Source: an uncultured Lentimicrobiaceae bacterium
GTDB taxonomy: Bacteria > Bacteroidota > Bacteroidia > Bacteroidales > SKPS01
Length of the DNA stretch: 64,000 nucleotides
Assembly (NCBI GenBank): GCA_964469215.1
Contig: CAYXYB010000004.1
Span: 103,744-167,743, forward strand
Direction: 5' to 3'
Part shown: one piece after another, positions 1-64,000 of the stretch
How the letters are laid out: each line of letters starts with the position of its first letter
Position numbering within the stretch: position 1 is the first letter of the stretch
The notes under the pieces: model-generated
Told to the model about the DNA's origin: nothing
The model's database searches: none
The model's input: only the letters and a program-made list of their open reading frames with translations
Position numbers and translations under genes: made by a program

Positions 1-1
1 C

Positions 2-487
2 AAAAGAATAGAGCCGTGGATAAGAATTGATGAACCTATAAAACCCAATTATGAAAAAGCTACGGGAATGATGCAGGAGTCAACTAACCGGAAAACTAAT
101 ATTTGTATAAACACAACCGACAGTATAGAGCTTACTTCCCTTCGGGGTATAGGGGGAGTATTGGCTAAGCGGATAATAAGTTACAGAGATGCACTTGGTG
201 GGTTTCATTCAGTGAAACAGCTTGAGGAGGTATATGGCCTTTCTCCTCAGGTTGTGGAAATGAATAATTCAAAAATCAATATTAACACTGAGGAAATCAG
301 ACTAATCAGTTTAAACCTTGCCTCACAGCAAACTCTGGAATTGCATCCATATATTTCAAAGCGCCTGGCCTACATAATCATCTCCTTAAGAAAGGAAAGA
401 AGGATCTTGTCTAAAGAAGATATGATATCCAGGCTTCCTGATGGCACAGATATCAACCCTAATCTCTGGCGTTATCTCGAATACTGA
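2..487 (+). CDS. ComEA-like helix-hairpin-helix DNA-binding protein; 5' end lies outside the window
   Basis: The frame is open from the window edge, with no stop upstream of the ATG at 68. HhH signature LTSLRGIGGVLAKRIISYR..LEEVYGL, plus a second HhH-like repeat (LELHPYISKRLAYIII). Confidence 0.6.
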   Translation, partial: KRIEPWIRIDEPIKPNYEKATGMMQESTNRKTNICINTTDSIELTSLRGIGGVLAKRIISYRDALGGFHSVKQLEEVYGLSPQVVEMNNSKININTEEIRLISLNLASQQTLELHPYISKRLAYIIISLRKERRILSKEDMISRLPDGTDINPNLWRYLEY

Positions 488-563
488 TTATTTCAGGAAG
501 AATAAGACCTATTTGTTATTTTTGTACAGATTTATTAATTTACCTTCCTCAGAATATAATCAG

Positions 564-2012
564 ATGAATAAACGACAGCGTCTAAATCGTTTCCCTACTG
601 TATTCTGGCTCTCAAACCTTATGGAGCTCCTTGAACGATGGGCTTACTATGGTGTTTTTGCATTACTGTCTGTATATCTTACAGATCCGAAATCATCCGG
701 AGGGTTGGGATTCTCCAGTGGCCAGAGCGGTGCACTAATGGCTGTGGTCACCTTTACCATTTACTTCTTTCCGATGGTTGCCGGTGCCATTGCAGACAGG
801 ATGGGATACCGAAGGATCCTGCTTTTTGCATTCGGGATACTTGCAGCAGGTTATTATCTCATGGGGCAATTCTCGTCATATCATGGAATATTTCTGGCTT
901 TCCTGCTGGTTGGTTGTGGTGCGGCTCTCTTTAAGCCTGTAATTGTAGGTACCATCTCTAAATCAACCAACAGCACAAACGATACCGTCGGGTTTGGCAT
1001 TTTCTATATGATAGTTAATATTGGTGGTTTTGTCGGGCCTTTCGTTGCTTCAAAACTAAGGGACATTGAATGGCAATACATATTCTATTTGTCGGCGGCA
1101 ATTATCTCAGTAAACCTTATTCCAACACTCTTTTTCTATAAAGAGCCAGATAGATCCGTTGAAAGACTGGCAATGCCTATAAGAGAAAAGATCAGCGAGA
1201 TTTTCAGAAACCTCATAATGGTTCTTTCAGACTACAGGTTCCTGGTTTTTGTGTTGATTATGTCAGGATTCTGGGTAATGTATATGCAGATTTTCTTCAC
1301 CCTGCCGGTCTTCATAACTCAATGGATCGACACCACTGTCATCTATAACTCATCAGAATGGATTGCCTGGGCAATAGGAACAACCAAAGAAGGCACCGGA
1401 ATTATCAGACCGGAAATGCTGCAAAACCTTGGTGCAGCCAGTATCGTGTTTTTCCAGATTCTTATGTCTAATATTGTCAAAAGGATATCCCCTTTACGAT
1501 CAATCACCTTTGGAATCTTGATATCCGCCATTGCCATGACATGTATGAGTTTTGGAATGAACGGCTGGATAATAGTTCTGGCTATATTTTTCTTTGCTAT
1601 TGGTGAAATGATCAGCTCTCCCCGTACACAGGAATACGCAAGTCGTATCGCTCCGAAAGGCATGATTGGTGTATATATGGGTTTCAGTTTCCTGCCTCTT
1701 GCCTTTGGTAATCTTTTAGGAGGTTTTTTATACGGCAGATTGTATGGCAGAATGTCTGACATATACTCAATAATTATCCGGGAACTTGAGAAAAGAGGAT
1801 TTGAAGATGCACAAACCCTTCAAAATCTGGATAAAACAGAAATAATGGCTGCAGGAATGGACTACTTCAACATGACCTCAGCGGAACTGAGACAATACCT
1901 TTACATTTCATACCAGCCATTCAAGATCTGGTGGATATACGGAGCCATAGGAATTGGAACAGTTATTCTGTTTATTTTATTCGATATAATTCTGAAAAGA
2001 AGAGAAAGATGA
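564..2012 (+). CDS. Proton-dependent oligopeptide transporter (POT/PTR2 family, MFS)
   Basis: POT signature ELLERWAYYG followed by about 12-14 hydrophobic helices. The start was moved to the ATG at 564 (MNKRQRL). The ORF-track start at 441 overlaps the upstream gene and encodes non-homologous residues. Confidence 0.75.
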   Translation: MNKRQRLNRFPTVFWLSNLMELLERWAYYGVFALLSVYLTDPKSSGGLGFSSGQSGALMAVVTFTIYFFPMVAGAIADRMGYRRILLFAFGILAAGYYLMGQFSSYHGIFLAFLLVGCGAALFKPVIVGTISKSTNSTNDTVGFGIFYMIVNIGGFVGPFVASKLRDIEWQYIFYLSAAIISVNLIPTLFFYKEPDRSVERLAMPIREKISEIFRNLIMVLSDYRFLVFVLIMSGFWVMYMQIFFTLPVFITQWIDTTVIYNSSEWIAWAIGTTKEGTGIIRPEMLQNLGAASIVFFQILMSNIVKRISPLRSITFGILISAIAMTCMSFGMNGWIIVLAIFFFAIGEMISSPRTQEYASRIAPKGMIGVYMGFSFLPLAFGNLLGGFLYGRLYGRMSDIYSIIIRELEKRGFEDAQTLQNLDKTEIMAAGMDYFNMTSAELRQYLYISYQPFKIWWIYGAIGIGTVILFILFDIILKRRER

Positions 2013-2060
2013 TCTTTGTCAAACAGAAACACTATTTAAAGCACTATATAAAGAAAAAAA

Positions 2061-2825
2061 ATGCTGTCATCCCATCAAAATACTTTACCCCTTAAGAGAC
2101 TATTATACAGTGCCTTCATCCCATTATCCCTTCTGATTTTTCCATGGGCAATACACATATGGGCTCATTTTGAGGATTCATCAATACTTGCTTATGGTCT
2201 GAGGCCATGGAATCTTAACGGTCTTGCCGGTATATTTACGATGCCATTTCTCCATGGAAATACAGATCATCTGATTTCCAACTCCATACCCTTTTTTGTG
2301 CTTGGAAGCGGACTGTTCTATTTTTACCGGGAGATCTCATGGAAAGTGATTCTGCTGATTATAATTCTCAGCGGAACTATCATTTGGTTCATTGGTAATC
2401 GCGGAACAATTCATATAGGGGCAAGCGGTGTTATTTACGGGATGGCAGGTTTTCATCTCACAAGTGGAATTATCAGGCGTAACAGAAACCTTATGGCTTT
2501 TGCCCTCCTGGTGGTTTTTCTTTACGGGGGATTGATATGGAGTATCTTCCCCGATTTTTTCCCCGGCCGCAACATCAGTTGGGAGGGGCATCTGGCAGGA
2601 TTGTTATCAGGTGTTGTGCTTGCGGTGATATATCGTAATTCAGGCCCTGGAGCTGATCCCGACCCTTCAGATATCGAAGAAGAAGATGATGATGATAATC
2701 CTGATGTTGATTTACAAAATGAATCAGATATTAAGGGCTCCAGAAAGGATGATATTGATAATCGGGGAAACATATCCACTACTTTTCCCGGTGGGAATCA
2801 CGTTCGATATCACGTGAACGAATAG
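2061..2825 (+). CDS. Rhomboid-family intramembrane serine protease with an acidic C-terminal tail
   Basis: Catalytic GASGVIYG motif and downstream HLAGLLSGV histidine helix. Six hydrophobic segments. D/E-rich tail. Confidence 0.75.
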   Translation: MLSSHQNTLPLKRLLYSAFIPLSLLIFPWAIHIWAHFEDSSILAYGLRPWNLNGLAGIFTMPFLHGNTDHLISNSIPFFVLGSGLFYFYREISWKVILLIIILSGTIIWFIGNRGTIHIGASGVIYGMAGFHLTSGIIRRNRNLMAFALLVVFLYGGLIWSIFPDFFPGRNISWEGHLAGLLSGVVLAVIYRNSGPGADPDPSDIEEEDDDDNPDVDLQNESDIKGSRKDDIDNRGNISTTFPGGNHVRYHVNE

Positions 2826-3231
2826 TTTCCCTTTTGTCAAAAAGTTTTTTCCCCTGTGCTATTGAAATTTTCACTTTGGCATATCCATTATCACTGATGA
2901 ATAACAGCAATGGTATTATTGTTAAACCTTTTTCAACGGTTTTAACAATAAGCCTTTTAATCTCTCTCTTTGAAACCAAAAGTTTACGATCACGTTTGGG
3001 ATCATGATTTGCATATCCCCCATGGCTGTATTCGGCGATATGCATGTTTTTAATAAAAAGCTCACCATCTTTAAGATAACAATATGCTTCCGCAATACTT
3101 GCCCTACCCTCTCTCACTGACTTAATCTCACTCCCCGTGAGAACTATACCGGCAATAAATTCCTCGAGCAGAAAATATTCAAATCCGGCTTTCTTGTTCT
3201 TTATCTCAATCTTTTTCACTGCCTTTCTCAT
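2779..3231 (-). CDS. smpB: SsrA-binding protein SmpB
   Basis: 150 aa. KKAGFEYFLLEEFIAGIVLTGSEIKSVREGRASI..AYCY matches the conserved SmpB N-terminus, and the C-terminal tail is basic. Confidence 0.9.
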   Translation of the reverse strand: MRKAVKKIEIKNKKAGFEYFLLEEFIAGIVLTGSEIKSVREGRASIAEAYCYLKDGELFIKNMHIAEYSHGGYANHDPKRDRKLLVSKREIKRLIVKTVEKGLTIIPLLLFISDNGYAKVKISIAQGKKLFDKRETIRSRDIERDSHREK

Positions 3232-3300
3232 TCGGCAAAATTAATGATTGTATCGGTACCACTCCTGACAATCCGAACTGAGGTTATTTATTAATGCTGA

Positions 3301-4170
3301 TTAACCCAAAAATATTCCGGCATTCTCATCGTCTGCAAAATATGCGGCAAGCCTTTTCGCCGGCTTATGAATAATATCCATTACAACTATTCCCCTGCAT
3401 TTCATTACTTCTGTCAGTTCCGCCTTAAAAGTTTCTGCAACCCCTCCGCAAAAACCAATCGGCAAATCCGGTTTTCCTCCGATAAGAGGAATTAAAACAA
3501 TGTCTACCATCCTGTTGAATGAATCAAAAACCAGGGTCTTTATATCATCTTTTTGAATGAATTGATTGAGAAACGGCAGAAATGAGGCCGCAAAAGCCTG
3601 AGGTCTTGGTGCCGAATAAAGGTTCGTTATCAAGCTTGTTTTATCAAGCCCGGTTTGTTCAAAAAATGCATCAATTACTTGTGAAGGCAATCTCCCGGAA
3701 AGTAATGCCTTAAGAAACCTGAATCCAATATCTGCCCCACTTCCTTCATCTCCAAGCAAATAGCCCAAAGAATCAGTTCTTTTATTGATCCTTTTATCCT
3801 GATAAATGCCCGCGTTTGAACCTGTCCCTAAAATCACGGCAACACCATTACTGTTGCCAAACAATGCAATAGCTGCACCTGTAAGATCGTCAGATACTTT
3901 TATTTCTGATGCTGATAAGAAGATCTTTGAAAGTGCTTCGAATATCCTGGAACATTGTTTTTCAAAAAGACAACCTGTCCCAAAGTAAAGGATCTTCTTG
4001 GGTTGGGGTTTATTAAGATTAACGAAAGCTCTAGTGAAGTTGGCAATCAATGTTATATCGGAGTCGAAATAAGGGGAAACACCGGGAGTCTGATAATAAG
4101 AAATCTTATTTTCCCGGCTGATCAACGCCCAGTCTGTTTTACTGTTACCTGCATCTACTATAAGCATCAT
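3301..4170 (-). CDS. BadF/BadG/BcrA/BcrD-type ATPase (N-acetylglucosamine kinase-like)
   Basis: ASKHA-fold motifs: LIVDAGNSKTDWAL (phosphate 1), ILGTGSNA (phosphate 2), GDEGSG. Confidence 0.7.
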   Translation of the reverse strand: MMLIVDAGNSKTDWALISRENKISYYQTPGVSPYFDSDITLIANFTRAFVNLNKPQPKKILYFGTGCLFEKQCSRIFEALSKIFLSASEIKVSDDLTGAAIALFGNSNGVAVILGTGSNAGIYQDKRINKRTDSLGYLLGDEGSGADIGFRFLKALLSGRLPSQVIDAFFEQTGLDKTSLITNLYSAPRPQAFAASFLPFLNQFIQKDDIKTLVFDSFNRMVDIVLIPLIGGKPDLPIGFCGGVAETFKAELTEVMKCRGIVVMDIIHKPAKRLAAYFADDENAGIFLG

Positions 4171-4306
4171 GCATCAAAGATACAATGTTTATCAATATAT
4201 CAAAGTAGTTGAGCCTTCTTTCGCTATCGAAGCATTTTTATATTTAAACGCTGAAAGGGAAATGCCGGTTTTTTATACTTTTACATCATATTGCCAATAT
4301 TGTAAC

Positions 4307-6355
4307 ATGAAGCAGAGTGTAAAGAAAAATATTGATCATTCAAAGAAAAATAAGTTGTTGAATGACAAGAGATTCATTGCGTTCATTTATATTGTTGTCA
4401 TCTTTATTCTTTATGGGCAAACACTGAATTTTGGCTTCACCTGGTTTGATGATGATGTTATTCTTCTGAGAAACAAAGATTATATCTCAGACTTTGGAAA
4501 CCTCCCGGGTTCCATTATACGCGATGCTGAATTCAGGAAGAATACCATTGAACTTTACAGACCTTTGCAAAATGTGAGCTTCATCACTGATGCAGCAATC
4601 GGAGGGTTCAGACCCGGTATGTTCCATCTGACAAATATGCTTTTGCATCTTGCATCTGTGATAATGTTGTTTTTTCTGCTTGAAACTATTGGATTCAACC
4701 TGCATGTTGCATTCCTTGGAGGGCTTTTACTGGCAATGCACCCTGTATTTGCGTTTACCGTAAACTGGTTGCCCGCCAGAGGGGACCTGCTTTTTGCCTT
4801 TTGGACTATTCTGTCTTTTTACCTATTTATTGTTTTTCTTAATAGAAGGAAAACCAAATGGTTATGGTGGCATCTTGCTGCATTCTTTTTCGCTATAATG
4901 TCGAAAGAGACTGCCATTATAATCATACCTGTCTGTACACTATACTATGTTTATATTCACAACAAACAGGAGTTTTACCGTTGGCAGTTGATACCTGCAG
5001 CAGGTTATTCGGTTATAGTTTTGTTTTACTTTTTCCTTAGAAAAATGGCAGTACATGGGATCCAGGGAGATGCATTTGGTTTATCGCCTTTTATTTACAA
5101 TTTACAAGTTATTCCTGAAACGATGTTTCGTTTTTTTGTTCCATATCCGATTGTAGCTTTACCCTTCTACTCCCTCTTGCCAACTATAGGAGGTGTTGCA
5201 ATTATCGCTATAATAACATGGGTTTCTCTGAAATTTGCAAAAAATCAACGCTTGATTTTATTCGGCGCTGCCTGGTTTGTTGGTTTCACTATCCCCTCAA
5301 TGTTATACCGGCCAGAATGGTCAGATTATATATACGACTATATTATACACCGAAGCTATCTCCCCTTTGTTGGATTAATAATTATCGTACTTGAAATATA
5401 TGATCACAACCGTCGGTTGATTAACAGCCGATTACCCGGCAGAATAGCCGCTTTTCTTTTTATCATCTTTGCCATTCTTAACTATTCGTTTACAAGAGAA
5501 TTTAAAGATCCGATAACTTTCTGGAAATATGCCGTAAAGACAAACGAACGATCGGCATTTACACATCTTTACCTGGGTGGGGCACTTTTCTTTGAAAATC
5601 AACATTCCCCGGCTATTGAGAGCTATAGTAGAGCTTTGAAAATCAAACCTGACCTGGGGGAGGCTTTAATCAACAGAGGTATTACCTATGCATCTGCCGG
5701 AGATCATAAATCAGCAGTGAAAGATTTCTCTGCATACCTCGATCTGTTCCCCGGTGATACGATGGCTATACAATACCGTTCCACATCTTTCATGGAACTT
5801 GCAGACTATTCCGGAGCATTGCCGGATCTGATTTTCCTCCGGTCGGCTGGATACCGCACCGAGAAAGTAATGTATTCTTTGGCTCTTTGCAAACTGTTGA
5901 CAGGCAATTACCCTGAAGCAAAACATGAATTTGATAGCCTTCTCAACATCTATCCCGACAATTTTTCATACCTGAAAGCCGGTGCACTTGCTGATCTGAT
6001 GAATGGCGAAGCCGACCAGGCTATAGCAAAATATCAGAAAGTACTGAAGGTTGACCTTTCAGCAAACATCCTGTCGAACCTGGGATATGCCTACTGGCAG
6101 GCAGGGATGTATAATGAATCACTTGACAACTTTGAAAGAGCAGAGGTGCTTTCCGCGGAAAACCTTAGTGTAAGTCTCGGTTTGATGCTGGCATACAGTT
6201 CACTGGGCAAGGATGATGAGGTTAGAAAAGCCAAGGATAAAGCTTTGAAAACAGATCCGTCACTTAGAGATGGCACAAAATCCCTGGAAGCTTTGCAGCA
6301 AGGGGGATATCTTTTTACACCAGAGCAACTTGAAAAGCTTAAAAGGCTATTCTGA
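4307..6355 (+). CDS. GT-C fold (family 39/TMTC-like) membrane glycosyltransferase-like protein with C-terminal TPR repeats
   Basis: N-terminal FGFTWFDDDVILLRN motif, typical of PMT_2/TMTC proteins. About 10 TM helices, then 5-6 TPR units (AxxxYxxALxxxP pattern). The start was moved to the ATG at 4307 (MKQSVKK). Confidence 0.6.
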   Translation: MKQSVKKNIDHSKKNKLLNDKRFIAFIYIVVIFILYGQTLNFGFTWFDDDVILLRNKDYISDFGNLPGSIIRDAEFRKNTIELYRPLQNVSFITDAAIGGFRPGMFHLTNMLLHLASVIMLFFLLETIGFNLHVAFLGGLLLAMHPVFAFTVNWLPARGDLLFAFWTILSFYLFIVFLNRRKTKWLWWHLAAFFFAIMSKETAIIIIPVCTLYYVYIHNKQEFYRWQLIPAAGYSVIVLFYFFLRKMAVHGIQGDAFGLSPFIYNLQVIPETMFRFFVPYPIVALPFYSLLPTIGGVAIIAIITWVSLKFAKNQRLILFGAAWFVGFTIPSMLYRPEWSDYIYDYIIHRSYLPFVGLIIIVLEIYDHNRRLINSRLPGRIAAFLFIIFAILNYSFTREFKDPITFWKYAVKTNERSAFTHLYLGGALFFENQHSPAIESYSRALKIKPDLGEALINRGITYASAGDHKSAVKDFSAYLDLFPGDTMAIQYRSTSFMELADYSGALPDLIFLRSAGYRTEKVMYSLALCKLLTGNYPEAKHEFDSLLNIYPDNFSYLKAGALADLMNGEADQAIAKYQKVLKVDLSANILSNLGYAYWQAGMYNESLDNFERAEVLSAENLSVSLGLMLAYSSLGKDDEVRKAKDKALKTDPSLRDGTKSLEALQQGGYLFTPEQLEKLKRLF

Positions 6356-6394
6356 TAAACGAGACATCCAATTTGAGAAAGTTTTAAGGTACTG

Positions 6395-7132
6395 CTACCT
6401 GGTTACCAGGAATTTTCCGGTTGCAAAACTATTTTGTTGATTGATACTGATAAAGTACAAGCCTGGTTTTAACCCATCAGTTTCAATTGTCAGTAATCGT
6501 TCGGAACCAGCATCTGCTTCAAACTGTGATACCAGTCTGCCGGAAGAATTAAAAATGCTGACCATTGACAATCCTGAAGCACTTATAGAAACATTCAGTA
6601 CATCATTTGCGGGATTTGGAAATATGTTTATCTCTCCGGCCAGTTCACCATTTGATTCCACAGACACATGAGCATCGTCCTTTATCTCAAACTGCCAGTA
6701 ACCAGATAAAGTGTCAGGTATAGCAAATCCACCTACCATTGCGTGGTATACTATTGAAATACTGTGTATTCCAACATCTGAAGCAGCTGGAGTGCCAAAT
6801 ATCCGCATGCACCCTGCCGTTCCACCATTTATCCAACCTGAAATGGTATTATAATAATACTGAAAACCTGCAGGAAAACCAATGAAAGATTGTACGCGTA
6901 TAGAATCTATCGGAACGGGCGAAGGAAGTGGCGGTATGATTGTATCGGAAGGGACAACAATTGTGATGTTGAGATCGTAAAGCTGTGTTGCTGCTGCAGG
7001 ATGAATCCCTGTTTGACTTGTTGGATAAAAACCCGGCTGAGAATGGGATGAAACAGTACATTGTGCATTAACTCCGGAATAAACCGAAAGAATCATAATA
7101 AATACAATAAAACAAACAGATAGCTTTTTCAT
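6395..7132 (-). CDS. Secreted protein with a T9SS C-terminal sorting domain
   Basis: Signal peptide MKKLSVCFIVFIMILSVYSGVNA. C-terminal IFPNPANDVLNVSI...GLYFISI...KFLVTR is typical of the Por secretion CTD. The ORF-track N-terminal extension runs across the rpsA terminator. Confidence 0.7.
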   Translation of the reverse strand: MKKLSVCFIVFIMILSVYSGVNAQCTVSSHSQPGFYPTSQTGIHPAAATQLYDLNITIVVPSDTIIPPLPSPVPIDSIRVQSFIGFPAGFQYYYNTISGWINGGTAGCMRIFGTPAASDVGIHSISIVYHAMVGGFAIPDTLSGYWQFEIKDDAHVSVESNGELAGEINIFPNPANDVLNVSISASGLSMVSIFNSSGRLVSQFEADAGSERLLTIETDGLKPGLYFISINQQNSFATGKFLVTR

Positions 7133-7186
7133 ATGGTTAGGTTTAATATTTAAGCAGGCAATGTTACAAAAATTTGCAACATAAAT

Positions 7187-7218
7187 AAAAAAAACCACCA
7201 GGATCGACCCGATGGTTT
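7187..7218 (-). terminator. Rho-independent terminator downstream of rpsA
   Basis: Read on the minus strand: AACCATC-(11 nt)-GGTGGTT stem followed by a run of 8 T. It lies about 30 nt after the rpsA stop. Confidence 0.5.
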
Positions 7219-7246
7219 ATTCAGATAATTAATAAATAAGCTTTAA

Positions 7247-9946
7247 CTATTCCTGATTTTCGGTGTTCTTTTCCTCATTGGGATTCACCTCTTTATCAGC
7301 TTTTTTTGAAGTTGATTTCTTAGCCGGAGCCTTTTTTGCCGCAATAGACTTTGGTTTTTCAACTGCCTCTGCCTCATCACTGATCTTCTCCTTCTTTTTT
7401 CCGGTCTTTTTGCCCTTCGGAGCTTCTTTAGCCATCTCTTCAACCTCAGTAGCAGTCAACACCTCAGAGGAGTCAGCTTTTAAAGCTTCATCAGTTTCCA
7501 CAGATTCCTTTACCACTTCCTCTGTTTTTACGTGTTTACCTTTGGTCTGACGTGCTTTCTGCTTCTTCTCCATCTCTTCAAGCTTGGCTTTTGCATCAGC
7601 AACCTCACCCTCTTTCATCTCTTCTTTAAGTCCGGCAAGAACACTCAGATCACCCAATGTTGTCTTTTCGAGACTTTCCTTAATCTTCTTCACTGCTTTA
7701 GTTGCAGTCTGCTCCTTCTTCTGTTCTTCCTTCTTCTCTTCCTCAAGTTGCAGGTTAATACGGTCCTGAATAGCTTTAGTATGTGAAACTATAATCTTCT
7801 TATTTTCTTTAGAGAATTCTATCACCTTGAAATCAAGAGTTTCATCAACCCTGGCAAGGGTATTGTCTTCTTTATGCATGTGCCTTAATGGTGCAAATCC
7901 CTCAACACCGTATGGCAACGTGATAATAGCCCCTTTATCCATGGTGCTCATCACGGTTCCTTTATGAATAGAATCAACGGTAAATACAGTTTCAAAAACA
8001 TCCCAAGGGTTTTCTTCAAGTTGCTTGTGGCCGAGTGACAGCCTGCGATTATCCATATCCACCTCAAGAACAATTACTTCCAGTGTTTCGCCAATTTTTG
8101 TAAATTCTGCAGGATGTTTAATTTTCTTTGACCAGGAAAGGTCAGAGATATGTATCAATCCATCCACACCCTCTTCAAGTTCAACAAATATTCCAAAATT
8201 GGTGAAATTCCTTACAGTAGCATGATGTTTGGAATTAATAGGGTATTTGGCAACAATATCAGCCCATGGATCAGGTATTAACTGTTTTATGCCAAGTGAC
8301 ATTTTCCTGTCTTCACGATCGAGCGTCAGAATAACTGCCTCTACCTCATCACCAACTTTAAGAAAATCCTGGGCAGTTCGCAGATGCTGCGACCATGACA
8401 TTTCGGACACGTGTATGAGCCCTTCAACACCGGCAGCAATTTCAACAAATGCCCCATAGTCAGCAATTACAACCACTTTTCCTTTTACCTTGTCGCCAAC
8501 ATTCATATCCGTGCTAAGGTTATTCCATGGGTGAGGTGTAAGCTGCTTAAGTCCTAAAGCAATGCGCTTTTTATTATCATCAAAGTCTAGAATTACCACT
8601 TTGATCTTTTCATCAAGAGTAACTATTTCCTCAGGATGATTTATCCTTCCCCAACTGAGGTCAGTAATATGAATAAGGCCGTCAACACCGCCTAGATCGA
8701 TAAACACACCATAAGAGGTAATATTTTTAACTGTTCCTTCAAGAATCTGACCCTTTTCAAGCCTTGAAATGATGTCTGCCTTCTGTTTCTCAAGTTCATC
8801 CTGAATAAGTGCTTTGTGAGACACAACCACGTTTTTATATTCATGATTTATCTTCACCACCTTAAATTCCATGGTTTTACCAACGTAAACATCATAGTCA
8901 CGTATGGGTTTCACATCTATCTGAGAACCCGGAAGGAAAGCCTCTATACCAAATACATCAACGATCAATCCACCTTTGGTTCTGCATTTTACATAACCAT
9001 TAATGATCTCATCCTGTTCCATCGCCTGGTTAATACGCTCCCACGATCTTAATACCCTGGCTTTCTTGTGTGAAAGAACAAGCTGTCCATTTGGATCTTC
9101 CTGATTTTCAACATAAACTTCAATGGCATCCCCAAGTCTTATTTCATCCCTGTATCTGAGTTCTGTAAGATTAATAACACCGTCAGATTTGTAGCCAATA
9201 TTAACAACAACTTCACGCGAATTCATTGCAACAACGGTTCCGTCAATAACCTGCTGTTCATTAATGGATTTGAGTGTATTGGTATAAACTGATTCAAGGC
9301 GATTGCGCTCCTGCTCATTATACATGTCCTTCTTCTTGTCAACTGATGACCAATCGAAGTCTTCAGGTTCACGCAGTGTTCGCTTCGAAAATTTAGGTAT
9401 AAGTCCATCACTTTTGATATCTTCTGAATGGAAGTCGGAATCTAAAGACACCTCAGAATAAGAGGTGGTTGATTCAGGTAATGAACCTTCCGGTTCTTCT
9501 TCATATTTTAGTTCCTGTTGATCTGCGCTAACCTCCTGATGATCAAATTCAGGTGTCTCAACAGCATGCTCTGCAATAAGCCCCTCAACTGCTACTGCTA
9601 CTGCAACTGTTACTGTTCCTGTTCCCTCGGATAGCTCACCTGAAACTGTCATCTCTTCACTTTCTGCTGAGGGTTCATCAGGGTATGATTCAACATTATT
9701 CTGATTTTCCTGAACCTCATTGGCAGTAAAATCATCAACTTCTGCCTCAAATGATTCTTCGGTGTGATTTCCCTCTTCCTCAATTGAGGATTCCAGGTCG
9801 TTTTTTACATCATCAACAGATTCAACAACTTCTGATTTTTCTGTTTCAGAATTAATTTCTTCATTTTGATCTTCTTTCTGAAAATTCAAATTGACATCAC
9901 CTTCAAATTCCTCGTTAGTCAATTGATCTTTAATCTCTTCCGACAT
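7247..9946 (-). CDS. rpsA: 30S ribosomal protein S1 with long low-complexity N- and C-terminal extensions
   Basis: Six S1 domains (repeated G.V....G..V....EGLIH.S. pattern). The core starts near EDFDWSSV...VIDGTVVAMNSREVVVNIGYKSDG. An acidic region of about 190 aa precedes the core and a K/E-rich region of about 180 aa follows it. Confidence 0.9.
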   Translation of the reverse strand: MSEEIKDQLTNEEFEGDVNLNFQKEDQNEEINSETEKSEVVESVDDVKNDLESSIEEEGNHTEESFEAEVDDFTANEVQENQNNVESYPDEPSAESEEMTVSGELSEGTGTVTVAVAVAVEGLIAEHAVETPEFDHQEVSADQQELKYEEEPEGSLPESTTSYSEVSLDSDFHSEDIKSDGLIPKFSKRTLREPEDFDWSSVDKKKDMYNEQERNRLESVYTNTLKSINEQQVIDGTVVAMNSREVVVNIGYKSDGVINLTELRYRDEIRLGDAIEVYVENQEDPNGQLVLSHKKARVLRSWERINQAMEQDEIINGYVKCRTKGGLIVDVFGIEAFLPGSQIDVKPIRDYDVYVGKTMEFKVVKINHEYKNVVVSHKALIQDELEKQKADIISRLEKGQILEGTVKNITSYGVFIDLGGVDGLIHITDLSWGRINHPEEIVTLDEKIKVVILDFDDNKKRIALGLKQLTPHPWNNLSTDMNVGDKVKGKVVVIADYGAFVEIAAGVEGLIHVSEMSWSQHLRTAQDFLKVGDEVEAVILTLDREDRKMSLGIKQLIPDPWADIVAKYPINSKHHATVRNFTNFGIFVELEEGVDGLIHISDLSWSKKIKHPAEFTKIGETLEVIVLEVDMDNRRLSLGHKQLEENPWDVFETVFTVDSIHKGTVMSTMDKGAIITLPYGVEGFAPLRHMHKEDNTLARVDETLDFKVIEFSKENKKIIVSHTKAIQDRINLQLEEEKKEEQKKEQTATKAVKKIKESLEKTTLGDLSVLAGLKEEMKEGEVADAKAKLEEMEKKQKARQTKGKHVKTEEVVKESVETDEALKADSSEVLTATEVEEMAKEAPKGKKTGKKKEKISDEAEAVEKPKSIAAKKAPAKKSTSKKADKEVNPNEEKNTENQE

Positions 9947-10066
9947 TCTTTTAAAGTTTTATGTCTTTCCGGGCTTGCCTGATGCATTTTTTCCGGCAGA
10001 CGGTTAATAATAAATGAATTACCATTCAACCCTGAATTACTCTTACAATCCGAAGGTTAGCCATCT

Positions 10067-10090
10067 AAAAGATTTGAAAACAAATCTTTT
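10067..10090 (-). terminator. Possible AU-rich terminator hairpin after ispH
   Basis: AAAAGATTTG-AAAA-CAAATCTTTT perfect 10-bp inverted repeat about 90 nt downstream of the ispH stop. The stem is weak (AT-rich). Confidence 0.3.
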
Positions 10091-10176
10091 ATTCATTCGG
10101 TGCTTAATTCTCCATTTCAGGGATTTAGAATTTAAGCATCATCATGAAAATGGGGTGCAAAGGTCGGTATAATTTT

Positions 10177-11049
10177 TTAAAAAGCAATGATTCTTTTCTT
10201 AATTTCTTCCATAAGCCAGAGAGGAGTAGAAGTGCCACCGCAAATACCGACTCTTGCAACTCCGGAAAACCATTCGGGTTGTAAATCATCTACTTTACTT
10301 ACTAAATATGTTGAGGGATTGTAAGCTTTACAAACTTCAAAGAGATATTTTCCATTTGAACTTTTCGGATCGCCAGCAAATACGACCACATCATAACTCA
10401 TAACAAACTGGGAGAGTTCATCTGCACGGTTTGAAACTTTGCGACAGATCGAATCAAAAGCCATAAAATCATATTCCTCATCAGAATCAATCTGTTTCAT
10501 CCTATCAATTATCCCTTGCTGAAGATATAAAAACTGATCATGATTCTGAGTGGTTTGGGCAAAAAACCTTACAGGTTTTCTGAAATCAATCTTATCAAGA
10601 TCCTCAATCTTTCCGATCACTATTACCCGGTCCGGAGCCTGCCCTTTTAAACCAATAACTTCTGCATGATTCTCTTTTCCGAAAATAACAATCTGCCCAT
10701 CAACGTTTTCCATATCCAGATAAACATTCTTTATCCTTCTCTGAAGATTCAGCACAATAGGACAGGTTGCATCAATAATCCTGATATTGTTTTTTCTGGC
10801 CGTTTCGTACGTTCCTGGGGGTTCTCCGTGAGCTCTGATCAACACGGTTTTATCTTTAAGCATTTCAAAATCATCAAGATCAATTATCCTGAGGCCCATC
10901 TTTTTGAGACGTTCAACCTCCATATTGTTATGAACAATGTCTCCAAGACAATAAACCTCATCGGCTTCTGACAGAGAACTTTCTGCTGCTCTGATTGCGT
11001 GAACCACCCCAAAACAAAAACCCGATTTCGGATCAATTTCAACAACCAT
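10177..11049 (-). CDS. ispH: 4-hydroxy-3-methylbut-2-enyl diphosphate reductase
   Basis: 290 aa. GFCFGVVHAI, three conserved Cys (C12, C96, C201 region), and the HNNMEV motif of the IspH/LytB family. Confidence 0.9.
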   Translation of the reverse strand: MVVEIDPKSGFCFGVVHAIRAAESSLSEADEVYCLGDIVHNNMEVERLKKMGLRIIDLDDFEMLKDKTVLIRAHGEPPGTYETARKNNIRIIDATCPIVLNLQRRIKNVYLDMENVDGQIVIFGKENHAEVIGLKGQAPDRVIVIGKIEDLDKIDFRKPVRFFAQTTQNHDQFLYLQQGIIDRMKQIDSDEEYDFMAFDSICRKVSNRADELSQFVMSYDVVVFAGDPKSSNGKYLFEVCKAYNPSTYLVSKVDDLQPEWFSGVARVGICGGTSTPLWLMEEIKKRIIAF

Positions 11050-11971
11050 TATTTTTATTCTTTCTTTTTAATTCATCCATAGAGATTGTTAACCATTCCA
11101 GGTAAGACTCAATATCATCCGGATGATACCATTTTATGTTGCTGTCGCGTCTGAACCAGGTCATCTGCCTCTTGGCATACCTTCTTGTATTGGTTTTTAT
11201 CTTTTCAACAGCCTCTTCAAAGGATGTCAAACCATCCAACCAGTTAAATATCTCCTTATATCCAACACTTTTCAGGGCATTTTTGTTCTTCACATGATAC
11301 AGGGTACGACATTCATCAATAAGTCCTTCAGATATCATGCGATCGACGCGAAGTTCAATTCTGGCTGATAATTCCTCTTTGGGTCTGAGAAGACCCGACT
11401 TGATTATTGCAAAAGGTCTTTCCCTTTTCTGTGCAATACGAAGACTGCTGAATTTTTTTCCTGTGGTGACTATCACTTCAAGTGCACGTAAAAGCCTTGC
11501 CGGATTCTTTTGGTCAATGGAACTAAAATAATCCGGATCCCTGACAGCCACCTCCTGCTGCAACCAGATCAACCCCTTATTTCTATATTCTTCGTTTAAC
11601 CTTTTCCTGACTTCTGGATCAATATCAGGCAGATCATCAATTCCATTTTCAAGCACATCGCAATACAATCCTGAACCACCGGTCATTACGGCTACATCAG
11701 ATAACTGATGTAGCGTATCTATCGATTCCAGCGCTTCCAGTTCAAACAAAGACACATTGTAATTATCCATAATTGACCTATGCCCAATCTGGTAATGCTT
11801 AACCATTGCAAGCTGCTCAGGTTCAGGTACCGCAGTACCAACCAACATCTCTTTGTAAACCTGTCTGGAATCTGCTGAAATAATTCCCGTACCAAAATAC
11901 CTGGCCACTTTTATGGCAAATTCAGTTTTACCGACTGCAGTCGGTCCGACGATCATCACCAGGTACTTCAT
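11039..11971 (-). CDS. miaA: tRNA dimethylallyltransferase
   Basis: P-loop GPTAVGKT followed by IISADSRQVYKEM. About 310 aa. Overlaps the ispH start by 11 nt, suggesting an operon. Confidence 0.9.
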   Translation of the reverse strand: MKYLVMIVGPTAVGKTEFAIKVARYFGTGIISADSRQVYKEMLVGTAVPEPEQLAMVKHYQIGHRSIMDNYNVSLFELEALESIDTLHQLSDVAVMTGGSGLYCDVLENGIDDLPDIDPEVRKRLNEEYRNKGLIWLQQEVAVRDPDYFSSIDQKNPARLLRALEVIVTTGKKFSSLRIAQKRERPFAIIKSGLLRPKEELSARIELRVDRMISEGLIDECRTLYHVKNKNALKSVGYKEIFNWLDGLTSFEEAVEKIKTNTRRYAKRQMTWFRRDSNIKWYHPDDIESYLEWLTISMDELKRKNKNNGC

Positions 11972-12004
11972 TTAATGATAGCTTGTTAAGAAAATTTTTA
12001 TCAT

Positions 12005-13783
12005 TTAATGCTTGTCAGCAACACTCCAGACAACCTCTGCAATATCCTTAACCGGTTTCATTGTTCCATAATTAAAACTCTTTTTGCATTGAGGACAGCC
12101 GGTAACCAGGATATCCGGGTCCGATATAAGCAATTCTCCTAACGAATTATCACGCATCATCTGCCTCTCTACCTCAGGAGTAATCATATCTGCCAAACTA
12201 TTTCCGCAACACAGAGATTCTGATTTCTGATGACCATTCACTATCAATCCACCACAATATGCAAGAAGAGTTCTTGGTTCATTATAAATTTTTAACCCCC
12301 TGCCAAGATCACAGGGATCGTGATAAACCATGGTCTCAGCACTCTGATTGATATGAATCAACCCTTGTTCTATTAACCTGAGCAGGTATTGTGAATGATG
12401 AAGTACTTCAATGCCGAGATTATAATCTTCAGAAAAGACTCTGAGGCAAATCGGACATGAGGTTACCAGAGTAGAAATTCCACTCTCTCTGATAATTCTT
12501 TTATTTTCCTTTATTAGTGCTCTCGCCTGCCGCTCATTCCCAGACATCATCAAAGGTCTTCCACAACAAATTGTTGAATCTCTGTCGATAAAGAAAACTT
12601 TCACTCCTGCTGTTTTGAATAATCCCTCCATTGCGATTTTTATCGTAGGTGTCAGATGGGTCATGCATCCTGCAAAATAGCCGACCTGAACAGATACAGG
12701 ATCAACAACTACACGCTCTTCAACATATTTATAGCTAAATCCGTCTTCCAGAGCATATTCATTCCTCTTAATCTTTCTGATATCATTGACTTCGATACCT
12801 ACAGGGCAGTATTCTGTGCATCTTCCGCACAACATGCAGTTGAATACTTTTTCGGATTGGAGAATATTTCTTCTGATATCCTGAATAAAATATACAGCTT
12901 GTATTGGTTCAGGCCTCACCTCAGCCAGCTGGCATTTATCGATGCAGATTCCACAACGGGAACATGAATAGATCTCAAATTCAGTGTATCCGTTGAATTT
13001 TTTGCAGGTCTTAATCCCGCAGTTTCTCATAAAGATCAGGAACAGCTCAGTTGGGATGTGATTATATCGTGAAAAAGGAATAAAGACAAAGAACAGGAAT
13101 AGTACAGAAGAGTATGCCCACCATGCAGGATATTCAAGGTACTGAAGTGGCAGTGTCGCTGAAAACACCTGACCGGCAGTACCTGTAAGGAATCCTCCAT
13201 TTTGGTGCAGCCCCGATGTAAAACTTTCTGCAAGGAACCTTAACGGAAAAATAAGCCACAAACTGTACAGGGCAATTTTATCACCTGCAACAAGCTTAGT
13301 TGTTCTTTTCATTCCAAAGAACTGGCTTCTGATTCTCTTAACAACTGCAAAAATTGTTGCAGCCAACAAAATAAGAAGAAGCAGATCCATTATGAAGCTG
13401 AATCCTTCAGCGAAGAAAAAACCATTAACATCATGTTCAAAATACCTAAGGAATATGGGATCCCAGGGCATATTAAAAACTTTGTGCTTATGAAATTTCG
13501 ACTCGAAAGTTCCTGCAACGATTAACAAAAACCAGCCAAAAGCAAGGCTCATATGCATCCATCCGAGCATGGCATTAACCCTGAATACTTTTCTATGCAG
13601 AAGGCTTTCTGAAAAAACCTCCCATAATGATCTGAAGAATGCAGGCCGGAAAAAGCCCATCCATGCCTTTCGCCTGTCGGACCTGGGCATTTGTACTATC
13701 CAATAGGTATATCGGGCAAGCAATATTGCAAACAGGATCAATGAACCTGCAACGAAGGGTATTACAAAAGGATCATAATTCAT
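12005..13783 (-). CDS. Membrane-anchored HdrD/DsrK-like Fe-S protein (polytopic NarI/HdrE/DsrM-like N-terminal domain, 2x[4Fe-4S], two CCG domains)
   Basis: About 250 aa with 5-6 TM helices, then CSRCGICIDKC and CMLCGRCTEYCP ferredoxin motifs. These are followed by the cysteine-rich CCG motifs CCGRPL and CCGNS with CPIC/CPQC. Confidence 0.65.
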   Translation of the reverse strand: MNYDPFVIPFVAGSLILFAILLARYTYWIVQMPRSDRRKAWMGFFRPAFFRSLWEVFSESLLHRKVFRVNAMLGWMHMSLAFGWFLLIVAGTFESKFHKHKVFNMPWDPIFLRYFEHDVNGFFFAEGFSFIMDLLLLILLAATIFAVVKRIRSQFFGMKRTTKLVAGDKIALYSLWLIFPLRFLAESFTSGLHQNGGFLTGTAGQVFSATLPLQYLEYPAWWAYSSVLFLFFVFIPFSRYNHIPTELFLIFMRNCGIKTCKKFNGYTEFEIYSCSRCGICIDKCQLAEVRPEPIQAVYFIQDIRRNILQSEKVFNCMLCGRCTEYCPVGIEVNDIRKIKRNEYALEDGFSYKYVEERVVVDPVSVQVGYFAGCMTHLTPTIKIAMEGLFKTAGVKVFFIDRDSTICCGRPLMMSGNERQARALIKENKRIIRESGISTLVTSCPICLRVFSEDYNLGIEVLHHSQYLLRLIEQGLIHINQSAETMVYHDPCDLGRGLKIYNEPRTLLAYCGGLIVNGHQKSESLCCGNSLADMITPEVERQMMRDNSLGELLISDPDILVTGCPQCKKSFNYGTMKPVKDIAEVVWSVADKH

Positions 13784-14108
13784 ATAGCTCTATTCCTTTT
13801 GCGATATTAATTATCACGTTTCTGGTATTTACACCTTTCGGGCAAACCAACTGGCACTTCCCACATAACATACAACACTCAATCTCTTTTTTAACAATGT
13901 CATTCATACCCCTCCGTAGTAAAAGTGACACCCTTCGAAGGCTTAAAGATGTAAAATTTCCTGCACTACACGTGGCAGCACATGTACCGCAAAAAATACA
14001 CAGGTTAATTGATGGCTCATGGGCATATACATAATTGTATAGCCTTTTATCGGTTTTGTCGAAATCTATCTGCCTGTCATTGTGCAGGGTATAGCCAAAA
14101 TTCCTCAT
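13773..14108 (-). CDS. Small 2x[4Fe-4S] ferredoxin-like protein
   Basis: CIFCGTCAATCS and CMLCGKCQLVCP motifs. Overlaps both neighbouring genes, suggesting translational coupling. Confidence 0.65.
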   Translation of the reverse strand: MRNFGYTLHNDRQIDFDKTDKRLYNYVYAHEPSINLCIFCGTCAATCSAGNFTSLSLRRVSLLLRRGMNDIVKKEIECCMLCGKCQLVCPKGVNTRNVIINIAKGIELYEL

Positions 14109-15156
14109 GAGATTTCATTTTGCGGTTTGCGAGTATGTTATCTGAAAGATAGATGTCGATTGCTGTTGCTGCAGCCCTGGCATCAGTAATGGCATTTGTA
14201 ATGGTATTTGGCCCGATACAGGTGCCGGCAAAGAAAACGCCGGGTAAAGTGCTGTAATTTGTCATGGTATGCTGGTCTGCTGTTTTAAAAAAGCCATTCA
14301 CTCCTAATGTAAGGCCAAGCATTTCTGCAGTTTTTCTGGTTCCTTCCGATGGGATAAAACCCACCAGCAGAACCAGTATATCCACATTTATCTTCATTGG
14401 CCGGCCGGCAAGTGTGTCTTCAACCTTCAGGGCAATGCTGCCATCAAAATTTTCAGATGCTTCAGACAAGCGACCCCTGACAAACTGTACATTGTAATCC
14501 TCCTGTGCCTTTTTGTACAATGCTTCAAAATGCATCCCATACATACGGAGATCCATATAAAAGTTGAAGATTTCAGCATCAGGTAACTGTTGTTTTAACT
14601 CTATTGCTTGTTTTACACCTGTAACACAGCAAACTTTTGAACAATACGTATGGCCGGCTTTTTCGTCACGTGAACCCACACAGTGAACAATACCAAACCT
14701 TTCAGGCACTTTCCCCGTCGTAGTCAGAATTGGTTTTCCCTCAATAAATAACTCTTCAAGTTCTGCCGACGTGATTACATTATTATATATGCCATATCCG
14801 TACTCCTCCTTCTTTCTCGCATCAAACAAATCATAACCCGTTGCCAAAAGAAGCGAGTCTCCTTTCAGTTGGTATCCTTTGGTGGTTGTTAAAAAAATCA
14901 ATTCCCCTTCTTTCCTGATATCTGTAATATCGGTTTCAAGATGCACAGTAACACTCTTGTTTTCCACACCCTGTGCAAGAAAATCAATAACCTCACTACC
15001 ACGCCTCATGGTAGGAAACAACCTGTCCCAGTGAGCCAGCCTCCCTCCCAGCCTGGAACCCTTTTCAATGATGTCAACGGTATAACCCTTTGCTGCCAGA
15101 AAGGATGAAGCCTCCATCCCGGCAATACCCCCTCCTATCACTAAAACATTCTTCAT
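14077..15156 (-). CDS. Short HdrA-like FAD-dependent oxidoreductase
   Basis: Rossmann motif VLVIGGGIAGMEAS. HdrA-type cluster motif CVGSRDEKAGHTYCSKVCC (CxGxRDx6-8CSxxCC). 359 aa, which is the short form also seen in bacterial sHdrA-type proteins. Confidence 0.7.
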   Translation of the reverse strand: MKNVLVIGGGIAGMEASSFLAAKGYTVDIIEKGSRLGGRLAHWDRLFPTMRRGSEVIDFLAQGVENKSVTVHLETDITDIRKEGELIFLTTTKGYQLKGDSLLLATGYDLFDARKKEEYGYGIYNNVITSAELEELFIEGKPILTTTGKVPERFGIVHCVGSRDEKAGHTYCSKVCCVTGVKQAIELKQQLPDAEIFNFYMDLRMYGMHFEALYKKAQEDYNVQFVRGRLSEASENFDGSIALKVEDTLAGRPMKINVDILVLLVGFIPSEGTRKTAEMLGLTLGVNGFFKTADQHTMTNYSTLPGVFFAGTCIGPNTITNAITDARAAATAIDIYLSDNILANRKMKSHEEFWLYPAQ

Positions 15157-15314
15157 CAGACAACCTTTTTTAAATGATAGCCACTAAAGATAATCAATTA
15201 TATCTTAATTAATATAATTCTTTGATTATCTATAATTAAACTATCACAACCCATTTTTACTCAGATGACTTTTTACTTTTAATTTTTGCCTTTAACCTTT
15301 TGCCTTTTTACAGG

Positions 15315-16373
15315 TTAAATGTTTACAAATTTCGGTTCACCAAGATCAATCCCCCCTACCCCTTTATATTTCATGCCAGGATCATAGTCAATGCCAATCT
15401 TGTCGAGCAACGGCTGTACATCAACATGGTGCAACTGTAATCCGAGATCCCAGGGATCATATCCCAATACAAGGCCGGCAACCTCTTCATAAGTAAAAAC
15501 GGGTATCCCCTTTCCGTTCTCTCCATAGGTCTTTCCCTCCATTTCCCTGATAACAAATTGCCATCTATCAAGGAAATAGGGACATCCAGGACAGTTTGTT
15601 ATGATCATATCTGGCTTAAAAGGAGCCATTGACTCGAATTTCTTTCTTGAGCATGACAGAGAATATCCCCGGTTGGCCTGAACAAGATACTGCCTGAAAC
15701 CAAATCCGCAGCAATGTCTTCTTTCCGGATAGTCGATAACCTCGCCTCCCCAGGCTTCAATCATACCTGCCAGTACATAAGGGTATTCGGCACCACCTAT
15801 ACCTTTATGTGGAAACATCCGTGCATAATGACATCCGATATGTTCAACCACCCTCAAAGGCTCACCCGTTGATTTGTTGACCAGTCGATACTTACCCTTG
15901 TCCGCAATGTCATCTCTGAATTTATAGATTATATCACTGGTATGGGCAAGGTTTTCCGGGATTTCAAACTCCCTTCCTGTTGCCCGCATGAGCTGAGTCC
16001 GTGTACGTTCTAATGTTTCCGGGAACTCATGCCATGTTTCAAGAATTTCGGTGTATATGCCAAAGGATGTAATACATGAGGGGACAAAGTTTCTATAACC
16101 TGCTGCTGTCATGAGAGCAAATTGTCTGGCTACCACTGTCATGGTTGTCTCCAGTGGAACAACATCAGAATGGTAGGCTATACCTGTGCAGGTAGTATGT
16201 GCAGGATCATCAAAAACATCCAGTTTCAACTCCTTCTGAAGGATCCTTAAAAACGCAGCTTCCGAACCCGGAAAGAAGTTCTGCCTTATGCAGCTTCGTG
16301 CATAGTAGTAATGATTTTCAGCTATCTCCTTCTGATACTCTTTCCAGATAATTTGTTTACCCTCTATTATCAT
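15315..16373 (-). CDS. HdrB-like CCG-domain protein
   Basis: Canonical C-terminal CCG domain (GCHYARM...HCCGFGF...NCPGC). The N-terminal CCG-like domain is degenerate. Confidence 0.65.
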   Translation of the reverse strand: MIIEGKQIIWKEYQKEIAENHYYYARSCIRQNFFPGSEAAFLRILQKELKLDVFDDPAHTTCTGIAYHSDVVPLETTMTVVARQFALMTAAGYRNFVPSCITSFGIYTEILETWHEFPETLERTRTQLMRATGREFEIPENLAHTSDIIYKFRDDIADKGKYRLVNKSTGEPLRVVEHIGCHYARMFPHKGIGGAEYPYVLAGMIEAWGGEVIDYPERRHCCGFGFRQYLVQANRGYSLSCSRKKFESMAPFKPDMIITNCPGCPYFLDRWQFVIREMEGKTYGENGKGIPVFTYEEVAGLVLGYDPWDLGLQLHHVDVQPLLDKIGIDYDPGMKYKGVGGIDLGEPKFVNI

Positions 16374-16388
16374 TGCTTTTAACCGATA

Positions 16389-17099
16389 TTAGTGTTTACT
16401 GTCGTGAAGCTTCGAATTTGCAGTGTATACATGCATAAAATATTCATCCTTGCCTTCACTGAATTCCAGCCCCATCTCTGCAGCTTTGAGTTCAGAGATC
16501 TGCTCTATCTTGTCCCACCGTTTAAGAGCACCTGTCTCTTCAAAAATCGCATGCAATTCATCAAGTGATTTCTTTGAAATTTTCCTGAGCGTTCCTGACC
16601 CTTCGCCATTATAATTACCTCCGAGCCTTTCAATGACCTCTTTTACATTTTCACGGAACCAATCCCAAATTGGTCCCTGTTCAGGGTGCATTGTGGTTTC
16701 AACCTCGTCAATATGAACGCAATATCCATACTTCAGTATCCATTCACCAACGGTTCTTTTTATAGCCAGCTGCTGCCTCCCTTTTTCAGATTCTGCAAAA
16801 TATCCCAGATCCTGTGACAGATTTCTCAAAGCGATCACTATCAGCCCCGGTGTATTACTTCGCGGACATCTGGTTCTGCACGACATACACTCTCCGCAAA
16901 ACCAGATAGTTTCACTTTTAAGTAATGCTATTATTTTTGAGTCATCCCTGGTCTGAACCGTATCGGCTATTATCCTGGGATCATAATTATAGAAAGAGGC
17001 TGCCGGACAGATAGCTGTACAGGTTCCGCAATTGATACAGGCATTAAGTCCCTCCTCAAACCTCACATCCTTACATAAACGATCGTATAATTTCCCCAT
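16389..17099 (-). CDS. HdrC-like 2x[4Fe-4S] protein
   Basis: CINCGTCTAICP and CGECMSCRTRCP motifs. First gene of the hdrC-B-A-like operon. Confidence 0.65.
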   Translation of the reverse strand: MGKLYDRLCKDVRFEEGLNACINCGTCTAICPAASFYNYDPRIIADTVQTRDDSKIIALLKSETIWFCGECMSCRTRCPRSNTPGLIVIALRNLSQDLGYFAESEKGRQQLAIKRTVGEWILKYGYCVHIDEVETTMHPEQGPIWDWFRENVKEVIERLGGNYNGEGSGTLRKISKKSLDELHAIFEETGALKRWDKIEQISELKAAEMGLEFSEGKDEYFMHVYTANSKLHDSKH

Positions 17100-17135
17100 G
17101 GTTTTGTACTGCTGTTAGTATATAGGAAAAGTAGA

Positions 17136-17143
17136 CAAATGTA
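17136..17143 (-). promoter_or_regulatory. Candidate Bacteroidota -7 box (TACATTTG) for the hdr-like operon
   Basis: Matches TAnnTTTG on the minus strand, about 37 nt upstream of the hdrC-like start codon. Confidence 0.35.
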
Positions 17144-17212
17144 TGAATATTTTCATTAAGACATGGTATCTATACATTTTTTTACATATTCCGGTTTCTT
17201 CTTGTTTAGCAA

Positions 17213-17372
17213 GCGTTTGGCTCACATCGTTGGCGTTCAGGGTTCTTTGCTCTCGCTAAACTCGGACGTTCTGAGTTCTTTGTCTTCGTTACGCTCAGGC
17301 GTTCCGGGTTCGGATCGCTTCACTTGTGTTATGGTTCATTGCTCACTTCGGTCGTGCGTTCCGGCTGTTGCC
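17213..17372. repeat. Degenerate direct repeats of about 33 bp with a CGTTCnGrGTTC core, in a divergent promoter region
   Basis: Core copies at 17234-17245, 17267-17278 and 17300-17311 (exact 33-bp spacing) and at 17357-17368, plus a decayed copy near 17327-17337. Confidence 0.6.
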
Positions 17373-17467
17373 TTTAAGCCTGACAAATAGACAAAAAACA
17401 AAAGCTAACAGACAATAGTCTTTTTAGTAGAGATTTAAAAGAGTTGCCCACTCTATCTCAAATACAC

Positions 17468-17475
17468 TACCTTTG
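17468..17475 (+). promoter_or_regulatory. Candidate -7 box (TACCTTTG) for the two-component operon
   Basis: Matches TAnnTTTG about 57 nt upstream of the response-regulator ATG. Confidence 0.35.
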
Positions 17476-17531
17476 AACTGCAAAGTTATGTCCCACAAAA
17501 CCGTTCAGTTCGAAATCAAAACCTTACAATC

Positions 17532-18209
17532 ATGAAGATCCTCCTGGTGGAAGATGACCCAAAAGTTGCCTCTTTTATCAAGCGCGGCCTTACTGAAAAC
17601 AATATGAAAGTTGACCTTGCCACAGATGGCCAACAAGGGGAAGTCATGGCAAACGACAATTCATACGATCTGATAATTCTTGATATTTTGTTACCGAAAA
17701 TTACTGGGTTGGATATTTGCCGCAAAATCAGATCTCTCGACAGCAAAACCCCAATCCTGATGCTTACTGCACTTGGAACTATCAACGACAAGGTTACAGG
17801 CCTGAATGCCGGAGCAGATGACTATCTTGTTAAGCCTTTTGAATTCAGAGAATTGCTGGCAAGAATAAATGCTTTAACAAGACGAACCTATGATCTCAAT
17901 TCCAACACTTTACTTCAGATTGCAGACATGGAGGTGAATATTGAAGCAAAGACTGTTAAACGAATGGGTAAAGAGATACGTCTTACCGCTAAAGAGTTTA
18001 ATCTGCTGGTTTTTCTTCTCAGACACAAGGGAAGGGTAATTTCCCGAAGTGAAATCGAAGAGAAGATCTGGGGCACAACCTTTGAAAGAGAAAGTAATGT
18101 TGTAGATGTTTATATCAACTTTCTCAGAAAGAAAATTGACAGGGATTTTGAATCAAAACTTATTCACACAATTATTGGAATGGGATATGTACTAAAACTC
18201 AAAGGGTAA
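17532..18209 (+). CDS. OmpR/PhoB-family response regulator
   Basis: Receiver domain (MKILLVEDD, DLIILDILLP, T/K residues) plus a winged-helix trans_reg_C domain (LTAKEFNLLVFLLRHKGRVISR...GMGYVL). Confidence 0.9.
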   Translation: MKILLVEDDPKVASFIKRGLTENNMKVDLATDGQQGEVMANDNSYDLIILDILLPKITGLDICRKIRSLDSKTPILMLTALGTINDKVTGLNAGADDYLVKPFEFRELLARINALTRRTYDLNSNTLLQIADMEVNIEAKTVKRMGKEIRLTAKEFNLLVFLLRHKGRVISRSEIEEKIWGTTFERESNVVDVYINFLRKKIDRDFESKLIHTIIGMGYVLKLKG

Positions 18210-19579
18210 TGAGTATAAGATTAAGATTGATGCTGTTATTTACAACGATAACAGCAGTAATCCTTGGGGCATTTTCCATTAACATTTATTATTCTACTGT
18301 CTATATCCGAAAGAATGCCTTCCTCGACAGGCTTTGGGAAAGATCTGATATTGTTGTACAGTTGCTGAGAGATAACCCGAATCCTGATCTAAGCTGTATT
18401 CATCCATCTGCCCGCAATACATACTGGACTATCCTGCCGGAAGAGGAGATCGTTGTTTTCGACAATAATGGTCATTCTATGTTTATAAATGAATTTACCG
18501 CCCTCAATATCAATTATTATAGAATAATTGAATTGCTTAAAAAAACGGAAACGTCTGAATACATGCTTGGGCAGAGAAAATTCGTCGGGGTAAGAGAAAG
18601 AATCAATGGCAAAACATATTACGTGATAGTATCAGCATGGGACAAAAATGGGCACCGGTTGCTAAATAACCTTAGAATCACAATTGTATCCTCTTTTATT
18701 GCCTCTATTATGGTCATTATTCTGGCTGGATGGCTTTTTGCAAGAAAGATATTCCAACCAATAGAAAAAATCATTGAGACAGCAGGAAGAATAAGTGAAA
18801 CTGATCTTCACCTGAGGGTTTCTATACCACGAGGCAAGAATGAACTGGTAAGACTTGTAAATACCATCAATGAATCTTTTGACAGACTACAGAAATCATT
18901 TGAGGTTCAGAAAACTTTTGTTGCAAATGCGTCTCATGAACTTCGCACACCATTAACAGCTTTGCAAGGGGATCTTGAACTGGCTCTCTACAAAGAACGT
19001 TCAGCCGAAGAATACAGGCAATATCTTTCTGCTGCTTATGAAGACTCCAGGCAATTATCACGGCTGGTAAACAACCTTCTTCTGTTTGCGCAAACAAGTA
19101 ACAACCCGAATAAACTAGACTTCCAACCTGTAAGGGTAGATGAGCTGCTTCTTGATGTTATTCAGAAAACCCTTATCTCTTACCCGGGACGAAATATTGA
19201 TTTCAGGTTCAAAGATAAAACATCTGATGAGAGAAGATATGCTGTATATGGAATTGAAAATCTGCTAAGTATTGCTTTTGCAAATATTCTTGAAAATGCC
19301 TTGAAGTTTTCAAAAGGCACGCCAGTTCTGATAGAAATATCAACAGAAAACAACCTTGCAATAAATATAATCGACCACGGGATAGGTATTTCACTGGCTG
19401 ATGTGGAGAGCATTTTTGTCCCTTTCTACAGATCAAAAAGATCCTCAGATGTAACTGGATTCGGTCTTGGACTGCCACTTGCCAGGCAAATCATTGAACT
19501 CCACAATGGAACAATCTCAGTAGAAAGCAAAATAAGCGAAGGAACAAAAGTAATGATCATTTTTCCCTCAAGCCTTTAA
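18209..19579 (+). CDS. Sensor histidine kinase (2 TM, HAMP, HisKA, HATPase_c)
   Basis: H-box FVANASHELRTPLT and N/G boxes (NILENALKFS, DHGIGI, GFGLGL). The start overlaps the regulator stop (TAATG). Confidence 0.9.
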   Translation: MSIRLRLMLLFTTITAVILGAFSINIYYSTVYIRKNAFLDRLWERSDIVVQLLRDNPNPDLSCIHPSARNTYWTILPEEEIVVFDNNGHSMFINEFTALNINYYRIIELLKKTETSEYMLGQRKFVGVRERINGKTYYVIVSAWDKNGHRLLNNLRITIVSSFIASIMVIILAGWLFARKIFQPIEKIIETAGRISETDLHLRVSIPRGKNELVRLVNTINESFDRLQKSFEVQKTFVANASHELRTPLTALQGDLELALYKERSAEEYRQYLSAAYEDSRQLSRLVNNLLLFAQTSNNPNKLDFQPVRVDELLLDVIQKTLISYPGRNIDFRFKDKTSDERRYAVYGIENLLSIAFANILENALKFSKGTPVLIEISTENNLAINIIDHGIGISLADVESIFVPFYRSKRSSDVTGFGLGLPLARQIIELHNGTISVESKISEGTKVMIIFPSSL

Positions 19580-19623
19580 TCGCTTTTTAATCTCTTTATA
19601 ATCATTCTTTAATTCTTAAATGC

Positions 19624-19631
19624 TAATTTTG
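19624..19631 (+). promoter_or_regulatory. Candidate -7 box (TAATTTTG) for asnB
   Basis: Matches TAnnTTTG 17 nt upstream of the GTG start. Confidence 0.3.
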
Positions 19632-19647
19632 TCCAAAAGTTTATTAC

Positions 19648-21480
19648 GTGTGTGGTCTTGCCGGAATATTTGATAATAATCTTAGCAGAAACGAATCAGA
19701 AGTATTGATTGACAGTATGCTGAGTGTACAGTTGCACCGCGGACCTGATAATTCAGGTACATATTTCGACCTCCCATTGGTTTTAGGCCACAACCGTCTT
19801 TCGATAATTGATCTTTCTGTTGAAGCAAACCAGCCTTTTCATTATGAAAATGTGGTTGTGGTTTTGAACGGAGAGATTTACAATTACCGGGAACTCCGGT
19901 TGGAACTGGAGAGAATGGGTCACATATTCACTACTCATTCTGATACTGAGGTCCTTGCAGCTTCCTATATCGCCTGGGGAGATGCTTGCGTTGAACACTT
20001 TATCGGGATGTGGGCATTTGCTTTATGGGATAAAAAAAACAGAAGACTTTTCTGTTCTCGAGACAGATTTGGTATAAAACCTTTTAACTATGTGCTAAAC
20101 GGCACAAGCCTATATTTTGCATCGGAGTATAAAGCGTTGAGAAAGGTGCCGGGTTTCACTCCTGAAATCAATCAGGAACAGATTGCCAGAGGATTACATC
20201 TCGGCTGGGTTACATATAAAGATGAAACCTGCTTTAAACAGATTAAAGCACTTCCGGCTGCATGCAACCTGGTTTTTGAAGGAAATGATATCAGGATTGA
20301 AAGATACTGGAATATTGATCTGAATAAAAAAATCAATATTTCCGATGATGAAATGGTATCAAGGTTTCTAGAACTATTCAGGGATTCCGTTAACCTCCAG
20401 TTGAGAAGTGATGTTAAATTGGGGACTTGTCTCAGTGGAGGGCTTGACAGCTCTTCAATCCTTTCAATGGTATCACATCTATTAGACAATCATCCAATAG
20501 ATGCATTTACCATATTTTATTCAGGCACAAATGATGTTGATGAAAGACCCTGGGCACAAAAAGTTATAGAAAAATACCCGGCAATAAAATGGCATACCTT
20601 CGAGCCAACAGATGATATGCTTCTCGAAGCATTTGAGAAGACTCAGTATCATGTCGAAACACCACTTGCCAGCTCTTCTCCGGTTTCGCAATTTTTTGTA
20701 ATGCAAATGGCATCCGAACAAAAAGTCAAAGTTCTGCTCGATGGCCAGGGAGCAGATGAGTATCTCGCTGGTTATATGCATGCGTTCGACAGACTTATCG
20801 GGCAGAAAATTGCCAGACTACAACTTAGTAAAGCATTAAAAGCTATTTACTGGCATCAGAAACGACATAAGCTTACTCCTGCCCAACTCATCTACTTTAT
20901 TGTTAAAAGCCTTATTGCAAGCACTGCGGGAGAGCAGAAATTTTTTACTTATGCTTATAAGAATAAGCATAAACAGGTGATTGCCCTTGAAGACGTAAAA
21001 ATTCCTTTTAAAATAAACGGGGCAACATCAACTAACCAATTCGATCAATATCTTTACCATCAGATATTTACAACCAGCCTCCCCACATTGCTGCATTATG
21101 AAGATCGTAATTCAATGGCTTTCAGTATCGAATCACGAGTTCCCTTCCTGGATCACAGATTGGTGGAGTTCTGCTTTCAACTTGGGAACAATGAAAAGAT
21201 AAAAGAGGGAGAAACAAAAAAAATCCTAAGAAATGCTATGAAGGATATAATACCTGATGAGATTAAAAACCGTCAGGATAAGAAAGGATTTGTTACCCCG
21301 GGTGAGGATAAATGGCTGAGGGGGCCACTGAAAAGTCTCTTATCAGTTGATTTCAAGGATTATAGTTTTATTGATTACAGGCTGGCAAAACAGGCAATAA
21401 CAGATTATGTAAACGGCCAACGCAACAGCCTCCTGGTATGGCGGCTAATTTCTCTTAATTATTGGCTAAGAATGCTCTGA
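19648..21480 (+). CDS. asnB: Asparagine synthase (glutamine-hydrolysing)
   Basis: A GTG start gives the N-terminal M-CGLAGIF (class II amidotransferase catalytic Cys2). SGGLDSS PP-loop motif. 610 aa. Confidence 0.8.
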   Translation: MCGLAGIFDNNLSRNESEVLIDSMLSVQLHRGPDNSGTYFDLPLVLGHNRLSIIDLSVEANQPFHYENVVVVLNGEIYNYRELRLELERMGHIFTTHSDTEVLAASYIAWGDACVEHFIGMWAFALWDKKNRRLFCSRDRFGIKPFNYVLNGTSLYFASEYKALRKVPGFTPEINQEQIARGLHLGWVTYKDETCFKQIKALPAACNLVFEGNDIRIERYWNIDLNKKINISDDEMVSRFLELFRDSVNLQLRSDVKLGTCLSGGLDSSSILSMVSHLLDNHPIDAFTIFYSGTNDVDERPWAQKVIEKYPAIKWHTFEPTDDMLLEAFEKTQYHVETPLASSSPVSQFFVMQMASEQKVKVLLDGQGADEYLAGYMHAFDRLIGQKIARLQLSKALKAIYWHQKRHKLTPAQLIYFIVKSLIASTAGEQKFFTYAYKNKHKQVIALEDVKIPFKINGATSTNQFDQYLYHQIFTTSLPTLLHYEDRNSMAFSIESRVPFLDHRLVEFCFQLGNNEKIKEGETKKILRNAMKDIIPDEIKNRQDKKGFVTPGEDKWLRGPLKSLLSVDFKDYSFIDYRLAKQAITDYVNGQRNSLLVWRLISLNYWLRML

Positions 21481-21533
21481 AAAATTTATATCACATTTTT
21501 TCTTACTTTCGTTTTTTATTTCGATTCATTTTT

Positions 21534-21541
21534 TACATTTG
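21534..21541 (+). promoter_or_regulatory. Candidate -7 box (TACATTTG) for the cytochrome operon
   Basis: Matches TAnnTTTG about 50 nt upstream of the ATG at 21592. Confidence 0.35.
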
Positions 21542-21591
21542 TACACAACTATCTATTTCAATATCTATATTATTGAATAAAACAAATAATT

Positions 21592-23172
21592 ATGCGTCAT
21601 CTTATTCAATTGATTTTCCTTGTTCTGGTTCCGGTAACCTTAATTGGAATTCTTATTTATGATATCCAAAACCTACCGGGATATAACAACCTTCCTGAAT
21701 TGAAGGACACCTATTCACAACAGGAGCATGGTAAAAAAGATCATTCCGGGTTCAAGGAACTTCAGGTCAATTTCTCTGATGCTCATTCAATTACTGCTGC
21801 CTGCCTTATATGTCATGAGGAACGTGGCCATGAGCTTTTAAAAAGTCATCATTTTACCTGGGAGAAGGAGGAATATATTGAAGAACGAGGGGTAGTTTAT
21901 TACGGTAAGAAAAATGCTCTGAATAATTTCTGCACAGGTATTGCAGGTAGCGAGGCGACATGCAACCGTTGCCATGCCGGGTATGGTTATTCTGATAAAA
22001 ATTATGATTTTACTAATCCTAAAAATATCGACTGTCTGGTCTGTCACGATAATTCCATGTTGTATGAAAAAGCAAATGGAGCGGCAGGTTACCCGATTGA
22101 CGGAATTGATTATTTAAAAGTATTTGAATCAATATCATCACCAAAGAAAGCCAACTGTGGATCTTGTCATTTCCACAGTGCCGGTGGGAACAATGTAAAA
22201 CATGGAGACCTGGAGGCAGCCATTCTTACATCAAACCGAGATGTTGATTTACATATGGGTCTGGATGGCGTTAACCTGGAATGTATTGATTGTCACAAAA
22301 CAAAAAATCATGTTATGAAAGGCCGTTATTATGGTCTTTCCTCCACAAACCACCGTCGTGCACAATGTGAAGACTGCCACACCCATTTCCCTCACAAGGA
22401 TGATCTAACAAATGAGCATACATTAAAAGTATCATGTAAAACCTGTCATATACCCTTCTATGCCAAAGTTAACCCTACCAAGATGAGTTGGGACTGGTCA
22501 ACCGCAACCGAGAAACTTGATTCTGCAGGGGGAAGTTTATCCATTTATAATGAAGCCGGCGAGCAGGTTTATTTAACAGATAAGGGTACTTTCACATGGA
22601 AAAGGAATGTTACCCCTGATTATACCTGGTTTAACGGCACCGCAGATCACCACCTTCTTACTGACAGTATCACAACTGTACCTGTACAAATCAACACACT
22701 CTTCGGCAATTACAAAGATCCCTCAGCTAAAATTATCCCTGTTAAGATTCATCGGGGTGCACAACCTTGTGATCTGGTTACCAACAGGATTGTTCAGGCA
22801 AAACTCTGGGATGCAGAGAAAGGCAAAGGTGGCCTTTGGGTTGATTTTAACTGGGATGCTGCTCTGAAAGCGGGTATGAGTTATCTGGATCTCCCTTTTA
22901 GTGGTAAATTCGATTTCGTACAAACTGAGATGTATCTTCCTGTAAGTCATATGGTTTCTCCGGCAAGCGAATCTCTTAAATGTATTGATTGTCACTCAAG
23001 AAACAACAGCAGGCTGGCCGGACTTACCGATTTCTATTTGCCGGGTCGCGACCGGAATGCTTCATTAGATATCTTTGGCAGGCTACTTATAATTTTCGCT
23101 TTTGCTGGTGTTGTGGTTCACGCACTTTCGAGGATTATTATCAGCAAAAGGAGGAAGACAGCAAATAATTGA
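21592..23172 (+). CDS. Octaheme c-type cytochrome (tetrathionate-reductase/Otr-like family), membrane anchored
   Basis: Eight CxxCH motifs: CLICH, CNRCH, CLVCH, CGSCH, CIDCH, CEDCH, CKTCH, CIDCH. N-terminal signal/anchor helix plus a C-terminal hydrophobic helix (LLIIFAFAGVVVHAL). Confidence 0.7.
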   Translation: MRHLIQLIFLVLVPVTLIGILIYDIQNLPGYNNLPELKDTYSQQEHGKKDHSGFKELQVNFSDAHSITAACLICHEERGHELLKSHHFTWEKEEYIEERGVVYYGKKNALNNFCTGIAGSEATCNRCHAGYGYSDKNYDFTNPKNIDCLVCHDNSMLYEKANGAAGYPIDGIDYLKVFESISSPKKANCGSCHFHSAGGNNVKHGDLEAAILTSNRDVDLHMGLDGVNLECIDCHKTKNHVMKGRYYGLSSTNHRRAQCEDCHTHFPHKDDLTNEHTLKVSCKTCHIPFYAKVNPTKMSWDWSTATEKLDSAGGSLSIYNEAGEQVYLTDKGTFTWKRNVTPDYTWFNGTADHHLLTDSITTVPVQINTLFGNYKDPSAKIIPVKIHRGAQPCDLVTNRIVQAKLWDAEKGKGGLWVDFNWDAALKAGMSYLDLPFSGKFDFVQTEMYLPVSHMVSPASESLKCIDCHSRNNSRLAGLTDFYLPGRDRNASLDIFGRLLIIFAFAGVVVHALSRIIISKRRKTANN

Positions 23173-23198
23173 TAATCTCAATAAACCAATAGAAAAAA

Positions 23199-23921
23199 AT
23201 GATAAATAAACGGGTTTACATTTACAGGTTATTCGAGAGAATATGGCACTGGACGCAGGCATTGCTAATCTTTATTTTGATTTTCACAGGATTCGAAATA
23301 CACAGTTCCTATAATGCAATAGGTTTTGAGAATGCTGTAAGATATCACAATGTAGCTGCTATCTCATTGATAATTCTTATAATATTCGCAATATTCTGGC
23401 ATTTCACAACCGATGAATGGAAACAGTATATTCCTACTGTCAAGAACCTTAAAGCTCAGATTAACTATTATATAACCGGTATCTTCAGGAACGCCCCCCA
23501 CCCTACCAGAAAAACCCTACTTTCAAAACTGAATCCTTTACAAAGATTGGTATACCTTGGATTAAAACTGGTTCTAATCCCATTGATGGTTATATCCGGA
23601 TTGCTTTATCTGTATTACCGTTACCCTGTAAAAGGGAGAATTGAATCTCTGGAATGGATTGAACTGCAAAACGCTGCCTGGGCCCATACTCTGGGTGCTT
23701 TTCTGCTTTCAACATTTGTCATTGTTCACCTGTATCTCATAACCACAGGTCGGACGGTAACCACAAACATCAAAGCAATGATCACAGGTTTTGAAGAATT
23801 AGAGGAGAATGACAAAGATAATCTTGTTGATGATAATCCGGACTTACCGCAAGGAACCGGAAATGGTAGTGATTCAAAAAGAGAACACACAGACCCGCTT
23901 CCTGATGCGAATGATTTATGA
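23199..23921 (+). CDS. Membrane cytochrome b subunit (Ni/Fe-hydrogenase / PhsC-type cytochrome b family)
   Basis: RIWHWTQALLIFILIFTGFEIH and further His-bearing TM helices (4-5 TM). Sits immediately downstream of the multiheme cytochrome. Confidence 0.6.
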   Translation: MINKRVYIYRLFERIWHWTQALLIFILIFTGFEIHSSYNAIGFENAVRYHNVAAISLIILIIFAIFWHFTTDEWKQYIPTVKNLKAQINYYITGIFRNAPHPTRKTLLSKLNPLQRLVYLGLKLVLIPLMVISGLLYLYYRYPVKGRIESLEWIELQNAAWAHTLGAFLLSTFVIVHLYLITTGRTVTTNIKAMITGFEELEENDKDNLVDDNPDLPQGTGNGSDSKREHTDPLPDANDL

Positions 23922-23957
23922 TGACAAAATAGTTTTACTGAAATCAAAATATAAGAA

Positions 23958-24470
23958 ATGACTACTGAAAAGAGTAAACAGTACATAAACCCCTATCTTG
24001 GTGGTTTTCTTCTTGGACTGGTGTTGCTTTCGGCTTTTGTAGCCGGTGGGCATGGCCTTGGCTCCAGCGGAGCAGTTAAAAATCTTGTTATTGCTGCCGT
24101 TAATAATATTGCCCCGTCTTTGGGAGAAGGGCGACAGTTTTTCGCAAAACCCGCTGAAAGTATCTGGTCATCATGGATTGTTATCATGTTTATTGGTGTG
24201 ATAGCTGGCGGATTTATTTCAGGGGTGGTTGCAGGGCGGTTAAAATTCACAATTGAACGTGGTCCCAGAATCAAACCTGCCACCCGTCTGCTGTTTGCTC
24301 TTATAGGAGGCGCACTTTTTGGATTTGGTGCACAGTTGGGAAAGGGTTGCACCAGCGGTGCGGCTCTCAGTGGCATGGCTGTTCTTTCAACATCAGGAAT
24401 TATAACCATGATGGTAATATTTGGCACCGGTTTTTTGATTGCAGCTCTTTTCAGGAGGTTGTGGGTATAA
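23958..24470 (+). CDS. YeeE/YedE-family sulfur-compound transporter, half-size subunit
   Basis: Sulf_transp-type motif LGKGCTSGAALSG. Four hydrophobic helices. Confidence 0.65.
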   Translation: MTTEKSKQYINPYLGGFLLGLVLLSAFVAGGHGLGSSGAVKNLVIAAVNNIAPSLGEGRQFFAKPAESIWSSWIVIMFIGVIAGGFISGVVAGRLKFTIERGPRIKPATRLLFALIGGALFGFGAQLGKGCTSGAALSGMAVLSTSGIITMMVIFGTGFLIAALFRRLWV

Positions 24471-24473
24471 TTA

Positions 24474-24494
24474 GTTATGAGTTATGAGTTATGA
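24474..24494. repeat. Heptamer tandem repeat (GTTATGA)x3
   Basis: Three perfect copies, lying 25 nt upstream of the ATG at 24519. Confidence 0.8.
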
Positions 24495-24518
24495 ATATTA
24501 ATAGCAAAAAATCAATAT

Positions 24519-25745
24519 ATGGCTCCTTTGTTTCCATTGGGAATTATTGATCAGGGATGGTATCTGGTGATCATCTTTCTGATAGGTTTGTTCTTTGGGC
24601 TGGTTCTAGAACAATCTGGATTTTCTTCATCAAGAAAACTCGCCGGTGTTTTCTACGGCTACGACTTCGTTGTATTGAAGGTCTTTTTTACTGCCGGAAT
24701 AACAGCTATGTCCGGGCTTGTTATCCTTGGGTATTTTGAATTAATTGACCTTAACCTGCTCAACATCAATTCCAATTTTCTGTTAAGTGCTGTGACAGGC
24801 GGGGTGATAATGGGATTTGGTTTCATCCTCGGGGGGTTTTGTCCGGGAACAAGCCTTACCGGAGCAGTGATCGGGAAAATTGATGCTATGGTTTTCGTGA
24901 TTGGTGTTTTCCTGGGGATATTTATCTTTGGGTTAACTGGTAATACTTTTAATTCTCTTTTTTCGGGATATTACTTCGACAGGGAACTGATATCAGAAAC
25001 ACTGGGTGTTGGTAAACACTTTATGGTTTTTGTATGGATTGTTATGGCGCTTGCATCATTCGGTGTGGCTTCATGGTTCGAAAAGCGTTCAACAAAAGGC
25101 CTTGTTCCAACCAATAAAAAATTTCATGGATTGTTTATTGAAGTTGGTTTGGCAATTGCAATAGCTGTAATAATACTTATTCTTCCACAGAAAAAGGCTA
25201 AAGGTTTGCTGGAAACTGATGAATACAGAGTGACCACCTCAATAAGTGACTCAAAACTTCTAATGAGTCCAGATGAATTGTCGTATCTCATGATCAATAA
25301 CCCCGGCAGCATTAAAATCATTGATGTCAGGGATCAAAAATCATTTGCAGAATTTAATATTCCGGGTTCTGAAAATATCCCTATTGAGTTAATTACTCAA
25401 AAAGAATACAATGATCTATTTAATGATAAATATAAAAAAACAGTTCTGATTTGTAAACAGGGCATTACATCTGCAAGAGCAAGAGTTTTACTCGCCAGAG
25501 AAGGTTTTGATCAGATACAAATTCTGGATGGAGGGTTAGACAACCTTGTGAAAACAATTTTCTTCGACAATACTGCTCCGGATGGTACATTCGCTTATGA
25601 TGAAATAAGTCGTTACAGGTTCAGGAAAAGGGCAGCAGATATATTCTCCGGAAAATCGGAATCGGAATTGCCTGCCACGCTAAGATCTCCTGCCACAAGA
25701 ACCACTCCCGTTACCGTTTTAAAACCCTCTTCGGGGGGATGCTGA
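24519..25745 (+). CDS. YeeE/YedE-family half-transporter fused to a C-terminal rhodanese domain
   Basis: N-terminal GGFCPGTSLTGA motif in the TM region. C-terminal rhodanese with active-site loop LICKQGITSARA. Pro-rich tail ending in SSGGC. Confidence 0.65.
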   Translation: MAPLFPLGIIDQGWYLVIIFLIGLFFGLVLEQSGFSSSRKLAGVFYGYDFVVLKVFFTAGITAMSGLVILGYFELIDLNLLNINSNFLLSAVTGGVIMGFGFILGGFCPGTSLTGAVIGKIDAMVFVIGVFLGIFIFGLTGNTFNSLFSGYYFDRELISETLGVGKHFMVFVWIVMALASFGVASWFEKRSTKGLVPTNKKFHGLFIEVGLAIAIAVIILILPQKKAKGLLETDEYRVTTSISDSKLLMSPDELSYLMINNPGSIKIIDVRDQKSFAEFNIPGSENIPIELITQKEYNDLFNDKYKKTVLICKQGITSARARVLLAREGFDQIQILDGGLDNLVKTIFFDNTAPDGTFAYDEISRYRFRKRAADIFSGKSESELPATLRSPATRTTPVTVLKPSSGGC

Positions 25746-25823
25746 GCCGGTTAAATACAATAATCCAACAGATGTATTACATGTCAAAATCAATAGATAA
25801 GAACAAAAATTCATAAAAATATC

Positions 25824-26384
25824 ATGAATCTTACAGAGATAAATCCATTAAGAAAAGGAATGATAGCGGTGCTGGTGCTTTTGGTTTCAGGTGTTATTCT
25901 ATTGTGGCTTTGGCCTGGTAAATATAAAATTCCTGTTTCTGAAGCAGCAAGCCTTGCAGCAGATATCAAAGGTATTCATGAATCGGACTGGGTTGAATTT
26001 ATTTCATCTTCAGGAAACCGTTTGATGATAGTAGATATCCGTAACGAAAACCTATATAATGCCTCACACCTTGAAAATGCTATAAATATTCCTGCAGAAA
26101 AAGTATTCGAAAAACGAAACCTCAGAAAACTCAGGAAGAATCCTGTTGTCGTTTATGGATCTTCTGTTTATGAAGCTCATCAGGTTGCCCTTCTCCTGAT
26201 TATGACAGGGGTTGATGCCACTCCCCTGAATGTTGATTATATTTATGGTAAAGAAGCTTCACTTACAAAACCGGATGAATCGGATTCCGTTTACAATTAC
26301 CGTGAAATATTCAAATCATTTGAAATAAAAGAACCGGCGCCAGTAGTGATTAAGGTGCCGGTTCCAAAACCTCAGGGGTGCTGA
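25824..26384 (+). CDS. Membrane-anchored rhodanese-like protein lacking the active-site Cys
   Basis: N-terminal TM helix. Rhodanese fold (LMIVDIRNENLYNASHLENAINIP). The active-site loop position reads VVVYGSSVYEAH with no Cys. Pro-rich tail ending in KPQGC. Confidence 0.55.
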   Translation: MNLTEINPLRKGMIAVLVLLVSGVILLWLWPGKYKIPVSEAASLAADIKGIHESDWVEFISSSGNRLMIVDIRNENLYNASHLENAINIPAEKVFEKRNLRKLRKNPVVVYGSSVYEAHQVALLLIMTGVDATPLNVDYIYGKEASLTKPDESDSVYNYREIFKSFEIKEPAPVVIKVPVPKPQGC

Positions 26385-26396
26385 GAAACTTTTGTT

Positions 26397-27272
26397 CTAT
26401 TTTGCTTTTAACGCAATGCCATTGAGCACTTCCACCTTTTCGCGAGCAACAAATACAGCAACCCTGCATTTATCAATATCAACAACTCCACCACCCGGAG
26501 GTATTGTAGCGCCGTTGTAATCATCCGGAACCACATAAGTGAAAGTTTTGGTGTATTTTCCATCTTTTACGGTCTTGTCAGATGGAATCTGCTCTCCCCA
26601 CTGGCCAGTTATATAATGTCTCAACATATTATTATGCACATAGTTGTCGCCACCTCCGGATTGTTTAGCCACAGTACCATCCTGCAGTAAGGCTACGTTT
26701 AAATAATTCTGTATTGTTTCTGCAGCAGTGTAATACAGGTCGACCTTTACGGTAAGAGTTCTGGTTGCTGCGTCAAAAGTTGATTTGGCACCAATATTTA
26801 CAGGAGCATCCTCCTGCATTATGGTGTTAGCGGCAGCCGTCCAGCCACTTCGACTCATTGCAAGAGCATTTCCGCTATTCATCACAGCATACTGAGAGCC
26901 AGTAAACTTATGTCTGTTTACAGTACCCGCAGGTACTCCTGTTAATCCTGAATTTGTAACAAGTGCCGCACCAAATGGTGTGGTAAAATTTGCCCATCCG
27001 GCCTGTGGCGTTGCATATGATGTAGAATGTGTGGCTATGACAATAACTTTTCCTGGATTATTATCCATCAGAGTCTTGGCAATAGAAGAGCCATCAGGGC
27101 AATTAGGGCACCGAACACCGGTAAATTGCTCCAGAACGGCATTCTTCTTCTGTGGAGTTGTTGGAGCAAGGAACTCATCCTTTGGCTTGTCGTTGTCATC
27201 AGTACCATCCTTTTCACAGGAAAAAAATGCAAACGATAAACCTAAAATCAATAACAGCGCAAGTTTCTTCAT
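26397..27272 (-). CDS. Omp28-related outer-membrane lipoprotein (thioredoxin-like N-terminal motif)
   Basis: Lipoprotein signal LLILGLSFAFFSC. EQFTGVRCPNCPDG motif characteristic of Omp28-related proteins. Confidence 0.5.
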   Translation of the reverse strand: MKKLALLLILGLSFAFFSCEKDGTDDNDKPKDEFLAPTTPQKKNAVLEQFTGVRCPNCPDGSSIAKTLMDNNPGKVIVIATHSTSYATPQAGWANFTTPFGAALVTNSGLTGVPAGTVNRHKFTGSQYAVMNSGNALAMSRSGWTAAANTIMQEDAPVNIGAKSTFDAATRTLTVKVDLYYTAAETIQNYLNVALLQDGTVAKQSGGGDNYVHNNMLRHYITGQWGEQIPSDKTVKDGKYTKTFTYVVPDDYNGATIPPGGGVVDIDKCRVAVFVAREKVEVLNGIALKAK

Positions 27273-27358
27273 AGTATTTTCATTTTTTTATTTATGCAAA
27301 TATAGACATAAATTATTATCCAAAGATCAACCTGAAAAAAGTCTAACCGAACACATAA

Positions 27359-27685
27359 TTATTTTAGGATACCAATACGGATTCCGGCAGTTGGCAGAAC
27401 TTCTGAATAATCAATGTTATTCAACTTTTTATATCTGGTCAGATGTCTTTCGCCTCCATACTTGCTCAACCGGATTATCCCTCCAATATAAAAATCAACG
27501 GCTAATACTCTGTAAACCGGCAACTGGTAACCAAGCATAAAACCTGCACCAATTACACCAAGATGCCTGTTAACCTTATGAATCTTATATTGATCTCCAA
27601 TCCATCGACCCTCCTCACCTCTGATTCTTACATAACGATAGTTCAATACAGGACCGGCATACAATCCAAGAGGAGCTTTTTCCAA
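27359..27685 (-). other. Short ORF resembling the C-terminal part of an outer-membrane beta-barrel protein; possible gene remnant
   Basis: Alternating hydrophobic/aromatic beta-strand pattern (GVIGAGFMLGYQL, AVDFYIGGIIRL). No signal peptide and only 108 aa. Confidence 0.25.
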
Positions 27686-27960
27686 AGAATAGAGTCGATT
27701 AAGTAAAAAATTATTAAACCTGAATTCTACCCCATAACAAGTACATATCTCACAAGTATATTTTTGCCAGAATCAGTTTTTGAATTTTTATCATTATGTG
27801 ATTAAATGATTGATTATAATTAAGATGAATATTTCGTATGAAATGTTGCTTCATCTTAAGTTAATATGCTAAGATTGAAATCCTCTCCTATTAGGAAGGC
27901 AGTGCTTTTAGAATAAATGTTAAAATTTGTTAAAAAAATTGTGGCTAATAAAACATATTT

Positions 27961-27968
27961 TACTTTTG
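27961..27968 (+). promoter_or_regulatory. Candidate -7 box (TACTTTTG) for the tetR operon
   Basis: Matches TAnnTTTG about 39 nt upstream of the tetR ATG. Overlaps the palindrome below. Confidence 0.4.
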
Positions 27969-27985
27969 ACCGACCGTTCAGTCAA
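27966..27985. promoter_or_regulatory. Candidate TetR operator (imperfect 20-bp palindrome)
   Basis: TTGACCGACCGTTCAGTCAA; 16 of 20 positions are self-complementary, with perfect TTGAC/GTCAA ends. Overlaps the -7 box and the predicted TSS. Confidence 0.45.
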
Positions 27986-28006
27986 AATATTCTGGAGCAA
28001 TAACAC

Positions 28007-28609
28007 ATGGCACCAAAAACAGAAATTCAATTTGAAGAGATCAGGCTTGAGAAGCGCGAGAAAATTCTGAATGCTGCTCTTAAGCTGTTTGCCGGGAATG
28101 GATATCATGGAACTTCGATCAGTATGATTGCCGAAGAAGCCGGTATTTCCAAAGGTCTAATCTACTCATATTTTAAGAGCAAGGAGGATCTGCTACTGGA
28201 ACTTTTCGAGGGTTACCTCGATATCTTTACCAGTTTACTGAATCCTGACAACGATGAAGAGATCACCAATGAAGAGATGGAAAGATTCTTCCGGTTGCTT
28301 AAAGAGTCATTGATAAAGAATAACGACTTCTGGCAATTGATTGTACAACTCACAGTTCAGCCACAGGTTTTGAAATTGCTGACAAACAGAATGGAGACCC
28401 TTGAGATATTACAAAAACACCAATGGTTAATCAATAAGTATTTTGAACAACGTTTCGAGAATCCTGAAATGGAAATGCTGATTTTCATGTCTCTGATCAA
28501 GGGTTTCTCAATAGTTTATGCCCTCACCCCACAAATGGTTCCGGAAGGCAGTGTTGATATTTTCATTCAGAGGATGATAAAAACATACATCACAGATAAA
28601 ATAAAATAA
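28007..28609 (+). CDS. TetR/AcrR-family transcriptional regulator
   Basis: N-terminal HTH: ILNAALKLFAGNGYHGTSISMIAEEAGISKGLIYSYFKSKEDL. Confidence 0.9.
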   Translation: MAPKTEIQFEEIRLEKREKILNAALKLFAGNGYHGTSISMIAEEAGISKGLIYSYFKSKEDLLLELFEGYLDIFTSLLNPDNDEEITNEEMERFFRLLKESLIKNNDFWQLIVQLTVQPQVLKLLTNRMETLEILQKHQWLINKYFEQRFENPEMEMLIFMSLIKGFSIVYALTPQMVPEGSVDIFIQRMIKTYITDKIK

Positions 28610-28610
28610 C

Positions 28611-29378
28611 ATGTATCCAATTACAAAAACGATACTCACTTTTATTGCGATGATTCTGCTTTTTTACACAGAGCAGGCCAATGCACAACAGATTACGGCA
28701 AAGGGAATACTTGAGAAAATGGAGCTGCAGATGAAGGGAAACTCCATGTACGCCGAAATGAGTATGACAACCGTGCGGCCACGTTATTCAAGGGAGGTGA
28801 CAATGAAAACATGGCTTAAAGGTGACGATTATTCTATGATCCTTATCAGTTCACCAGCACGGGATAAAGGTATCACGTACCTGAAAAGAGGAAAAGAGAT
28901 CTGGAATTACGTTCCCAATATCGACAGGCTCATCAAACTACCACCATCCATGATGTCACAATCATGGATGGGAAGCGATTTTTCAAATGATGACCTTGTA
29001 AGGGAGAGTTCAAGCATAAATGACTTTAATCACCGTATTGTTGATACAGTGAAGTATCAGGGATTTGATTGCTGGATCCTGGAGCTGATACCCAAAGCAA
29101 GCTCTTCTGTTGTTTATGGAAAAGTAAAAATCTGGGTCTCCAGGACTACCTTCCTTCAGCTAAGGACAGAAAACTATGATGAAAAAGGTGTGCTTGTCTC
29201 AACACTTCTCGCTTCAGAAATAAAGTACATGGGTGGCCGGACTATACCGACAAAAATTGAGATAATACCTTCTGATAAAAAGAACCAAAAGACAATTCTC
29301 AGATATATTGATGTTAAGTTCAATACCCCCATAAACGACGGTTTTTTTTCGGTTCAAAACATGAAGAATCTGAGATAG
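28611..29378 (+). CDS. LolA-like outer-membrane lipoprotein-sorting/carrier protein
   Basis: Signal peptide. Size and motif pattern (ILEKM....G.S..AEMSMT..RP.YSRE...K.W.KG.D.S...I.SP.RDKG...LK....W.Y.P) typical of the LolA_like/DUF4367 family. Confidence 0.55.
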   Translation: MYPITKTILTFIAMILLFYTEQANAQQITAKGILEKMELQMKGNSMYAEMSMTTVRPRYSREVTMKTWLKGDDYSMILISSPARDKGITYLKRGKEIWNYVPNIDRLIKLPPSMMSQSWMGSDFSNDDLVRESSSINDFNHRIVDTVKYQGFDCWILELIPKASSSVVYGKVKIWVSRTTFLQLRTENYDEKGVLVSTLLASEIKYMGGRTIPTKIEIIPSDKKNQKTILRYIDVKFNTPINDGFFSVQNMKNLR

Positions 29379-29416
29379 AATATTTTACAAATTACTATCA
29401 TACATAATAAACAACT

Positions 29417-30640
29417 ATGAGAATAATTTTAAAACTAGCATGGAGAAATATCTGGCGCAATAAGCGGAGGTCGTATATCAGCGTTGCATCAGTTTTGTTT
29501 GCTGTCTTGTTTGCAATTGCTGCAGATTCAATAGAGAGAGGGTCATATGAACTTCAGATCAACAATATGGTAAAATTTTCAATCGGTTACCTTCAGATCC
29601 AGGATGTAATGTACGAGGATGAACCTTCGATTGACAACATTATGGTTTATGATACCGAAATAAAAAACAAGCTTGGCCGGTTTTCAAAGGAAATCGACTA
29701 TACTGTTCCCCGATTACAGAATTTTGCCCTCGCAGCCACAGAACATAAAACAAGAGGGGTAATGATAATGGGTTTCGATCCGGATAGTGAAAACAGGTTT
29801 AATTCCCTTGCAGATCAAATTGTTGATGGTGCATATCTGAAAAACAGCGATAATTCTGTTATGATTTCAGAAGGTTTAGCCGAAATACTCGGATTATCGG
29901 TTAATGACACACTTGTTCTCATTGGCCAGGGATTTCAGGGTGTTAATGCTTCCGGTATGTATCCGGTAAGAGGTATTGTGAAGCTTTCCTTGCCTGAAAT
30001 GAACAATAATACTGTTTATATGCCTCTTGCAACAGCACAATGGTTTTATGATGCAGGCAACAGAGTTACATCGTTGATAATAATGCCGGTAAGCACAAAA
30101 AATATCGGGCAGCTTGCTGAAAAGATCCGTGTAGAGCTTGATGAAGAATGGTATAGTGTATTGACATGGCGGGATATACTAAAGGATTTCCTTAGAATGA
30201 TGCAGATTGATGTTGCAGGAAACAAGATTATTTCAATGATTCTATATATAGTTATCGGGTTTGGGATCTTTGGGACAATACTCACCATGATGCTTGAACG
30301 CACAAGGGAGTTTGCAATGATGATTGCAATAGGAATGAACCGGACGAGGCTTGCACTGATGTGTCTTTTTGAAAGCATAATGCTTAGCTTTACAGGGGTT
30401 GTTGCAGGCTTGTTGATTTCATTTCCGGTTGTCTTTTATTTCAACAGACATCCAATTCCCTTGAAAGGGGAAATGGCAGATATGATGGCTGAATACGGCT
30501 TTGATGCAATAATGCCAACTTCGGTCGATCCTGTAGTTTTTTATTCCCAGGCAGTAGCAATCTTCATTATTGCCTTTCTCATTGGGTTGTACCCGGTATA
30601 TAAAACGCTTAGATTAGAAGTGGTTCAAAATGCAAAGTAG
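29417..30640 (+). CDS. ABC transporter permease, FtsX/MacB/LolC-type
   Basis: Starts LAWRNIWRNKRRS. One TM, a large periplasmic domain, then three C-terminal TM helices (FtsX domain). Confidence 0.8.
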   Translation: MRIILKLAWRNIWRNKRRSYISVASVLFAVLFAIAADSIERGSYELQINNMVKFSIGYLQIQDVMYEDEPSIDNIMVYDTEIKNKLGRFSKEIDYTVPRLQNFALAATEHKTRGVMIMGFDPDSENRFNSLADQIVDGAYLKNSDNSVMISEGLAEILGLSVNDTLVLIGQGFQGVNASGMYPVRGIVKLSLPEMNNNTVYMPLATAQWFYDAGNRVTSLIIMPVSTKNIGQLAEKIRVELDEEWYSVLTWRDILKDFLRMMQIDVAGNKIISMILYIVIGFGIFGTILTMMLERTREFAMMIAIGMNRTRLALMCLFESIMLSFTGVVAGLLISFPVVFYFNRHPIPLKGEMADMMAEYGFDAIMPTSVDPVVFYSQAVAIFIIAFLIGLYPVYKTLRLEVVQNAK

Positions 30641-30646
30641 TATTTT

Positions 30647-31870
30647 ATGAAGACTATCATAAGAATTTCATGGAGAAACGTCTGGCGTAACAGAGCCAGA
30701 AGTATAGTAATCATTCTTGCAATTGCTTTTGGCTTGTGGGGTGGTACATTTGCAACTGCCTTTATGAATGGAATGATCACACAGATGTTCGATTCAACAG
30801 TAAGACATCTGGTATCACATATTCAGATTCACCATCCTGAGTTTGCAAAGGAAAGAACTCTGGACCTGCAAATTGCTGGTGCTTCAGAGATTGTTTCTCA
30901 TCTCGAAAACGATGATCAGGTACTTTCATATTCCCCCCGCACAATAGCAGTTGGAATGGTTAACACTGCCTCTTTGTCTGCTGCATGTGATATTATTGGT
31001 ATAGTGCCAGATTTGGAAAATCGCACAACAGAATTGGGTAAGAACCTGAAAGAAGGCTCTTTCTTCCCTTCTGATGTGAAACACTCTGTTCTGATAGGTG
31101 CCAAACTTGCCGAAAAGACAAAAACTGAACCCGGAAGCAGGATTGTGCTAACGTTTCAGGACATTAAAGGCAACATAACCTCAGCAGCGTTCAAGGTTTG
31201 TGGCATTTATAAAACCTCAAACAGCATGAATGATGAACGGAAAGTATATGTAAGGTCAGACGACCTGGCAGAGATACTTGGAATGGAAGGAATTGTGAGT
31301 GAAATTGCTGTTGTCCTGCACAATATCGATAACGCCGAATTGTTAAGGGATAATCTTGCCTCCAGATTTCCGGAGAACCAAGTCAGAACCTGGGGTGAAA
31401 TTTCCCCGGAGCTTACCTTTATGACTGAATTCTCAGGGATCTCAATGATGGTGCTTGTTATCATAATATTGTTTGCAATGGCGTTTGGCCTTCTCAACAC
31501 AATGCTGATGACTATTTTTGAGAGAACACGAGAGCTTGGTGTACTGATGGCTGTTGGAATGAATAAGTTAAAGGTATTCCTGATGATATTACTGGAAACA
31601 ACTTTCCTTGTAATCTCCGGATCATTGCTCGGTGCAGTGCTCGGTGCATTGACAGTTGCGGCAACAAAATCCACCGGAATTAACCTGTCATCCGTTGGTG
31701 GTGACACTCTCTCTGATTTCGGAATTGGTGCTGTTATATTCCCTTCCATCGACACAGGCTTTTATTTCAACCTTGCACTCCTTGTGCTGATAACTGCCAT
31801 CGCAGCATCGGTGTACCCGGCATTTAAGGCTCTAAGATTAAAGCCTGCAGAAGCAGTCAGAAAAGAATAA
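30647..31870 (+). CDS. ABC transporter permease, FtsX/MacB/LolE-type (paralogous partner)
   Basis: Starts ISWRNVWRNRARS. Same topology and length (407 aa) as the upstream paralog. Confidence 0.8.
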   Translation: MKTIIRISWRNVWRNRARSIVIILAIAFGLWGGTFATAFMNGMITQMFDSTVRHLVSHIQIHHPEFAKERTLDLQIAGASEIVSHLENDDQVLSYSPRTIAVGMVNTASLSAACDIIGIVPDLENRTTELGKNLKEGSFFPSDVKHSVLIGAKLAEKTKTEPGSRIVLTFQDIKGNITSAAFKVCGIYKTSNSMNDERKVYVRSDDLAEILGMEGIVSEIAVVLHNIDNAELLRDNLASRFPENQVRTWGEISPELTFMTEFSGISMMVLVIIILFAMAFGLLNTMLMTIFERTRELGVLMAVGMNKLKVFLMILLETTFLVISGSLLGAVLGALTVAATKSTGINLSSVGGDTLSDFGIGAVIFPSIDTGFYFNLALLVLITAIAASVYPAFKALRLKPAEAVRKE

Positions 31871-31956
31871 TATTGTTTATCAATAGAAAGATTCTTCAAT
31901 ATTAATAAAAGAAAAATCATAAAGAATTAAAGAAGAACTCATAAAACGAACATACA

Positions 31957-32649
31957 ATGGCAATAATTAAAACAGAAAACATTGTTAAAATTTACAATTC
32001 AAAGCATCTGCCTGTCAAGGCAGTAAACGGAGTAAATCTTGAATTTCAGGAAGGAGAATTTACAGCAATTGTAGGCCCTTCAGGTAGTGGCAAAACCACT
32101 TTACTAAATATTATTGGAGGCCTCGACAAACCGACCGAAGGAAAGGTCTTTATTGAAAATACTGAGATTACTGCGATGAAGGAGAGCAAGCTCATCGACT
32201 TCAGGTTAAAGAACATTGGCTTTGTCTTCCAGTCGTTTAACCTGATTCCTGTCCTGACTGCAAAAGAGAATGTTTCTTTCATAATGTTGTTACAGAATAA
32301 ATCTCAGAAGGAGCTGAACCAAAGGGCTGAGGAATTGCTCAGACAGGTGGGGATGGAAGATAAATTCAATGTTCGACCCAATAAACTATCTGGAGGGCAG
32401 CAGCAGAGGGTTGCAGTTGCCAGGGCACTGGCTTCACGGCCAAAATTCATCCTTGCCGACGAACCTACGGCCAATCTCGATACTGAAGCTGCCATGAATC
32501 TTCTGGATATTATGTGGAAACTCAATAAAGATGAAAATATCACCCTGATTTTTTCTACCCATGATAAGAGGGTTATTGACAGGGCAAGAAGGGTTATTAC
32601 ACTTGTAGATGGTACCATTGCCAGTGACGAGGTAAAAACTGACATTTAA
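31957..32649 (+). CDS. ABC transporter ATP-binding protein (LolD/MacB-type)
   Basis: Walker A GPSGSGKTT, Q-loop, signature LSGGQQQRVAVARAL, Walker B ILADEPT. Confidence 0.9.
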   Translation: MAIIKTENIVKIYNSKHLPVKAVNGVNLEFQEGEFTAIVGPSGSGKTTLLNIIGGLDKPTEGKVFIENTEITAMKESKLIDFRLKNIGFVFQSFNLIPVLTAKENVSFIMLLQNKSQKELNQRAEELLRQVGMEDKFNVRPNKLSGGQQQRVAVARALASRPKFILADEPTANLDTEAAMNLLDIMWKLNKDENITLIFSTHDKRVIDRARRVITLVDGTIASDEVKTDI

Positions 32650-32663
32650 GATTCTTTATTGTA

Positions 32664-33845
32664 ATGAATAATTATTTGTTGATCATAAGCCTTTCGATAT
32701 TCCTGCACCTGGCACCGTTGACAATACTCTCAGGCCAGGATACTCTTGTCGCAACCGAAACTCCGGCAGTACAGAAAAAGTTCATGGCCGGTGGATATCT
32801 TAAGGGGATGCCGTCAGCCGGATATGATAACCTGACTGACAAGGTATTGTTCAATAATATTGTTCATAACAGGCTTAATTTCAGATATAATCACAATAGC
32901 CGATTATTCATGGTATTTGAAATTCGCAACCGGCTGCTGACAGGTAATACTGTAAAACATTACCACAAATTGATCTCAGAAACACTCAAATATGACGATG
33001 GATTGGTGCAAACCAATTTTGTTCCGGTATCAAATGAGAACATCTTGTGGCATGTCAATCCCGACCGTTTATATGTTGACTGGCGAAATGAAAAGTGGCA
33101 GGTAAGGTTAGGAAGGCAAAGAATTAATTGGGGTATAAACATGATCTCCAACCCTAACGACCTTTTCAATAATTTTTCTTTCTTTGATTTTGATTATGAG
33201 GAGCGTCCAGGTGCCGATGCTCTCAGAGTACAGCATTACACAGGGAATATGTCACGTATAGAACTGGCTGTCAGCCCATCAAAGAATGCCAAAGAGTCTG
33301 TGGCAGGTATGTTGTGGGCATTCAACAGTAGGGGCTACGATTTTCAGGTTATTACCGGTTATTTCAAAAACCGATCTGCAATAGGAGCAGGATGGGCAGG
33401 AAATATAAAATCAACTGGTTTCAAGGGTGAATTTACACTCTTCAATAATTTAAACTATCCGGATTCAATGAATCTTATTCTATCTGTAGGATTCGACCAC
33501 ATGTTCAAGTGTGGAATATATGGTTTTGCAGAATTTCTTTATAACGGAGGGCATTCCGGATCAGCAGACCCCCTGAAAATCACAGAACCTATGAGAACCG
33601 ACAATCCATTCATTTCGAAATATTCTACAGCGATAAGTTTTATGTATCCTTTGTCTCCTGTATTATCAGCTTCTTTTGCTGCATTGTATATGCCCGATAT
33701 CAGAGGAGGTTATTTAATGCCGAATATTGGGTGGTCAATTATTAAAAACCTGGATGCATCACTTGTCGGACAATATTTCACATTCATTGACAAAGTTGAA
33801 CAGCATAATATCAATATATATGTTCAGGTAAAGTGGTCGTTTTGA
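32664..33845 (+). CDS. Predicted outer-membrane beta-barrel protein, function unknown
   Basis: Signal peptide, alternating strand pattern throughout, and a C-terminal ...YVQVKWSF ending in Phe, which is typical of OM barrels. Confidence 0.45.
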   Translation: MNNYLLIISLSIFLHLAPLTILSGQDTLVATETPAVQKKFMAGGYLKGMPSAGYDNLTDKVLFNNIVHNRLNFRYNHNSRLFMVFEIRNRLLTGNTVKHYHKLISETLKYDDGLVQTNFVPVSNENILWHVNPDRLYVDWRNEKWQVRLGRQRINWGINMISNPNDLFNNFSFFDFDYEERPGADALRVQHYTGNMSRIELAVSPSKNAKESVAGMLWAFNSRGYDFQVITGYFKNRSAIGAGWAGNIKSTGFKGEFTLFNNLNYPDSMNLILSVGFDHMFKCGIYGFAEFLYNGGHSGSADPLKITEPMRTDNPFISKYSTAISFMYPLSPVLSASFAALYMPDIRGGYLMPNIGWSIIKNLDASLVGQYFTFIDKVEQHNINIYVQVKWSF

Positions 33846-33971
33846 TGTAAACAATCATCCCTTATTGATGTGTTTGCCGGAAATGTTCAGATTTTTCTGC
33901 AATGATAATTGTATATTTCCTAATTTCGTTCGTCTTCTGAGAAATAAATCCTGAAAATAAAACATGGCAAT

Positions 33972-34223
33972 ATGAAAAAGATCCTAACCCAAATCCTTCT
34001 TGTCTTGATTCTGGCGGCAATAATAATTCTGCTGGTGCAAAACATGGAGATCATTGAGATCTCCTTTATCAACCAGAAGCTGAATATTTCACTCTTTCTT
34101 GCTCTAGCACTTTTTTATATACTGGGAGCCATTTCAGGTGGAATGTTGACCTCCCTAATAAGGCAGGCAATCAAAAAGGAACCGAAAAAGGAACCGGAAA
34201 AGAAAGAGGAAGCATCAATCTGA
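33972..34223 (+). CDS. Small LapA/DUF1049-like membrane protein
   Basis: 83 aa with two TM helices and a K/E-rich tail. Confidence 0.4.
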   Translation: MKKILTQILLVLILAAIIILLVQNMEIIEISFINQKLNISLFLALALFYILGAISGGMLTSLIRQAIKKEPKKEPEKKEEASI

Positions 34224-35360
34224 TACTGCATCACATACTCTGTTTATACCCGCTTCAAGGATGTCGGGAGGCAAAGCAATATTAATCCGTATATAGTTTT
34301 CCCATTCCCGGCCAAAATGCTTTCCGGGAATTACTGCAGTTTGTTGATTATTATAGAGATTTATCGCAAATTCAACCCCAGAACCGACTTTTTCAGGGCA
34401 ACGAGCCCAGATAAAGTATCCCCCCTTGATTGAGGGGATATAGAAACCTTGATCAGAAAGCCTTGCGCTTTGCATCAGATAGTTTTGAGATATCAGTTTT
34501 CGTATTTCGTCTAAATATTCCTTCTGGCAAACCGGATCCTTAATAAACCCGGCAATTGCTGCCTGGAGGGGAGCAGGAGAAGACAACCCGATATAGTCAT
34601 GTATATCCTCAAGCGCAGCCATATTATCGAGGTGAGCTAAAAGATATCCTATCCGCCATCCGGTTATCGAAAAGAGCTTTGAAAATGAATTGATATAGAA
34701 CACAAACCTGCTTATCCTGTCGGTAGGATACCATGGTAATTCCGATGAGAAAGGGAGTTCACTATAAACTGCATCTATGATCATGTAGCACTTGTTTTGT
34801 TCACAAATATCACACATTGTGGAGAGAGTAACCTTATCAATTATCCAGCCCCGAGGGTTTCCGGGGGAACACAGGAAAACAAGCTTTATCTTCTCTGTAA
34901 CAATTTTGCGTTCAAATAACTCCAGATCAATTTTTCCATTATCGGATACAGTTGTAAAAAAAACTTCATTACCAAACAGTCGTGGAAGATGGATGTATGA
35001 TTCATATGCCGGAGAGAATGTCAGCACTTTAAGTTCGTGTTTGTGCAGAAAGTATAAGTAGGTATATATAAGAGAAATAGCTTCGGTTGCTCCATTGACA
35101 ATAAAAAAGTCTGAAACTTCATGATTATATCTTCCGGCATATTTTTTCCTCAATTGCTCAAGAAGTTCAAGATTACCGGTTCCCGGAGCATACTGATGTG
35201 CTCTCTGGTGTTTTATCCCGGATAGAATCTCCAGTAGTTTAGCTGGGGGGGCAAATCCTGGTATCCCTTGTGCCAGATTGATACCTCCGTGCTTTTTAAC
35301 AAGGTTACTGAAATAACTGATATAGCTTCCTCTTATATCTATCGCATTGGCTATGTTCAT
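34215..35360 (-). CDS. Class I/II PLP-dependent aminotransferase
   Basis: NSFSKLFSITGWRIGY (PLP-lysine motif). NGATEA and PGNPRG motifs. 381 aa. Confidence 0.8.
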   Translation of the reverse strand: MNIANAIDIRGSYISYFSNLVKKHGGINLAQGIPGFAPPAKLLEILSGIKHQRAHQYAPGTGNLELLEQLRKKYAGRYNHEVSDFFIVNGATEAISLIYTYLYFLHKHELKVLTFSPAYESYIHLPRLFGNEVFFTTVSDNGKIDLELFERKIVTEKIKLVFLCSPGNPRGWIIDKVTLSTMCDICEQNKCYMIIDAVYSELPFSSELPWYPTDRISRFVFYINSFSKLFSITGWRIGYLLAHLDNMAALEDIHDYIGLSSPAPLQAAIAGFIKDPVCQKEYLDEIRKLISQNYLMQSARLSDQGFYIPSIKGGYFIWARCPEKVGSGVEFAINLYNNQQTAVIPGKHFGREWENYIRINIALPPDILEAGINRVCDAVSD

Positions 35361-35492
35361 GATTGGAAGGAAAAAATTTAACTTTAGTAAATCAAATTGC
35401 CCAAAGCAAATTTAACTATTTCACCTTTGAATTTTCATGAATAAAACCGGCAGAAAATGAATATTTTTGCGCTGATACCTAAAAACTTAATC

Positions 35493-36053
35493 ATGAGCTG
35501 TTTCACTGATGATTTTATCATATTTTTTAAAAAGCTGAAAATCAACAGTACAACTGACTGGTATCATAGGAACAGGAACCTCTAGGAAAAGGCTGTTAAG
35601 AAATCATTCAGAAACTTAATTGATGAGGTAATAACCCATATCAGAGGGCATGAGCCCGAGCTCAGCATCATGCCCTCAGTTGCAATAATGCGAATTAACA
35701 ACGATATCCGGTTTTAGAAAGACAAAACCCCTCACAAAACTCATGTAGGTGCAAATACTTCACTATATGGCAAGCGGGACAAGGGTTACCGGGTTTTTTA
35801 CATGCAAATGTCAAATAATGGGATTGATGTTTTTGGAGGGGTATATATGACAGATAATCCAAATCTCCATAAGATAAGACAGCATATAATCCTGAATCAA
35901 GAATCACTCAGAAAGGCTTATCAAAATTTGGACTTTGTTGAAAAGTTCGGACATATTCAGGGTGAGAAAAACAAACATATTACTCCAGAGTTTCAGGGTT
36001 ACCTTGCCATTGAACCCTTTATTGTCAACAAACAGTTCTACTTCGCTGCATAA
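35493..36053 (+). pseudogene. DUF2461 (TIGR02453) family gene interrupted by two in-frame TAG codons
   Basis: One frame reads MSCFTDDFIIFFKKLKINSTTDWYHRNRNL*EKAVKKSF...AIMRINNDIRF*KDKTPHKTH...GGVYM..P..LHKIRQHI. The stops fall where the family has conserved Tyr and Ser (RFSKDKTPYK). Confidence 0.65.
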
Positions 36054-36279
36054 TTACCTTACGCATTAATCACATCACAAACTCTGGTTGATAAGCTGAT
36101 GTTTTTTTTATCATGCAGGTTTTGGTATAAACAGATTTATTCGAAAGTCAATGAAACAGAAAACATCTTGGCTTCTGATACTGAAATTTTCTCTTATTGC
36201 CTGACTATTCAAAGACTTTTGCTGATCGAACTCCTCGGATAAAAATATGCCGGATGAATCGTAAATCGGAAATCTGCAA

Positions 36280-37299
36280 TCAGAACACAAAATTGAATGA
36301 CAGATTATATAGTGCTCCCCGCTGATTTCTGTTGTTCTGGAACGGCAGAAAATACCCTATCTTATTATCAATGATAATATTCTTGCTCTTAAACAGTTCA
36401 ATCCCAATGAATGGATTCACAAACCAGGAATTCGACTTTTTTGTTTCGCTTGATGAGATATAAAAGCCCAAATTAAAACTGGTATATAAATTCAGAAACT
36501 TACGCTGTCCCCTTCCCAGTCTGCGGGAATAAAAATCCTGCCCGAGAGCAAAAATGTAGGTCTCATTTACAGAAGTATTGTCAACTCTGCCAACACTTTT
36601 ATACAAGCCCAAAACGGCATATGACTTTTTGTAGTTAAAGAGATATTTTAGGTTGTAACCAATCATATATTTTGGGCTGACTCCTCTTTTTGGTTGTTCA
36701 GTAAAAAGAAGAGAACCCTCAATACCAGGCATATTAACCCACGAATTATCATAGCTGTCACCAACCTTTTTATCCTCCTCAAACCTTATCTGCAATGCAT
36801 ATTGTTTAATTGCCAGATTATCCATATTGATCTGAAGCTCTTTTCCTGATATCTTTATGTCGATATCTATTATCTTCTGCCAAAACTCAAAGTATTTTAA
36901 ATCAGAAGAGTCAAGTTTCGTAACCAGTTTCTCATATTGGGCTTTCTCCTTATTCAGGTTATCTATTTCATTCTGTAATTCAACTATTCTATTTGCATCG
37001 TGAGTAAATGTTGTTTTTTCACCAGTGATATAACCCCATTTTTTAATTTCATCCAGAATCCGGTAGTAGGTGACATCTTCTGTATAGAGGTTGATATTGA
37101 AACTGGTTGCACCGGTCTGGTAAAAGCTGGGAGTTATACCATAGAAGGAAAGCAAGGAATCAAACTCACTTTTTACGACCTCGACACTCTTTACTGCAAT
37201 GCTTACAGATGTTGAGAATTTACTTGGCTTATCTACGACCTGGCAGAGAGCGAATGTTGATAAAAGTATCAACGAAAGTATAATAATTGACTTTTTCAT
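36280..37299 (-). CDS. Hypothetical secreted or outer-membrane protein (coiled-coil middle, beta-rich C-terminal half)
   Basis: Signal peptide from MKKSIIILSLILL. C-terminus ...LYNLSFNFVF ends in Phe. No family recognised. Confidence 0.4.
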   Translation of the reverse strand: MKKSIIILSLILLSTFALCQVVDKPSKFSTSVSIAVKSVEVVKSEFDSLLSFYGITPSFYQTGATSFNINLYTEDVTYYRILDEIKKWGYITGEKTTFTHDANRIVELQNEIDNLNKEKAQYEKLVTKLDSSDLKYFEFWQKIIDIDIKISGKELQINMDNLAIKQYALQIRFEEDKKVGDSYDNSWVNMPGIEGSLLFTEQPKRGVSPKYMIGYNLKYLFNYKKSYAVLGLYKSVGRVDNTSVNETYIFALGQDFYSRRLGRGQRKFLNLYTSFNLGFYISSSETKKSNSWFVNPFIGIELFKSKNIIIDNKIGYFLPFQNNRNQRGALYNLSFNFVF

Positions 37300-37492
37300 C
37301 AGATGTGAGTTTAGGTGATTTGAATTCTCCAAAATTATCCTGAACAGCCTGAGTTGTTTAATGATTTCTCAGATATATTAATCAATAAAGCTTCTTGAGC
37401 AACACATCACAACAAAGATAGTAGTTTTAACCTGCTCTGTCAATAAATGCATCAGAAATAATTGAACAGCAGTTATAATCAAGAAAATTCTC

Positions 37493-37500
37493 TACCTTTG
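37493..37500 (+). promoter_or_regulatory. Candidate -7 box (TACCTTTG) giving a leader of about 275 nt for the DEAD-box helicase
   Basis: Matches TAnnTTTG, followed by GCA as in many Bacteroidota promoters. Confidence 0.4.
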
Positions 37501-37713
37501 CACCTGCAAAACCTGATACAGGTAAACTATCCTCTTCACCATAAATATATGCTTATGTATGTTTCTGGTCATGTAAGATCGGGTTAAGATTATTTGCCAT
37601 AATTCAAATCACATAACTATAAATCATTTCATTAGACCACTAAACTCTAAACCTTTAAACCATTAAACATTCATGATCCCGATAAAACAGAAATCTTTGA
37701 TTTCATGTTTTTT

Positions 37714-37762
37714 GAGGATCCTCGAAAAATAAGAAAATCGTAGATTTTCAATTTTTCGGGAC
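37714..37762 (-). repeat. Dispersed hairpin element of about 50 bp, copy 1
   Basis: GAGGATCCTC plus the nested inverted repeats CGAAAAAT..GAAAATC-GTA-GATTTTC..ATTTTTCG. Its reverse complement is about 90% identical to 55969-56019. Confidence 0.75.
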
Positions 37763-37782
37763 TCATAACTCATAATTAAAAA

Positions 37783-39624
37783 ATGACTCATTTCATTGAA
37801 ACCGGCCTTGGCGACAAGATGCTACGGGCCATCAAAGAGCTTGGCTTCGAAACACCTACCCCTGTTCAGGAGGAGGTGATCCCTGCTATTCTAAATACGA
37901 CAGAAAACATAATAGCACTTGCACAGACAGGAACAGGAAAAACTGCAGCTTTCGGACTTCCTCTTCTGGAAAACACAGATATAAATTCAGGATTTACATC
38001 CGGATTGATTCTTTGTCCTACACGTGAACTTTGCATACAGATAGCAAAAGATCTGGAAAACTATTCAAAATATCTCAGTGGCCTGAAGGTTTGCCCTGTT
38101 TATGGCGGTGCAGATATTGTCAGGCAGATTAACCGGCTAAAAGATGGTGTACATATTATAGTTGGCACTCCCGGAAGAGTGCTCGACATGCTTGGCAGAA
38201 AGGTTCTTAAGGTACAAAACATAAAATGGCTTGTACTTGACGAGGCAGATGAAATGCTAAACATGGGTTTCCAGGAAGATCTGGATACAATTCTGGCTGA
38301 AACTCCTGAACAAAAGCGTACCCTCCTGTTTTCTGCCACAATGCCTCATCAGATCAGGAAGCTGGCAGAAAAATACATGAACAATCCGCTGGAAATCACT
38401 ATTGGTAACAAGAACAGCAGCACTGAATTTGTAAACCATGAATTTTTCATGGTGCATGCAAGAGACCGGTATCTGGCTTTGAAGAGGATTGCTGATATAC
38501 ACCCGGGAATTTATAGCATAATTTTCTGCCGCACCCGACAGGAAACCAAGGATATCGCTGAAAAGTTGATACAGGATGGTTATAATGCCGATGCACTTCA
38601 CGGGGACCTGTCACAAGCACAGCGTGATCATGTGATGGGAAGATTCAGAAACAAAACATTACAGATGCTGGTAGCAACTGATGTAGCTGCACGTGGCCTC
38701 GATGTCAGTGATCTTACCCATGTTATAAACTATAATCTCCCGGATGATCAGGATGCCTATATTCATAGAAGTGGCAGAACGGGCAGAGCCGGAAAACAGG
38801 GTGTGTCAATTTCAATAATTCATACCCGTGAAATGGGCAGGATACGTGAACTTGAGAGAATTACAGGTCATAATTTTAAACGCAGGATGGTACCTTCAGG
38901 TAAAGATATTTGTGAGAAACAACTATTTAACCTTATTGACAAAATGGAACACATTATGGTTAATGATGAACAGATAGAACAGTTTATGCCTTTGATTTAC
39001 AGGAAACTTGAATGGTTGAGTAGAGAAGATCTCATAAAGAAGTTTGTCTCCATAGAGTTCAACCGATTCCTGGATTATTACAAAAACGCTTCCGATATCA
39101 ATGTAAAAGCTGAACAATATAATCCTTCAGACAGACGCTTATCTGACAGGAACAGAGACAGGGGTAAAGGAAATCGAAGCGACAGGAATGAAAACACCGT
39201 CTTCGCAAGACTCTTTATCAATATCGGATCAAAAAACAACCTTACACCACCAAAGCTAATAGGTCTTATTAATGACCAGGCCAGAAGCAGGAGGATTGTT
39301 ATCGGAAAAATTGACATTCAGAGAAACTTCTCATTTTTCGAAGTTGCAGCTTCCTCTGCAGGAAAGCTTATCAACGCTTTCAACGGAGCAGGATTTGAAG
39401 GGATTACTCTGGAGGTAAACTTTGCAGAACAAAACAAACTGAAGAACTCGTCTCACAAAAGACAAATAGATATTTCAACCCTGAAGGCCGACAACTCTCA
39501 AGACCATATAAAAGGAAAATTCCAGAACAATAAGGCCAAAGAGAGAAATCCTTTCTACCAGAATTTCATGGATGAGATAGCATCTGCGCCTCCTCCACCC
39601 AAACGTAAAGGCCGTAAACGTTAA
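37783..39624 (+). CDS. DEAD-box ATP-dependent RNA helicase (DeaD/CsdA-like) with a DbpA-type C-terminal RNA-binding region and a basic tail
   Basis: Q-motif region, AQTGTGKT, DEAD, SAT, VATDVAARGLD and HRSGRTGRAG motifs. 613 aa. Confidence 0.9.
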   Translation: MTHFIETGLGDKMLRAIKELGFETPTPVQEEVIPAILNTTENIIALAQTGTGKTAAFGLPLLENTDINSGFTSGLILCPTRELCIQIAKDLENYSKYLSGLKVCPVYGGADIVRQINRLKDGVHIIVGTPGRVLDMLGRKVLKVQNIKWLVLDEADEMLNMGFQEDLDTILAETPEQKRTLLFSATMPHQIRKLAEKYMNNPLEITIGNKNSSTEFVNHEFFMVHARDRYLALKRIADIHPGIYSIIFCRTRQETKDIAEKLIQDGYNADALHGDLSQAQRDHVMGRFRNKTLQMLVATDVAARGLDVSDLTHVINYNLPDDQDAYIHRSGRTGRAGKQGVSISIIHTREMGRIRELERITGHNFKRRMVPSGKDICEKQLFNLIDKMEHIMVNDEQIEQFMPLIYRKLEWLSREDLIKKFVSIEFNRFLDYYKNASDINVKAEQYNPSDRRLSDRNRDRGKGNRSDRNENTVFARLFINIGSKNNLTPPKLIGLINDQARSRRIVIGKIDIQRNFSFFEVAASSAGKLINAFNGAGFEGITLEVNFAEQNKLKNSSHKRQIDISTLKADNSQDHIKGKFQNNKAKERNPFYQNFMDEIASAPPPPKRKGRKR

Positions 39625-39750
39625 ATGGCCGGTATTACATTTAACATTTTACGTTTAAAAGCTATCGTATGTTATCAGATATGTTGATATCTATTTCACC
39701 TAAGATATATCTTTGCCGGGATTTTATCCTGAACCTTTTTAATATAATAT

Positions 39751-41034
39751 ATGAGAACTTATAAATCTTTTATTTGGGTCTTTCTAGTGATGATCACGCT
39801 TGACAGTTTTGGTCAGATATCACTCAGAGCACTCTTCCTGGGCAATAGTTATACAGCCGCCAACAATTTGCCCCAAATGATTGCTGACGCAGCATTGTCA
39901 GCGGGAGACACTCTGTTGTTCGATAGTAATACACCCGGGGGGTATACATTTCAGGGTCATTCCACAAATTCCCAGACACTGAGCCTGATATCACAGGGCA
40001 GTTGGGATTTTGTTGTTCTTCAGGAGCAGAGCCAGTTTCCTTCATTTCCAATATCACAGGTCATGTCAGATGTTTATCCCTATTCAGTTCAACTGAACCA
40101 AGCCATTAAACAACATAATCCATGTGCTGAAACAACTTTTTTTATGACCTGGGGAAGGAAATACGGTGATGCTTCAAACTGTGTAGCCTGGCCACCTGTT
40201 TGCACCTACGAAGGAATGGACAGTCTGCTGCGTTTAAGGTATTTGATGTTTGCCGACAGTAACAATGCTATAGTTTCACCTGTTGGAGCAGTCTGGCGTC
40301 ATTTGCGCATTCACAACCCGGACATTGATCTTTATGAAGCTGACGAGAGCCACCCTTCAACAGCAGGATCATACGCTGCTGCATGCACCTTCTACGCAAT
40401 TCTTTTTAGGAAAGATCCCACATCCATTACCTGGAACAGCTCCCTGAAAGCTTCAGATGCAGCAATTATCCGACAAGCTGCCGCTGATGTCGCTTTCGAT
40501 TCATTATCCTACTGGTTTGTTGAAACCTACAACCCTATTGCAAATTTCAGTTATACATCATCATCCTTCGATATCATAACCTTCACCAACCTTTCATCAA
40601 ATGCCTCTGACTTTTTATGGGACTTTGGCGATGGTAATTCATCAACTCTCGAAAATCCGGTTCACCAGTATGCAGGCAACGGACAATACCTTGTGCAATT
40701 AAAAGCAATACACTGTGATCAATCAGACTCCACATCCCAGACTGTCAATATTGCAGGGATTGGAATTGACAACTCTACCAATGTTGATCGTTTTCTGGTT
40801 TATCCCAATCCTTCCGGAGGGTACCTGTTTGTTGAATCAAATTGCTCTCAACCTGCCGACAATCTCCGAATTGAAATATTTTCTTTAACCGGTGAAATTC
40901 TGCATACACAAAGTATTGATCAAAACACTGTTTCAATTATCCCGACTGAACATCTAAATAATGGCATTTATTTTTTTAGAATAACCGGCACAAAAAACAT
41001 CTTTAAAATCGGCAGAGTTATAATAAGCAGGTAA
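39751..41034 (+). CDS. Secreted SGNH/DUF4886-like protein with a PKD domain and a T9SS C-terminal sorting domain
   Basis: Signal peptide. LFLGNSYT motif. PKD signature FLWDFGDGNSS..NPVHQY. CTD VYPNPSGGYLFVES...NGIYFFRI. Confidence 0.65.
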   Translation: MRTYKSFIWVFLVMITLDSFGQISLRALFLGNSYTAANNLPQMIADAALSAGDTLLFDSNTPGGYTFQGHSTNSQTLSLISQGSWDFVVLQEQSQFPSFPISQVMSDVYPYSVQLNQAIKQHNPCAETTFFMTWGRKYGDASNCVAWPPVCTYEGMDSLLRLRYLMFADSNNAIVSPVGAVWRHLRIHNPDIDLYEADESHPSTAGSYAAACTFYAILFRKDPTSITWNSSLKASDAAIIRQAAADVAFDSLSYWFVETYNPIANFSYTSSSFDIITFTNLSSNASDFLWDFGDGNSSTLENPVHQYAGNGQYLVQLKAIHCDQSDSTSQTVNIAGIGIDNSTNVDRFLVYPNPSGGYLFVESNCSQPADNLRIEIFSLTGEILHTQSIDQNTVSIIPTEHLNNGIYFFRITGTKNIFKIGRVIISR

Positions 41035-41414
41035 AGTTAAAATTATCATGGGATTCATTCAATCAGGAAAGATTAAAACATTTTTTCTGTGGATTTTATT
41101 TCACTGAATATTTGTCTGTTTTGAACAATCAAGATATATTCTTACACCCTGATAACTGAATATTTTGAAGTAATCCAGACGGTTGATTTACTTTTCATAT
41201 CTCTTTTCTTCCTTCTTTCAATCGACAAACCAATATACTTCTGATACTGCCATTTTTTTAAACTCATAGATCATGTATTATTTACCGTAGAAGACACAGG
41301 TACAGGGTTACCATAAGATTACAAAGTTGGGATTATGCAAGAGATGGAGCATATTTCATAACAATTTGCACTGAATTTCAAAAACACTACTTCGGTGAGA
41401 TATTTAATGGAACA

Positions 41415-41819
41415 ATGTACCTATCCAATACAGGAGTTGTGGCTGATATTCTATGGCAAGATATCATAAACCATTCAAAAAACATAGATCTCGGATCTTA
41501 TGTAATCATGCCGAATCACGTTCACGGCATACTGATTTTGAAAAACAATGAAGAATTCGTAAACGTAGATCCTTCAGACAATCGTACTCCGGGTGAACGG
41601 CGTTTCCAGAATCAGGGGTGCAACACTGTATCTTCCATAATTGGATCGTATAAATCTGCCGTCACAAAACATGCAAACCGTTTGGGTTATGAGTTTAAAT
41701 GGCAATCACGGTTTTACGACACCATAATCCGTAGTCAAAAAGCATACGAAAACATTACGAATTACATCATCGACAATCCCCAAAAATGGGAAATTGACCG
41801 ATTTAACCGTATCAGGTAG
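41415..41819 (+). CDS. REP-associated tyrosine transposase (RAYT, IS200/IS605 TnpA-like); start uncertain
   Basis: HUH motif VIMPNHVHGIL and the catalytic Tyr region (GSYKSAVTK..W).. Homology (RRRHRYRVTIRLQSWDYARDGAYFITICT) continues in frame upstream to about 41283, where no ATG, GTG or TTG is available. Confidence 0.7.
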   Translation: MYLSNTGVVADILWQDIINHSKNIDLGSYVIMPNHVHGILILKNNEEFVNVDPSDNRTPGERRFQNQGCNTVSSIIGSYKSAVTKHANRLGYEFKWQSRFYDTIIRSQKAYENITNYIIDNPQKWEIDRFNRIR

Positions 41820-41946
41820 GGACAAGTCGTAACACCAGGCAGGGACAAGGCGTAACACCAGGCAGGGACAAGGCGTAACACCAGGCAGGGACAAGGCGTA
41901 ACACCAGGCAGGGACAAGGCATGCCTTGTCCCTACCTGGTGTTACG
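41813..41946. repeat. REP-like array: about 4.7 tandem 23-bp units ending in a 25-bp-arm inverted repeat
   Basis: Units CAGG(T/C)AGGGACAAG(T/G)CGTAACAC at 41813, 41836, 41859, 41882 and 41905. Hairpin at 41897-41946 pairs 24 of 25 bp around GGCATGCC. Confidence 0.85.
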
Positions 41947-44871
41947 CAACCGGTATCCCATCTTCGCCATACGGTTAACTTCCACCGACGGAAAGCCAAA
42001 ATCATCGACAACCTTTCCCCTTATAAGGTATATACCATCTCCGCGAAATGGGTATTGTTTCAACGATTGCGGAAAATGGACGGTGTCAAAAAATTCTCCG
42101 TGCGCATCAATGAATGCTGCAAAATGCATGATCTCCCTCTTCGATGTCCAGACATATTTAATAGTAACGAGTTTGCCAAGCATCCGCACCTCTTTCCCAA
42201 CCCGGCTGCTAAGATCTTTTGCGGCAATATCTCCCCGGTAGCGAGTCTCAAGCATATCGAACCAGGATAGTGACACGGGGAAACCCAGCAGTTCAAGCTC
42301 ATCATACGCATCTTCCAGAATGTCGCGGTTAAGCTCAGGCAGTGAGAATGGCTGCAGAGTATTTGCAAACAGTTTTCCTGTTGCATGGTTTTCGGTTTTT
42401 TTACCTGTAAGCATCCGGCTCTCCCAGAGAAGTACCGGTTTCTTTTTCCCTGTGAAGTTCAATGCTCCCGCACGTATCAGTAAAGTGATCTGTTCCGGTG
42501 CGGGATTGGCTCGTTGTATAAAATCCTCAAGCGAATGAAACTCCCCTCCCTCATCGCGCACTGCAAGCACTCTTTTTACAAACTTCTCCTCTAGTCCGGC
42601 TACATGGATGAATCCGATACGGATGGTTTTACTTTTTATACCGGTAAGATATTCCCCCTTGTTAACACATGGCAATGCAATGGTGGCACCCCATCGCCTT
42701 GCCTCGTTGAAATACACCCAGGTGCGGTAAAACCCGCCAAAATTATTTATCACTGCAACCATAAACTCCAGTGGGTAATGCACCTTAAGCCACAGGCTCT
42801 GGAAACTCTCTACGGCATAGGATGCGGAATGGGCTTTCGAGAAGGAGTAACCTGCAAACGACTCAATCTGACGCCACACCTCCTGTGTAATGGCTTCCGG
42901 ATATCCCGACTGCCTGCAGTTATCGAAGAACTTCTGAACGATAAGCCGGAACTCCTTCTTCCCTCTCCCCTTTCCGCTCATGGCTCGCCGTAACACGTCG
43001 GCATCAGCAAGGTCAAGCCCTGCAAAATGGTGGCATATCTTCAGCACATCCTCCTGATAGACCATCACCCCATAAGTTTCACGAAGCTGCTCTTCCATTA
43101 CAGGGTGGATATAGCTGAAGTCACCGGGATTGTGGAACCTTTTTATATACTCCTTCATCATTCCCGATTTGGCAACACCGGGCCTGATGATGGAGCTTGC
43201 CGCCACCAGTGTAAGGTAATCACCACAACGGAGTTTCTTCAGCAACCCACGCATCGCAGGGCTCTCTATATAAAAACAGCCGTTACATTCCCCATCCCTG
43301 AGTTGACGATGTACCTCCGGATCACGCTTGAAACGATCAACATCGTGCACATCTAATGCAATCCCCCTGTTCTGCTTAACAAGCAACGCAGCATCCCGGA
43401 TATGACCTATACCCCTCTGACTCAGGATGTCGAACTTTTCGAAACCGAGCTCCTCGGCTACGTACATATCCCACTGGGTTGTCTGAAAACCCTTTGGCGG
43501 CATATCCAGGGCGGTGTAATATGTTATCGGCTCCTCCGACACAATTATCCCCCCGGCATGTATGCTGCGGATATTCGGAAAATCGGCTATCTTTTCAGCA
43601 ATATCTACGATGCGCCTTGCAATTGAATTATCTTTAGCAGCTTCTTCCGGACGCTCAACCAGATTGTCGATCTCTCTCACCGGCAAGCCGTAAACCTTGC
43701 CAAGCTCACGGTAAATGGACCTGTTCCTGAACGTTGATGTCGCACCCAGCAATGCGGTATGACCCGATCCGTAACGCTTGAAAATATAGTCCTGAACTTC
43801 ATCGCGCTCTTTCCATGAATAGTCAATGTCGAAATCGGGTGGCGTGGAACGGCGCGGATTAAGGAACCTTTCAAAGTAGAGATCGAGCTCAATGGGATCA
43901 ACATTGGTTATCATAAGGCAGTAAGCCACAATACTGTTGGCACCACTCCCCCGCCCCACATGGTAAAACCCGCGCGACATAGAGTACCGGACTATATCCC
44001 ATGTTATGAGAAAATATGATGCAAATCCAAGCCTGTCGATGATGTCCAACTCATTTACAATGCGTTGCCGGGCGGTTTTATTCTTTGTACCATACCGGTA
44101 CTTCATCCCATCATAAGCAAGTTTCTCCAGAAGTAACCTGTCATCGTATATGTTCCCCGTAAAAGTCTTCCTGTTTTTTATTGATGTAAAATCCATGTCG
44201 ATGCTGCACTGCGACAACAACCTGAGGGTGTTTTCTATCAACAGTGGTACATCTTCGCACACTGACATCAGTGCATCGGATGACAACAGATGATCACCGG
44301 GAGATGCAGTATCATCAGGTTTTAGTTTTGAAATCAAAGTATTAAGGTCAACTGCTCTGAGGTTTCTGTGGATATCATAATCATCCGGAGCAGCAAACGA
44401 TGCAGTGGCACGCAGAATCAACCTGTCACTTCCTTTACCACGCAACGAGAAACGGTTTTTACTGATCTCCTCCGGTTTTATACCAATGAATTCATTCTCT
44501 TCAAGGTGCACAGATGCAGATCCTTTAAACGGATACACAATAAATACATCAGAAAACCCGGGAGGCTTGTCAGGAAGAGGTATTCCCCTGACGTTATGGT
44601 CACTTAGAAACATATTCAGCTCGCGCATTCCATGACGATTGCGTGCTATCCCCTGGTAAAGCATCTCCCCCTTTCGCCGGAAATCAATACCGCAAACCGG
44701 AGCAACACTCTCATCCATGCAGGCTTTAACAAAGTCGGGGAACGCGCTGCAGTTGTTTATGTCTGAGAGAACAATAACCTCATGCCCATGGCACCGTGCA
44801 TTGGTTACCAACTGCTCCGGCGACATGATGCCGTATCTCAGGCTGTAATAAGTATGGCATTGCGTCAGCAT
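41932..44871 (-). CDS. DNA polymerase III alpha-subunit family protein, short DnaE2-like form
   Basis: 979 aa. N-terminal PHP-like CHTYYSLRYG, polymerase core (FDILSQRGI, YQEDV), and a C-terminal OB region. It is shorter than a replicative DnaE. Confidence 0.7.
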   Translation of the reverse strand: MLTQCHTYYSLRYGIMSPEQLVTNARCHGHEVIVLSDINNCSAFPDFVKACMDESVAPVCGIDFRRKGEMLYQGIARNRHGMRELNMFLSDHNVRGIPLPDKPPGFSDVFIVYPFKGSASVHLEENEFIGIKPEEISKNRFSLRGKGSDRLILRATASFAAPDDYDIHRNLRAVDLNTLISKLKPDDTASPGDHLLSSDALMSVCEDVPLLIENTLRLLSQCSIDMDFTSIKNRKTFTGNIYDDRLLLEKLAYDGMKYRYGTKNKTARQRIVNELDIIDRLGFASYFLITWDIVRYSMSRGFYHVGRGSGANSIVAYCLMITNVDPIELDLYFERFLNPRRSTPPDFDIDYSWKERDEVQDYIFKRYGSGHTALLGATSTFRNRSIYRELGKVYGLPVREIDNLVERPEEAAKDNSIARRIVDIAEKIADFPNIRSIHAGGIIVSEEPITYYTALDMPPKGFQTTQWDMYVAEELGFEKFDILSQRGIGHIRDAALLVKQNRGIALDVHDVDRFKRDPEVHRQLRDGECNGCFYIESPAMRGLLKKLRCGDYLTLVAASSIIRPGVAKSGMMKEYIKRFHNPGDFSYIHPVMEEQLRETYGVMVYQEDVLKICHHFAGLDLADADVLRRAMSGKGRGKKEFRLIVQKFFDNCRQSGYPEAITQEVWRQIESFAGYSFSKAHSASYAVESFQSLWLKVHYPLEFMVAVINNFGGFYRTWVYFNEARRWGATIALPCVNKGEYLTGIKSKTIRIGFIHVAGLEEKFVKRVLAVRDEGGEFHSLEDFIQRANPAPEQITLLIRAGALNFTGKKKPVLLWESRMLTGKKTENHATGKLFANTLQPFSLPELNRDILEDAYDELELLGFPVSLSWFDMLETRYRGDIAAKDLSSRVGKEVRMLGKLVTIKYVWTSKREIMHFAAFIDAHGEFFDTVHFPQSLKQYPFRGDGIYLIRGKVVDDFGFPSVEVNRMAKMGYRLRNTR

Positions 44872-44873
44872 TA

Positions 44874-44901
44874 AATGGATAATGGTTAATGACTAATGGT
44901 T
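44874..44901. repeat. Heptamer tandem repeat (AATGRNT)x4 abutting the dnaE2-like start codon
   Basis: AATGGAT AATGGTT AATGACT AATGGTT begins 3 nt upstream of the start codon, which lies on the minus strand. Confidence 0.7.
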
Positions 44902-45000
44902 AATTTTTAATCTTTTTTTTGATGCTAATTTAATCATCATTTCAAGAAAATCACCTTAGTGGGAGAAATTTTTATAAAATATTATCAACAATCAGCAGGA

Positions 45001-45489
45001 TTATTTTACAGAGGGATCAACAACCTCTATTTTCAGGACAACATTTCTTATGGGTGTACGGTGTATTTCGATAAAATCATCCAGATCAACCAGGTTATAT
45101 TGAGCCTCCTGCAGGAGAAATTTTTCTCCTCCGGCAATAACAGCATATTTAACAACAACCATTGAATACAGGTCTTGTCTGTCTAAATAAGAATACTTTT
45201 CGGTAACCGGCAGCCAGCTTATAATTTTTTCACCTGCAAGGATCTCCTCACGTAGTTTTCTGGTGACAAGCCAGTTAAGTATCATTACTATCAGAAAAAG
45301 GAGAACGAAAAGTAAAACTTCACTGCCCCTGATAGACCAGTTTTCAGTTATTGCAAAGATTGCAATGTGGATACCGAACAGCAGAGTCAGGAAAAATACC
45401 AGAGCGATGTTACGTGAACCTTTAAGTTCTTTTTCAAGTTCCAGAAGTTCTGTATCAGAAAGCTTTTCAGTTCTTGTTTCTGTTTTCAT
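45001..45489 (-). CDS. Hypothetical membrane protein
   Basis: 162 aa with two central TM helices. No family recognised. Confidence 0.35.
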   Translation of the reverse strand: MKTETRTEKLSDTELLELEKELKGSRNIALVFFLTLLFGIHIAIFAITENWSIRGSEVLLFVLLFLIVMILNWLVTRKLREEILAGEKIISWLPVTEKYSYLDRQDLYSMVVVKYAVIAGGEKFLLQEAQYNLVDLDDFIEIHRTPIRNVVLKIEVVDPSVK

Positions 45490-45540
45490 ACATAACTAAT
45501 TTGTTAAAAAAATCGGCTATGTAAGAAATGATATCAGATA

Positions 45541-46491
45541 TCAATCAAGAATACAGCGTAAAGCATAACCAAAGTTCTTGGTAGAATTAACCGGGAAGCT
45601 TCCTGCTGATGAATAGCGGAAAGAACCTGCGGTGTTGTTTGAGTTCTGGCCTGATGACCAGAAGTAGGCATAATTACCTGCATTCTGCAGTAATCCATCA
45701 CCTCCACCCAGGTTGCCGCCTGCATGAATTTTGAGAGTTGAAGCATAAGCATCCGTCAGATATCCTGATCCGACTCCACCCTGAGCAATCGGAGCGGTAA
45801 GGAAAGCATTCCATTCAGCCTGGGTAGGTATCCGCCAGTTGCCTCCCAGCAAAAGTTTACAAGGGTCACCTAATGAAACCCAGTCGGAGTTTTCGTTGAT
45901 GGGATTTATCCAGGGTGTGTTTGGTATCCTGTTCACACCGTCATTGAAATATGCCTGCTGACGGTTGAACTGGAAGAACCATCCGGCAGAGGCCGTGGAG
46001 GGATCTGTAGCGGTGGAGGCTTCCGTGGTCGCACCCAGATTCATTTTCAGCCAGCACTTATTCCCCCCGGCACCGGTCCACCCTGCCTGGACTGTACTGT
46101 AGGTGCGATTAGCAAATTGCAAAGAATTGTCGGGAGTTACCCCTATAACATAACCATGACTTACAAGATTGCCGCAGACAAACGGAATTATCTGTGTGAC
46201 CTTCAATTGTTCCGAGTACCAAGGTTCACATTCATCCTCGGTTATTGCAAGGCGATACCAGACAGGGAAGCTGTCAGCAATTACCTTTAATGCTGCTGAG
46301 ACCTGACCTGTAACAGGGTTCCATGACAGGCTGTCGTATGACACCTGCCACTGGAGTGTACCTCTGTAACTATTGATATTGATTTGTATTGTATCGTTCA
46401 GAGCCACCTGTATATTCTGTTGTCCCCTGAGAGGCAGGAATTGAAATGACAACAGGCTTAAAATTATTATTGTGAATATATATTTTTTCAT
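45541..46491 (-). CDS. FISUMP (Fibrobacter succinogenes major paralogous) domain protein, secreted
   Basis: Signal peptide. CWLKMNLGA, GWFFQFNR, WRIPTQAEWNAF and YFWSS motifs of TIGR02145-type domains. Confidence 0.6.
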   Translation of the reverse strand: MKKYIFTIIILSLLSFQFLPLRGQQNIQVALNDTIQININSYRGTLQWQVSYDSLSWNPVTGQVSAALKVIADSFPVWYRLAITEDECEPWYSEQLKVTQIIPFVCGNLVSHGYVIGVTPDNSLQFANRTYSTVQAGWTGAGGNKCWLKMNLGATTEASTATDPSTASAGWFFQFNRQQAYFNDGVNRIPNTPWINPINENSDWVSLGDPCKLLLGGNWRIPTQAEWNAFLTAPIAQGGVGSGYLTDAYASTLKIHAGGNLGGGDGLLQNAGNYAYFWSSGQNSNNTAGSFRYSSAGSFPVNSTKNFGYALRCILD

Positions 46492-46517
46492 ATCGATATT
46501 TTTTTAAGATCCAACGG

Positions 46518-47132
46518 CTATTCAATTACTATTCTCAGAGTTTGCCTTAACCCATCCCTGGTGTAGACCAGAATATACAGCCCACGGCTAAGGTTCTCGA
46601 GAGCGAGTGTGTTTTTGGTTGTGTTAACATTCTGTTTATGTATGAGTTTTCCGCCTGGTGTGTATATTGCAAGTTCACCTTCCGGTGTCTCCAGATCCAC
46701 AGCAAGGAAAGATGTTGCAGGCACAGGGTAAACCTTCATAGAGGGCTCCATCGGTTCATCGATATTGAAGTATAACAGAGTGATGGTAACACTGTCGGAT
46801 GCCTGGCAGCTTCGGTCATCCGTAACTGACAGAATGTATTGTATTGAGGGATAAGTACCGTTGTGGGTAAATGTGGGGTTGATCAGAGTGTCAGAGTTGA
46901 GGTCGGTAGGTGGTGACCAGAGAAATTTATAAGGGGAAGTACCCCCGCTAACGGTTGGCATGCCACCCAGCAGGTATGTGCCGGGTGCACCCAGGGTTGT
47001 ATCGGGCCCGGCATTAGCGAAGAGCTGTGGTGGCTGGTTGGAGGATAAGGTAACCGTATGGGTGGTTTGTGCTGAAGATATGCAATGATACATTATCAGG
47101 AACATAATAATGAAAGTGAGATGTTTTTTCAT
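46518..47132 (-). CDS. Secreted protein with a T9SS C-terminal sorting domain
   Basis: Signal peptide. C-terminal VYPVPATSFLAVDL...GLYILVYT...LRIVIE. Confidence 0.6.
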   Translation of the reverse strand: MKKHLTFIIMFLIMYHCISSAQTTHTVTLSSNQPPQLFANAGPDTTLGAPGTYLLGGMPTVSGGTSPYKFLWSPPTDLNSDTLINPTFTHNGTYPSIQYILSVTDDRSCQASDSVTITLLYFNIDEPMEPSMKVYPVPATSFLAVDLETPEGELAIYTPGGKLIHKQNVNTTKNTLALENLSRGLYILVYTRDGLRQTLRIVIE

Positions 47133-47162
47133 ATTGGCATGGTTTTGTTAATGGATGTGTGA

Positions 47163-47170
47163 CAAAGGTA
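47163..47170 (-). promoter_or_regulatory. Candidate -7 box (TACCTTTG) for the T9SS cargo gene
   Basis: Matches TAnnTTTG on the minus strand, about 31 nt upstream of the ATG at 47132. Confidence 0.35.
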
Positions 47171-47377
47171 ATGAATTATGAAGGGAATCGTGTAATCGGC
47201 TTTTGGCTGTTGGCTATTGGCTTTTCCTCCACAGAGGTGATCAGGAGTTAAAAATGAGAACCACAGATAGAGTTCTGTGAAACTCTTTTATAGCTTTTTT
47301 TCTCTGTGTAAATTAGAACTTTTGCAACTTTATGCGGAATTTCTGTGGTCCTCTACGAGAAAATAATATTCAGAGTT

Positions 47378-48421
47378 TTACTTGCTGAATCGTGTGAGGT
47401 CTGTTCTGATGCTGAAGTAGTTTGGGGCACCTGCTATGTGGTTGCGGGTACGGCTGAAGTCGAACTGGTATTTGCCGAGCCTGAGGCCAAGCCCCCAGGA
47501 GAAACCCACCATACCCATTTTAGACCTTACGCCTGCTTCCTGCCTTGTGCGGTAATCATAGCCCAGCCTGAAACGAAGCACCTCGCCCGGCATAAATTCC
47601 ACACCGGCAGTAACATGTCTCATTGATTTGTCGAGGAGGTCAGTTATTTTATTCGGCGATTTCTCTTCACCGGTAATAGGATCTGTCTTTGTCTTTGGGT
47701 TTAGTGGATCGTTGTATGTAAGATCCCATTCATTCAGAGCATTAAGAAGCAGATAAAACCTTAGTGGTGCATGTTTAAGCTTCTGACTTATGCCTGTAGC
47801 AAGTTCAAATGGTAGTTTTTCACGCTCATCATCAAATGGATCCAACTGCCGACCTGCATTTCTAATAATAACGGAGGTGTTGAAAAGGCCGGATTCATTG
47901 GTGTAATGCCCGGAGATATTAACAGCAATAGCAAAAGCAGACCATATATCATAGCTTGAAAGAATAAAGTTAACATCTGCTCCAAGCCTTAAACCGGGAT
48001 GGAGCTCTCTCCCCCACCCTAAGGCAAGGGCAATATCAGATGCGGTAAAATTTCCCTGCTCGATACCTGCAGCATCAGTACGCTGAAATGTTCCGTAGTG
48101 CATGAATCTTACCGAACCAAGGAAGCTGCCATACTTTTCGAATGTTCTGGAATAGGCGACGTTACCTGCATTTATGCCTGCATAATGGTCGAGAAAGGTG
48201 AATCCCACATGGTTGTGCATTGTAGCTTTTATCAAGGCCGGGTTGTGCATCGCCAGAAGCAGGTCATTATCATCAAGCGGCAGAAAGGTGCCACCAATCG
48301 ACGAAACACGGGGTGAGGATGCTACATTCAGGAAATGAAATACATACTGACTGGTACTCTGGGCAATTGTTGTGTTTATGCTGATAAGAGCCCCAAGAAT
48401 GATTGTTATGATTAGCCTCAT
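47378..48421 (-). CDS. PorQ-like T9SS-associated outer-membrane beta-barrel protein
   Basis: Signal peptide. N-terminal YVFHFLNVASSPRVSSIGG...NPALI pattern resembles the PorQ family. About 347 aa and beta-rich. The family assignment comes from memory of the motif only. Confidence 0.45.
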   Translation of the reverse strand: MRLIITIILGALISINTTIAQSTSQYVFHFLNVASSPRVSSIGGTFLPLDDNDLLLAMHNPALIKATMHNHVGFTFLDHYAGINAGNVAYSRTFEKYGSFLGSVRFMHYGTFQRTDAAGIEQGNFTASDIALALGWGRELHPGLRLGADVNFILSSYDIWSAFAIAVNISGHYTNESGLFNTSVIIRNAGRQLDPFDDEREKLPFELATGISQKLKHAPLRFYLLLNALNEWDLTYNDPLNPKTKTDPITGEEKSPNKITDLLDKSMRHVTAGVEFMPGEVLRFRLGYDYRTRQEAGVRSKMGMVGFSWGLGLRLGKYQFDFSRTRNHIAGAPNYFSIRTDLTRFSK

Positions 48422-48467
48422 GAATCTGTAATGAAGGTTTGAAAACGCAAAGATGGCGGATTTTATT

Positions 48468-48507
48468 GTTATGAGTAATGAGTTATGAGTAATGAGTTAT
48501 GAGTTAT
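48468..48507. repeat. Heptamer tandem repeat (GT[TA]ATGA), about 5.7 copies
   Basis: GTTATGA GTAATGA GTTATGA GTAATGA GTTATGA GTTAT. Lies between the PorQ-like start and the stop of the upstream membrane-protein gene, and overlaps that stop codon. Confidence 0.85.
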
Positions 48508-49885
48508 TTTTTAAGAAGTGTTGCCGCAGTATATCAGCATTAATAACATAAGTGATAATGAGTGTTAGAGGAAGAAGCCAGATTACTCGTGCCTGAAAAC
48601 GTTCACATGGTGTAACAAGGCCTGCTGTAATAAAGCTGTTTATGAAAATGAAGAGGATAACGGATATCAACAAGAATTTCGATATAGGATCTATTTTTTG
48701 CCATACTGTTTTCGTAGCAATAAGCCAGACAAGAGCAAATACGGATAACATAACAAGGAGCCTGTGAACCAGATTCAGTGTGTCTAATTTAAGTCCCCAG
48801 CCATCCCAGAGGTTCTGCCTGCTGTTAAGATAATTGTTGATGCTGAGGTTGAAATGGTTATAGATATGGGGATATGGTGCACTATTTTGATTATATGCAG
48901 AAAGCCCTTGTCCGATATCATTCTGAGTCAACTGTATCAACCCATAGAAGAAGGACTGGTAAATATTCATCAGCAGATATTCAGGCTCTGAAAGTGAGGT
49001 ACGTATTATTTTTCTGAACTCTTTTCCGCTTCCTTTCCAGCCTCCCGTGTTTTCCAGGATGTCGCCGGTCCACATAAAAGATGCAAGATCTCCGGGAAGA
49101 GAATCCTTATAGCGGCATAATTTCATATCCCTGAAATCGTCGCAGCCACATTTGTCATCGAGCAGTCTTTTTAATATTCCTGTGTCTGCCAGATGTGCAA
49201 CCAGGAACACATGGGAACCTTTGGTTAAGGTACCTTTTCCCTCAATCAGCACATTGATTCCCGGTATAATTATCCATGAAAGAAAAATTATCACCGCGGC
49301 TATATATATCCTTTTAAAAGATATCATGCTCAATCGTTCTCTAAGAACCAGCCTTGCACAAAAGATCGATATCAGCAGGAGAGAGATTATCATCAGATGT
49401 GAGAAGTGCATTATCAGAGAGATGGAAAATATGAGCCCGGTGATTATCAATGATAATAAGGTAGCGTCTCTTTTCAAAAGAAGAACCATCAATGCAATAA
49501 ACGCAACCGGAGTAAAAAAATCGGGCATAAGCTGATTTGAGTACCAACCTATTCCTGTAAAAAATACAAGGAAAAAGATAGTAACAAGGTAAACTTTTTT
49601 TAAGGCCGGAGCATGGATTCTGAAAGTGATAAAGAGTTGAAGCAGGATATATGCTGTGATAAGGTTCTGGGCTATAACTACGAACCATGGTGAGAGTGTC
49701 AAAGATGTTAACCTAAGGAACAAGCCATAGGTTATGGGCCTGTCGAAGGGAACAAATAGATTGAACCCGCTGTTTATGTATGTACCGGTATCGGAGTAAA
49801 CAAGAGGGAATCTGTTATATAGAGCAACAACAAGCAGAATAAGTGTGCCAAGTCCGATCAGTAATGCTATCTGCAATTTTTTCAT
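48497..49885 (-). CDS. Polytopic membrane protein, function unknown (possible GT-C-like glycosyltransferase)
   Basis: At least 10 hydrophobic helices. The start was moved to the ATG at 49885 (MKKLQIALLIGLG) because the ORF-track extension crosses the gdhA terminator. Confidence 0.4.
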   Translation of the reverse strand: MKKLQIALLIGLGTLILLVVALYNRFPLVYSDTGTYINSGFNLFVPFDRPITYGLFLRLTSLTLSPWFVVIAQNLITAYILLQLFITFRIHAPALKKVYLVTIFFLVFFTGIGWYSNQLMPDFFTPVAFIALMVLLLKRDATLLSLIITGLIFSISLIMHFSHLMIISLLLISIFCARLVLRERLSMISFKRIYIAAVIIFLSWIIIPGINVLIEGKGTLTKGSHVFLVAHLADTGILKRLLDDKCGCDDFRDMKLCRYKDSLPGDLASFMWTGDILENTGGWKGSGKEFRKIIRTSLSEPEYLLMNIYQSFFYGLIQLTQNDIGQGLSAYNQNSAPYPHIYNHFNLSINNYLNSRQNLWDGWGLKLDTLNLVHRLLVMLSVFALVWLIATKTVWQKIDPISKFLLISVILFIFINSFITAGLVTPCERFQARVIWLLPLTLIITYVINADILRQHFLKNNS

Positions 49886-49948
49886 TTCTTTGATGTTTTT
49901 TTTTGAAATGCTGTTAAGTGCAAAGTTACATTTCCAGATGATTGATGC

Positions 49949-49980
49949 AAAAAAAACCGGGAGAATTCCCATCCTCCCGG
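49949..49980 (-). terminator. Rho-independent terminator of gdhA
   Basis: Read on the minus strand: CCGGGAG-(10 nt)-CTCCCGG perfect GC-rich stem followed by 8 T. About 48 nt after the gdhA stop. Confidence 0.7.
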
Positions 49981-50027
49981 AGCACACTATGAGTTGTTAA
50001 CCTAAACTACTATGATCAATTAAACCA

Positions 50028-51365
50028 TTAGAGTACACCCTGATCCAGCATTGCGTTGGCAACTTTAAGGAATCCGGCTATATTTGCCCCTTTCGGGTAG
50101 TTGATATAACCATCCTCTTCCCTTCCGTATTCGACGCATGAATTATGGATGTTGATCATAATTTCCCTAAGCCTCATATCCACTTCCTGAGCTGACCAGT
50201 TCAATTTAAGTGAATTTTGAGACATTTCGAGCCCTGAAGTGGAAACACCACCTGCATTGGCGGCCTTACCCGGCCCGAATAATATTTTATTTTCGAGGAA
50301 TACTTCCACAGCTTCAGGTGTTGATGGCATATTAGCACCTTCACATACGCAGATAACACCATTACGCACCAGTGTTTCGGCATCCTCTTTATTGAGTTCG
50401 TTCTGTGTGGCACATGGAAGAGCGATATCGCATTTTACTTCCCAGGGGCGTTTTCCCGGAACAAACTTGGCGCTTGGAAACTCATACGAAAATGGTTTTA
50501 CGATATCTTCGTTAGTAGCTCTAAGATCAAGCATATAGTTGATCTTCTCGCCACTGATTCCTTCGGGGTCGTGTACATAACCGTCGGGACCACTGATAGT
50601 AACAACTTTACCACCCAGCTCGGTTGCTTTCGTGGCTGCGCCCCATGCAACGTTTCCAAAACCTGAGATAGCTACAGTTTTTCCTTTAAAAGATTCACCA
50701 CGTGTTTTGAGCATCTCATGGGCAAAATAAACATTACCAAAGCCTGTAGCTTCAGGGCGAATCAAAGAACCACCCCAGTCGCGGCCTTTTCCGGTAAATA
50801 CACCAACATGTTCGCGGGTAAGTTTCTTGTACATACCAAACATATAACCTATCTCCTTCTTGCCGACACCGATGTCACCTGCAGGCACATCTGTTTCAGG
50901 GCCGATGATCTTCCACAGCTCGAGCATAAATGATTGGCAGAAGCGCATAATTTCATTGTCTGATTTACCCTTTGGGTCGAAATCGGAACCACCCTTTGCA
51001 CCACCCATTGGCAGTGTAGTAAGGCTGTTTTTAAAGATCTGCTCAAATCCCAGGAATTTAAGGATACTGAGGTTTACACTCGGGTGGAAACGTATTCCCC
51101 CTTTGTATGGCCCTATGGCGTTGTTATATTGAACCCTGTATGCACGGTTTACACGCACTTCACCTTTATCGGTTACCCAGGGAACTTTTACCGTTAATAC
51201 TCTGTCAGGTTCAATAATCCTTTCGATGATTCCGGAAGTTTCGAACTGAGGGTTTTCATTTACGACATCCTCGATTGATTCCAGTACTTCGTGAACAGCC
51301 TGAAGGTATTCCACTTCACCTGGATTCTTCTTCTCAAGGTCGTTCATGATTTTCTCTACATTCAT
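50028..51365 (-). CDS. gdhA: NAD(P)-specific glutamate dehydrogenase
   Basis: GGAKGGSDFDPKGKS catalytic-lysine motif and GFGNVAWGAA dinucleotide fold. About 445 aa counted from MNVEKIMNDLEKKNPGE. Confidence 0.9.
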   Translation of the reverse strand: MNVEKIMNDLEKKNPGEVEYLQAVHEVLESIEDVVNENPQFETSGIIERIIEPDRVLTVKVPWVTDKGEVRVNRAYRVQYNNAIGPYKGGIRFHPSVNLSILKFLGFEQIFKNSLTTLPMGGAKGGSDFDPKGKSDNEIMRFCQSFMLELWKIIGPETDVPAGDIGVGKKEIGYMFGMYKKLTREHVGVFTGKGRDWGGSLIRPEATGFGNVYFAHEMLKTRGESFKGKTVAISGFGNVAWGAATKATELGGKVVTISGPDGYVHDPEGISGEKINYMLDLRATNEDIVKPFSYEFPSAKFVPGKRPWEVKCDIALPCATQNELNKEDAETLVRNGVICVCEGANMPSTPEAVEVFLENKILFGPGKAANAGGVSTSGLEMSQNSLKLNWSAQEVDMRLREIMINIHNSCVEYGREEDGYINYPKGANIAGFLKVANAMLDQGVL

Positions 51366-51413
51366 AGCATATATTTTTTTAGGGTTGGATAATATGAACA
51401 AAGTCTGATGCGG

Positions 51414-51421
51414 CAAAATTA
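51414..51421 (-). promoter_or_regulatory. Candidate -7 box (TAATTTTG) for gdhA
   Basis: Matches TAnnTTTG on the minus strand, about 49 nt upstream of the ATG at 51365. Confidence 0.35.
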
Positions 51422-51584
51422 GGTTTTATAAATGGCCTGGCAACTGTAAGCATTTATGAATTAACCGGCTTTAGGGCTGATAAAAATCAATCTTAATGAT
51501 GATCACCATCAATTTATAAAACAAAACCTTTCGTATTCGCAGAATATTTACCTATTTTTGGCATCCAAAACCTGTTCAAAAACG

Positions 51585-52709
51585 ATGCAAAGAGAGGAAA
51601 AGGATACTGAACGGATTACCCACCTGGTAGAGAGTTTAAATGAAAGGCGCAAGGAGCTGAATTGCCTGTATCAGGTCAATGATATCCTGAGGGATTATAA
51701 TGTTGACCTGGATTCGGTTTTTTTACGAATCGCTGAGATTCTCCCCGAAGCATGGAGGTATTCTGACATTTGCCAGGTTTGCATTGTTTATGATGGAATC
51801 CTTCATGAGACTTTACCTTTCAGGAAGACCAAATTAAAGCAGTCGGCCCTGATCATGGTTGAGGATATGAATGTTGGTGAAATACAGGTATATTACACCA
51901 AACCCGTCACCAATGAGAAAGGGATATTTCTTCAGGAGGAACAGAAGTTGTTGAATTTGGTAGCAGAAAAACTCAGCGACTTTATACTGCTTAAAAGGCT
52001 CAGGGAGGCATTTACTCAACAGCAGGAAGGGCCTCAGAAAACCACAACAACAGACACCATAAACAACTGGTTAGGCCACATAGGATTATCTGACGATGAA
52101 ATAAAGAGGCTGACAAGGGTGAAAATCGATTTCAGGCGAGGCGAAACCATCTGTAAACAGGGAGCCCTCAACGCATATATCATGTTACTGAGCAGCGGAC
52201 TTGCCAAAGCTTACATTGAGGGATACCAGGAGAAGGGTTTGAATTTTAAGATAATCCAACCCTTTGATTTCATAGGGCTTTCCGCTTTAAAGGATACTGA
52301 TTGCTACCGGTTTTCTGTTTCAGCAATCACACCATGCACAGTTTATCTCGTAGATAAAGAAGAGTTCTTGAGCATTGCCATCGATAATTCCAGGATGAAC
52401 AGTTATCTGATCGAATTTTTTTGTAGGTTTACAGGTCAGATCTTCAATAGATTGCATTGTGTTGCCAACAAGCAGGCACCCGGGAGGGTATCGGATGTAT
52501 TACTGTATCTTGCAAATGAGGTTTTCAAGAAGAATACTATCCCTAATGTTATAAGCAGAAAAGATATTGCAGAGCTGGCAGGTATGTCGACCGAGAGTGC
52601 CGTAAGGATTCTTTCAGAATTGAAAAACGACGGCATTATCAGAACAACAAAAGATGGGATAGAACTATTAAAGCCCGATCTGATCCGGACAATTTCAATT
52701 GCTGGATGA
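51585..52709 (+). CDS. Crp/Fnr-family regulator with an extra N-terminal GAF-like sensor domain
   Basis: C-terminal cNMP-binding-like barrel plus HTH (ISRKDIAELAGMSTESAVRILSELKNDGII). N-terminal domain of about 150 aa with RRKELNCLYQVNDIL...W.Y...C...I.YDG....LPF motifs. The ATG at 51585 is preferred over the TTG at 51558. Confidence 0.7.
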   Translation: MQREEKDTERITHLVESLNERRKELNCLYQVNDILRDYNVDLDSVFLRIAEILPEAWRYSDICQVCIVYDGILHETLPFRKTKLKQSALIMVEDMNVGEIQVYYTKPVTNEKGIFLQEEQKLLNLVAEKLSDFILLKRLREAFTQQQEGPQKTTTTDTINNWLGHIGLSDDEIKRLTRVKIDFRRGETICKQGALNAYIMLLSSGLAKAYIEGYQEKGLNFKIIQPFDFIGLSALKDTDCYRFSVSAITPCTVYLVDKEEFLSIAIDNSRMNSYLIEFFCRFTGQIFNRLHCVANKQAPGRVSDVLLYLANEVFKKNTIPNVISRKDIAELAGMSTESAVRILSELKNDGIIRTTKDGIELLKPDLIRTISIAG

Positions 52710-55682
52710 ATGAGGTTTCAGAAGCACTCCCCTGTTTTTTTTGCCGTCTATTCTTATGATAATTTCATCTTCGAACCTGACATGCCTGAGATGTTCATCC
52801 TCGAAAACAGCAGGTTGACTATTAAGATATTCGATATCATAGAAACCCTCCTTAATATAGGCATTTATGGTAAAATAGCCAACATGGAAAGAGGTGAGAT
52901 TCTGAAAGAAATGGGTTCCCTGGCTTGGGTCAATCCTGTAATTTTCAAGTCCGGCTTCAACAATGAGTCGGGCACCTGAAATCTGAGGCCATTTTACCGG
53001 GATACCCAACCATGGATCGGAAGAGCCCCACCTGCCAGGGCCAATAAGAATGTAGTTAATCTGTTGATCAAGAAAATGTTGATTTATCACTCCCACTCTT
53101 TGGGCAATTTCCTTTGTGTTGGCCGGATCAAAAGCATCGGGTTTAACATACAAGATATCATGCAAACCTCTGATCTCACCATTTCCGAGTGCATGTTCTG
53201 ACCACAGAATTCCTGTTTCCTTATCAACTTTGTCAATGTTTATTTTTGACGCATCCTTGTGTTCCATGATAGGCCTTATCTGGAGGAAACTGAAAATTCT
53301 GGGGTGACCTTTTGGAACATCGAGGTTAACGGCAAACTCAATTTCAATTGGTTTATTCATGGCCTTTGATCCGGTTGAAAGTAATTCCTGAAGGATTTCG
53401 GCCAGGGGGAATTGTTTGTGCTTAAGAATATTAGCGAAGGTTATCACCTTTTTCCCTTTTATATAGGTGCCTTCACTGATTGTATCATGTTCAAAACTGT
53501 AGGTTGAAGCGGCATGTCTGAGGGTTCCGTCAGGTTCAGCTTCATCAATCTTGAGTTTGAACAGATTGATGCCATCGTTTGTACTTGGCTTGAAGCTAGT
53601 AGCCTTCAGATCCAGGGCGAAAAAATGTTTTTGTGTTTCCCTTAAAGCATTTTTGGGGGATGAAAGCTGGATAATACGTTCGGGATGTGCTGGTGAGAAT
53701 CTGAGTGTTACCCCACCATCCATGATATATTTACCAAGCCCGAGAGCAATTTCAGCAATACCCTCCTCCGCCTTTTCAGGAGCAATGGGATAATAGTTAA
53801 GGCTTCGCGCCACACCTGAGATGTTGGGATAAAACCTGCCATTATATTGCCTGCCTGTGACCTCCTGAAGCACAATTGCCATTTTCTCCTGATCTATTAC
53901 ATTTTTTGTAGCCTCCATGTATGTTTTGGAATCTTTGAAAAACACCGAAGCATACACACATTTAACGGCATGACTCAGCATCTCTATCATCAGTCGTTCA
54001 TTGTTCTCAACCTTTGGAATCATAAACGTATTATAGATACCTGCAAAAGGTTGATAGTGTGAATCTTCTAACAAGCTGGAGGAACGGATGGCTATCGGGT
54101 TCTTCACTACATTGATAAATGCAAGGAGGTCTTCATGAATTCTGAAGGGAAGCCTGGACTCGACAAAAGCGTTGAGTATTTCATCATCACTTCGGTCGGA
54201 TAGAGCAATATAATGAAGGTTATTATCCTCCATGAAGTCGTCAAACACATCGGTACTTAAAACAACAGTGCGTGGTATTGTGATAATGGTATTTTCAAAT
54301 TTTTCGAGAAGATTGTGACGTTTGAGTATCATATCGACAAATGCCAGCCCTCTTGCCTTACCACCCAGTCCGCCCTCGCCGATACGGGTGAATATCAGGT
54401 ATTCATCGAAACGGTCACGGTTATAATCGGCAATAATACCCCTGCCTTTGGTTCTGCGGAAACTGGCGATAGTATCAAAAAGAAACCGGCGCACCTCATC
54501 AAGGTCTTCAAAATCCTCATGGGTAAGCTGTTTGAAGAGCTGGGCAATAGAAAACAAAGCTCTGGCATTCAGCCATTTACTGAAGTGATTTCGTTTTATA
54601 TGGTATTCCAGAGTTGCATCCGGTATCTCGAAGAGTTTTTGCTGGAGGCTTTGAAGATCTGTTGCGCGGTTCAACTCTTCAAAGGTTTCCGGATCCTGAA
54701 AGATAAAGTCACCAAAAGCGAAATATTTGATAATAAACTGCTTAAGTTCCTGAATAAGGGTTTTTGAGTTCTTGTTTATGAAGCCTGCCTTCAACTCCCT
54801 GGCAATCTCCTCATTCTCAGTATCTGATGATTGAAGCAGTATCGGCATCAGATGATCATCGGCCTTAACCTTCCGGCACAACTGAATACCCGCTTCCTTA
54901 AAAAGTACCCCACCTTTTTTGTATGCAATGTCAGATATGATACCAAGGAGATTTGATTTGTATTTAATGTAATATTTCAGGGCTTGTTCATAGGTGTTTG
55001 TCAGCAGTATCTTTGGCCTTCCGCGCATCCTCAGCATCTTCTGGTGTTCATTAAGCCCCTCCTGCATGAATTCTTTGGACTGATTGAATATAATCTTGTA
55101 GATTATTGGCAGATAACTTGAATAGAACCTTACTGAATCTTCGACCAGAATTATCACCTGAACTCCAACAGACTGCACATCATACTCCACGTTCATCTTA
55201 TCTTCTATAAGCTTGATGATTGCCAGGAGTAGATCGGCATTCCCAAGCCAGCAGAAAACATGGTCGACAGCAGAGAGATCCTCTTTATCGAGTTTAACAG
55301 ACACTTCACGCGAAAAAGGGGTTAGCACAACCACAGGAATACCGGGATATTTAGCCTTAATCTCCTTGTTGAGCAGGAAAGGATCCATGCCCTGAATACT
55401 CAGCATATTTACGATAAGGTCTATATTTCCATTCTGGAGGATTGAAAAAGCTTCTTCAGAGGATCTGGCCTGCACGAACTGCGGCGGATAGCGCAGGTTA
55501 AGTGAGACGTACTCATTGAAAATCTGCTCATCGATCCTTCCGTCCTCTTCAAGCATAAACGCATCGTAGTTACTGCAAAGGAGCAGAACCTTGTTTATCC
55601 TGTTCTTCATCAGCTGATCGAAAGGGGGATCGGCGAAATAGTAATTCTTTTTAAGTTTCTGAATTCTATCTGAATCAGGCAT
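52695..55682 (-). CDS. Receiver-domain / PEP-pyruvate-binding (PPDK N-terminal ATP-grasp-like) domain protein
   Basis: Two receiver-like domains. The first has N where the phospho-acceptor Asp is expected (IDLIVNML); the second keeps Asp (GIISDIAY). They are followed by the GGKARGLAF PPDK_N motif and a C-terminal GPGRWGSSDPWLGIPV motif. The start was set at MPDSDRIQ (55682). Confidence 0.6.
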   Translation of the reverse strand: MPDSDRIQKLKKNYYFADPPFDQLMKNRINKVLLLCSNYDAFMLEEDGRIDEQIFNEYVSLNLRYPPQFVQARSSEEAFSILQNGNIDLIVNMLSIQGMDPFLLNKEIKAKYPGIPVVVLTPFSREVSVKLDKEDLSAVDHVFCWLGNADLLLAIIKLIEDKMNVEYDVQSVGVQVIILVEDSVRFYSSYLPIIYKIIFNQSKEFMQEGLNEHQKMLRMRGRPKILLTNTYEQALKYYIKYKSNLLGIISDIAYKKGGVLFKEAGIQLCRKVKADDHLMPILLQSSDTENEEIARELKAGFINKNSKTLIQELKQFIIKYFAFGDFIFQDPETFEELNRATDLQSLQQKLFEIPDATLEYHIKRNHFSKWLNARALFSIAQLFKQLTHEDFEDLDEVRRFLFDTIASFRRTKGRGIIADYNRDRFDEYLIFTRIGEGGLGGKARGLAFVDMILKRHNLLEKFENTIITIPRTVVLSTDVFDDFMEDNNLHYIALSDRSDDEILNAFVESRLPFRIHEDLLAFINVVKNPIAIRSSSLLEDSHYQPFAGIYNTFMIPKVENNERLMIEMLSHAVKCVYASVFFKDSKTYMEATKNVIDQEKMAIVLQEVTGRQYNGRFYPNISGVARSLNYYPIAPEKAEEGIAEIALGLGKYIMDGGVTLRFSPAHPERIIQLSSPKNALRETQKHFFALDLKATSFKPSTNDGINLFKLKIDEAEPDGTLRHAASTYSFEHDTISEGTYIKGKKVITFANILKHKQFPLAEILQELLSTGSKAMNKPIEIEFAVNLDVPKGHPRIFSFLQIRPIMEHKDASKINIDKVDKETGILWSEHALGNGEIRGLHDILYVKPDAFDPANTKEIAQRVGVINQHFLDQQINYILIGPGRWGSSDPWLGIPVKWPQISGARLIVEAGLENYRIDPSQGTHFFQNLTSFHVGYFTINAYIKEGFYDIEYLNSQPAVFEDEHLRHVRFEDEIIIRIDGKKNRGVLLKPHSSSN

Positions 55683-55968
55683 CTGTATTAGTTTTAGACA
55701 ATATGGTTTGGGTTGTGCAAGATAATAAAAAAGTTCACTATTGCCGTTAACTGTTAATAAACTACCGTTGGCAGATTTTATGGAGGAAGAGGTTGCATTT
55801 GAGGTATTTTTGTTGAAGCAGCAACCAAGCAGTTCTTTATTTCTTATCAGACTGATTAATGCCCGTTTGGGTCTTTTCCCGGGCGGGTATTTTTCTGCGA
55901 TGTTTTTATGGTTAATACTAAGAGGGTACCTCGAACGGGGTGCTCTCTTTTTTTCTGGCTGGTGGCTG

Positions 55969-56019
55969 TCCCGAAAAAATTGAAAATCTTCGATTTTCAG
56001 ATTTTTCGAGGATCCTTCC
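55969..56019 (+). repeat. Dispersed hairpin element of about 50 bp, copy 2
   Basis: GTCCCGAAAAAATTGAAAATCTTCGATTTTCAGATTTTTCGAGGATCCTTC. Has the same nested stems as copy 1. Lies about 33 bp from the IS3 left end. Confidence 0.75.
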
Positions 56020-56090
56020 CGAGTCTGCATCTCGAGGACAGGCGAAAATGACTTGTCCTGAAATAGGTTTACACTAAAACAGTGTAAAAA

Positions 56091-56540
56091 ATGGAAAAAA
56101 AGACAAGAAAAATCATTCAGAAAAAGGGGAAATATTTTACCGAAACAGAACGGCATTCTCTCATTCAGGAGATGCTCAAAAACAATTGGACCAAGCAATA
56201 CGCCTGGGAGCTCTATACCGGAGAACCAGAAGAACGTGGACAACTACTAAGGTGGGTGCGAAAGTTGGGCTATGTAGGAAAAATTCAAAATAAAAAATTT
56301 GTATCAAAGCGTAGTATTCTTAAATTTGAAATAAAATCGGGTACTATGGCTGATAAATCAAATGAAGAACAAGAATCTTTTGAAATGCTTCAACTTAAGA
56401 AGCGGATTGCAGAGTTGGAAAAAAAATTGAAAGATGAAGAAATGAAAGTCATTGCATGGCAAACAATGGTTGACATTGCCGAGAAAGAGTTCAATATCCC
56501 GATAAAAAAAAAGTTCAACACCAAACCATCGGAGAAATGA
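56091..56540 (+). CDS. IS3-family transposase OrfA (HTH plus leucine zipper)
   Basis: 149 aa. C-terminal coiled coil LQLKKRIAELEKKLKDEEMKV. The stop overlaps the orfB ATG (ATGA). Confidence 0.7.
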   Translation: MEKKTRKIIQKKGKYFTETERHSLIQEMLKNNWTKQYAWELYTGEPEERGQLLRWVRKLGYVGKIQNKKFVSKRSILKFEIKSGTMADKSNEEQESFEMLQLKKRIAELEKKLKDEEMKVIAWQTMVDIAEKEFNIPIKKKFNTKPSEK

Positions 56541-57377
56541 AAGAAAATTTTCCTCACATAGGACTTGCCAGGCTGTGTGGATGGTTTGGTATCACCCGGC
56601 AGGCGTATTATCAGGAAAGCTGGAAGCAAATGGACAAAGGAGTTGAAACAGAAGTACTGCTCAAAGAAGTGCTGAGAATACGAAAAGACCATAAGAGGAT
56701 TGGAACGCGCAAGCTATACGAAATGCTTACACCATTTATGATGGAGCATCAGATAAAAATAGGCAGGGATAAATTGTTTGACCTTCTTTCAGCCCATCAT
56801 CTGCTCATTCGCAGGCGCAGAAGGAATATCCGTACGACCTTTTCCAATCACTGGCTCAGAAAAATATCCGGACCTGATTCGCGGTTTTACCCCAACGGCC
56901 CCCAATCAACTTTGGGTAAGCGATATAACTTATTGGAAAGTAAGCAAACACAAGGTCTATATTACTTTCATTACTGATGCATTCTCCCATAAAATTGTCG
57001 GGTACAATCTGGCTGAAACACTTGAAGCCTTAGAAAGCCTCAAAGCGCTCAAGATGGCTTTACAGCCCTTTGATGGGGCTGTTAGCCATCTTATCCACCA
57101 CTCAGATAGAGGATTGCAGTATTGTAGTCATGAATACGTTAAAATGCTTAATAAATATGATATTAGGATCAGTATGACCGAATCCGGAGATCCTTTGGAG
57201 AACCCGGTTGCTGAGCGAGTAAATGGTATCATAAAAGAAGAATATCTTGAACCGCAAGGGCTAAAATCAATTAAAGAAGCCATTACTTATTTGCATAAGG
57301 CTATTGCACTGTACAACACCGAAAAGCCTCACATGAGTATAAGCAACTATACGCCCGACAAGATACATCATTCCTAA
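56537..57377 (+). pseudogene. IS3-family transposase OrfB (DDE/rve integrase core), frameshifted
   Basis: Homology runs in frame A up to ...TTFSNHWLRK, then continues in frame B as YPDLIRGFTPTAPNQLWVSDITY...HSDRGLQY...NPVAERVNG. The switch occurs at a 5-A run (56860-56864), where 4 A would keep the frame. Confidence 0.7.
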
Positions 57378-57644
57378 GAGTCAATTCAGGTCAAACGAAT
57401 CTGGAAGAACTACTATCCAAAGAAAACGTCTCCTGTAAACTCATATCAGGATTAATATTAACTTTGTAAATGAATAACCGGATTATAAACAAAAACTGTA
57501 AACTTTTTTCAGGACGAGACAAAATTCTGCCGACCCACATTGCACACATTACCAAAGCCCCACGAGCCAACGCTGCAACCAAAGCTTTGTCAAAGAGTGC
57601 AATCTTGCTGACCCTCTTAAAAGAAACTTCTAAAAGATATTTAT

Positions 57645-60600
57645 ATGCCTAAGATTTTTGACAATATTTCGTTACACCTAAAAACTGGTTTATTAGAAAC
57701 AATTGAAAGTTCATACAGAGCTGACTTTTGTGTAGGATATTTCAATTTAAGAGGTTGGAAATTACTGATGAACCACATTGACCATTTTGAAGGTGAAGAT
57801 AATTGTTGTCGGTTACTCGTTGGAATGCAAAGTCCGGAAGAAAACCTATTAAGACAAGCATTAAGCGAAGCCAAAAAAGGGCTTATGGATAACCCGACTG
57901 CTTTAGCACTCAAAAAAGAAATTGCAAAATCGTTTACAAGACAATTGACATTTGGTATTCCGACTAATGAAGATGAAGAATGTTTGAGAAAGCTTAAAAT
58001 ACAGATTACTGAAAAAAAACTTAAAGTAAAATTATTCCTTGCATATCCTTTACACGCTAAATTGTACTTATGCCATAAAAAAGACAAAGATGCACCTTTG
58101 ATTGGATATGTAGGAAGTAGTAATTTAACAATGGCAGGACTTTCACAACAAGGAGAATTAAATGTAAATGTAGTAGAACAAGATGCTGCCGAAAAACTTG
58201 ATAAATGGTTTGAAGCCAGATGGGAAGACCGCTGGTGTGTTGATATTTCTGACGAACTTGTTCAGATTTTGGAAGAAAGTTGGGCTGGAGAAAGCACTAT
58301 TCCACCTTACTACATTTATTTAAAAATTGCTTATCATCTTTCTCAGGAAGCAAGAAATGGTATCGGAAATTACATAATTCCAAAAATTCTGCAAACAGAC
58401 CTATTGCCCTTTCAGATGAACGCAGTTAGTGTAGCAGCCAGACATTTGGATAAACGAGGCGGTGTACTAATTAGTGATGTTGTAGGTTTGGGTAAAACAA
58501 TGACTGCATCAGCAGTTGCAAAACTTTTTGAAGAAACATTTTTCACTGAAACATTGATCATTTGTCCTAAAAACCTCGTTGAAATGTGGGAAGGATATGT
58601 TCATACCTATCAATTGAGGGCAAAAGTTCATAGCATTTCAAAAGTTGACAAAAAGTTTCTTGAAGAAACAAGGCGATACAGAGTAGTAATAATTGATGAA
58701 AGCCACAATTTAAGAAACAGAGAAGGAAAACGTTACGCCATTGTAAAAGAGTATTTGGAAAGGAACGAAAGCAAAGTTATTCTATTGACTGCAACGCCAT
58801 ACAATAAGGGTTATACCGACATTTCTAATCAGTTACGTTTATTTATTCCTGAAGACAAGGATATTGGCATTGCACCTGAGAATTTCATTCGTGATGTCGG
58901 AGGACCAATTGAATTTATTGCAAACTATCAATACTCACCGAATACATTGCTTGCCTTTGAGAAAAGCAATTATTCTGATGATTGGCAAGAACTTCTTAAA
59001 TTATATATGGTTAGACGAACCAGAACTTTCATAAAAGAAAACTATTCAACCTATGATGAAAACAAGAAACAGTTTTATTTAACATTCAATGATGGGAGAA
59101 TTGAATATTTTCCTGACAGATTGCCAAAGAAGATTGAATACTCATTTGACCCGAAAGACAAGAAAGATATTTACGTAAAACTTTACGATGAAGATGTTGT
59201 AAAAATAATCAATGGTTTATACCTTTCTCGTTATGGCTTGGGTAACTACATTGACAAGGAAAAAGAAGTCTTCGCAAATGTAGATGAAAGAAAAATTATT
59301 GCCAATTTAAGCCGTGCAGGTAAAAGATTAATGGGTTTTTGCAGAACCAATCTTTTTAAACGATTAGAAAGCTCAGGTTTCTCTTTTCTTATTTCATTAG
59401 CTCGCCACGTTTTAAGAAACGAAGTTTTTGTTTATGCTATTAAAAATGGTTTGCCATTGCCAATTGGACAACAGGAAAAAGCAGAAATGGACGAGTTTTT
59501 GGAGGAAAACGATAATGGCGAAGGTGTTGTAATGAATCTGATTACCGATGAAGCCGAATACAAGAAGTTAGCAAAGAAATATTACGAAAAATGCGTTCTT
59601 GAAAAAAATAGATACGACTGGATTTCCAGCAATTTGTTTACTGAATCTGTAAAGAAATTATTGATAAAAGATGCAGAAAAAATTATTTCAATACTTGAAA
59701 TTGGTAAAAACTGGAATCCTGATGATGATAAACAATTAAATTCACTTGAAAAACTTTGTGAAAAAGACCATAAGAATGAAAAAATCTTAATCTTTACTCA
59801 ATTTGCAGATACAGCGTATTATCTGTTTGAACACTTGAAAAAAAGAGGGTTAAAAAATATTGCTTGTGCTACTGGCGACCTCGAGAACCCGACAGATTTA
59901 GCTCACAGATTTAGCCCCGTAAGCAATAAAATAAAAAATGTTAAAGATGAAATACGCATTTTGATAAGTACAGATGTTTTAAGTGAAGGACAGAACTTGC
60001 AGGATGCACATATCATTGTAAACTACGATTTGCCTTGGGCTATTATCCGTTTAATTCAAAGGGCTGGACGTGTTGACAGAATTGGACAAGCATCTGATAA
60101 AATATTTTGTTACTCATTTTTGCCACAAGATGGTTTGGAACGCATAATCCGTTTAAGAGGCAGATTGACACAACGTATTAGAGAAAATGCAGAAGCAGTT
60201 GGAACAGACGAAATTTTCTTTGATGGCGACCCTGTAAATATACGCGATTTATACAACGAAAAATCCGGCATACTTGACGATGACGAAGGCGATGTTGACT
60301 TGACTTCACAAGCATATGAAATCTGGAATCAGGCAATAAAAGTCAATCCCGAATTAAAAAAGAAAATTATTAAACTGCCTGATGTTGTTTATTCGACCAA
60401 AGAAAAACACGATGATGGTTTTGAAAACAATAGCGTAATAACTTATCATCGAAATAGTCACGGTTACGAAGTTTTATCTTGGCTAAATGAAAAAGGTGAA
60501 ACTATTTCAACAAGTCAATCCCGAATTTTGAAAATAGCTGAGTGTTCATTAGATACGCCTGCAATTGATAAATTAGAAAATCATCACGATTTAGTGAAGA

Positions 60601-60956
60601 AAGCTGTTTTACTTGCAGAGAACGAAGCAGCAAAATCAGGAGGACAACTTGGAAGCAAATCAAGTGCAAGATATAGGGCTTATGGTATGCTTACCCGCTA
60701 TTATGAGGGTGTAAAAAATACCTTGTTTGATGTGGATGCCTTAAAGAAAACAATTGATGATATTTACCATTATCCGCTTCGAGAAACAGCAAGAGAAATT
60801 ATAAACCGAAGAATAAAGCTGAATTGTTCTGATGATGAAATGGCTTCATTATGTATGCAATTGCGTGACGAAGGGCGACTTTGCATTGTGGAACAAAAAG
60901 ATCAGGATGGTTTCAGAACACCGCATATTCTTTGTTCAATGGGGATTAAAAAATAG
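57645..60956 (+). CDS. HKD (PLD-family) nuclease domain fused to an SNF2-family SF2 helicase/translocase
   Basis: Single HKD motif HAKLYLCHKKD...GYVGSSNLTMAGL (nt about 58053-58133). SNF2 motifs DVVGLGKT, VIIDESHNLRN, LLTATPYNKG, STDVLSEGQNLQDA and QRAGRVDRIGQ. 1103 aa. Confidence 0.85.
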   Translation: MPKIFDNISLHLKTGLLETIESSYRADFCVGYFNLRGWKLLMNHIDHFEGEDNCCRLLVGMQSPEENLLRQALSEAKKGLMDNPTALALKKEIAKSFTRQLTFGIPTNEDEECLRKLKIQITEKKLKVKLFLAYPLHAKLYLCHKKDKDAPLIGYVGSSNLTMAGLSQQGELNVNVVEQDAAEKLDKWFEARWEDRWCVDISDELVQILEESWAGESTIPPYYIYLKIAYHLSQEARNGIGNYIIPKILQTDLLPFQMNAVSVAARHLDKRGGVLISDVVGLGKTMTASAVAKLFEETFFTETLIICPKNLVEMWEGYVHTYQLRAKVHSISKVDKKFLEETRRYRVVIIDESHNLRNREGKRYAIVKEYLERNESKVILLTATPYNKGYTDISNQLRLFIPEDKDIGIAPENFIRDVGGPIEFIANYQYSPNTLLAFEKSNYSDDWQELLKLYMVRRTRTFIKENYSTYDENKKQFYLTFNDGRIEYFPDRLPKKIEYSFDPKDKKDIYVKLYDEDVVKIINGLYLSRYGLGNYIDKEKEVFANVDERKIIANLSRAGKRLMGFCRTNLFKRLESSGFSFLISLARHVLRNEVFVYAIKNGLPLPIGQQEKAEMDEFLEENDNGEGVVMNLITDEAEYKKLAKKYYEKCVLEKNRYDWISSNLFTESVKKLLIKDAEKIISILEIGKNWNPDDDKQLNSLEKLCEKDHKNEKILIFTQFADTAYYLFEHLKKRGLKNIACATGDLENPTDLAHRFSPVSNKIKNVKDEIRILISTDVLSEGQNLQDAHIIVNYDLPWAIIRLIQRAGRVDRIGQASDKIFCYSFLPQDGLERIIRLRGRLTQRIRENAEAVGTDEIFFDGDPVNIRDLYNEKSGILDDDEGDVDLTSQAYEIWNQAIKVNPELKKKIIKLPDVVYSTKEKHDDGFENNSVITYHRNSHGYEVLSWLNEKGETISTSQSRILKIAECSLDTPAIDKLENHHDLVKKAVLLAENEAAKSGGQLGSKSSARYRAYGMLTRYYEGVKNTLFDVDALKKTIDDIYHYPLRETAREIINRRIKLNCSDDEMASLCMQLRDEGRLCIVEQKDQDGFRTPHILCSMGIKK

Positions 60957-60962
60957 GAAACT

Positions 60963-63900
60963 ATGAGTACTATAAGTAAAGAACAGTTTAAGCAGTTTAT
61001 TGAGAATTTCGATTTCATAGGTTTATTTAACCAATTAGGTTGGACATATCTTGATGAACAAACTCCTGTCAGACTAAAGGAGGAAACATATTTATTTTAT
61101 TCCGTTGCTGAAAAGGGCGGTTTCAGAATTTTAGTGTTCAAACCTGTAAAACATCAAGATTTGCCCGATTATGCAACCCGTTTGCAACTTGACAGAAAAA
61201 TTGGTAAACTGTTCCGTGAACATCTTATAATTTTTTGCGATAAAAATGATACAACTCAAATATGGCAATTATTTATTAAGCAGTTAGGCAAACCCTCTCG
61301 ATTGAGTGAAACCCGCTGGCATAAAGGACAAGAACCCGAATTACTTTATCAAAAAACCTCAAATCTGTTTTTCACACTCGACCAGGAAGAAAACATTACA
61401 ATTGCTGATGTTGTTGATGTGGTAAATGAAAACTTTAGTAAGAATGTTGATCAGGTTACCAAAAAGTTTTATGAGAGTTTCCGAAAAGAACATAAAAAAT
61501 TCATTGAACTTATAAAAGGAATTTCGGTCGTAACCGACCGTGAATGGTATGCTTCATTGATGCTCAACCGCTTAATGTTTTGCTACTTCATTCAAAAAAA
61601 AGGCTTTCTTGATAAAAATTTGAATTACCTGAAAGAGAAACTCACCTATTGCCAGACGAAAAAAGGCAAAGACAAATTCTATGTGAGTTTCTATAAAAAT
61701 TTTCTTCTTGCTTTGTTTCATCAGGGTTTAGGTTCGCCCGACCAATCAGAAGAATTGAAAAAAGAAATTGGAAAAATACCCTATTTGAATGGTGGTTTAT
61801 TTGATGTTCACGAACTTGAAAGACTGTATGAGAATATTGATATAAGCGATAAGGCATTCGAAACAATTTTCAATTTCTTTGACCAATATAATTGGCATCT
61901 TGATACAAATATTTCTGCTTCAGGTAAAGACATTAACCCCGATGTAATAGGATTTATTTTTGAAAAATATATTAACGACCGTGCCCAAATGGGTGCGTAT
62001 TATACCAAAGAAGATATTACCGATTACATAAGTAAAAACTGCATTATTCCTTTCTTGTTTGATGAAACGGAACGCAAATATGCAAAAGTATTAAAGCCAG
62101 AAGCTGAAATAATGCAAATACTAAAAGAATCGGGCGATACTTACATTTACGATGCTGTAAAAAAAGGTGTTGATATTCCATTGCCTAAAGAAATTGAAAT
62201 TGGTATTGATACAATTCAACCAAACCTTATTGAAAGACGAAAAGACTGGAATAAGCCAGCTTCGGAAGAATATTCTTTGCCTACAGAAATATGGCGTGAA
62301 GTAGTTGACCGCAGAAAACGCTACACAGAAATTAAAGAGAAAATTGAAAAGGGAGAAATTACTCAAATAAATGATTTTATTACTTACAATTTAAATATTC
62401 GACAGTTTACACAGGATATTATTGATAGCCACAGCGACCCCGATTTTGTCCGACATTTTTACGAAGCATTAAGTAATATTACAATCATTGACCCAACCTG
62501 TGGCTCAGGAGCTTTCCTTTTCGCAGCAATGAATATACTTGAACCACTTTATGAAAGCTGCATACAACGTATGCGAAATTTTATTGAAGATGAAATTGGT
62601 AGGCAATTAGATTTTCCTAGTGATTTAGGGAAAGAAAAACTTAAGGTAAAAACAAAATACGAAATCTTTTCAAAAGAACTTAATAAAGTGTTTGCCCCCG
62701 AACATCCCAACCTGAAATATTTTATTTTCAAAAACATCATTCTTCGCAATTTATATGGCGTAGATATAATGAAAGAAGCTGTTGAAATAGCCAAACTTCG
62801 TTTATTTCTAAAACTTGTTGCAACGGTTGAAGCCGATTATAAGAAGCCAAATCTTGGTCTTGAACCTTTGCCTGATATTGATTTTAATATTCGTTCAGGA
62901 AATACTCTGATTGGCTACGCCACAAAGAAAGAGATTGACGACTTGCAGGGAATGTTTGTTACCCCTAAAATGAAAGAAAAGATTCTGGAAGAATGCGACC
63001 TTGTTTCAAGAGCGTTTCAACGGTTCAAAGAAATACAGTTAAAAGGTTACGAAAACAAAAAAGAGTTTACAAAAGCTAAAACTGAATTGAATAATCGGTT
63101 AGATAAACTTGCTGGAAATCTAAACAAAATTCTGTACAAGCAGCATTACGAAAGTATGGATTATGAGAAATGGTTGGTAACCCATCAACCTTTTCATTGG
63201 TTTGCCGAGTTTTATGAGATTATTAATGGCAATGGTGGTTTTGACGTAGTAATTGGGAATCCACCATACGTGGAATATTCAAAAGTTGTTGACACATATA
63301 AAATAATTAATTACAGAACAGAAAGGTCTGGTAATTTATATGCTTTTGTAATGGAGCGTGTTACAAATATAATTGGTGAAAATGGCACGTTCTCATTTAT
63401 AATTCTAATGGCATCCATAACCACAAAGAGAATGTCTCATTTACGGAGAATACTTCAAGATAATTTTAAAAACAACTACTTCTTAAATCTTGCAGGTGAC
63501 TGGCATCCTGGTAGATTGTTTGATGGTGTTCGAAGTCAGTTCTCTATTTTTGTTGGTAATAATCAATCAAACACTCCTTGTACTTATACAAGTAATTATA
63601 TTCGTTGGGCAAATACGGAAAGAGAGTTTTTGACTATTTCAAAACTCAATTACATTAATAATAAATTCATTAATACTGATGACGTATACCCAAAATTTGG
63701 AATTCCAATTGAAATAAGTATTTGGAATAAGATATTAAAAAATAAAAACTCTTTACCCCTATATTTTAGAAGTTCTGGAAAAAAACTTTTTTATAGAAAT
63801 GCAGGAATTGCATATTATCAGATAGCTATCAATTTTCAACAAAAATTTACAATAAATGGACAGCCATCGGTATCTTCTACTCTTAAATCAATACTAACTG

Positions 63901-64000
63901 AATCTGTTCAGCATAGTAATAGTTTGGCAGCAATATTAAATAGCAATATTTTCTCTTGGTACTATTTCTGTTTTTCTGATTGTTATCATTTAACTTCTGG
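60963..64000 (+). CDS. Large Eco57I/PglX-like gamma-class N6-adenine DNA methyltransferase; 3' end lies outside the window
   Basis: The frame is open from the ATG at 60963 to the window edge, which is why it is absent from the ORF track. Hand translation gives LMLNRLMFCYFIQKKGFL, GAYYTKEDI, motif I DPTCGSGAFL (nt 62490, in frame) and motif IV GNPPY (nt 63255, in frame). The start is 6 nt after the helicase stop. Confidence 0.8.
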   Translation, partial: MSTISKEQFKQFIENFDFIGLFNQLGWTYLDEQTPVRLKEETYLFYSVAEKGGFRILVFKPVKHQDLPDYATRLQLDRKIGKLFREHLIIFCDKNDTTQIWQLFIKQLGKPSRLSETRWHKGQEPELLYQKTSNLFFTLDQEENITIADVVDVVNENFSKNVDQVTKKFYESFRKEHKKFIELIKGISVVTDREWYASLMLNRLMFCYFIQKKGFLDKNLNYLKEKLTYCQTKKGKDKFYVSFYKNFLLALFHQGLGSPDQSEELKKEIGKIPYLNGGLFDVHELERLYENIDISDKAFETIFNFFDQYNWHLDTNISASGKDINPDVIGFIFEKYINDRAQMGAYYTKEDITDYISKNCIIPFLFDETERKYAKVLKPEAEIMQILKESGDTYIYDAVKKGVDIPLPKEIEIGIDTIQPNLIERRKDWNKPASEEYSLPTEIWREVVDRRKRYTEIKEKIEKGEITQINDFITYNLNIRQFTQDIIDSHSDPDFVRHFYEALSNITIIDPTCGSGAFLFAAMNILEPLYESCIQRMRNFIEDEIGRQLDFPSDLGKEKLKVKTKYEIFSKELNKVFAPEHPNLKYFIFKNIILRNLYGVDIMKEAVEIAKLRLFLKLVATVEADYKKPNLGLEPLPDIDFNIRSGNTLIGYATKKEIDDLQGMFVTPKMKEKILEECDLVSRAFQRFKEIQLKGYENKKEFTKAKTELNNRLDKLAGNLNKILYKQHYESMDYEKWLVTHQPFHWFAEFYEIINGNGGFDVVIGNPPYVEYSKVVDTYKIINYRTERSGNLYAFVMERVTNIIGENGTFSFIILMASITTKRMSHLRRILQDNFKNNYFLNLAGDWHPGRLFDGVRSQFSIFVGNNQSNTPCTYTSNYIRWANTEREFLTISKLNYINNKFINTDDVYPKFGIPIEISIWNKILKNKNSLPLYFRSSGKKLFYRNAGIAYYQIAINFQQKFTINGQPSVSSTLKSILTESVQHSNSLAAILNSNIFSWYYFCFSDCYHLTS

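Follow-up and report, generated by a model that had tools for sequence, protein, structure and literature searches.

The window analysed here, a stretch of 64,000 nucleotides from an uncultured Lentimicrobiaceae bacterium, contains a run of five genes for Hdr-like redox proteins, and the question is which complex they encode and on what it may act. All five ORFs lie on the minus strand at positions 12005-17099, where the sequence-only reading had placed five co-directional, partly overlapping genes. In gene order, they encode an HdrC-like subunit of 236 aa (16389..17099; Pfam Fer4_8 and related families), an HdrB-like subunit of 352 aa (15315..16373; Pfam CCG), a short HdrA-like flavoprotein of 359 aa (14077..15156; Pfam Pyr_redox_2), an HdrC-type ferredoxin of 111 aa (13773..14108; Pfam Fer4_8 and Fer4_7) and an EtfD/EMO-type membrane subunit of 592 aa (12005..13783; Pfam CCG twice and Fer4_8). 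Intergenic gaps of 15 nt and 158 nt separate hdrC from hdrB and hdrB from hdrA, respectively, and the ferredoxin gene overlaps the genes on both sides (hdrA by 32 nt, the membrane gene by 11 nt). The domain content proposed earlier was recovered by Pfam and NCBIfam searches of the five proteins. None of them reached any curated family threshold in the NCBIfam search, and a literature search found no published description of the five-gene cassette. A LutAB/GlcF/GlpC-type enzyme was rejected, all NCBIfam scores being far below cut-off. The cassette very probably encodes a quinone-linked, Hdr-type redox complex, and the substrate of this complex is probably a sulfur or thiol compound.

The five-gene arrangement is far beyond chance. 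Identical gene order was observed in 11/11 loci of relatives, and strict synteny with overlapping genes in 80/80 fetched Bacteroidales loci, as far as the contigs extend. The cassette was found in 58/151 and 106/291 sampled Bacteroidales genomes, and the same five genes are present in two Altiarchaeales (archaeal) MAG lineages, with identities of 48% for HdrC, 42% for HdrB, 47% for HdrA, 50% for the ferredoxin and 37% for the membrane subunit. The cluster-ligand cysteines of all cassette proteins are 99-100% conserved across orthologs. The flanks of the cassette are not conserved, even inside the genus.

Upstream of the cassette, a candidate Bacteroidota-type -7 box was read from the sequence (TACATTTG, 17136..17143, minus strand), 37-44 nt before the hdrC start codon. 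It fits the motif TAnnTTTG, which we take to be the Bacteroidetes promoter consensus, and the same box is kept with its downstream leader upstream of hdrC in a congeneric genome (locus L014). A sigma-70 scan of the region was uninformative for the promoter. Divergent from the cassette, on the plus strand, Pfam identified an OmpR-type response regulator (17532..18209) and a HAMP histidine kinase (18209..19579). This pair is possibly a dedicated regulator of the cassette, its membership being uncertain: homologues adjoin the cassette in loci L024, L025 and L043, and a histidine kinase and response regulator of NarL type, unlike the OmpR-type pair, do so in about nine further loci.

The HdrC-like subunit carries two CxxCxxCxxxC motifs for two [4Fe-4S] clusters, with the eight cysteines 99-100% conserved in 69 orthologs, and a C-terminal extension with an invariant C127. 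Its identity with orthologs is 50-80%. It scored 88.7 bits against the NCBIfam HdrC model (cut-off 350). HdrC models were also the best NCBIfam matches of the 111-aa ferredoxin, all below cut-off; its ligands for two [4Fe-4S] clusters (C37/40/43/47 and C79/82/85/89) are 100% conserved in 67 orthologs, and its place within the cassette does not differ between Bacteroidales and Altiarchaeales.

The HdrB-like protein, presumed to be the catalytic subunit of the complex, is the most conserved cassette protein (62-82% identity among orthologs). Its match to methanogen HdrB structures is full-length (E 8.9e-33), its nearest non-cassette relatives are archaeal Hdr proteins, and it scored 136.7 bits against the NCBIfam HdrB model (cut-off 450). 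In its C-terminal CCG motif, all five cysteines are present (C181, C221, C222, C261, C264). The N-terminal one is degenerate, with C28, C62 and C100 only, plus conserved H68 and H144, a pattern common to the archaeal relatives. The earlier identification as an HdrB-like CCG protein is thus correct, except that the N-terminal CCG domain has only three of the five canonical cysteines.

The HdrA-like protein has an FAD/TrxR fold and bears the cluster motif HCVGSRDEKAGHTYCSKVCC, with ligands for one [4Fe-4S] cluster (C159, C172, C176 and C177, 100% conserved). It is without inserted or terminal ferredoxin domains and without an MvhD-binding domain. It aligns end to end with the structure of Hyphomicrobium denitrificans sHdrA (PDB 6tjr; residues 1-332 to 1-335, E 2.8e-61, 33% identity). 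The sHdr-like C-B-A order and short HdrA noted in the first reading are both supported. Its core is nevertheless closer to methanogen HdrA (41% identity) than to sHdrA.

The 592-aa protein begins with a polytopic domain of five predicted TM helices, followed by the eight cysteines of a module for two [4Fe-4S] clusters (C274-C326) and then by two CCG motifs, both complete (C373, C406, C407, C443, C446; C491, C525, C526, C563, C566). Both Pfam (CCG twice, Fer4_8) and the cysteine motifs agree with the fusion described before. Putative heme-b ligands H77 and H242, together with invariant H63, Y224 and F231, are found in the TM domain. In Mycobacterium smegmatis EtfD, the heme ligands are His78/His241 and the menaquinone-contact residues Phe85/Phe230 (PMC13083937); H77/H242 and F85/F231 of the 592-aa protein align with them, so that cofactor-binding residues, whose presence had been left to be checked, are kept. 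An invariant Tyr stands where EMO has the distal-heme His. The best PDB sequence match was M. smegmatis EtfD (9ojn_A, E 6.6e-18), and the AF2 model (pLDDT 78.8) gave 9ojn as top Foldseek match over the whole length (E 3.7e-19). Judged by sequence and predicted structure, the membrane subunit belongs to the EtfD/EMO type. It looks mono-heme, not like a di-heme DsrM/K pair. The sequence-only reading had called it HdrE/D (DsrM/K)-like; the membrane-anchored Fe-S/CCG fusion stands, and the family assignment does not, as EtfD/EMO (9ojn) was the only full-length structural and sequence match. The operon ends in a membrane-anchored, probably heme-b/quinone-reactive Fe-S/CCG protein. The genome also encodes a separate, split EtfD-like pair with the EtfD-type T-for-C substitution.

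EtfD (PDB 9OJN, from M. smegmatis) and EMO (from Syntrophus aciditrophicus) act as ETF:(methyl)menaquinone oxidoreductases. Like them, the cassette protein is one polypeptide in which a NarI-like domain of five helices at the N-terminus is joined to two [4Fe-4S] clusters and two CCG/NCB domains, and it conserves the proximal heme ligands and menaquinone-contact Phe. It differs in keeping all ten Hdr-type noncubane-cluster cysteines, whereas Thr539 and a linear [3Fe-4S] cluster are found in EtfD and a [4Fe-5S] cluster in EMO, in its invariant Tyr for the distal-heme His, and in being encoded with HdrCBA and a ferredoxin instead of ETF.

As a whole, the cassette resembles the sHdr systems of Hyphomicrobium denitrificans, Aquifex aeolicus and Sulfobacillus, known as type I (shdrC1B1AHC2B2) and type II (shdrC1B1AHB3-etfAB-emo). 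The order HdrC-HdrB-HdrA-small protein-second HdrC/HdrB-type module parallels shdrC1B1AH-C2B2/B3, the short HdrA has the 6tjr architecture, and electrons are expected to reach menaquinone via an EMO-type membrane protein, as in type II. Unlike sHdr, it lacks EtfAB and any linkage or co-occurrence with LbpA, TusA or DsrE, its second HdrC/B module is the membrane protein itself, its HdrA (33% identical to sHdrA) is closer to archaeal HdrA, and its HdrB-like subunit has a three-Cys N-terminal site. Its hosts, Bacteroidales with a fermentative or anaerobically respiring metabolism, are not known to oxidise sulfur. HdrABC of hydrogenotrophic methanogens (PDB 5ODC, 8RVV, 9SFI, 7BKB) has homologous A, B and C subunits and gave the best PDB scores for the HdrB-like protein and the HdrA core; however, the cassette HdrA is 359 aa long, not about 650, with the ferredoxin and N-terminal domains missing, the HdrB-like protein has 8/10 cysteines, all NCBIfam equivalog cut-offs are missed 3-4-fold, and neither a hydrogenase nor a formate dehydrogenase accompanies it. 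Methanosarcina HdrDE likewise combines a cytochrome-b membrane part with an HdrC/HdrB-type part and two complete noncubane sites. In contrast, the 592-aa protein is fused in one polypeptide and probably has one heme (three are modelled in HdrE), its quinone would be menaquinone rather than methanophenazine, and a soluble HdrABC-like module is encoded beside it. To our knowledge, no CoM/CoB metabolism is to be expected in Bacteroidales. QmoABC and DsrMK(JOP) of sulfate reducers follow the same concept in sulfur metabolism, HdrA-/HdrD-like proteins being coupled to menaquinone and a membrane protein with heme b, but in Qmo there are two HdrA paralogs, HdrB is lacking and the membrane domain is C-terminal in QmoC, NCBIfam scores on the 592-aa protein were low (DsrK 39.6 bits, cut-off 400; QmoC 20.7, cut-off 300), and the cassette has neither Apr nor Dsr genes in linkage.

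By homology with these systems, a cytoplasmic sulfur substrate would be turned over at the HdrB-like subunit, on one canonical noncubane [4Fe-4S] cluster and one variant three-Cys site. Electrons would pass to the two [4Fe-4S] clusters of the HdrC-like subunit, to the [4Fe-4S]/FAD of the short HdrA, and then via the 111-aa ferredoxin to the membrane subunit, where they would cross the two noncubane clusters, the two [4Fe-4S] clusters and the single proximal heme b (H77/H242). The acceptor would be menaquinone bound near the cytoplasmic face, and the quinone step would therefore not be electrogenic. We favour the oxidative direction, in which sulfide-derived sulfane sulfur would be converted to sulfite as proposed for sHdr, minus the lipoate-binding protein, with menaquinone and ultimately fumarate reductase as electron sink; where a lineage has cysteate synthase, sulfonolipid synthesis would be fed by the sulfite. 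That the five genes form one membrane-bound, menaquinone-coupled Hdr-like complex with this role is put forward tentatively, and the sulfite-forming direction by itself is somewhat doubtful.

Several observations favour a link to sulfite. Cysteate synthase adjoins the cassette in several families, and capA stands beside it in two independent arrangements: capB-capA-SDR lies directly 3' of it in 6/80 loci, and capA is directly upstream of hdrC in genomes G134, G093 and G209 (downstream in G039). Away from the cassette, capA adjoins cysH/cysD in at least seven genomes. With PF01507 as marker of APS/PAPS-reductase-family genes, the cassette was present in 10/13 CapA+ (cysteate-synthase) genomes without PF01507 versus 7/39 with it (OR 15, p=2e-4), and, collapsed to genus, in 7/10 versus 5/30 (p=0.003); these Fisher p-values are optimistic because the sampled genomes are phylogenetically related. 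In CapA- genomes, no PF01507/cassette association was seen. In locus L071, a TauE/SafE gene lies 67 bp upstream of hdrC. Other findings speak against the sulfite reading. Three CapA+ genomes (G192, G247, G260) have neither PF01507 nor the cassette, and cassette and CapA show no overall association (OR 1.09): 46/58 cassette genomes are without CapA, this genome and its genus among them. Cysteate synthase is absent from this genome, and a bona fide-looking CysH with an ECGLH motif is present. The absence of lipoate-binding, DsrE and TusA genes noted earlier extends to the relatives: the neighbour search found neither lbpA nor dsrE beside the cassette, and lbpA and tusA were in none of 91 cassette loci. 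A GcvH-family gene is missing in four cassette genomes, and TusA in 32/58, with a co-occurrence OR of 1.1.

The same proteins could also work in reverse, as a reductive HdrDE-like enzyme with menaquinol as donor, perhaps together with another donor of low potential. The substrate, a disulfide, persulfide, polysulfide or protein trisulfide in the cytoplasm, would be reduced at the membrane subunit's fully Hdr-type noncubane pair and/or at HdrB, and some thiol carrier would thereby be recycled. None of the ten CCG cysteines is missing from the membrane subunit, as in catalytic HdrB/HdrD, whereas the distal cluster of EtfD/EMO is variant and non-catalytic; HdrDE is predicted with the same overall fold as EtfD/EMO, and the cassette has two Hdr-like modules. 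Yet neither a candidate thiol carrier nor a partner of DsrC/TusA type shows linkage to the cassette or co-occurrence with it (TusA OR 1.1), a single proximal heme offers no obvious energy coupling, and the clustering with cysteate synthase and the complementarity with CysH/CysD would be left unexplained, which makes reduction rather unlikely. Less likely still is a flavin-based bifurcating or confurcating module, Qmo- or HdrABC-like, with the HdrA FAD splitting or merging electrons between the HdrBC substrate, menaquinone, reached through the membrane subunit, and a carrier of low potential, either the 111-aa ferredoxin or a soluble ferredoxin/flavodoxin. The two Fe-S branches from HdrA (HdrCB; ferredoxin and membrane subunit) have the required topology, the HdrA core shares 41% identity with the bifurcating HdrA of methanogens, and archaeal Hdr proteins are nearest to the HdrB-like subunit. 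However, the low-potential branch of HdrABC is carried by inserted and C-terminal ferredoxin domains that are missing from the cassette HdrA, whose architecture is that of sHdrA, a homodimeric Fe/S flavoprotein in the sHdr literature, and none of 80 loci had a linked module for hydrogenase, formate dehydrogenase or NAD(P)H.

It is improbable that the CCG/noncubane domains are a mere electron wire from an organic substrate or ETF-like donor to menaquinone. EtfD/EMO, GlpC, GlcF, LutA and SdhE are precedents for such wiring, the noncubane clusters of EtfD/EMO being non-catalytic relays, and the degenerate N-terminal site of the HdrB-like subunit and a weak NCBIfam likeness to LdhH, TfrB, GlpC and GlcF would agree; but the scores are far below cut-off (LdhH 89 versus 800, GlpC 65 versus 278, GlcF 43.5 versus 333), no GlcD/E, GlpA/B, LutB/C, EtfAB or acyl-CoA dehydrogenase is linked to the cassette, the genome already holds the separate split EtfD-like pair, and the recurrent informative neighbours are sulfur-related. 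The functional tie to the downstream sulfur module proposed earlier is not supported, and it is very improbable that the cassette and this Otr/cytochrome b/YeeE/rhodanese module together handle thiosulfate/tetrathionate as one system. The modules are about 4.5 kb apart in the window, with the two-component system between them, and in certain sulfur oxidisers sHdr comes with YeeE-like importers, according to PMC11582611. Nevertheless, neither Otr nor YeeE genes were in any of 80 other loci, Otr is on another contig in the congener G003, and among 151 genomes it was found in 5/58 with the cassette versus 26/93 others (OR 0.24, p=0.004), a negative co-occurrence.

For the preferred reading, a menaquinone-coupled Hdr-like complex that oxidises sulfane sulfur, the CapA/PF01507 pattern is compatible with a supply of sulfite by the cassette. 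Among the families of anaerobic Bacteroidales, more than one third keep the cassette, as do some archaea; if sulfite-forming, it may provide sulfite in species without the usual route.

The five co-directional genes of the cassette occupy positions 12005-17099 of the window on the minus strand. As assigned from Pfam and NCBIfam content, they encode an HdrC-like 2x[4Fe-4S] protein (17099..16389, 236 aa), an HdrB-like CCG protein (16373..15315, 352 aa), an HdrA-like flavoprotein of thioredoxin-reductase fold with HCVGSRDEKAGHTYCSKVCC (15156..14077, 359 aa), an HdrC-type two-cluster ferredoxin (14108..13773, 111 aa) and a membrane protein with a polytopic N-terminus, eight ferredoxin cysteines and two complete CCG motifs (13783..12005, 592 aa). 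ORF coordinates, Pfam and NCBIfam agree on gene number, orientation and domains, so that the description given by the sequence-only reading is accurate. The hdrA and ferredoxin genes overlap by 32 nt and the ferredoxin and membrane genes by 11 nt, while hdrC and hdrB are 15 nt apart. The hdrB-hdrA spacer (15157-15314) is AT-rich and 158 nt long, compared with only 3-15 nt in most relatives, and contains a 10-bp inverted repeat (minus strand, 15231-15222, AGATAATCAA, and 15197-15188, TTGATTATCT). None of the five proteins approached a curated NCBIfam cut-off; the scores were 88.7 versus 350 for HdrC, 136.7 versus 450 for HdrB and 257.8 versus 1100 for HdrA2.

About 16 of 41 relatives, from close ones to those at order level, have a full-length ortholog of the 592-aa protein, and the same five-gene order was present in 11 of 11 extended relative loci. 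A scan of one genome per species gave at least 292 loci encoding a cassette protein. In all 80 of the loci kept, whose record titles are Bacteroidales, the cassette is intact wherever the contig permits, in the order C-B-A-small Fe-S-(membrane+C+B). Carrier MAGs are labelled Rikenellaceae, Alistipes, Rikenella, Tidjanibacter, Butyricimonas, Prolixibacteraceae, Marinifilaceae and Saccharicrinis, and isolates include Mariniphaga sediminis (strain SY21), Gaoshiqia hydrogeniformans (strain Z1-71) and Plebeiibacterium sediminum. In an even sample of the order, 58 of 151 genomes (56 of 142 genera) carried the cassette, and in a larger one 106 of 291 (81 of 197 genera), that is, some 36-38% of the sampled genomes. 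Among Bacteroidales orthologs the HdrB-like subunit is the most conserved (62-82% identity, versus 37-76% for the membrane protein); public data contain over 2,700 clusters of it at 90% identity, every one generically named.

A search for conserved operon partners, by clustering 1,213 flanking ORFs, showed that the flanks are not conserved. Apart from synteny confined to particular lineages (purL, peptidases, a lipoprotein), it returned nothing but two-component systems and, in six loci, a capB-capA-SDR group. The two-component neighbours are NarL-type in about nine loci and OmpR-type in the window and three loci. The 20 tight neighbour genes are mostly housekeeping, and a TauE gene was seen at one locus only. 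In the window, Pfam identified miaA, ispH and rpsA downstream of the cassette; upstream and divergent from it are an OmpR-type response regulator with a histidine kinase, and asnB, beyond which lie genes for an Otr-like octaheme cytochrome, a cytochrome b561, a split YeeE and rhodaneses. The cassette had been read as tied to this Otr/YeeE module, a view that did not survive comparison: Otr/YeeE genes occur in 0 of 80 loci, Otr is on another contig in the congeneric genome, and it was detected in 5 of 58 cassette genomes versus 26 of 93 others (OR 0.24, p=0.004). With no linkage and a negative co-occurrence, the association was rejected, and the juxtaposition in the window is best read as local. 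In the order sample, the Otr-like cytochrome was positively associated with the cysteate synthase-like CapA (11/30 versus 20/121, OR 2.9, p=0.02), and a single genome, G039, had CapA, Otr and cassette together.

A candidate promoter box of the TAnnTTTG type, TACATTTG, lies 37-44 nt 5' of hdrC, and both box and leader are kept in the congener. The divergent spacer between hdrC and the response-regulator gene contains three 14-nt direct repeats of the GGCGTTCNGGGTTC kind (GGCGTTCAGGGTTC, GACGTTCTGAGTTC and GGCGTTCCGGGTTC; window 17232-17311), spaced by exactly 33 bp; they are missing from the equivalent spacer of the congener (L014, 5808-6065), though the promoter-proximal sequence of hdrC is kept there. 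No Rfam match (E<=0.1) to a riboswitch or other RNA element was found near the operon. A sigma-70 promoter and terminator scan of the operon region performed at chance level, and at that level gave no terminator-like site at the junction between the membrane gene and miaA. The membrane gene is separated by 33 nt from the miaA and ispH genes that follow it (window 10177-11971), and by 11 nt in the congener (L024, 10995-13051); these two genes may be co-transcribed with the cassette by read-through in this genus only.

The HdrA-like protein aligned end to end with the crystal structure of sHdrA from Hyphomicrobium denitrificans, 6tjr (residues 1-332 to 1-335, E 2.8e-61), whereas methanogen HdrA was matched in its FAD core only (about 140-190 and 316-567 of 650 aa). 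Its identity is 33% to sHdrA versus 41% to the methanogen core, and its four cluster cysteines are invariant among orthologs. By sequence, then, the protein is built like sHdrA, free of ferredoxin domains whether inserted or terminal; the likeness is one of architecture and need not reflect orthology. The HdrB-like protein aligned with methanogen HdrB over its full length (E 8.9e-33). Its C-terminal CCG motif is complete (C181, C221, C222, C261, C264), while the N-terminal one has three of five cysteines (C28, C62, C100), with 'TC' for the 'CC' and 'CxxS' for the 'CxxC' of HdrB. These three cysteines and H144 are kept without exception in 69 orthologs, and the archaeal relatives have them too. 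In EtfD and EMO, the first CCG domain forms a variable distal cluster, either a linear [3Fe-4S] or a [4Fe-5S], and by analogy the N-terminal site of the HdrB-like protein would hold a variant distal cluster.

For the 592-aa protein, the best PDB sequence match was EtfD of M. smegmatis (9ojn_A, phmmer E 6.6e-18). An AlphaFold2 model built with 11 orthologs (pLDDT 78.8) has five long N-terminal helices before residue 240, and Foldseek placed 9ojn as its top and sole full-length match (E 3.7e-19, 749 columns), the remaining matches, LutA and HdrB, covering the CCG part only. With EtfD and EMO the protein thus shares a single polypeptide made of a five-TM NarI-like domain, a 2x[4Fe-4S] module and two CCG/NCB domains. 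EtfD binds one heme b via His78/His241 and holds menaquinone against Phe85/Phe230 (PMC13083937). In the Bacteroidales family, H77 and H242 (81 sequences) and F231 are invariant and F85 is nearly so; the phmmer alignment pairs H242 with His241 and F231 with Phe230. The sequence-only reading had proposed a quinone-linked anchor and suggested looking for a heme-b histidine pair; H77 in TM2 and H242 after TM5 are candidate ligands, matching the proximal pair of EtfD. The distal ligand of a twin heme is H233 in the Syntrophus EMO (SaEMO) and H223 in EtfD (MsEMO), a position taken in the cassette family by an invariant tyrosine, Y224, an assignment that is tentative as this alignment segment is low-scoring. 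From the two kept histidines and the tyrosine at the distal position, we infer that the subunit holds one heme, the proximal one, and binds quinone close to the cytoplasmic side of the membrane.

All ten CCG cysteines of the membrane subunit are invariant, as in catalytic HdrB and HdrD and unlike EtfD and EMO; EtfD has Thr539 and His583 instead. No etfAB genes were found at any cassette locus. A split EtfD-like pair showing the 'TC' substitution of EtfD is encoded elsewhere in the genome of the window, so the cassette protein is not the housekeeping ETF:quinone oxidoreductase. The split pair (L105/L107, contig C15, 34147-38513) consists of a 431-aa membrane and 2x[4Fe-4S] protein with GFMHAM and SKHFHIF motifs and a 267-aa CCG protein, whose first CCG has 'TC' like the linear-[3Fe-4S] site of EtfD. 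Between the two genes lie one for a rhodanese-domain, tRNA 2-selenouridine-synthase-like protein and one for a secreted protein. Split pairs of this kind were found in many relatives.

A system of similar layout is sHdr, which is defined by shdrC1B1AH together with C2B2 (type I) or B3-etfAB-emo (type II), and reportedly always occurs with LbpA and transferases of TusA/DsrE type (PMC11094781). The cassette order, conserved in 80 of 80 loci, parallels this definition, and the short flavoprotein has the architecture of 6tjr; however, soluble C2B2 or B3, etfAB and a separate emo are lacking. The 111-aa ferredoxin is a candidate counterpart of either sHdrH or sHdrC2. LbpA (GcvH family) was not found in 91 cassette loci, except for one distant housekeeping gcvH. 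GcvH (PF01597) is absent from four cassette genomes (G045, G048, G119, G139), is present once in the genome of the window, and does not co-occur with the cassette (OR 0.93). TusA (PF01206) was found in none of the 91 loci, and 32 of the 58 cassette genomes lack it altogether (OR 1.12, p=0.74). LbpA and TusA were therefore rejected as general requirements. Judged by its sequences, the cassette is like sHdr in layout yet lacks some of the features that define sHdr, neither protein being linked to it or co-occurring with it. Each part can be assigned to a known family (Hdr-like, sHdrA-type and EtfD/EMO-type). What appears undescribed is the combination of an sHdr-ordered C-B-A core, a ferredoxin and a putatively mono-heme EMO-type subunit with a full Hdr active site, in the absence of LbpA, TusA and ETF, and its distribution in Bacteroidales and Altiarchaeales; our literature search found no description of it in Bacteroidota or Altiarchaeales.

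The archaeal relatives emerged from a search with the HdrB-like protein against 1.84 billion 50%-identity representatives, which gave only 65 matches at E<=1e-30. The Bacteroidales orthologs fall into essentially one full-length representative, and the nearest full-length outgroup (46% identity) is annotated as Candidatus Altiarchaeales archaeon WOR_SM1, in two assemblies. The WOR_SM1 contigs carry the cassette too, in the order hdrC-(NifX-like)-hdrB-hdrA-(65-aa ferredoxin)-112-aa ferredoxin-630-aa membrane protein, and identity to the window proteins is 48% for HdrC, 42% for HdrB, 47% for HdrA, 50% for the ferredoxin and 37% for the membrane protein (full length). The cassette of a second Altiarchaeales lineage (L119, L121; 74% identity to the first) consists of the five genes alone. 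The archaeal label comes from MAG annotation, and two separate MAGs and several metagenome contigs are concordant. On one Altiarchaeales contig (L112, 4393-15685) the hdrC-hdrB pair is duplicated, a 123-aa protein with a NifX/Nitro_FeMo-Co domain is encoded between hdrC and hdrB, the 65-aa ferredoxin is present as well, and a convergent nitrogenase-like Oxidored_nitro gene pair (410 and 461 aa) adjoins the membrane gene; the second lineage is without these extras. The next HdrB-like relatives are ordinary archaeal hdrCBA, for example of Methanomassiliicoccales with a 772-aa HdrA. A metagenome contig (L115, 1-4875) encodes a 44%-identical HdrB-like protein, then a short HdrA-like one, then a second Pyr_redox_2 flavoprotein, with no ferredoxin or membrane subunit, and is thus a different arrangement of the same HdrB subfamily. 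A further HdrB-like protein (P0078), labelled 'Euryarchaeota archaeon HGW-Euryarchaeota-1' by NCBI, probably stems from a mis-binned Bacteroidales contig because it is 73% identical, unlike the 42-46% identical Altiarchaeales copies.

A pointer to function came from the six of 80 loci where the cassette is directly followed by genes for an alpha-oxoamine synthase (CapB/SulA-like), a threonine-synthase-fold protein and an SDR. The second-best NCBIfam match of the threonine-synthase-fold protein is the archaeal cysteate synthase TIGR03844 (112.7 bits, below cut-off). A CapA-like gene directly precedes hdrC in three genomes (G134, G093, G209), and in G039 it directly follows the membrane gene, so that the adjacency takes two different arrangements. 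In at least seven others (G024, G156, G069, G103, G075, G028, G014), capA adjoins genes of the APS/PAPS-reductase family PF01507 of CysH and CysD size; the usual neighbours of capA are thus sulfite suppliers. Of 151 Bacteroidales genomes, 118 have members of this family, as a rule a gene as long as cysH and another as long as cysD.

Across the sample as a whole, CapA and the cassette occur independently of each other (12/30 versus 46/121, OR 1.09), and a simple co-occurrence was rejected in favour of a conditional pattern. Among the 30 CapA-positive genomes of the first sample, the cassette was present in 7 of 7 without PF01507 versus 5 of 23 with it (Fisher p=3.9e-4); the seven belong to seven families and are 99-100% complete, and no CapA-positive genome of this sample lacked both. 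In added genomes the figures were 3/6 versus 2/16 (p=0.10). They were 10/13 versus 7/39 after pooling (p=2e-4, OR 15) and 7/10 versus 5/30 after collapsing by genus (p=0.003), in tests that ignore phylogenetic structure beyond genus collapsing and with a PF01507 family that includes CysD. Three CapA-positive genomes lack both PF01507 and the cassette (G192, G247, G260), and the capA of G247 looks truncated. In CapA-negative genomes, PF01507 and the cassette were not associated (OR 0.83). Such a pattern would be expected of a cassette able to stand in for sulfate activation in supplying cysteate synthase with sulfite. Few genomes (10 of 151) have a siroheme sulfite reductase (PF01077), and its occurrence is unrelated to that of the cassette; a role as its substitute was rejected, as half of the PF01077 genomes carry the cassette and the latter is not enriched in CysH-positive, CapA-negative genomes.

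CapA is missing from 46 of 58 cassette genomes, including that of the window, where no CapA-like cysteate synthase was recognisable (best tblastn match 24% identical) and where a CysH-like gene with an ECGLH motif is present (C10:59269-59979). The same genome has a CapB/SulA-like alpha-oxoamine synthase (C2:100265-101515) that is 68% identical to the copy linked to the capB-capA operon, and an SDR and double-glyoxalase-domain gene pair (C3:128654-130579) syntenic with the capC-like pair of L042/L055.

Four activities were weighed against the observed gene set, conservation, cofactor-ligand motifs, fold relationships and distribution statistics. The sequence-only reading had itself named membership of a CCG family with a non-sulfur substrate, for example of LutAB/GlcF type, as grounds for refuting its proposal. 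The 592-aa protein does register with LdhH (89 versus a cut-off of 800), TfrB (88.6 versus 385), GlpC (65 versus 278) and GlcF (43.5 versus 333), all of these scores being far too low for an equivalog-level match to LutABC, GlcDEF or GlpABC, and partner genes of these systems occur in 0 of 80 loci; a non-sulfur dehydrogenase seems to us very unlikely. A bifurcating module, which is somewhat less improbable but still unlikely, would have methanogen HdrABC as its model. The cassette has HdrA-, HdrB- and HdrC-like proteins, all of which miss the NCBIfam equivalog cut-offs; it differs from HdrABC in an HdrA of 359 aa without ferredoxin or MvhD-interacting domains and in the incomplete first CCG motif of HdrB. 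A reductive, HdrDE-like disulfide or persulfide reductase deserves more credence and is nevertheless doubtful. The membrane subunit has the cysteines of catalytic HdrD. From DsrMK and QmoABC, which have a separate di-heme DsrM or two HdrA paralogs and are linked to dsr/apr genes, the cassette differs: its 592-aa protein is no DsrK (39.6 versus 400) or QmoC (20.7 versus 300) equivalog, it has a single HdrA, and no dsr/apr neighbours were found in the loci.

The reading that we put forward, tentatively and as a possibility rather than a probability, is that of a lipoate-independent, directly menaquinone-coupled enzyme for the strictly anoxic oxidation of sulfide-derived sulfur to sulfite, which would feed sulfonolipid synthesis, would be the only sulfite route for anaerobes unable to activate sulfate, and would be an old or horizontally exchanged module common to Bacteroidales and Altiarchaeales. 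The five proteins would form one complex, in which a cytoplasmic sulfur substrate would be converted at the HdrB-like subunit. Electrons would pass via HdrC to the [4Fe-4S] cluster and FAD of HdrA, then to the 111-aa ferredoxin, the noncubane and cubane clusters of the membrane subunit, heme bP and finally menaquinone, the net reaction being oxidation of sulfide-derived sulfane sulfur to sulfite. Potentials are about -116 mV for HSO3-/HS-, -74 mV for menaquinone and +30 mV for fumarate/succinate. On these textbook values, menaquinone could serve as the acceptor of a sulfite-forming oxidation, and fumarate reductase as terminal sink would make the reaction more favourable still.

Enzymes with Hdr-type noncubane clusters have a central place in methanogenesis, in the reduction of sulfate, in the oxidation of sulfur and, as recent work showed, in fatty-acid respiration (EtfD/EMO). 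The cassette is a distinct and very abundant combination of such parts, whose carriers include gut genera, and its presence in Altiarchaeales poses the question of inter-domain transfer versus ancestry. As a disulfide reductase dependent on quinone, or as a bifurcating module, it would point to a thiol cofactor new to science or to a further site of energy coupling in Bacteroidales. Should it supply sulfite anaerobically, it would fill a gap in sulfonolipid biosynthesis, namely the origin of sulfite in strict anaerobes without CysH, and would add an unrecognised oxidative reaction to sulfur cycling in gut and sediment. Were the proposed oxidation true, the cassette would add to the Hdr-like systems a third architectural type, so far unrecognised, and the cysteate and immunologically active sulfonolipids of gut Rikenellaceae and Odoribacteraceae would receive their sulfite through it.

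Follow-up and report, generated by a model that had tools for sequence, protein, structure and literature searches.

The 64,000-nt stretch of DNA analyzed here (the window) closes inside a mobile cassette in which a gene joining a nuclease to a DNA translocase is followed by a gene for a large adenine methyltransferase. The question raised by this locus is whether such a pair constitutes a defence system and to which of the known systems it is related. It had been proposed to be a candidate atypical defence system with a resemblance to class 1 DISARM, BREX type 3 and Hma, matching none of them. Based on the evidence discussed below, the locus is probably a mobile two-subunit ATP-dependent restriction-modification-like defence cassette resembling Type III and Type ISP systems.

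Boundaries and gene content of the cassette

The upstream boundary of the cassette is an IS3-family element (56049-57521, plus strand; Pfam rve/rve_3), which belongs to the context and not to the system. It contains orfA (56091-56540, plus strand), the N-terminal part of orfB in another frame (56537-56977) and the rve integrase ORF (56778-57377, plus strand), and is delimited by terminal inverted repeats of 25 nt (56049-56073 and 57497-57521, 84% complementary), with the target duplication AAA evident at each flank upon sequence inspection. An imperfect direct repeat of ~71 nt encloses the entire cassette, with one copy on the left at 57529-57599 (unstranded) and the other outside the window, immediately 3' of a DprA-like gene (equivalent to window positions 65803-65873). 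Local alignment of this repeat scored 33 versus 10.4 ± 1.7 (maximum 16) in 300 shuffles, and a search of Rfam gave no match. The GC content along the window is 0.30-0.36 across the locus versus 0.40-0.45 upstream, in agreement with the original prediction, which placed an AT-rich locus directly after an IS3 element. Elsewhere, homologous cassettes adjoin integrase or recombinase genes and are also plasmid-borne. The locus and its relatives thus bear signatures of horizontal transfer.

The reading frame of the methylase is unfinished at the window edge, and an identical public contig carries the locus further, with the methylase gene followed by a YhcG/DUF1016 nuclease gene and by a gene for a 151-aa DprA/PsyrA-like protein. 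Completion of a known system by the downstream genes had been named beforehand as the finding that would speak against a new type of locus; on the identical contig, none of the downstream genes belongs to a BREX, DISARM, Type I or Type III system. It was also claimed that no conventional endonuclease gene is visible. This holds for the core, since the YhcG gene (PADLOC candidate PDC-S02), which encodes a PD-(D/E)xK nuclease just past the window, is a variable passenger outside it.

A predicted motor-nuclease gene tightly coupled to a methyltransferase gene

Gene 1 (57645-60956, plus strand, as are all features of both genes; Pfam, AlphaFold) encodes the 1103-aa fusion of an HKD (PLD) nuclease with a complete Swi2/Snf2 translocase that the original prediction had described, and is predicted to encode the restriction (Res-like) subunit. 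The PLD/NgoFVII-like nuclease domain (aa 42-193, 57768-58223; Pfam PLDc_2, 2.5e-10; RE_NgoFVII, 2.6e-08) contains a single HKD, formed by H137 and K139 (58053-58061) and followed by GSSNLT starting at G157 (58113-58130), while the remaining HxK triplets have no GSxN context. The ATPase core (aa 253-814, 58401-60086; Pfam SNF2-rel_dom, ResIII and Helicase_C) includes a Walker A motif DVVGLGKT (58476-58499, GLGKT being aa 281-285), DESH (aa 351-354, 58695-58706), a Helicase_C lobe (aa 698-814) and QRAGRxDRIGQ (aa 805-815), the two lobes being split by an insert of ~220 aa (aa 471-690). H137, K139, GSS, Walker A, DESH and QRAGRxDRIGQ are unchanged in 39/39 homologues. A profile search against the PDB matched the ATPase to the Snf2 core of SSO1653 and to RapA, which is also the best PDB structural match of the AlphaFold model (pLDDT 71.6), the alignment covering more than 1000 columns. 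The C-terminal region (aa 851-1103, 60195-60953) had no Pfam match; it is conserved (75/253 columns at least 90% conserved) and adopts a mixed alpha+beta fold followed by a helical one in the AlphaFold model. By analogy with RapA- and BrxHII-type helicases, it is a candidate module for partner docking or DNA handling.

Gene 2 starts 6 nt after the stop of gene 1 on the same strand (60963-64000, cut by the window). As originally noted, it exceeds 1000 codons and is still open at 64000: from the ATG at 60963 it runs for 1012 codons in the window, and the stop is located 301 nt past it, giving a complete product of 1112 aa. This is an Eco57I/MmeI/PglX-like gamma-class N6-adenine DNA methyltransferase and the predicted Mod-like subunit, in charge of both modification and specificity. 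An N-terminal domain (aa 1-165, 60963-61457; AF2 pLDDT 75-88) is followed by a helical spacer containing the invariant motifs LNRLMFxYFIQKKGFL and MGAYYTKEDIT (aa 166-495, 61458-62447), supported by conservation (105/330 columns at least 90% conserved) and by a weak MmeI_hel match at aa 201-280, with DUF7814 matches in sister methylases. The catalytic core (aa 496-800, 62448-63362; Pfam Eco57I, 4.6e-25; MmeI_Mtase, 5.2e-09) carries two invariant motifs, SAM motif I, DPTCGSGAFL (aa 510-519, 62490-62519), and catalytic motif IV, GNPPY (aa 765-769, 63255-63269). These two, together with NRLMFCYFIQKKGFL (aa 202-216) and AYYT (aa 345-348), are the motifs quoted previously; all were located, and they are invariant or nearly invariant across the family. 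The target-recognition domain (aa 801 to ~1040) begins at 63363 and runs past the window end at 64000; this hypervariable domain is the least conserved region of gene 2 (mean majority fraction 0.40; 12/240 columns at least 90% conserved). Fold matches were BrxX/PglX, the Type IIL enzyme DrdV and the Type ISP enzymes LlaGI/LlaBIII, the methylase models being of moderate quality (pLDDT 65.6, pTM 0.37).

The methylase N-terminal domain had been called non-catalytic. A survey of charged residues in the alignment revealed no conserved D...(D/E)xK in this domain, the only invariant positions being W27, A49 and W101; on the other hand, its predicted topology, alpha-alpha-beta3-alpha-beta3 (AF2), is restriction-endonuclease-like, so the claim is plausible, short of proof. 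The domain is probably non-catalytic, although a non-canonical nuclease activity is conceivable, and may be where the gene 1 product docks. Helicase identity tracks the identity of methylase aa 1-380 best (Spearman 0.65) and the recognition domain diverges independently of the helicase (Spearman 0.13), values that rest on non-independent pairs and are descriptive only.

These features bear on an alternative in which gene 2 alone encodes a complete Type IIG/IIL restriction-modification enzyme in one chain, and the helicase-nuclease merely travels with it as an independent single-gene defence comparable to Hna or solitary HmaA. The endonuclease-like topology, a domain order co-linear with that of MmeI/DrdV, the PADLOC match to REase_MTase_IIG (PDLC03628, E 1.7e-263) and the weak HSDR_N similarity of the relative Slr6050 described by Hagemann et al. 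(PMC6105098) speak for it, as does the report that the solitary Snf2-nuclease HmaA alone protects against T4, by an Abi-like route (PMC11232893). The missing catalytic triad and the co-variation of the helicase with the methylase N-terminal region argue for a two-subunit cassette instead, and so does synteny, as the genes are adjacent in 74/81 loci and still paired at 25% identity in archaea. Counted on the same side is Haloferax volcanii pHV4, where the methylase-adjacent PLD-helicase ORF is 777 aa long, has no Helicase_C match and is directly followed (3') by an IS4 transposase gene. A self-sufficient methylase is therefore rather improbable, although annotation tools now label the cassette as a single-protein "Type IIG" enzyme, and PADLOC would do so.

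Conservation of the pair and relation to known systems

A lack of synteny between homologues of the two genes in other genomes had also been named beforehand as counter-evidence; synteny proved strong across bacterial phyla and in haloarchaeal plasmids. A methylase homologue is located immediately 3' of the HKD-SNF2 gene, frequently overlapping it, in those 74 loci, which belong to Bacteroidota, Chloroflexota, Proteobacteria, Cyanobacteria, Verrucomicrobiota, Deinococcota and others; the other loci of the 81 correspond to contig ends or reverse gene order. The pair is present in a 17.7 kb Rhodococcus plasmid (38% identity) and in haloarchaeal plasmids (25-27% identity). This recurrence exceeds chance by far. 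The gene 1 family comprises more than 8000 clusters at 90% identity with a uniform ~1100-aa architecture, so the cassette family is very widespread, not rare. A literature search found no paper describing the HKD-SNF2/methylase cassette, which as far as found is apparently unnamed.

Only three gene clusters (HKD-SNF2, methylase and DprA-like) are conserved within ±10 kb of 80 loci; DUF499/BrxC, PglZ, DrmA/B and DUF3780 form no conserved cluster in these neighbourhoods, and therefore the cassette is not BREX, DISARM or Hma/BR, as anticipated. It could be argued that it derives by erosion from, or is a satellite to, a larger BREX, DISARM or Hma/BR (MANTIS-type) system, its ATPase or other parts being elsewhere or lost and the pair being non-functional or dependent. 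The window cuts the locus, the pair has partial HMM similarity to DrmD, BrxHI/II, HmaA, DrmMI and PglX, and Type-2 BR helicases share the architecture of gene 1, with HKD replacing Tudor (PMC12839542). However, the scores are far under the family cut-offs (DrmD 138 vs 610 bits, PglX 70.6 vs 500 bits), the cassette methylase is of the Eco57I type and not of the DUF1156/PglXI type found in BR/Hma, both ORFs and every catalytic motif are intact, and complete small plasmids hold the pair alone. Altogether, a remnant is very unlikely.

The core often consists of three genes, the third encoding the DprA/PsyrA-like protein (22/31 assessable loci; PADLOC PsyrA, 3e-11 to 1.5e-18). The slot before this gene holds changing defence passengers, and GmrSD, Schlafen/AlbA_2-HATPase_c_4, AAA_21+DUF4276, MTaX1-HNH, NYN, VapBC or YhcG are inserted in the operon in different genomes; the YhcG gene found here is one of many interchangeable passengers. 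About 30% of close loci, almost every locus of the sister methylase subfamily and the Synechocystis and Rhodococcus plasmid loci lack the DprA-like gene, and the core mechanism therefore cannot depend on it. RqlI keeps the RecQ-like helicase RqlH in check and ShosA is a ssDNA-binding protein (PMC4670107, PMC11961720); by analogy with RqlI/PsyrA and ShosA, the DprA-like protein, a frequent accessory encoded at the operon end, most likely binds ssDNA and/or restrains the genotoxic helicase-nuclease.

Proposed mode of action and the Synechocystis relative

In the preferred reading, that of a two-subunit restriction-modification-like cassette, the methylase would read a short, probably asymmetric sequence through its own target-recognition domain and mark host DNA by N6-adenine methylation. 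At unmodified sites it would recruit or license the HKD-Snf2 protein, probably via its N-terminal ~380 residues. The latter would act as the restriction subunit, moving along dsDNA in an ATP-driven, Swi2/Snf2-like manner and cutting by its PLD nuclease. Since each HKD-Snf2 protein has one HKD half-site, two copies would have to come together to form an active nuclease centre, and DNA would accordingly be cut where two motor-nucleases meet or dimerise, a two-site, collision-type logic likened to that of Type III and Type ISP enzymes. Against this reading, Swi2/Snf2 proteins may act as remodellers of protein-DNA complexes instead of travelling over long range. Moreover, the closest solved fold to the cassette methylase is PglX of BREX, a system that to our knowledge stops phage with no cleavage step clearly established. 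HKD and SF2-helicase fusions have been seen as restriction modules in Type I/III-like systems (PMC10853773, PMC12839542).

Over its full length, the methylase shares 44% identity with Synechocystis Slr6050 (M.Ssp6803IV), whose gene on pSYSX sits 3' of a helicase gene 49% identical to gene 1. The motif GA(m6A)GGC was tentatively assigned to M.Ssp6803IV; the slr6050 knock-out failed to segregate and the gene was described as essential for viability, which the authors did not connect to the adjacent helicase (PMC6105098). The failure to delete slr6050 fits a methylase guarding against an active neighbouring restriction partner.

It would also fit a toxin-antitoxin-like or abortive-infection module, in which methylation and the DprA-like protein restrain a genotoxic HKD-Snf2 protein until phage anti-restriction proteins or ssDNA intermediates release it on host or any DNA, leading to death or dormancy and not to classical restriction. 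PsyrA and ShosA, which the DprA-like protein matches, are antitoxin-type partners of genotoxic enzymes, the route reported for HmaA is of the same kind, and a suicide action was proposed for HKD-SF2 modules (PMC10853773). Many loci have no DprA-like gene, however, and a hypervariable recognition domain is a hallmark of sequence-based self/non-self discrimination that a pure toxin brake does not need; this module is thus unlikely.

The reported essentiality and the RapA resemblance of gene 1 may likewise suggest a non-defence epigenetic, regulatory or repair module, with a RapA-like remodeller and an orphan-like adenine methylase acting on host chromatin or transcription. The patchy distribution on plasmids and islands, the low GC, the IS and integrase neighbours, the invariant and intact nuclease active site, the variability of the recognition domain and the defence genes nested inside the operon make such a role extremely improbable. 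Separately, a published methylome and genetic data are available for this relative of gene 2 (PMC6105098).

The HKD-Snf2 protein and its methylase partner

The first gene of the locus (57645-60956, + strand; ORF list and translation) encodes a protein of 1103 aa in which a PLD-like/NgoFVII-type nuclease domain (aa 42-193, + strand; Pfam PLDc_2 and others) precedes the SNF2-related, ResIII and Helicase_C domains, located between aa 253 and 814 (+ strand; Pfam). These domains and the presence of a sole HKD motif with the GSxN signature (H137-A-K139 ... G157-SSNLT) bear out the single-HKD PLD-SNF2 fusion proposed in the original prediction. The HKD residues as well as the Walker A (GLGKT), DESH and motif VI sequences are invariant in 39 homologs (59-88% identity), and the top structural match of the AlphaFold model (pLDDT 71.6) was RapA, a bacterial Swi2/Snf2 protein, over ~1000 aligned columns. 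This architecture is shared by BrxHII and the BREX-related (BR) helicases, in which the HKD endoDNase can stand in for the N-terminal Tudor (PMC12839542). The HKD-Snf2 family comprises more than 8000 clusters at 90% identity (after a word filter) distributed over many phyla, with a uniform length of ~1100 aa. PDB sequence searches did not find a close solved relative of this protein, of the methylase or of the DprA-like protein described below. The best PADLOC match of the HKD-Snf2 protein was the "HKD+Snf2" family C3a139, an accessory family of Type III CRISPR (Shah et al. 2018, PMC6546367), with only 158 bits; it was rejected as a different family.

The second gene begins at position 60963, 6 bases past the stop codon of the first, and runs for 1012 codons up to 64000 without reaching a stop. 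Its full length (1112 aa) was obtained from L001, a public assembly contig of 8344 bp retrieved by exact look-up of ORF1, which is identical to the window over a 6422-bp overlap and extends 1922 bp past it. The protein contains the Pfam domains Eco57I and MmeI_Mtase, with no DUF1156 match. The methylase family is about as large as the HKD-Snf2 family, and two independent alignments of it show no variation in DPTCGSGAFL and GNPPY. All the motifs initially quoted for this ORF were present, and the earlier description of the two ORFs was confirmed in full. Motif I (aa 510) precedes motif IV (aa 766) and the target-recognition domain (TRD) is C-terminal, an arrangement that corresponds to the gamma class. 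The structural model (pLDDT 65.6, moderate) gave BrxX/PglX, DrdV, LlaGI/LlaBIII, CamA and M.TaqI as best matches, the methylase-TRD fold matching LlaGI with 1.1e-05 and LlaBIII with 4e-05. Based on these matches, the predicted domain order consists of an N-terminal domain, a helical spacer, the gamma-class methylase, the TRD and a conserved C-terminal region.

The first 147 residues are confidently predicted (pLDDT 75-88) to adopt an alpha-alpha-beta3-alpha-beta3, endonuclease-like topology. Among 22 diverse homologs, W27, A49 and W101 are the only invariant residues within aa 1-165, and this region lacks a conserved D...(D/E)xK set. The view that this domain is non-catalytic is supported by the few invariant residues and the lack of a conserved D...(D/E)xK, without being proven, as the endonuclease-like topology leaves room for a non-canonical nuclease site.

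In the 48 loci with both full-length proteins, methylase identity followed helicase identity to a different extent along the chain, with Spearman values of 0.65 for aa 1-380, 0.39 for the catalytic core (aa 496-800) and 0.13 for the TRD (aa 801-1040), figures that are descriptive only since the pairs of loci are not independent. Conservation amounted to 0.48 in the N-terminal part (aa 1-165), 0.65 in the helical region (aa 166-495), 0.59 in the catalytic core and 0.40 in the TRD, the lowest of all regions. This is the pattern that would be expected if the N-terminal part were a partner-specific interface and the TRD were freely exchanged for new specificity. The locus combines a methylase that has its own hypervariable TRD with a fusion protein in which both the ATP motor and the half-site PLD nuclease are intact.

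Gene neighborhood and the completed locus

Related loci were collected in a scan with one genome per species that covered at least 600 stretches, of which 80 loci were kept (44-57% identity) and all the ORFs within +/-10 kb were analyzed. Among the matches listed, 74 of 81 loci have a methylase homolog downstream in the same orientation, most often at a distance of -30 to +35 nt, and in the remaining loci either the contig ends or the methylase lies just upstream; the synteny that had been proposed as a check is thus kept. All-against-all comparison yielded three conserved clusters only, HKD-Snf2 (81 loci), methylase (74) and a DprA-like protein (25), the next-largest gene cluster comprising six of the 81 loci (all among the matches listed). 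This pairing bears on the possibility that the methylase is a self-sufficient Type IIG enzyme lying beside an unrelated solitary helicase-nuclease, a reading favored by the PADLOC label of the methylase (REase_MTase_IIG PDLC03628, 875 bits, profile positions 8-999 of 1100) and by the fact that solitary HmaA is active. Type IIG enzymes cleave DNA through an N-terminal PD-(D/E)xK of their own and do not need an ATP motor. In the present case, the catalytic triad is missing and a dedicated motor-nuclease gene adjoins; together with the preserved pairing, this contradicts the Type IIG explanation.

The downstream part of the locus was provided by L001. Following the methylase, this contig encodes a YhcG/DUF1016 PD-(D/E)xK protein of 338 aa (L001 6751-7767; Pfam 3e-48 and 1e-41), which matches the PADLOC phage-defense candidate PDC-S02 with 3e-141, and then the DprA-like gene, whose product (P0241) has 151 aa from its likely true start and, with this start, does not overlap YhcG. 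Two independent assemblies end 120 bp past the DprA-like gene; no database record was found for the exact DprA-like protein, and the contigs with the exact methylase all stop at the same point. BrxC, PglZ, DrmA/B, a DUF499 ATPase or a Type I/III subunit were detected neither upstream in the window nor downstream in L001. Thus, the genes that L001 adds beyond the window, which might have completed a canonical restriction-modification (RM), BREX or DISARM system, are YhcG and the DprA-like gene only.

The DprA-like gene was present in 22 of the 31 loci with a full-length match to the methylase subfamily and at least 4 kb downstream (among the matches listed), always on the same strand and either directly at the end of the methylase gene (-22 to +8 nt from the stop) or 0.9-5.6 kb beyond it. 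The content of the gap varies with the genome and includes GmrSD, AAA_21 with DUF4276, MTaX1 with HNH, NYN, DUF3800 and DUF1828/DUF6978; elsewhere a protein with deaminase and HATPase_c_4 domains or a second Eco57I-type methylase occupies it. Among the matches listed, Schlafen AlbA_2 with HATPase_c_4 was found there in three scanned loci, and YhcG in the present locus and one other. The slot ahead of the DprA-like gene behaves like a hotspot at which defense passengers settle.

In L083, a locus carrying an 88%-identical cassette, the slot is filled by a 483-aa dCMP/cytidine deaminase + HATPase_c_4 protein (16764-18215), the last gene encodes 154 aa and is DprA-sized (by size only), and a gene for a tyrosine recombinase precedes the cassette at a distance of 3 kb. 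A sister subfamily of methylases (L031 13478-17575, also in L002, L026, L061 and others) shows BLAST-level likeness to the present methylase only in the N-terminal ~380 aa, keeps the Eco57I/MmeI/DUF7814 architecture and almost never has the DprA-like gene in its loci; the L031 member bears a Schlafen AlbA_2 domain fused at its C-terminus.

The DprA-like protein was first recognized by a weak match to DNA_processg_A (Pfam). Its alignment displays the DprA Rossmann signatures SGFHSxxE and RN, in which S34, G62, E68, R128 and N129 are invariant, and the PADLOC PsyrA matches of the family (2.7e-11 to 1.5e-18) are confined to the Rossmann core; one member also gave a weak match to the ShosA model (9.4e-05). 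The likeness to PsyrTA/RqlHI and ShosTA lies in the DprA-type Rossmann domain, which in those systems belongs to a protein that restrains a genotoxic enzyme and binds ssDNA. However, the present protein is much shorter, without SAM, MoCo or HTH extensions, and the place of the RecQ-PRTase or PRTase toxin is taken by the HKD-Snf2/methylase pair; no PsyrT or ShosT homolog was found in the locus. The DprA-like protein is an accessory. Considering that RqlI restrains the genotoxic RecQ-like helicase RqlH (PMC4670107) and that ShosA binds ssDNA (PMC11961720), our best guess by analogy is that it acts as a brake or ssDNA sensor. A toxin-antitoxin or abortive module is plausible as an added layer; against it as the explanation of the locus, the accessory DprA-like gene is often absent and the hypervariable TRD points to sequence-based discrimination.

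Regarding composition, the GC content falls from 0.40-0.45 upstream to 0.30-0.36 across the locus, and an IS3-family element (56049-57521; 25-nt terminal inverted repeats, AAA target duplication) lies directly upstream, in agreement with the AT-rich locus following an IS3 element that had been noticed at the outset. The element is inserted just before the start of the neighboring PPDK_N/response-regulator gene; as its orfB is seemingly split in two overlapping segments in different frames (56537-56977 and 56778-57377), this copy may be defective or use more than the usual single frameshift. An imperfect direct repeat of ~71 nt brackets the four-gene cassette (57529-57599 and L001 8225-8295, equivalent to window 65803-65873), with about 76% identity and an alignment score of 33 against 10.4 +/- 1.7 for shuffled sequences. 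It could represent an integration scar (att-like) or a duplicated target; it was not found around two related cassettes, and Rfam gave no match on the extended contig, flanking repeat included. The repeat is C/A-rich, contains CAAAGCTTTG, and its left copy begins 8 nt past the right end of the IS3 element. Promoter and terminator scans were at background level, with models that do not cover Bacteroidota-type promoters.

The pair is also encoded on plasmids. Cyanobacterial plasmids have a VapC-family toxin gene, preceded by a small ORF, between helicase and methylase, in a 17.7-kb Rhodococcus plasmid the pair (38% identity) stands alone beside replication and partition genes, and in haloarchaeal plasmids it occurs in reversed order (25-27% identity) with an Eco57I/DUF7814-type methylase and no DUF499. 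The family was not found in phage genomes. Distribution, composition and context are all against a housekeeping epigenetic module, which was rejected as an explanation for the locus.

Methylase genes that cannot be deleted are a classic sign of the modification half of an active RM system. In plasmid pSYSX of Synechocystis sp. PCC 6803, a "helicase-related protein" with 49% identity to the HKD-Snf2 protein is followed by a small ORF, a VapC-family toxin gene and a "DNA methyltransferase" of 1100 aa, 44% identical to the present methylase over its whole length. Since size and plasmid location agree, the latter matches slr6050, the 1100-aa pSYSX protein named M.Ssp6803IV, to which the asymmetric motif GA(m6A)GGC was assigned tentatively, by elimination and REBASE (Hagemann et al., PMC6105098). 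In that study the slr6050 knock-out could not be segregated and the gene was deemed essential, with no mention of the neighboring helicase (PMC6105098). We infer that the helicase gene, SGL_RS01585, corresponds to slr6047 in the old numbering, for which no mention was found in the searched literature. Being typical of a modification half, the non-segregation of slr6050 supports the RM model indirectly; if the two genes form an RM pair, this would in turn provide a simple explanation for the undeletable slr6050 in Synechocystis 6803.

The Haloferax volcanii plasmid pHV4 (L091, NC_013966.1 73368-78957) encodes an Eco57I/DUF7814-type methylase followed by PLD-Snf2. The PLD-helicase ORF has 777 aa only, without a Helicase_C match, and an IS4 transposase gene is located directly downstream; the restriction half of this pair may have been knocked out naturally. 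The vicinity also encodes a McrB-like AAA_5+EVE protein.

Relationship to known defense systems

The locus is functionally closest to Type ISP and Type III RM, its parts overlap class 1 DISARM (DrmD, DrmC and DrmMI) and Type-2 BR/Hma, and the methylase fold is nearest to PglX and Type IIG/IIL; the locus does not qualify for any of these families by their defining features. The original view that the locus resembles class 1 DISARM, BREX type 3 and Hma and matches none of them was sustained, as the defining genes are absent and the family scores are below threshold.

Type ISP enzymes (LlaGI, LlaBIII) have in common with the present locus a nuclease, an SF2 ATP motor, a gamma-class N6-adenine methylase and a TRD, and the methylase-TRD fold is the one point at which the single-chain Type ISP architecture is resembled. 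An asymmetric site with methylation of one strand is expected in both (GAAGGC for the Synechocystis relative), and an encounter of two enzymes is likely required for cutting in both. In contrast, Type ISP enzymes are single polypeptides ordered as Mrr nuclease, helicase-like motor, methylase and TRD, whereas here two ORFs are separated by 6 nt, a single-HKD PLD nuclease takes the place of the Mrr-type PD-(D/E)xK, the motor is a RapA-like Swi2/Snf2, and the methylase has an extra N-terminal, endonuclease-like and apparently inactive domain. With Type III systems (EcoP15I Mod and Res) the locus shares two subunits, one for methylation and recognition of a short asymmetric site and the other an SF2 ATPase-nuclease; cutting by EcoP15I is ATP-dependent and the same logic is proposed here. 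However, Mod is a beta-class enzyme with an inserted TRD whereas the present methylase is a gamma-class Eco57I/MmeI-like protein of ~1100 aa, and Res carries a C-terminal PD-(D/E)xK and a Rad25-like motor where the present protein has its HKD at the N-terminus and a Swi2/Snf2 motor. Scores of the Type III family models did not rise above noise on the locus, ResIII being a generic helicase-domain match.

BR/Hma systems are defined by the DUF499 AAA+ ATPase (HmaC), in Type-2 also by DUF3780, and by a DUF1156/PglXI-type methylase (Rakesh & Krishnan 2026, PMC12839542), and a stand-alone DUF3780 gene occurs in 98% of the Type-2 BR loci (PMC12839542). Common to Type-2 BR/Hma and the present locus are an N-terminal HKD endoDNase on a RapA/BrxHII-like Swi2/Snf2 helicase, an N6-adenine methylase and defense genes embedded in the operon. 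Their methylase has the TRD after core strand 2, whereas the present one is of the Eco57I/MmeI type with a C-terminal TRD; the PADLOC HmaA match of the HKD-Snf2 protein was partial (aa 554-816, E 2.5e-22). No DUF499 AAA+ ATPase cluster was found within +/-10 kb in the 81 loci, nor any conserved small gene in them besides the DprA-like one, which matches DNA_processg_A/PsyrA and not DUF3780 (among the matches listed). A preprint on MANTIS, described as a "dual ATPase" system related to BREX, contains the terms DUF499, phospholipase D and hemimethylation (bioRxiv 2026.09.23.753747). MANTIS probably shares the HKD-Snf2/methylase theme with Type-2 BR/Hma and may be relevant to the mechanism, although DUF499 is absent from the present locus.

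Class 1 DISARM contributes overlapping parts, namely an Snf2 helicase (DrmD), a PLD nuclease (DrmC) and a large Eco57I-like methylase (DrmMI). DrmC is a separate protein, however, whereas here the PLD is fused to the Snf2 N-terminus and no separate PLD gene exists in the locus, and the defining pair DrmA/DrmB (DUF1998) is absent from L001 and from +/-10 kb in the 81 loci (among the matches listed). The HKD-Snf2 protein scored 138.1 bits with NCBIfam DISARM_DrmD (cut-off 610) and 93.8 with DrmD_b (cut-off 950), and the PADLOC DrmD and DrmMI matches were partial, covering sub-regions (best 125 and 71 bits, respectively). BrxX/PglX is the closest fold of the methylase, but PglX works with BrxC, PglZ and other proteins, none of which occurs here; BrxC/PglY ATPase and PglZ phosphatase are absent upstream in the window, in L001 and, among the matches listed, in the 80 related loci. 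The methylase scored 70.6 bits with NCBIfam BREX_1_MTaseX (cut-off 500) and 25-54 bits with the BREX-2, -5 and -6 models (cut-offs 400-900). Its domain order is that of Type IIG/IIL enzymes (MmeI, Eco57I, DrdV) and PglX/BrxX, with methylase and TRD in one large chain. Membership in BREX, DISARM or Hma/BR was ruled out by the missing defining genes and the sub-threshold family scores. A remnant of one of these systems was likewise rejected, as the missing parts occur in none of the 80 related loci (among the matches listed) and the family scores are far under the cut-offs.

Proposed mechanism and implications

The two genes are adjacent and co-diverge, the locus is mobile and other defense genes are nested in its operon. 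Overall, we consider it probable that the locus is an RM system. In this model the methylase would mark host sites, probably asymmetric and on one strand, and at unmodified sites its N-terminal region would recruit or license the HKD-Snf2 protein, the Swi2/Snf2 motor of which would travel on dsDNA with ATP. In PLD nucleases such as Nuc and BfiI, two HKD halves build one active site; cleavage would therefore take two copies of HKD-Snf2, either as a standing dimer or as two converging motors. The need for two copies would solve the hemimethylation problem as in Type III and Type ISP. This collision or dimer detail is considerably less likely than the RM reading as a whole.

A broader proposal, which we hold as tentative and rather doubtful, is that the locus represents a distinct, very widespread and unrecognized class of ATP-dependent RM system, with a half-site PLD nuclease, coupling through the DprA-like protein and a docking site. 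According to this proposal, the system would be hidden because PADLOC models label the methylase as a single-chain Type IIG enzyme; the half-site PLD nuclease would be activated only when two remodeler-type motors meet; the DprA-like protein, binding ssDNA, would tie restriction to the route or state of the incoming DNA, perhaps sparing or sensing single-stranded transforming or replicating DNA, or braking the nuclease; and the operon would serve as a standard docking site for other defense genes.

Restriction modules with HKD and SF2-helicase domains have already been recognized, such as PbeA and the Type-2 BR helicase (PMC10853773, PMC12839542), so the principle is not new. In the searched literature no description was found of the HKD/PLD + SNF2 + Eco57I pair as a system, and four aspects appear to be undescribed there, namely this specific and very common cassette of two or three genes, the way it is masked as "Type IIG", the DprA-like gene as third component and the fixed defense insertion slot. 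Should the pair function in the proposed way, the "Type IIG" model of PADLOC matched by the methylase would correspond to half of a two-subunit ATP-dependent system, and the annotation, counts and prediction of transformation barriers at such loci would change. It would also add a fourth motor-nuclease coupling to those of Type I, III and ISP, made of a chromatin-remodeler-type ATPase and a PLD half-site, the dimerization need of which would be a built-in two-site safety rule. With the DprA-like accessory and the nested GmrSD, Schlafen-like, VapBC and YhcG genes, the cassette offers a compact model of how defense islands grow around RM scaffolds.

In another part of the window (41813-41947), a 23-nt unit (CAGGCAGGGACAAGGCGTAACAC) is repeated five times in tandem, and an inverted copy after these repeats forms a 26-nt perfect-type palindrome. 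The array sits at the 3' end of an ORF of 134 aa (41415-41819) that gave no Pfam match at E<=0.001 and contains an "MPNHVHGILIL" stretch, which is reminiscent of Y1 (IS200/REP-associated) transposases.
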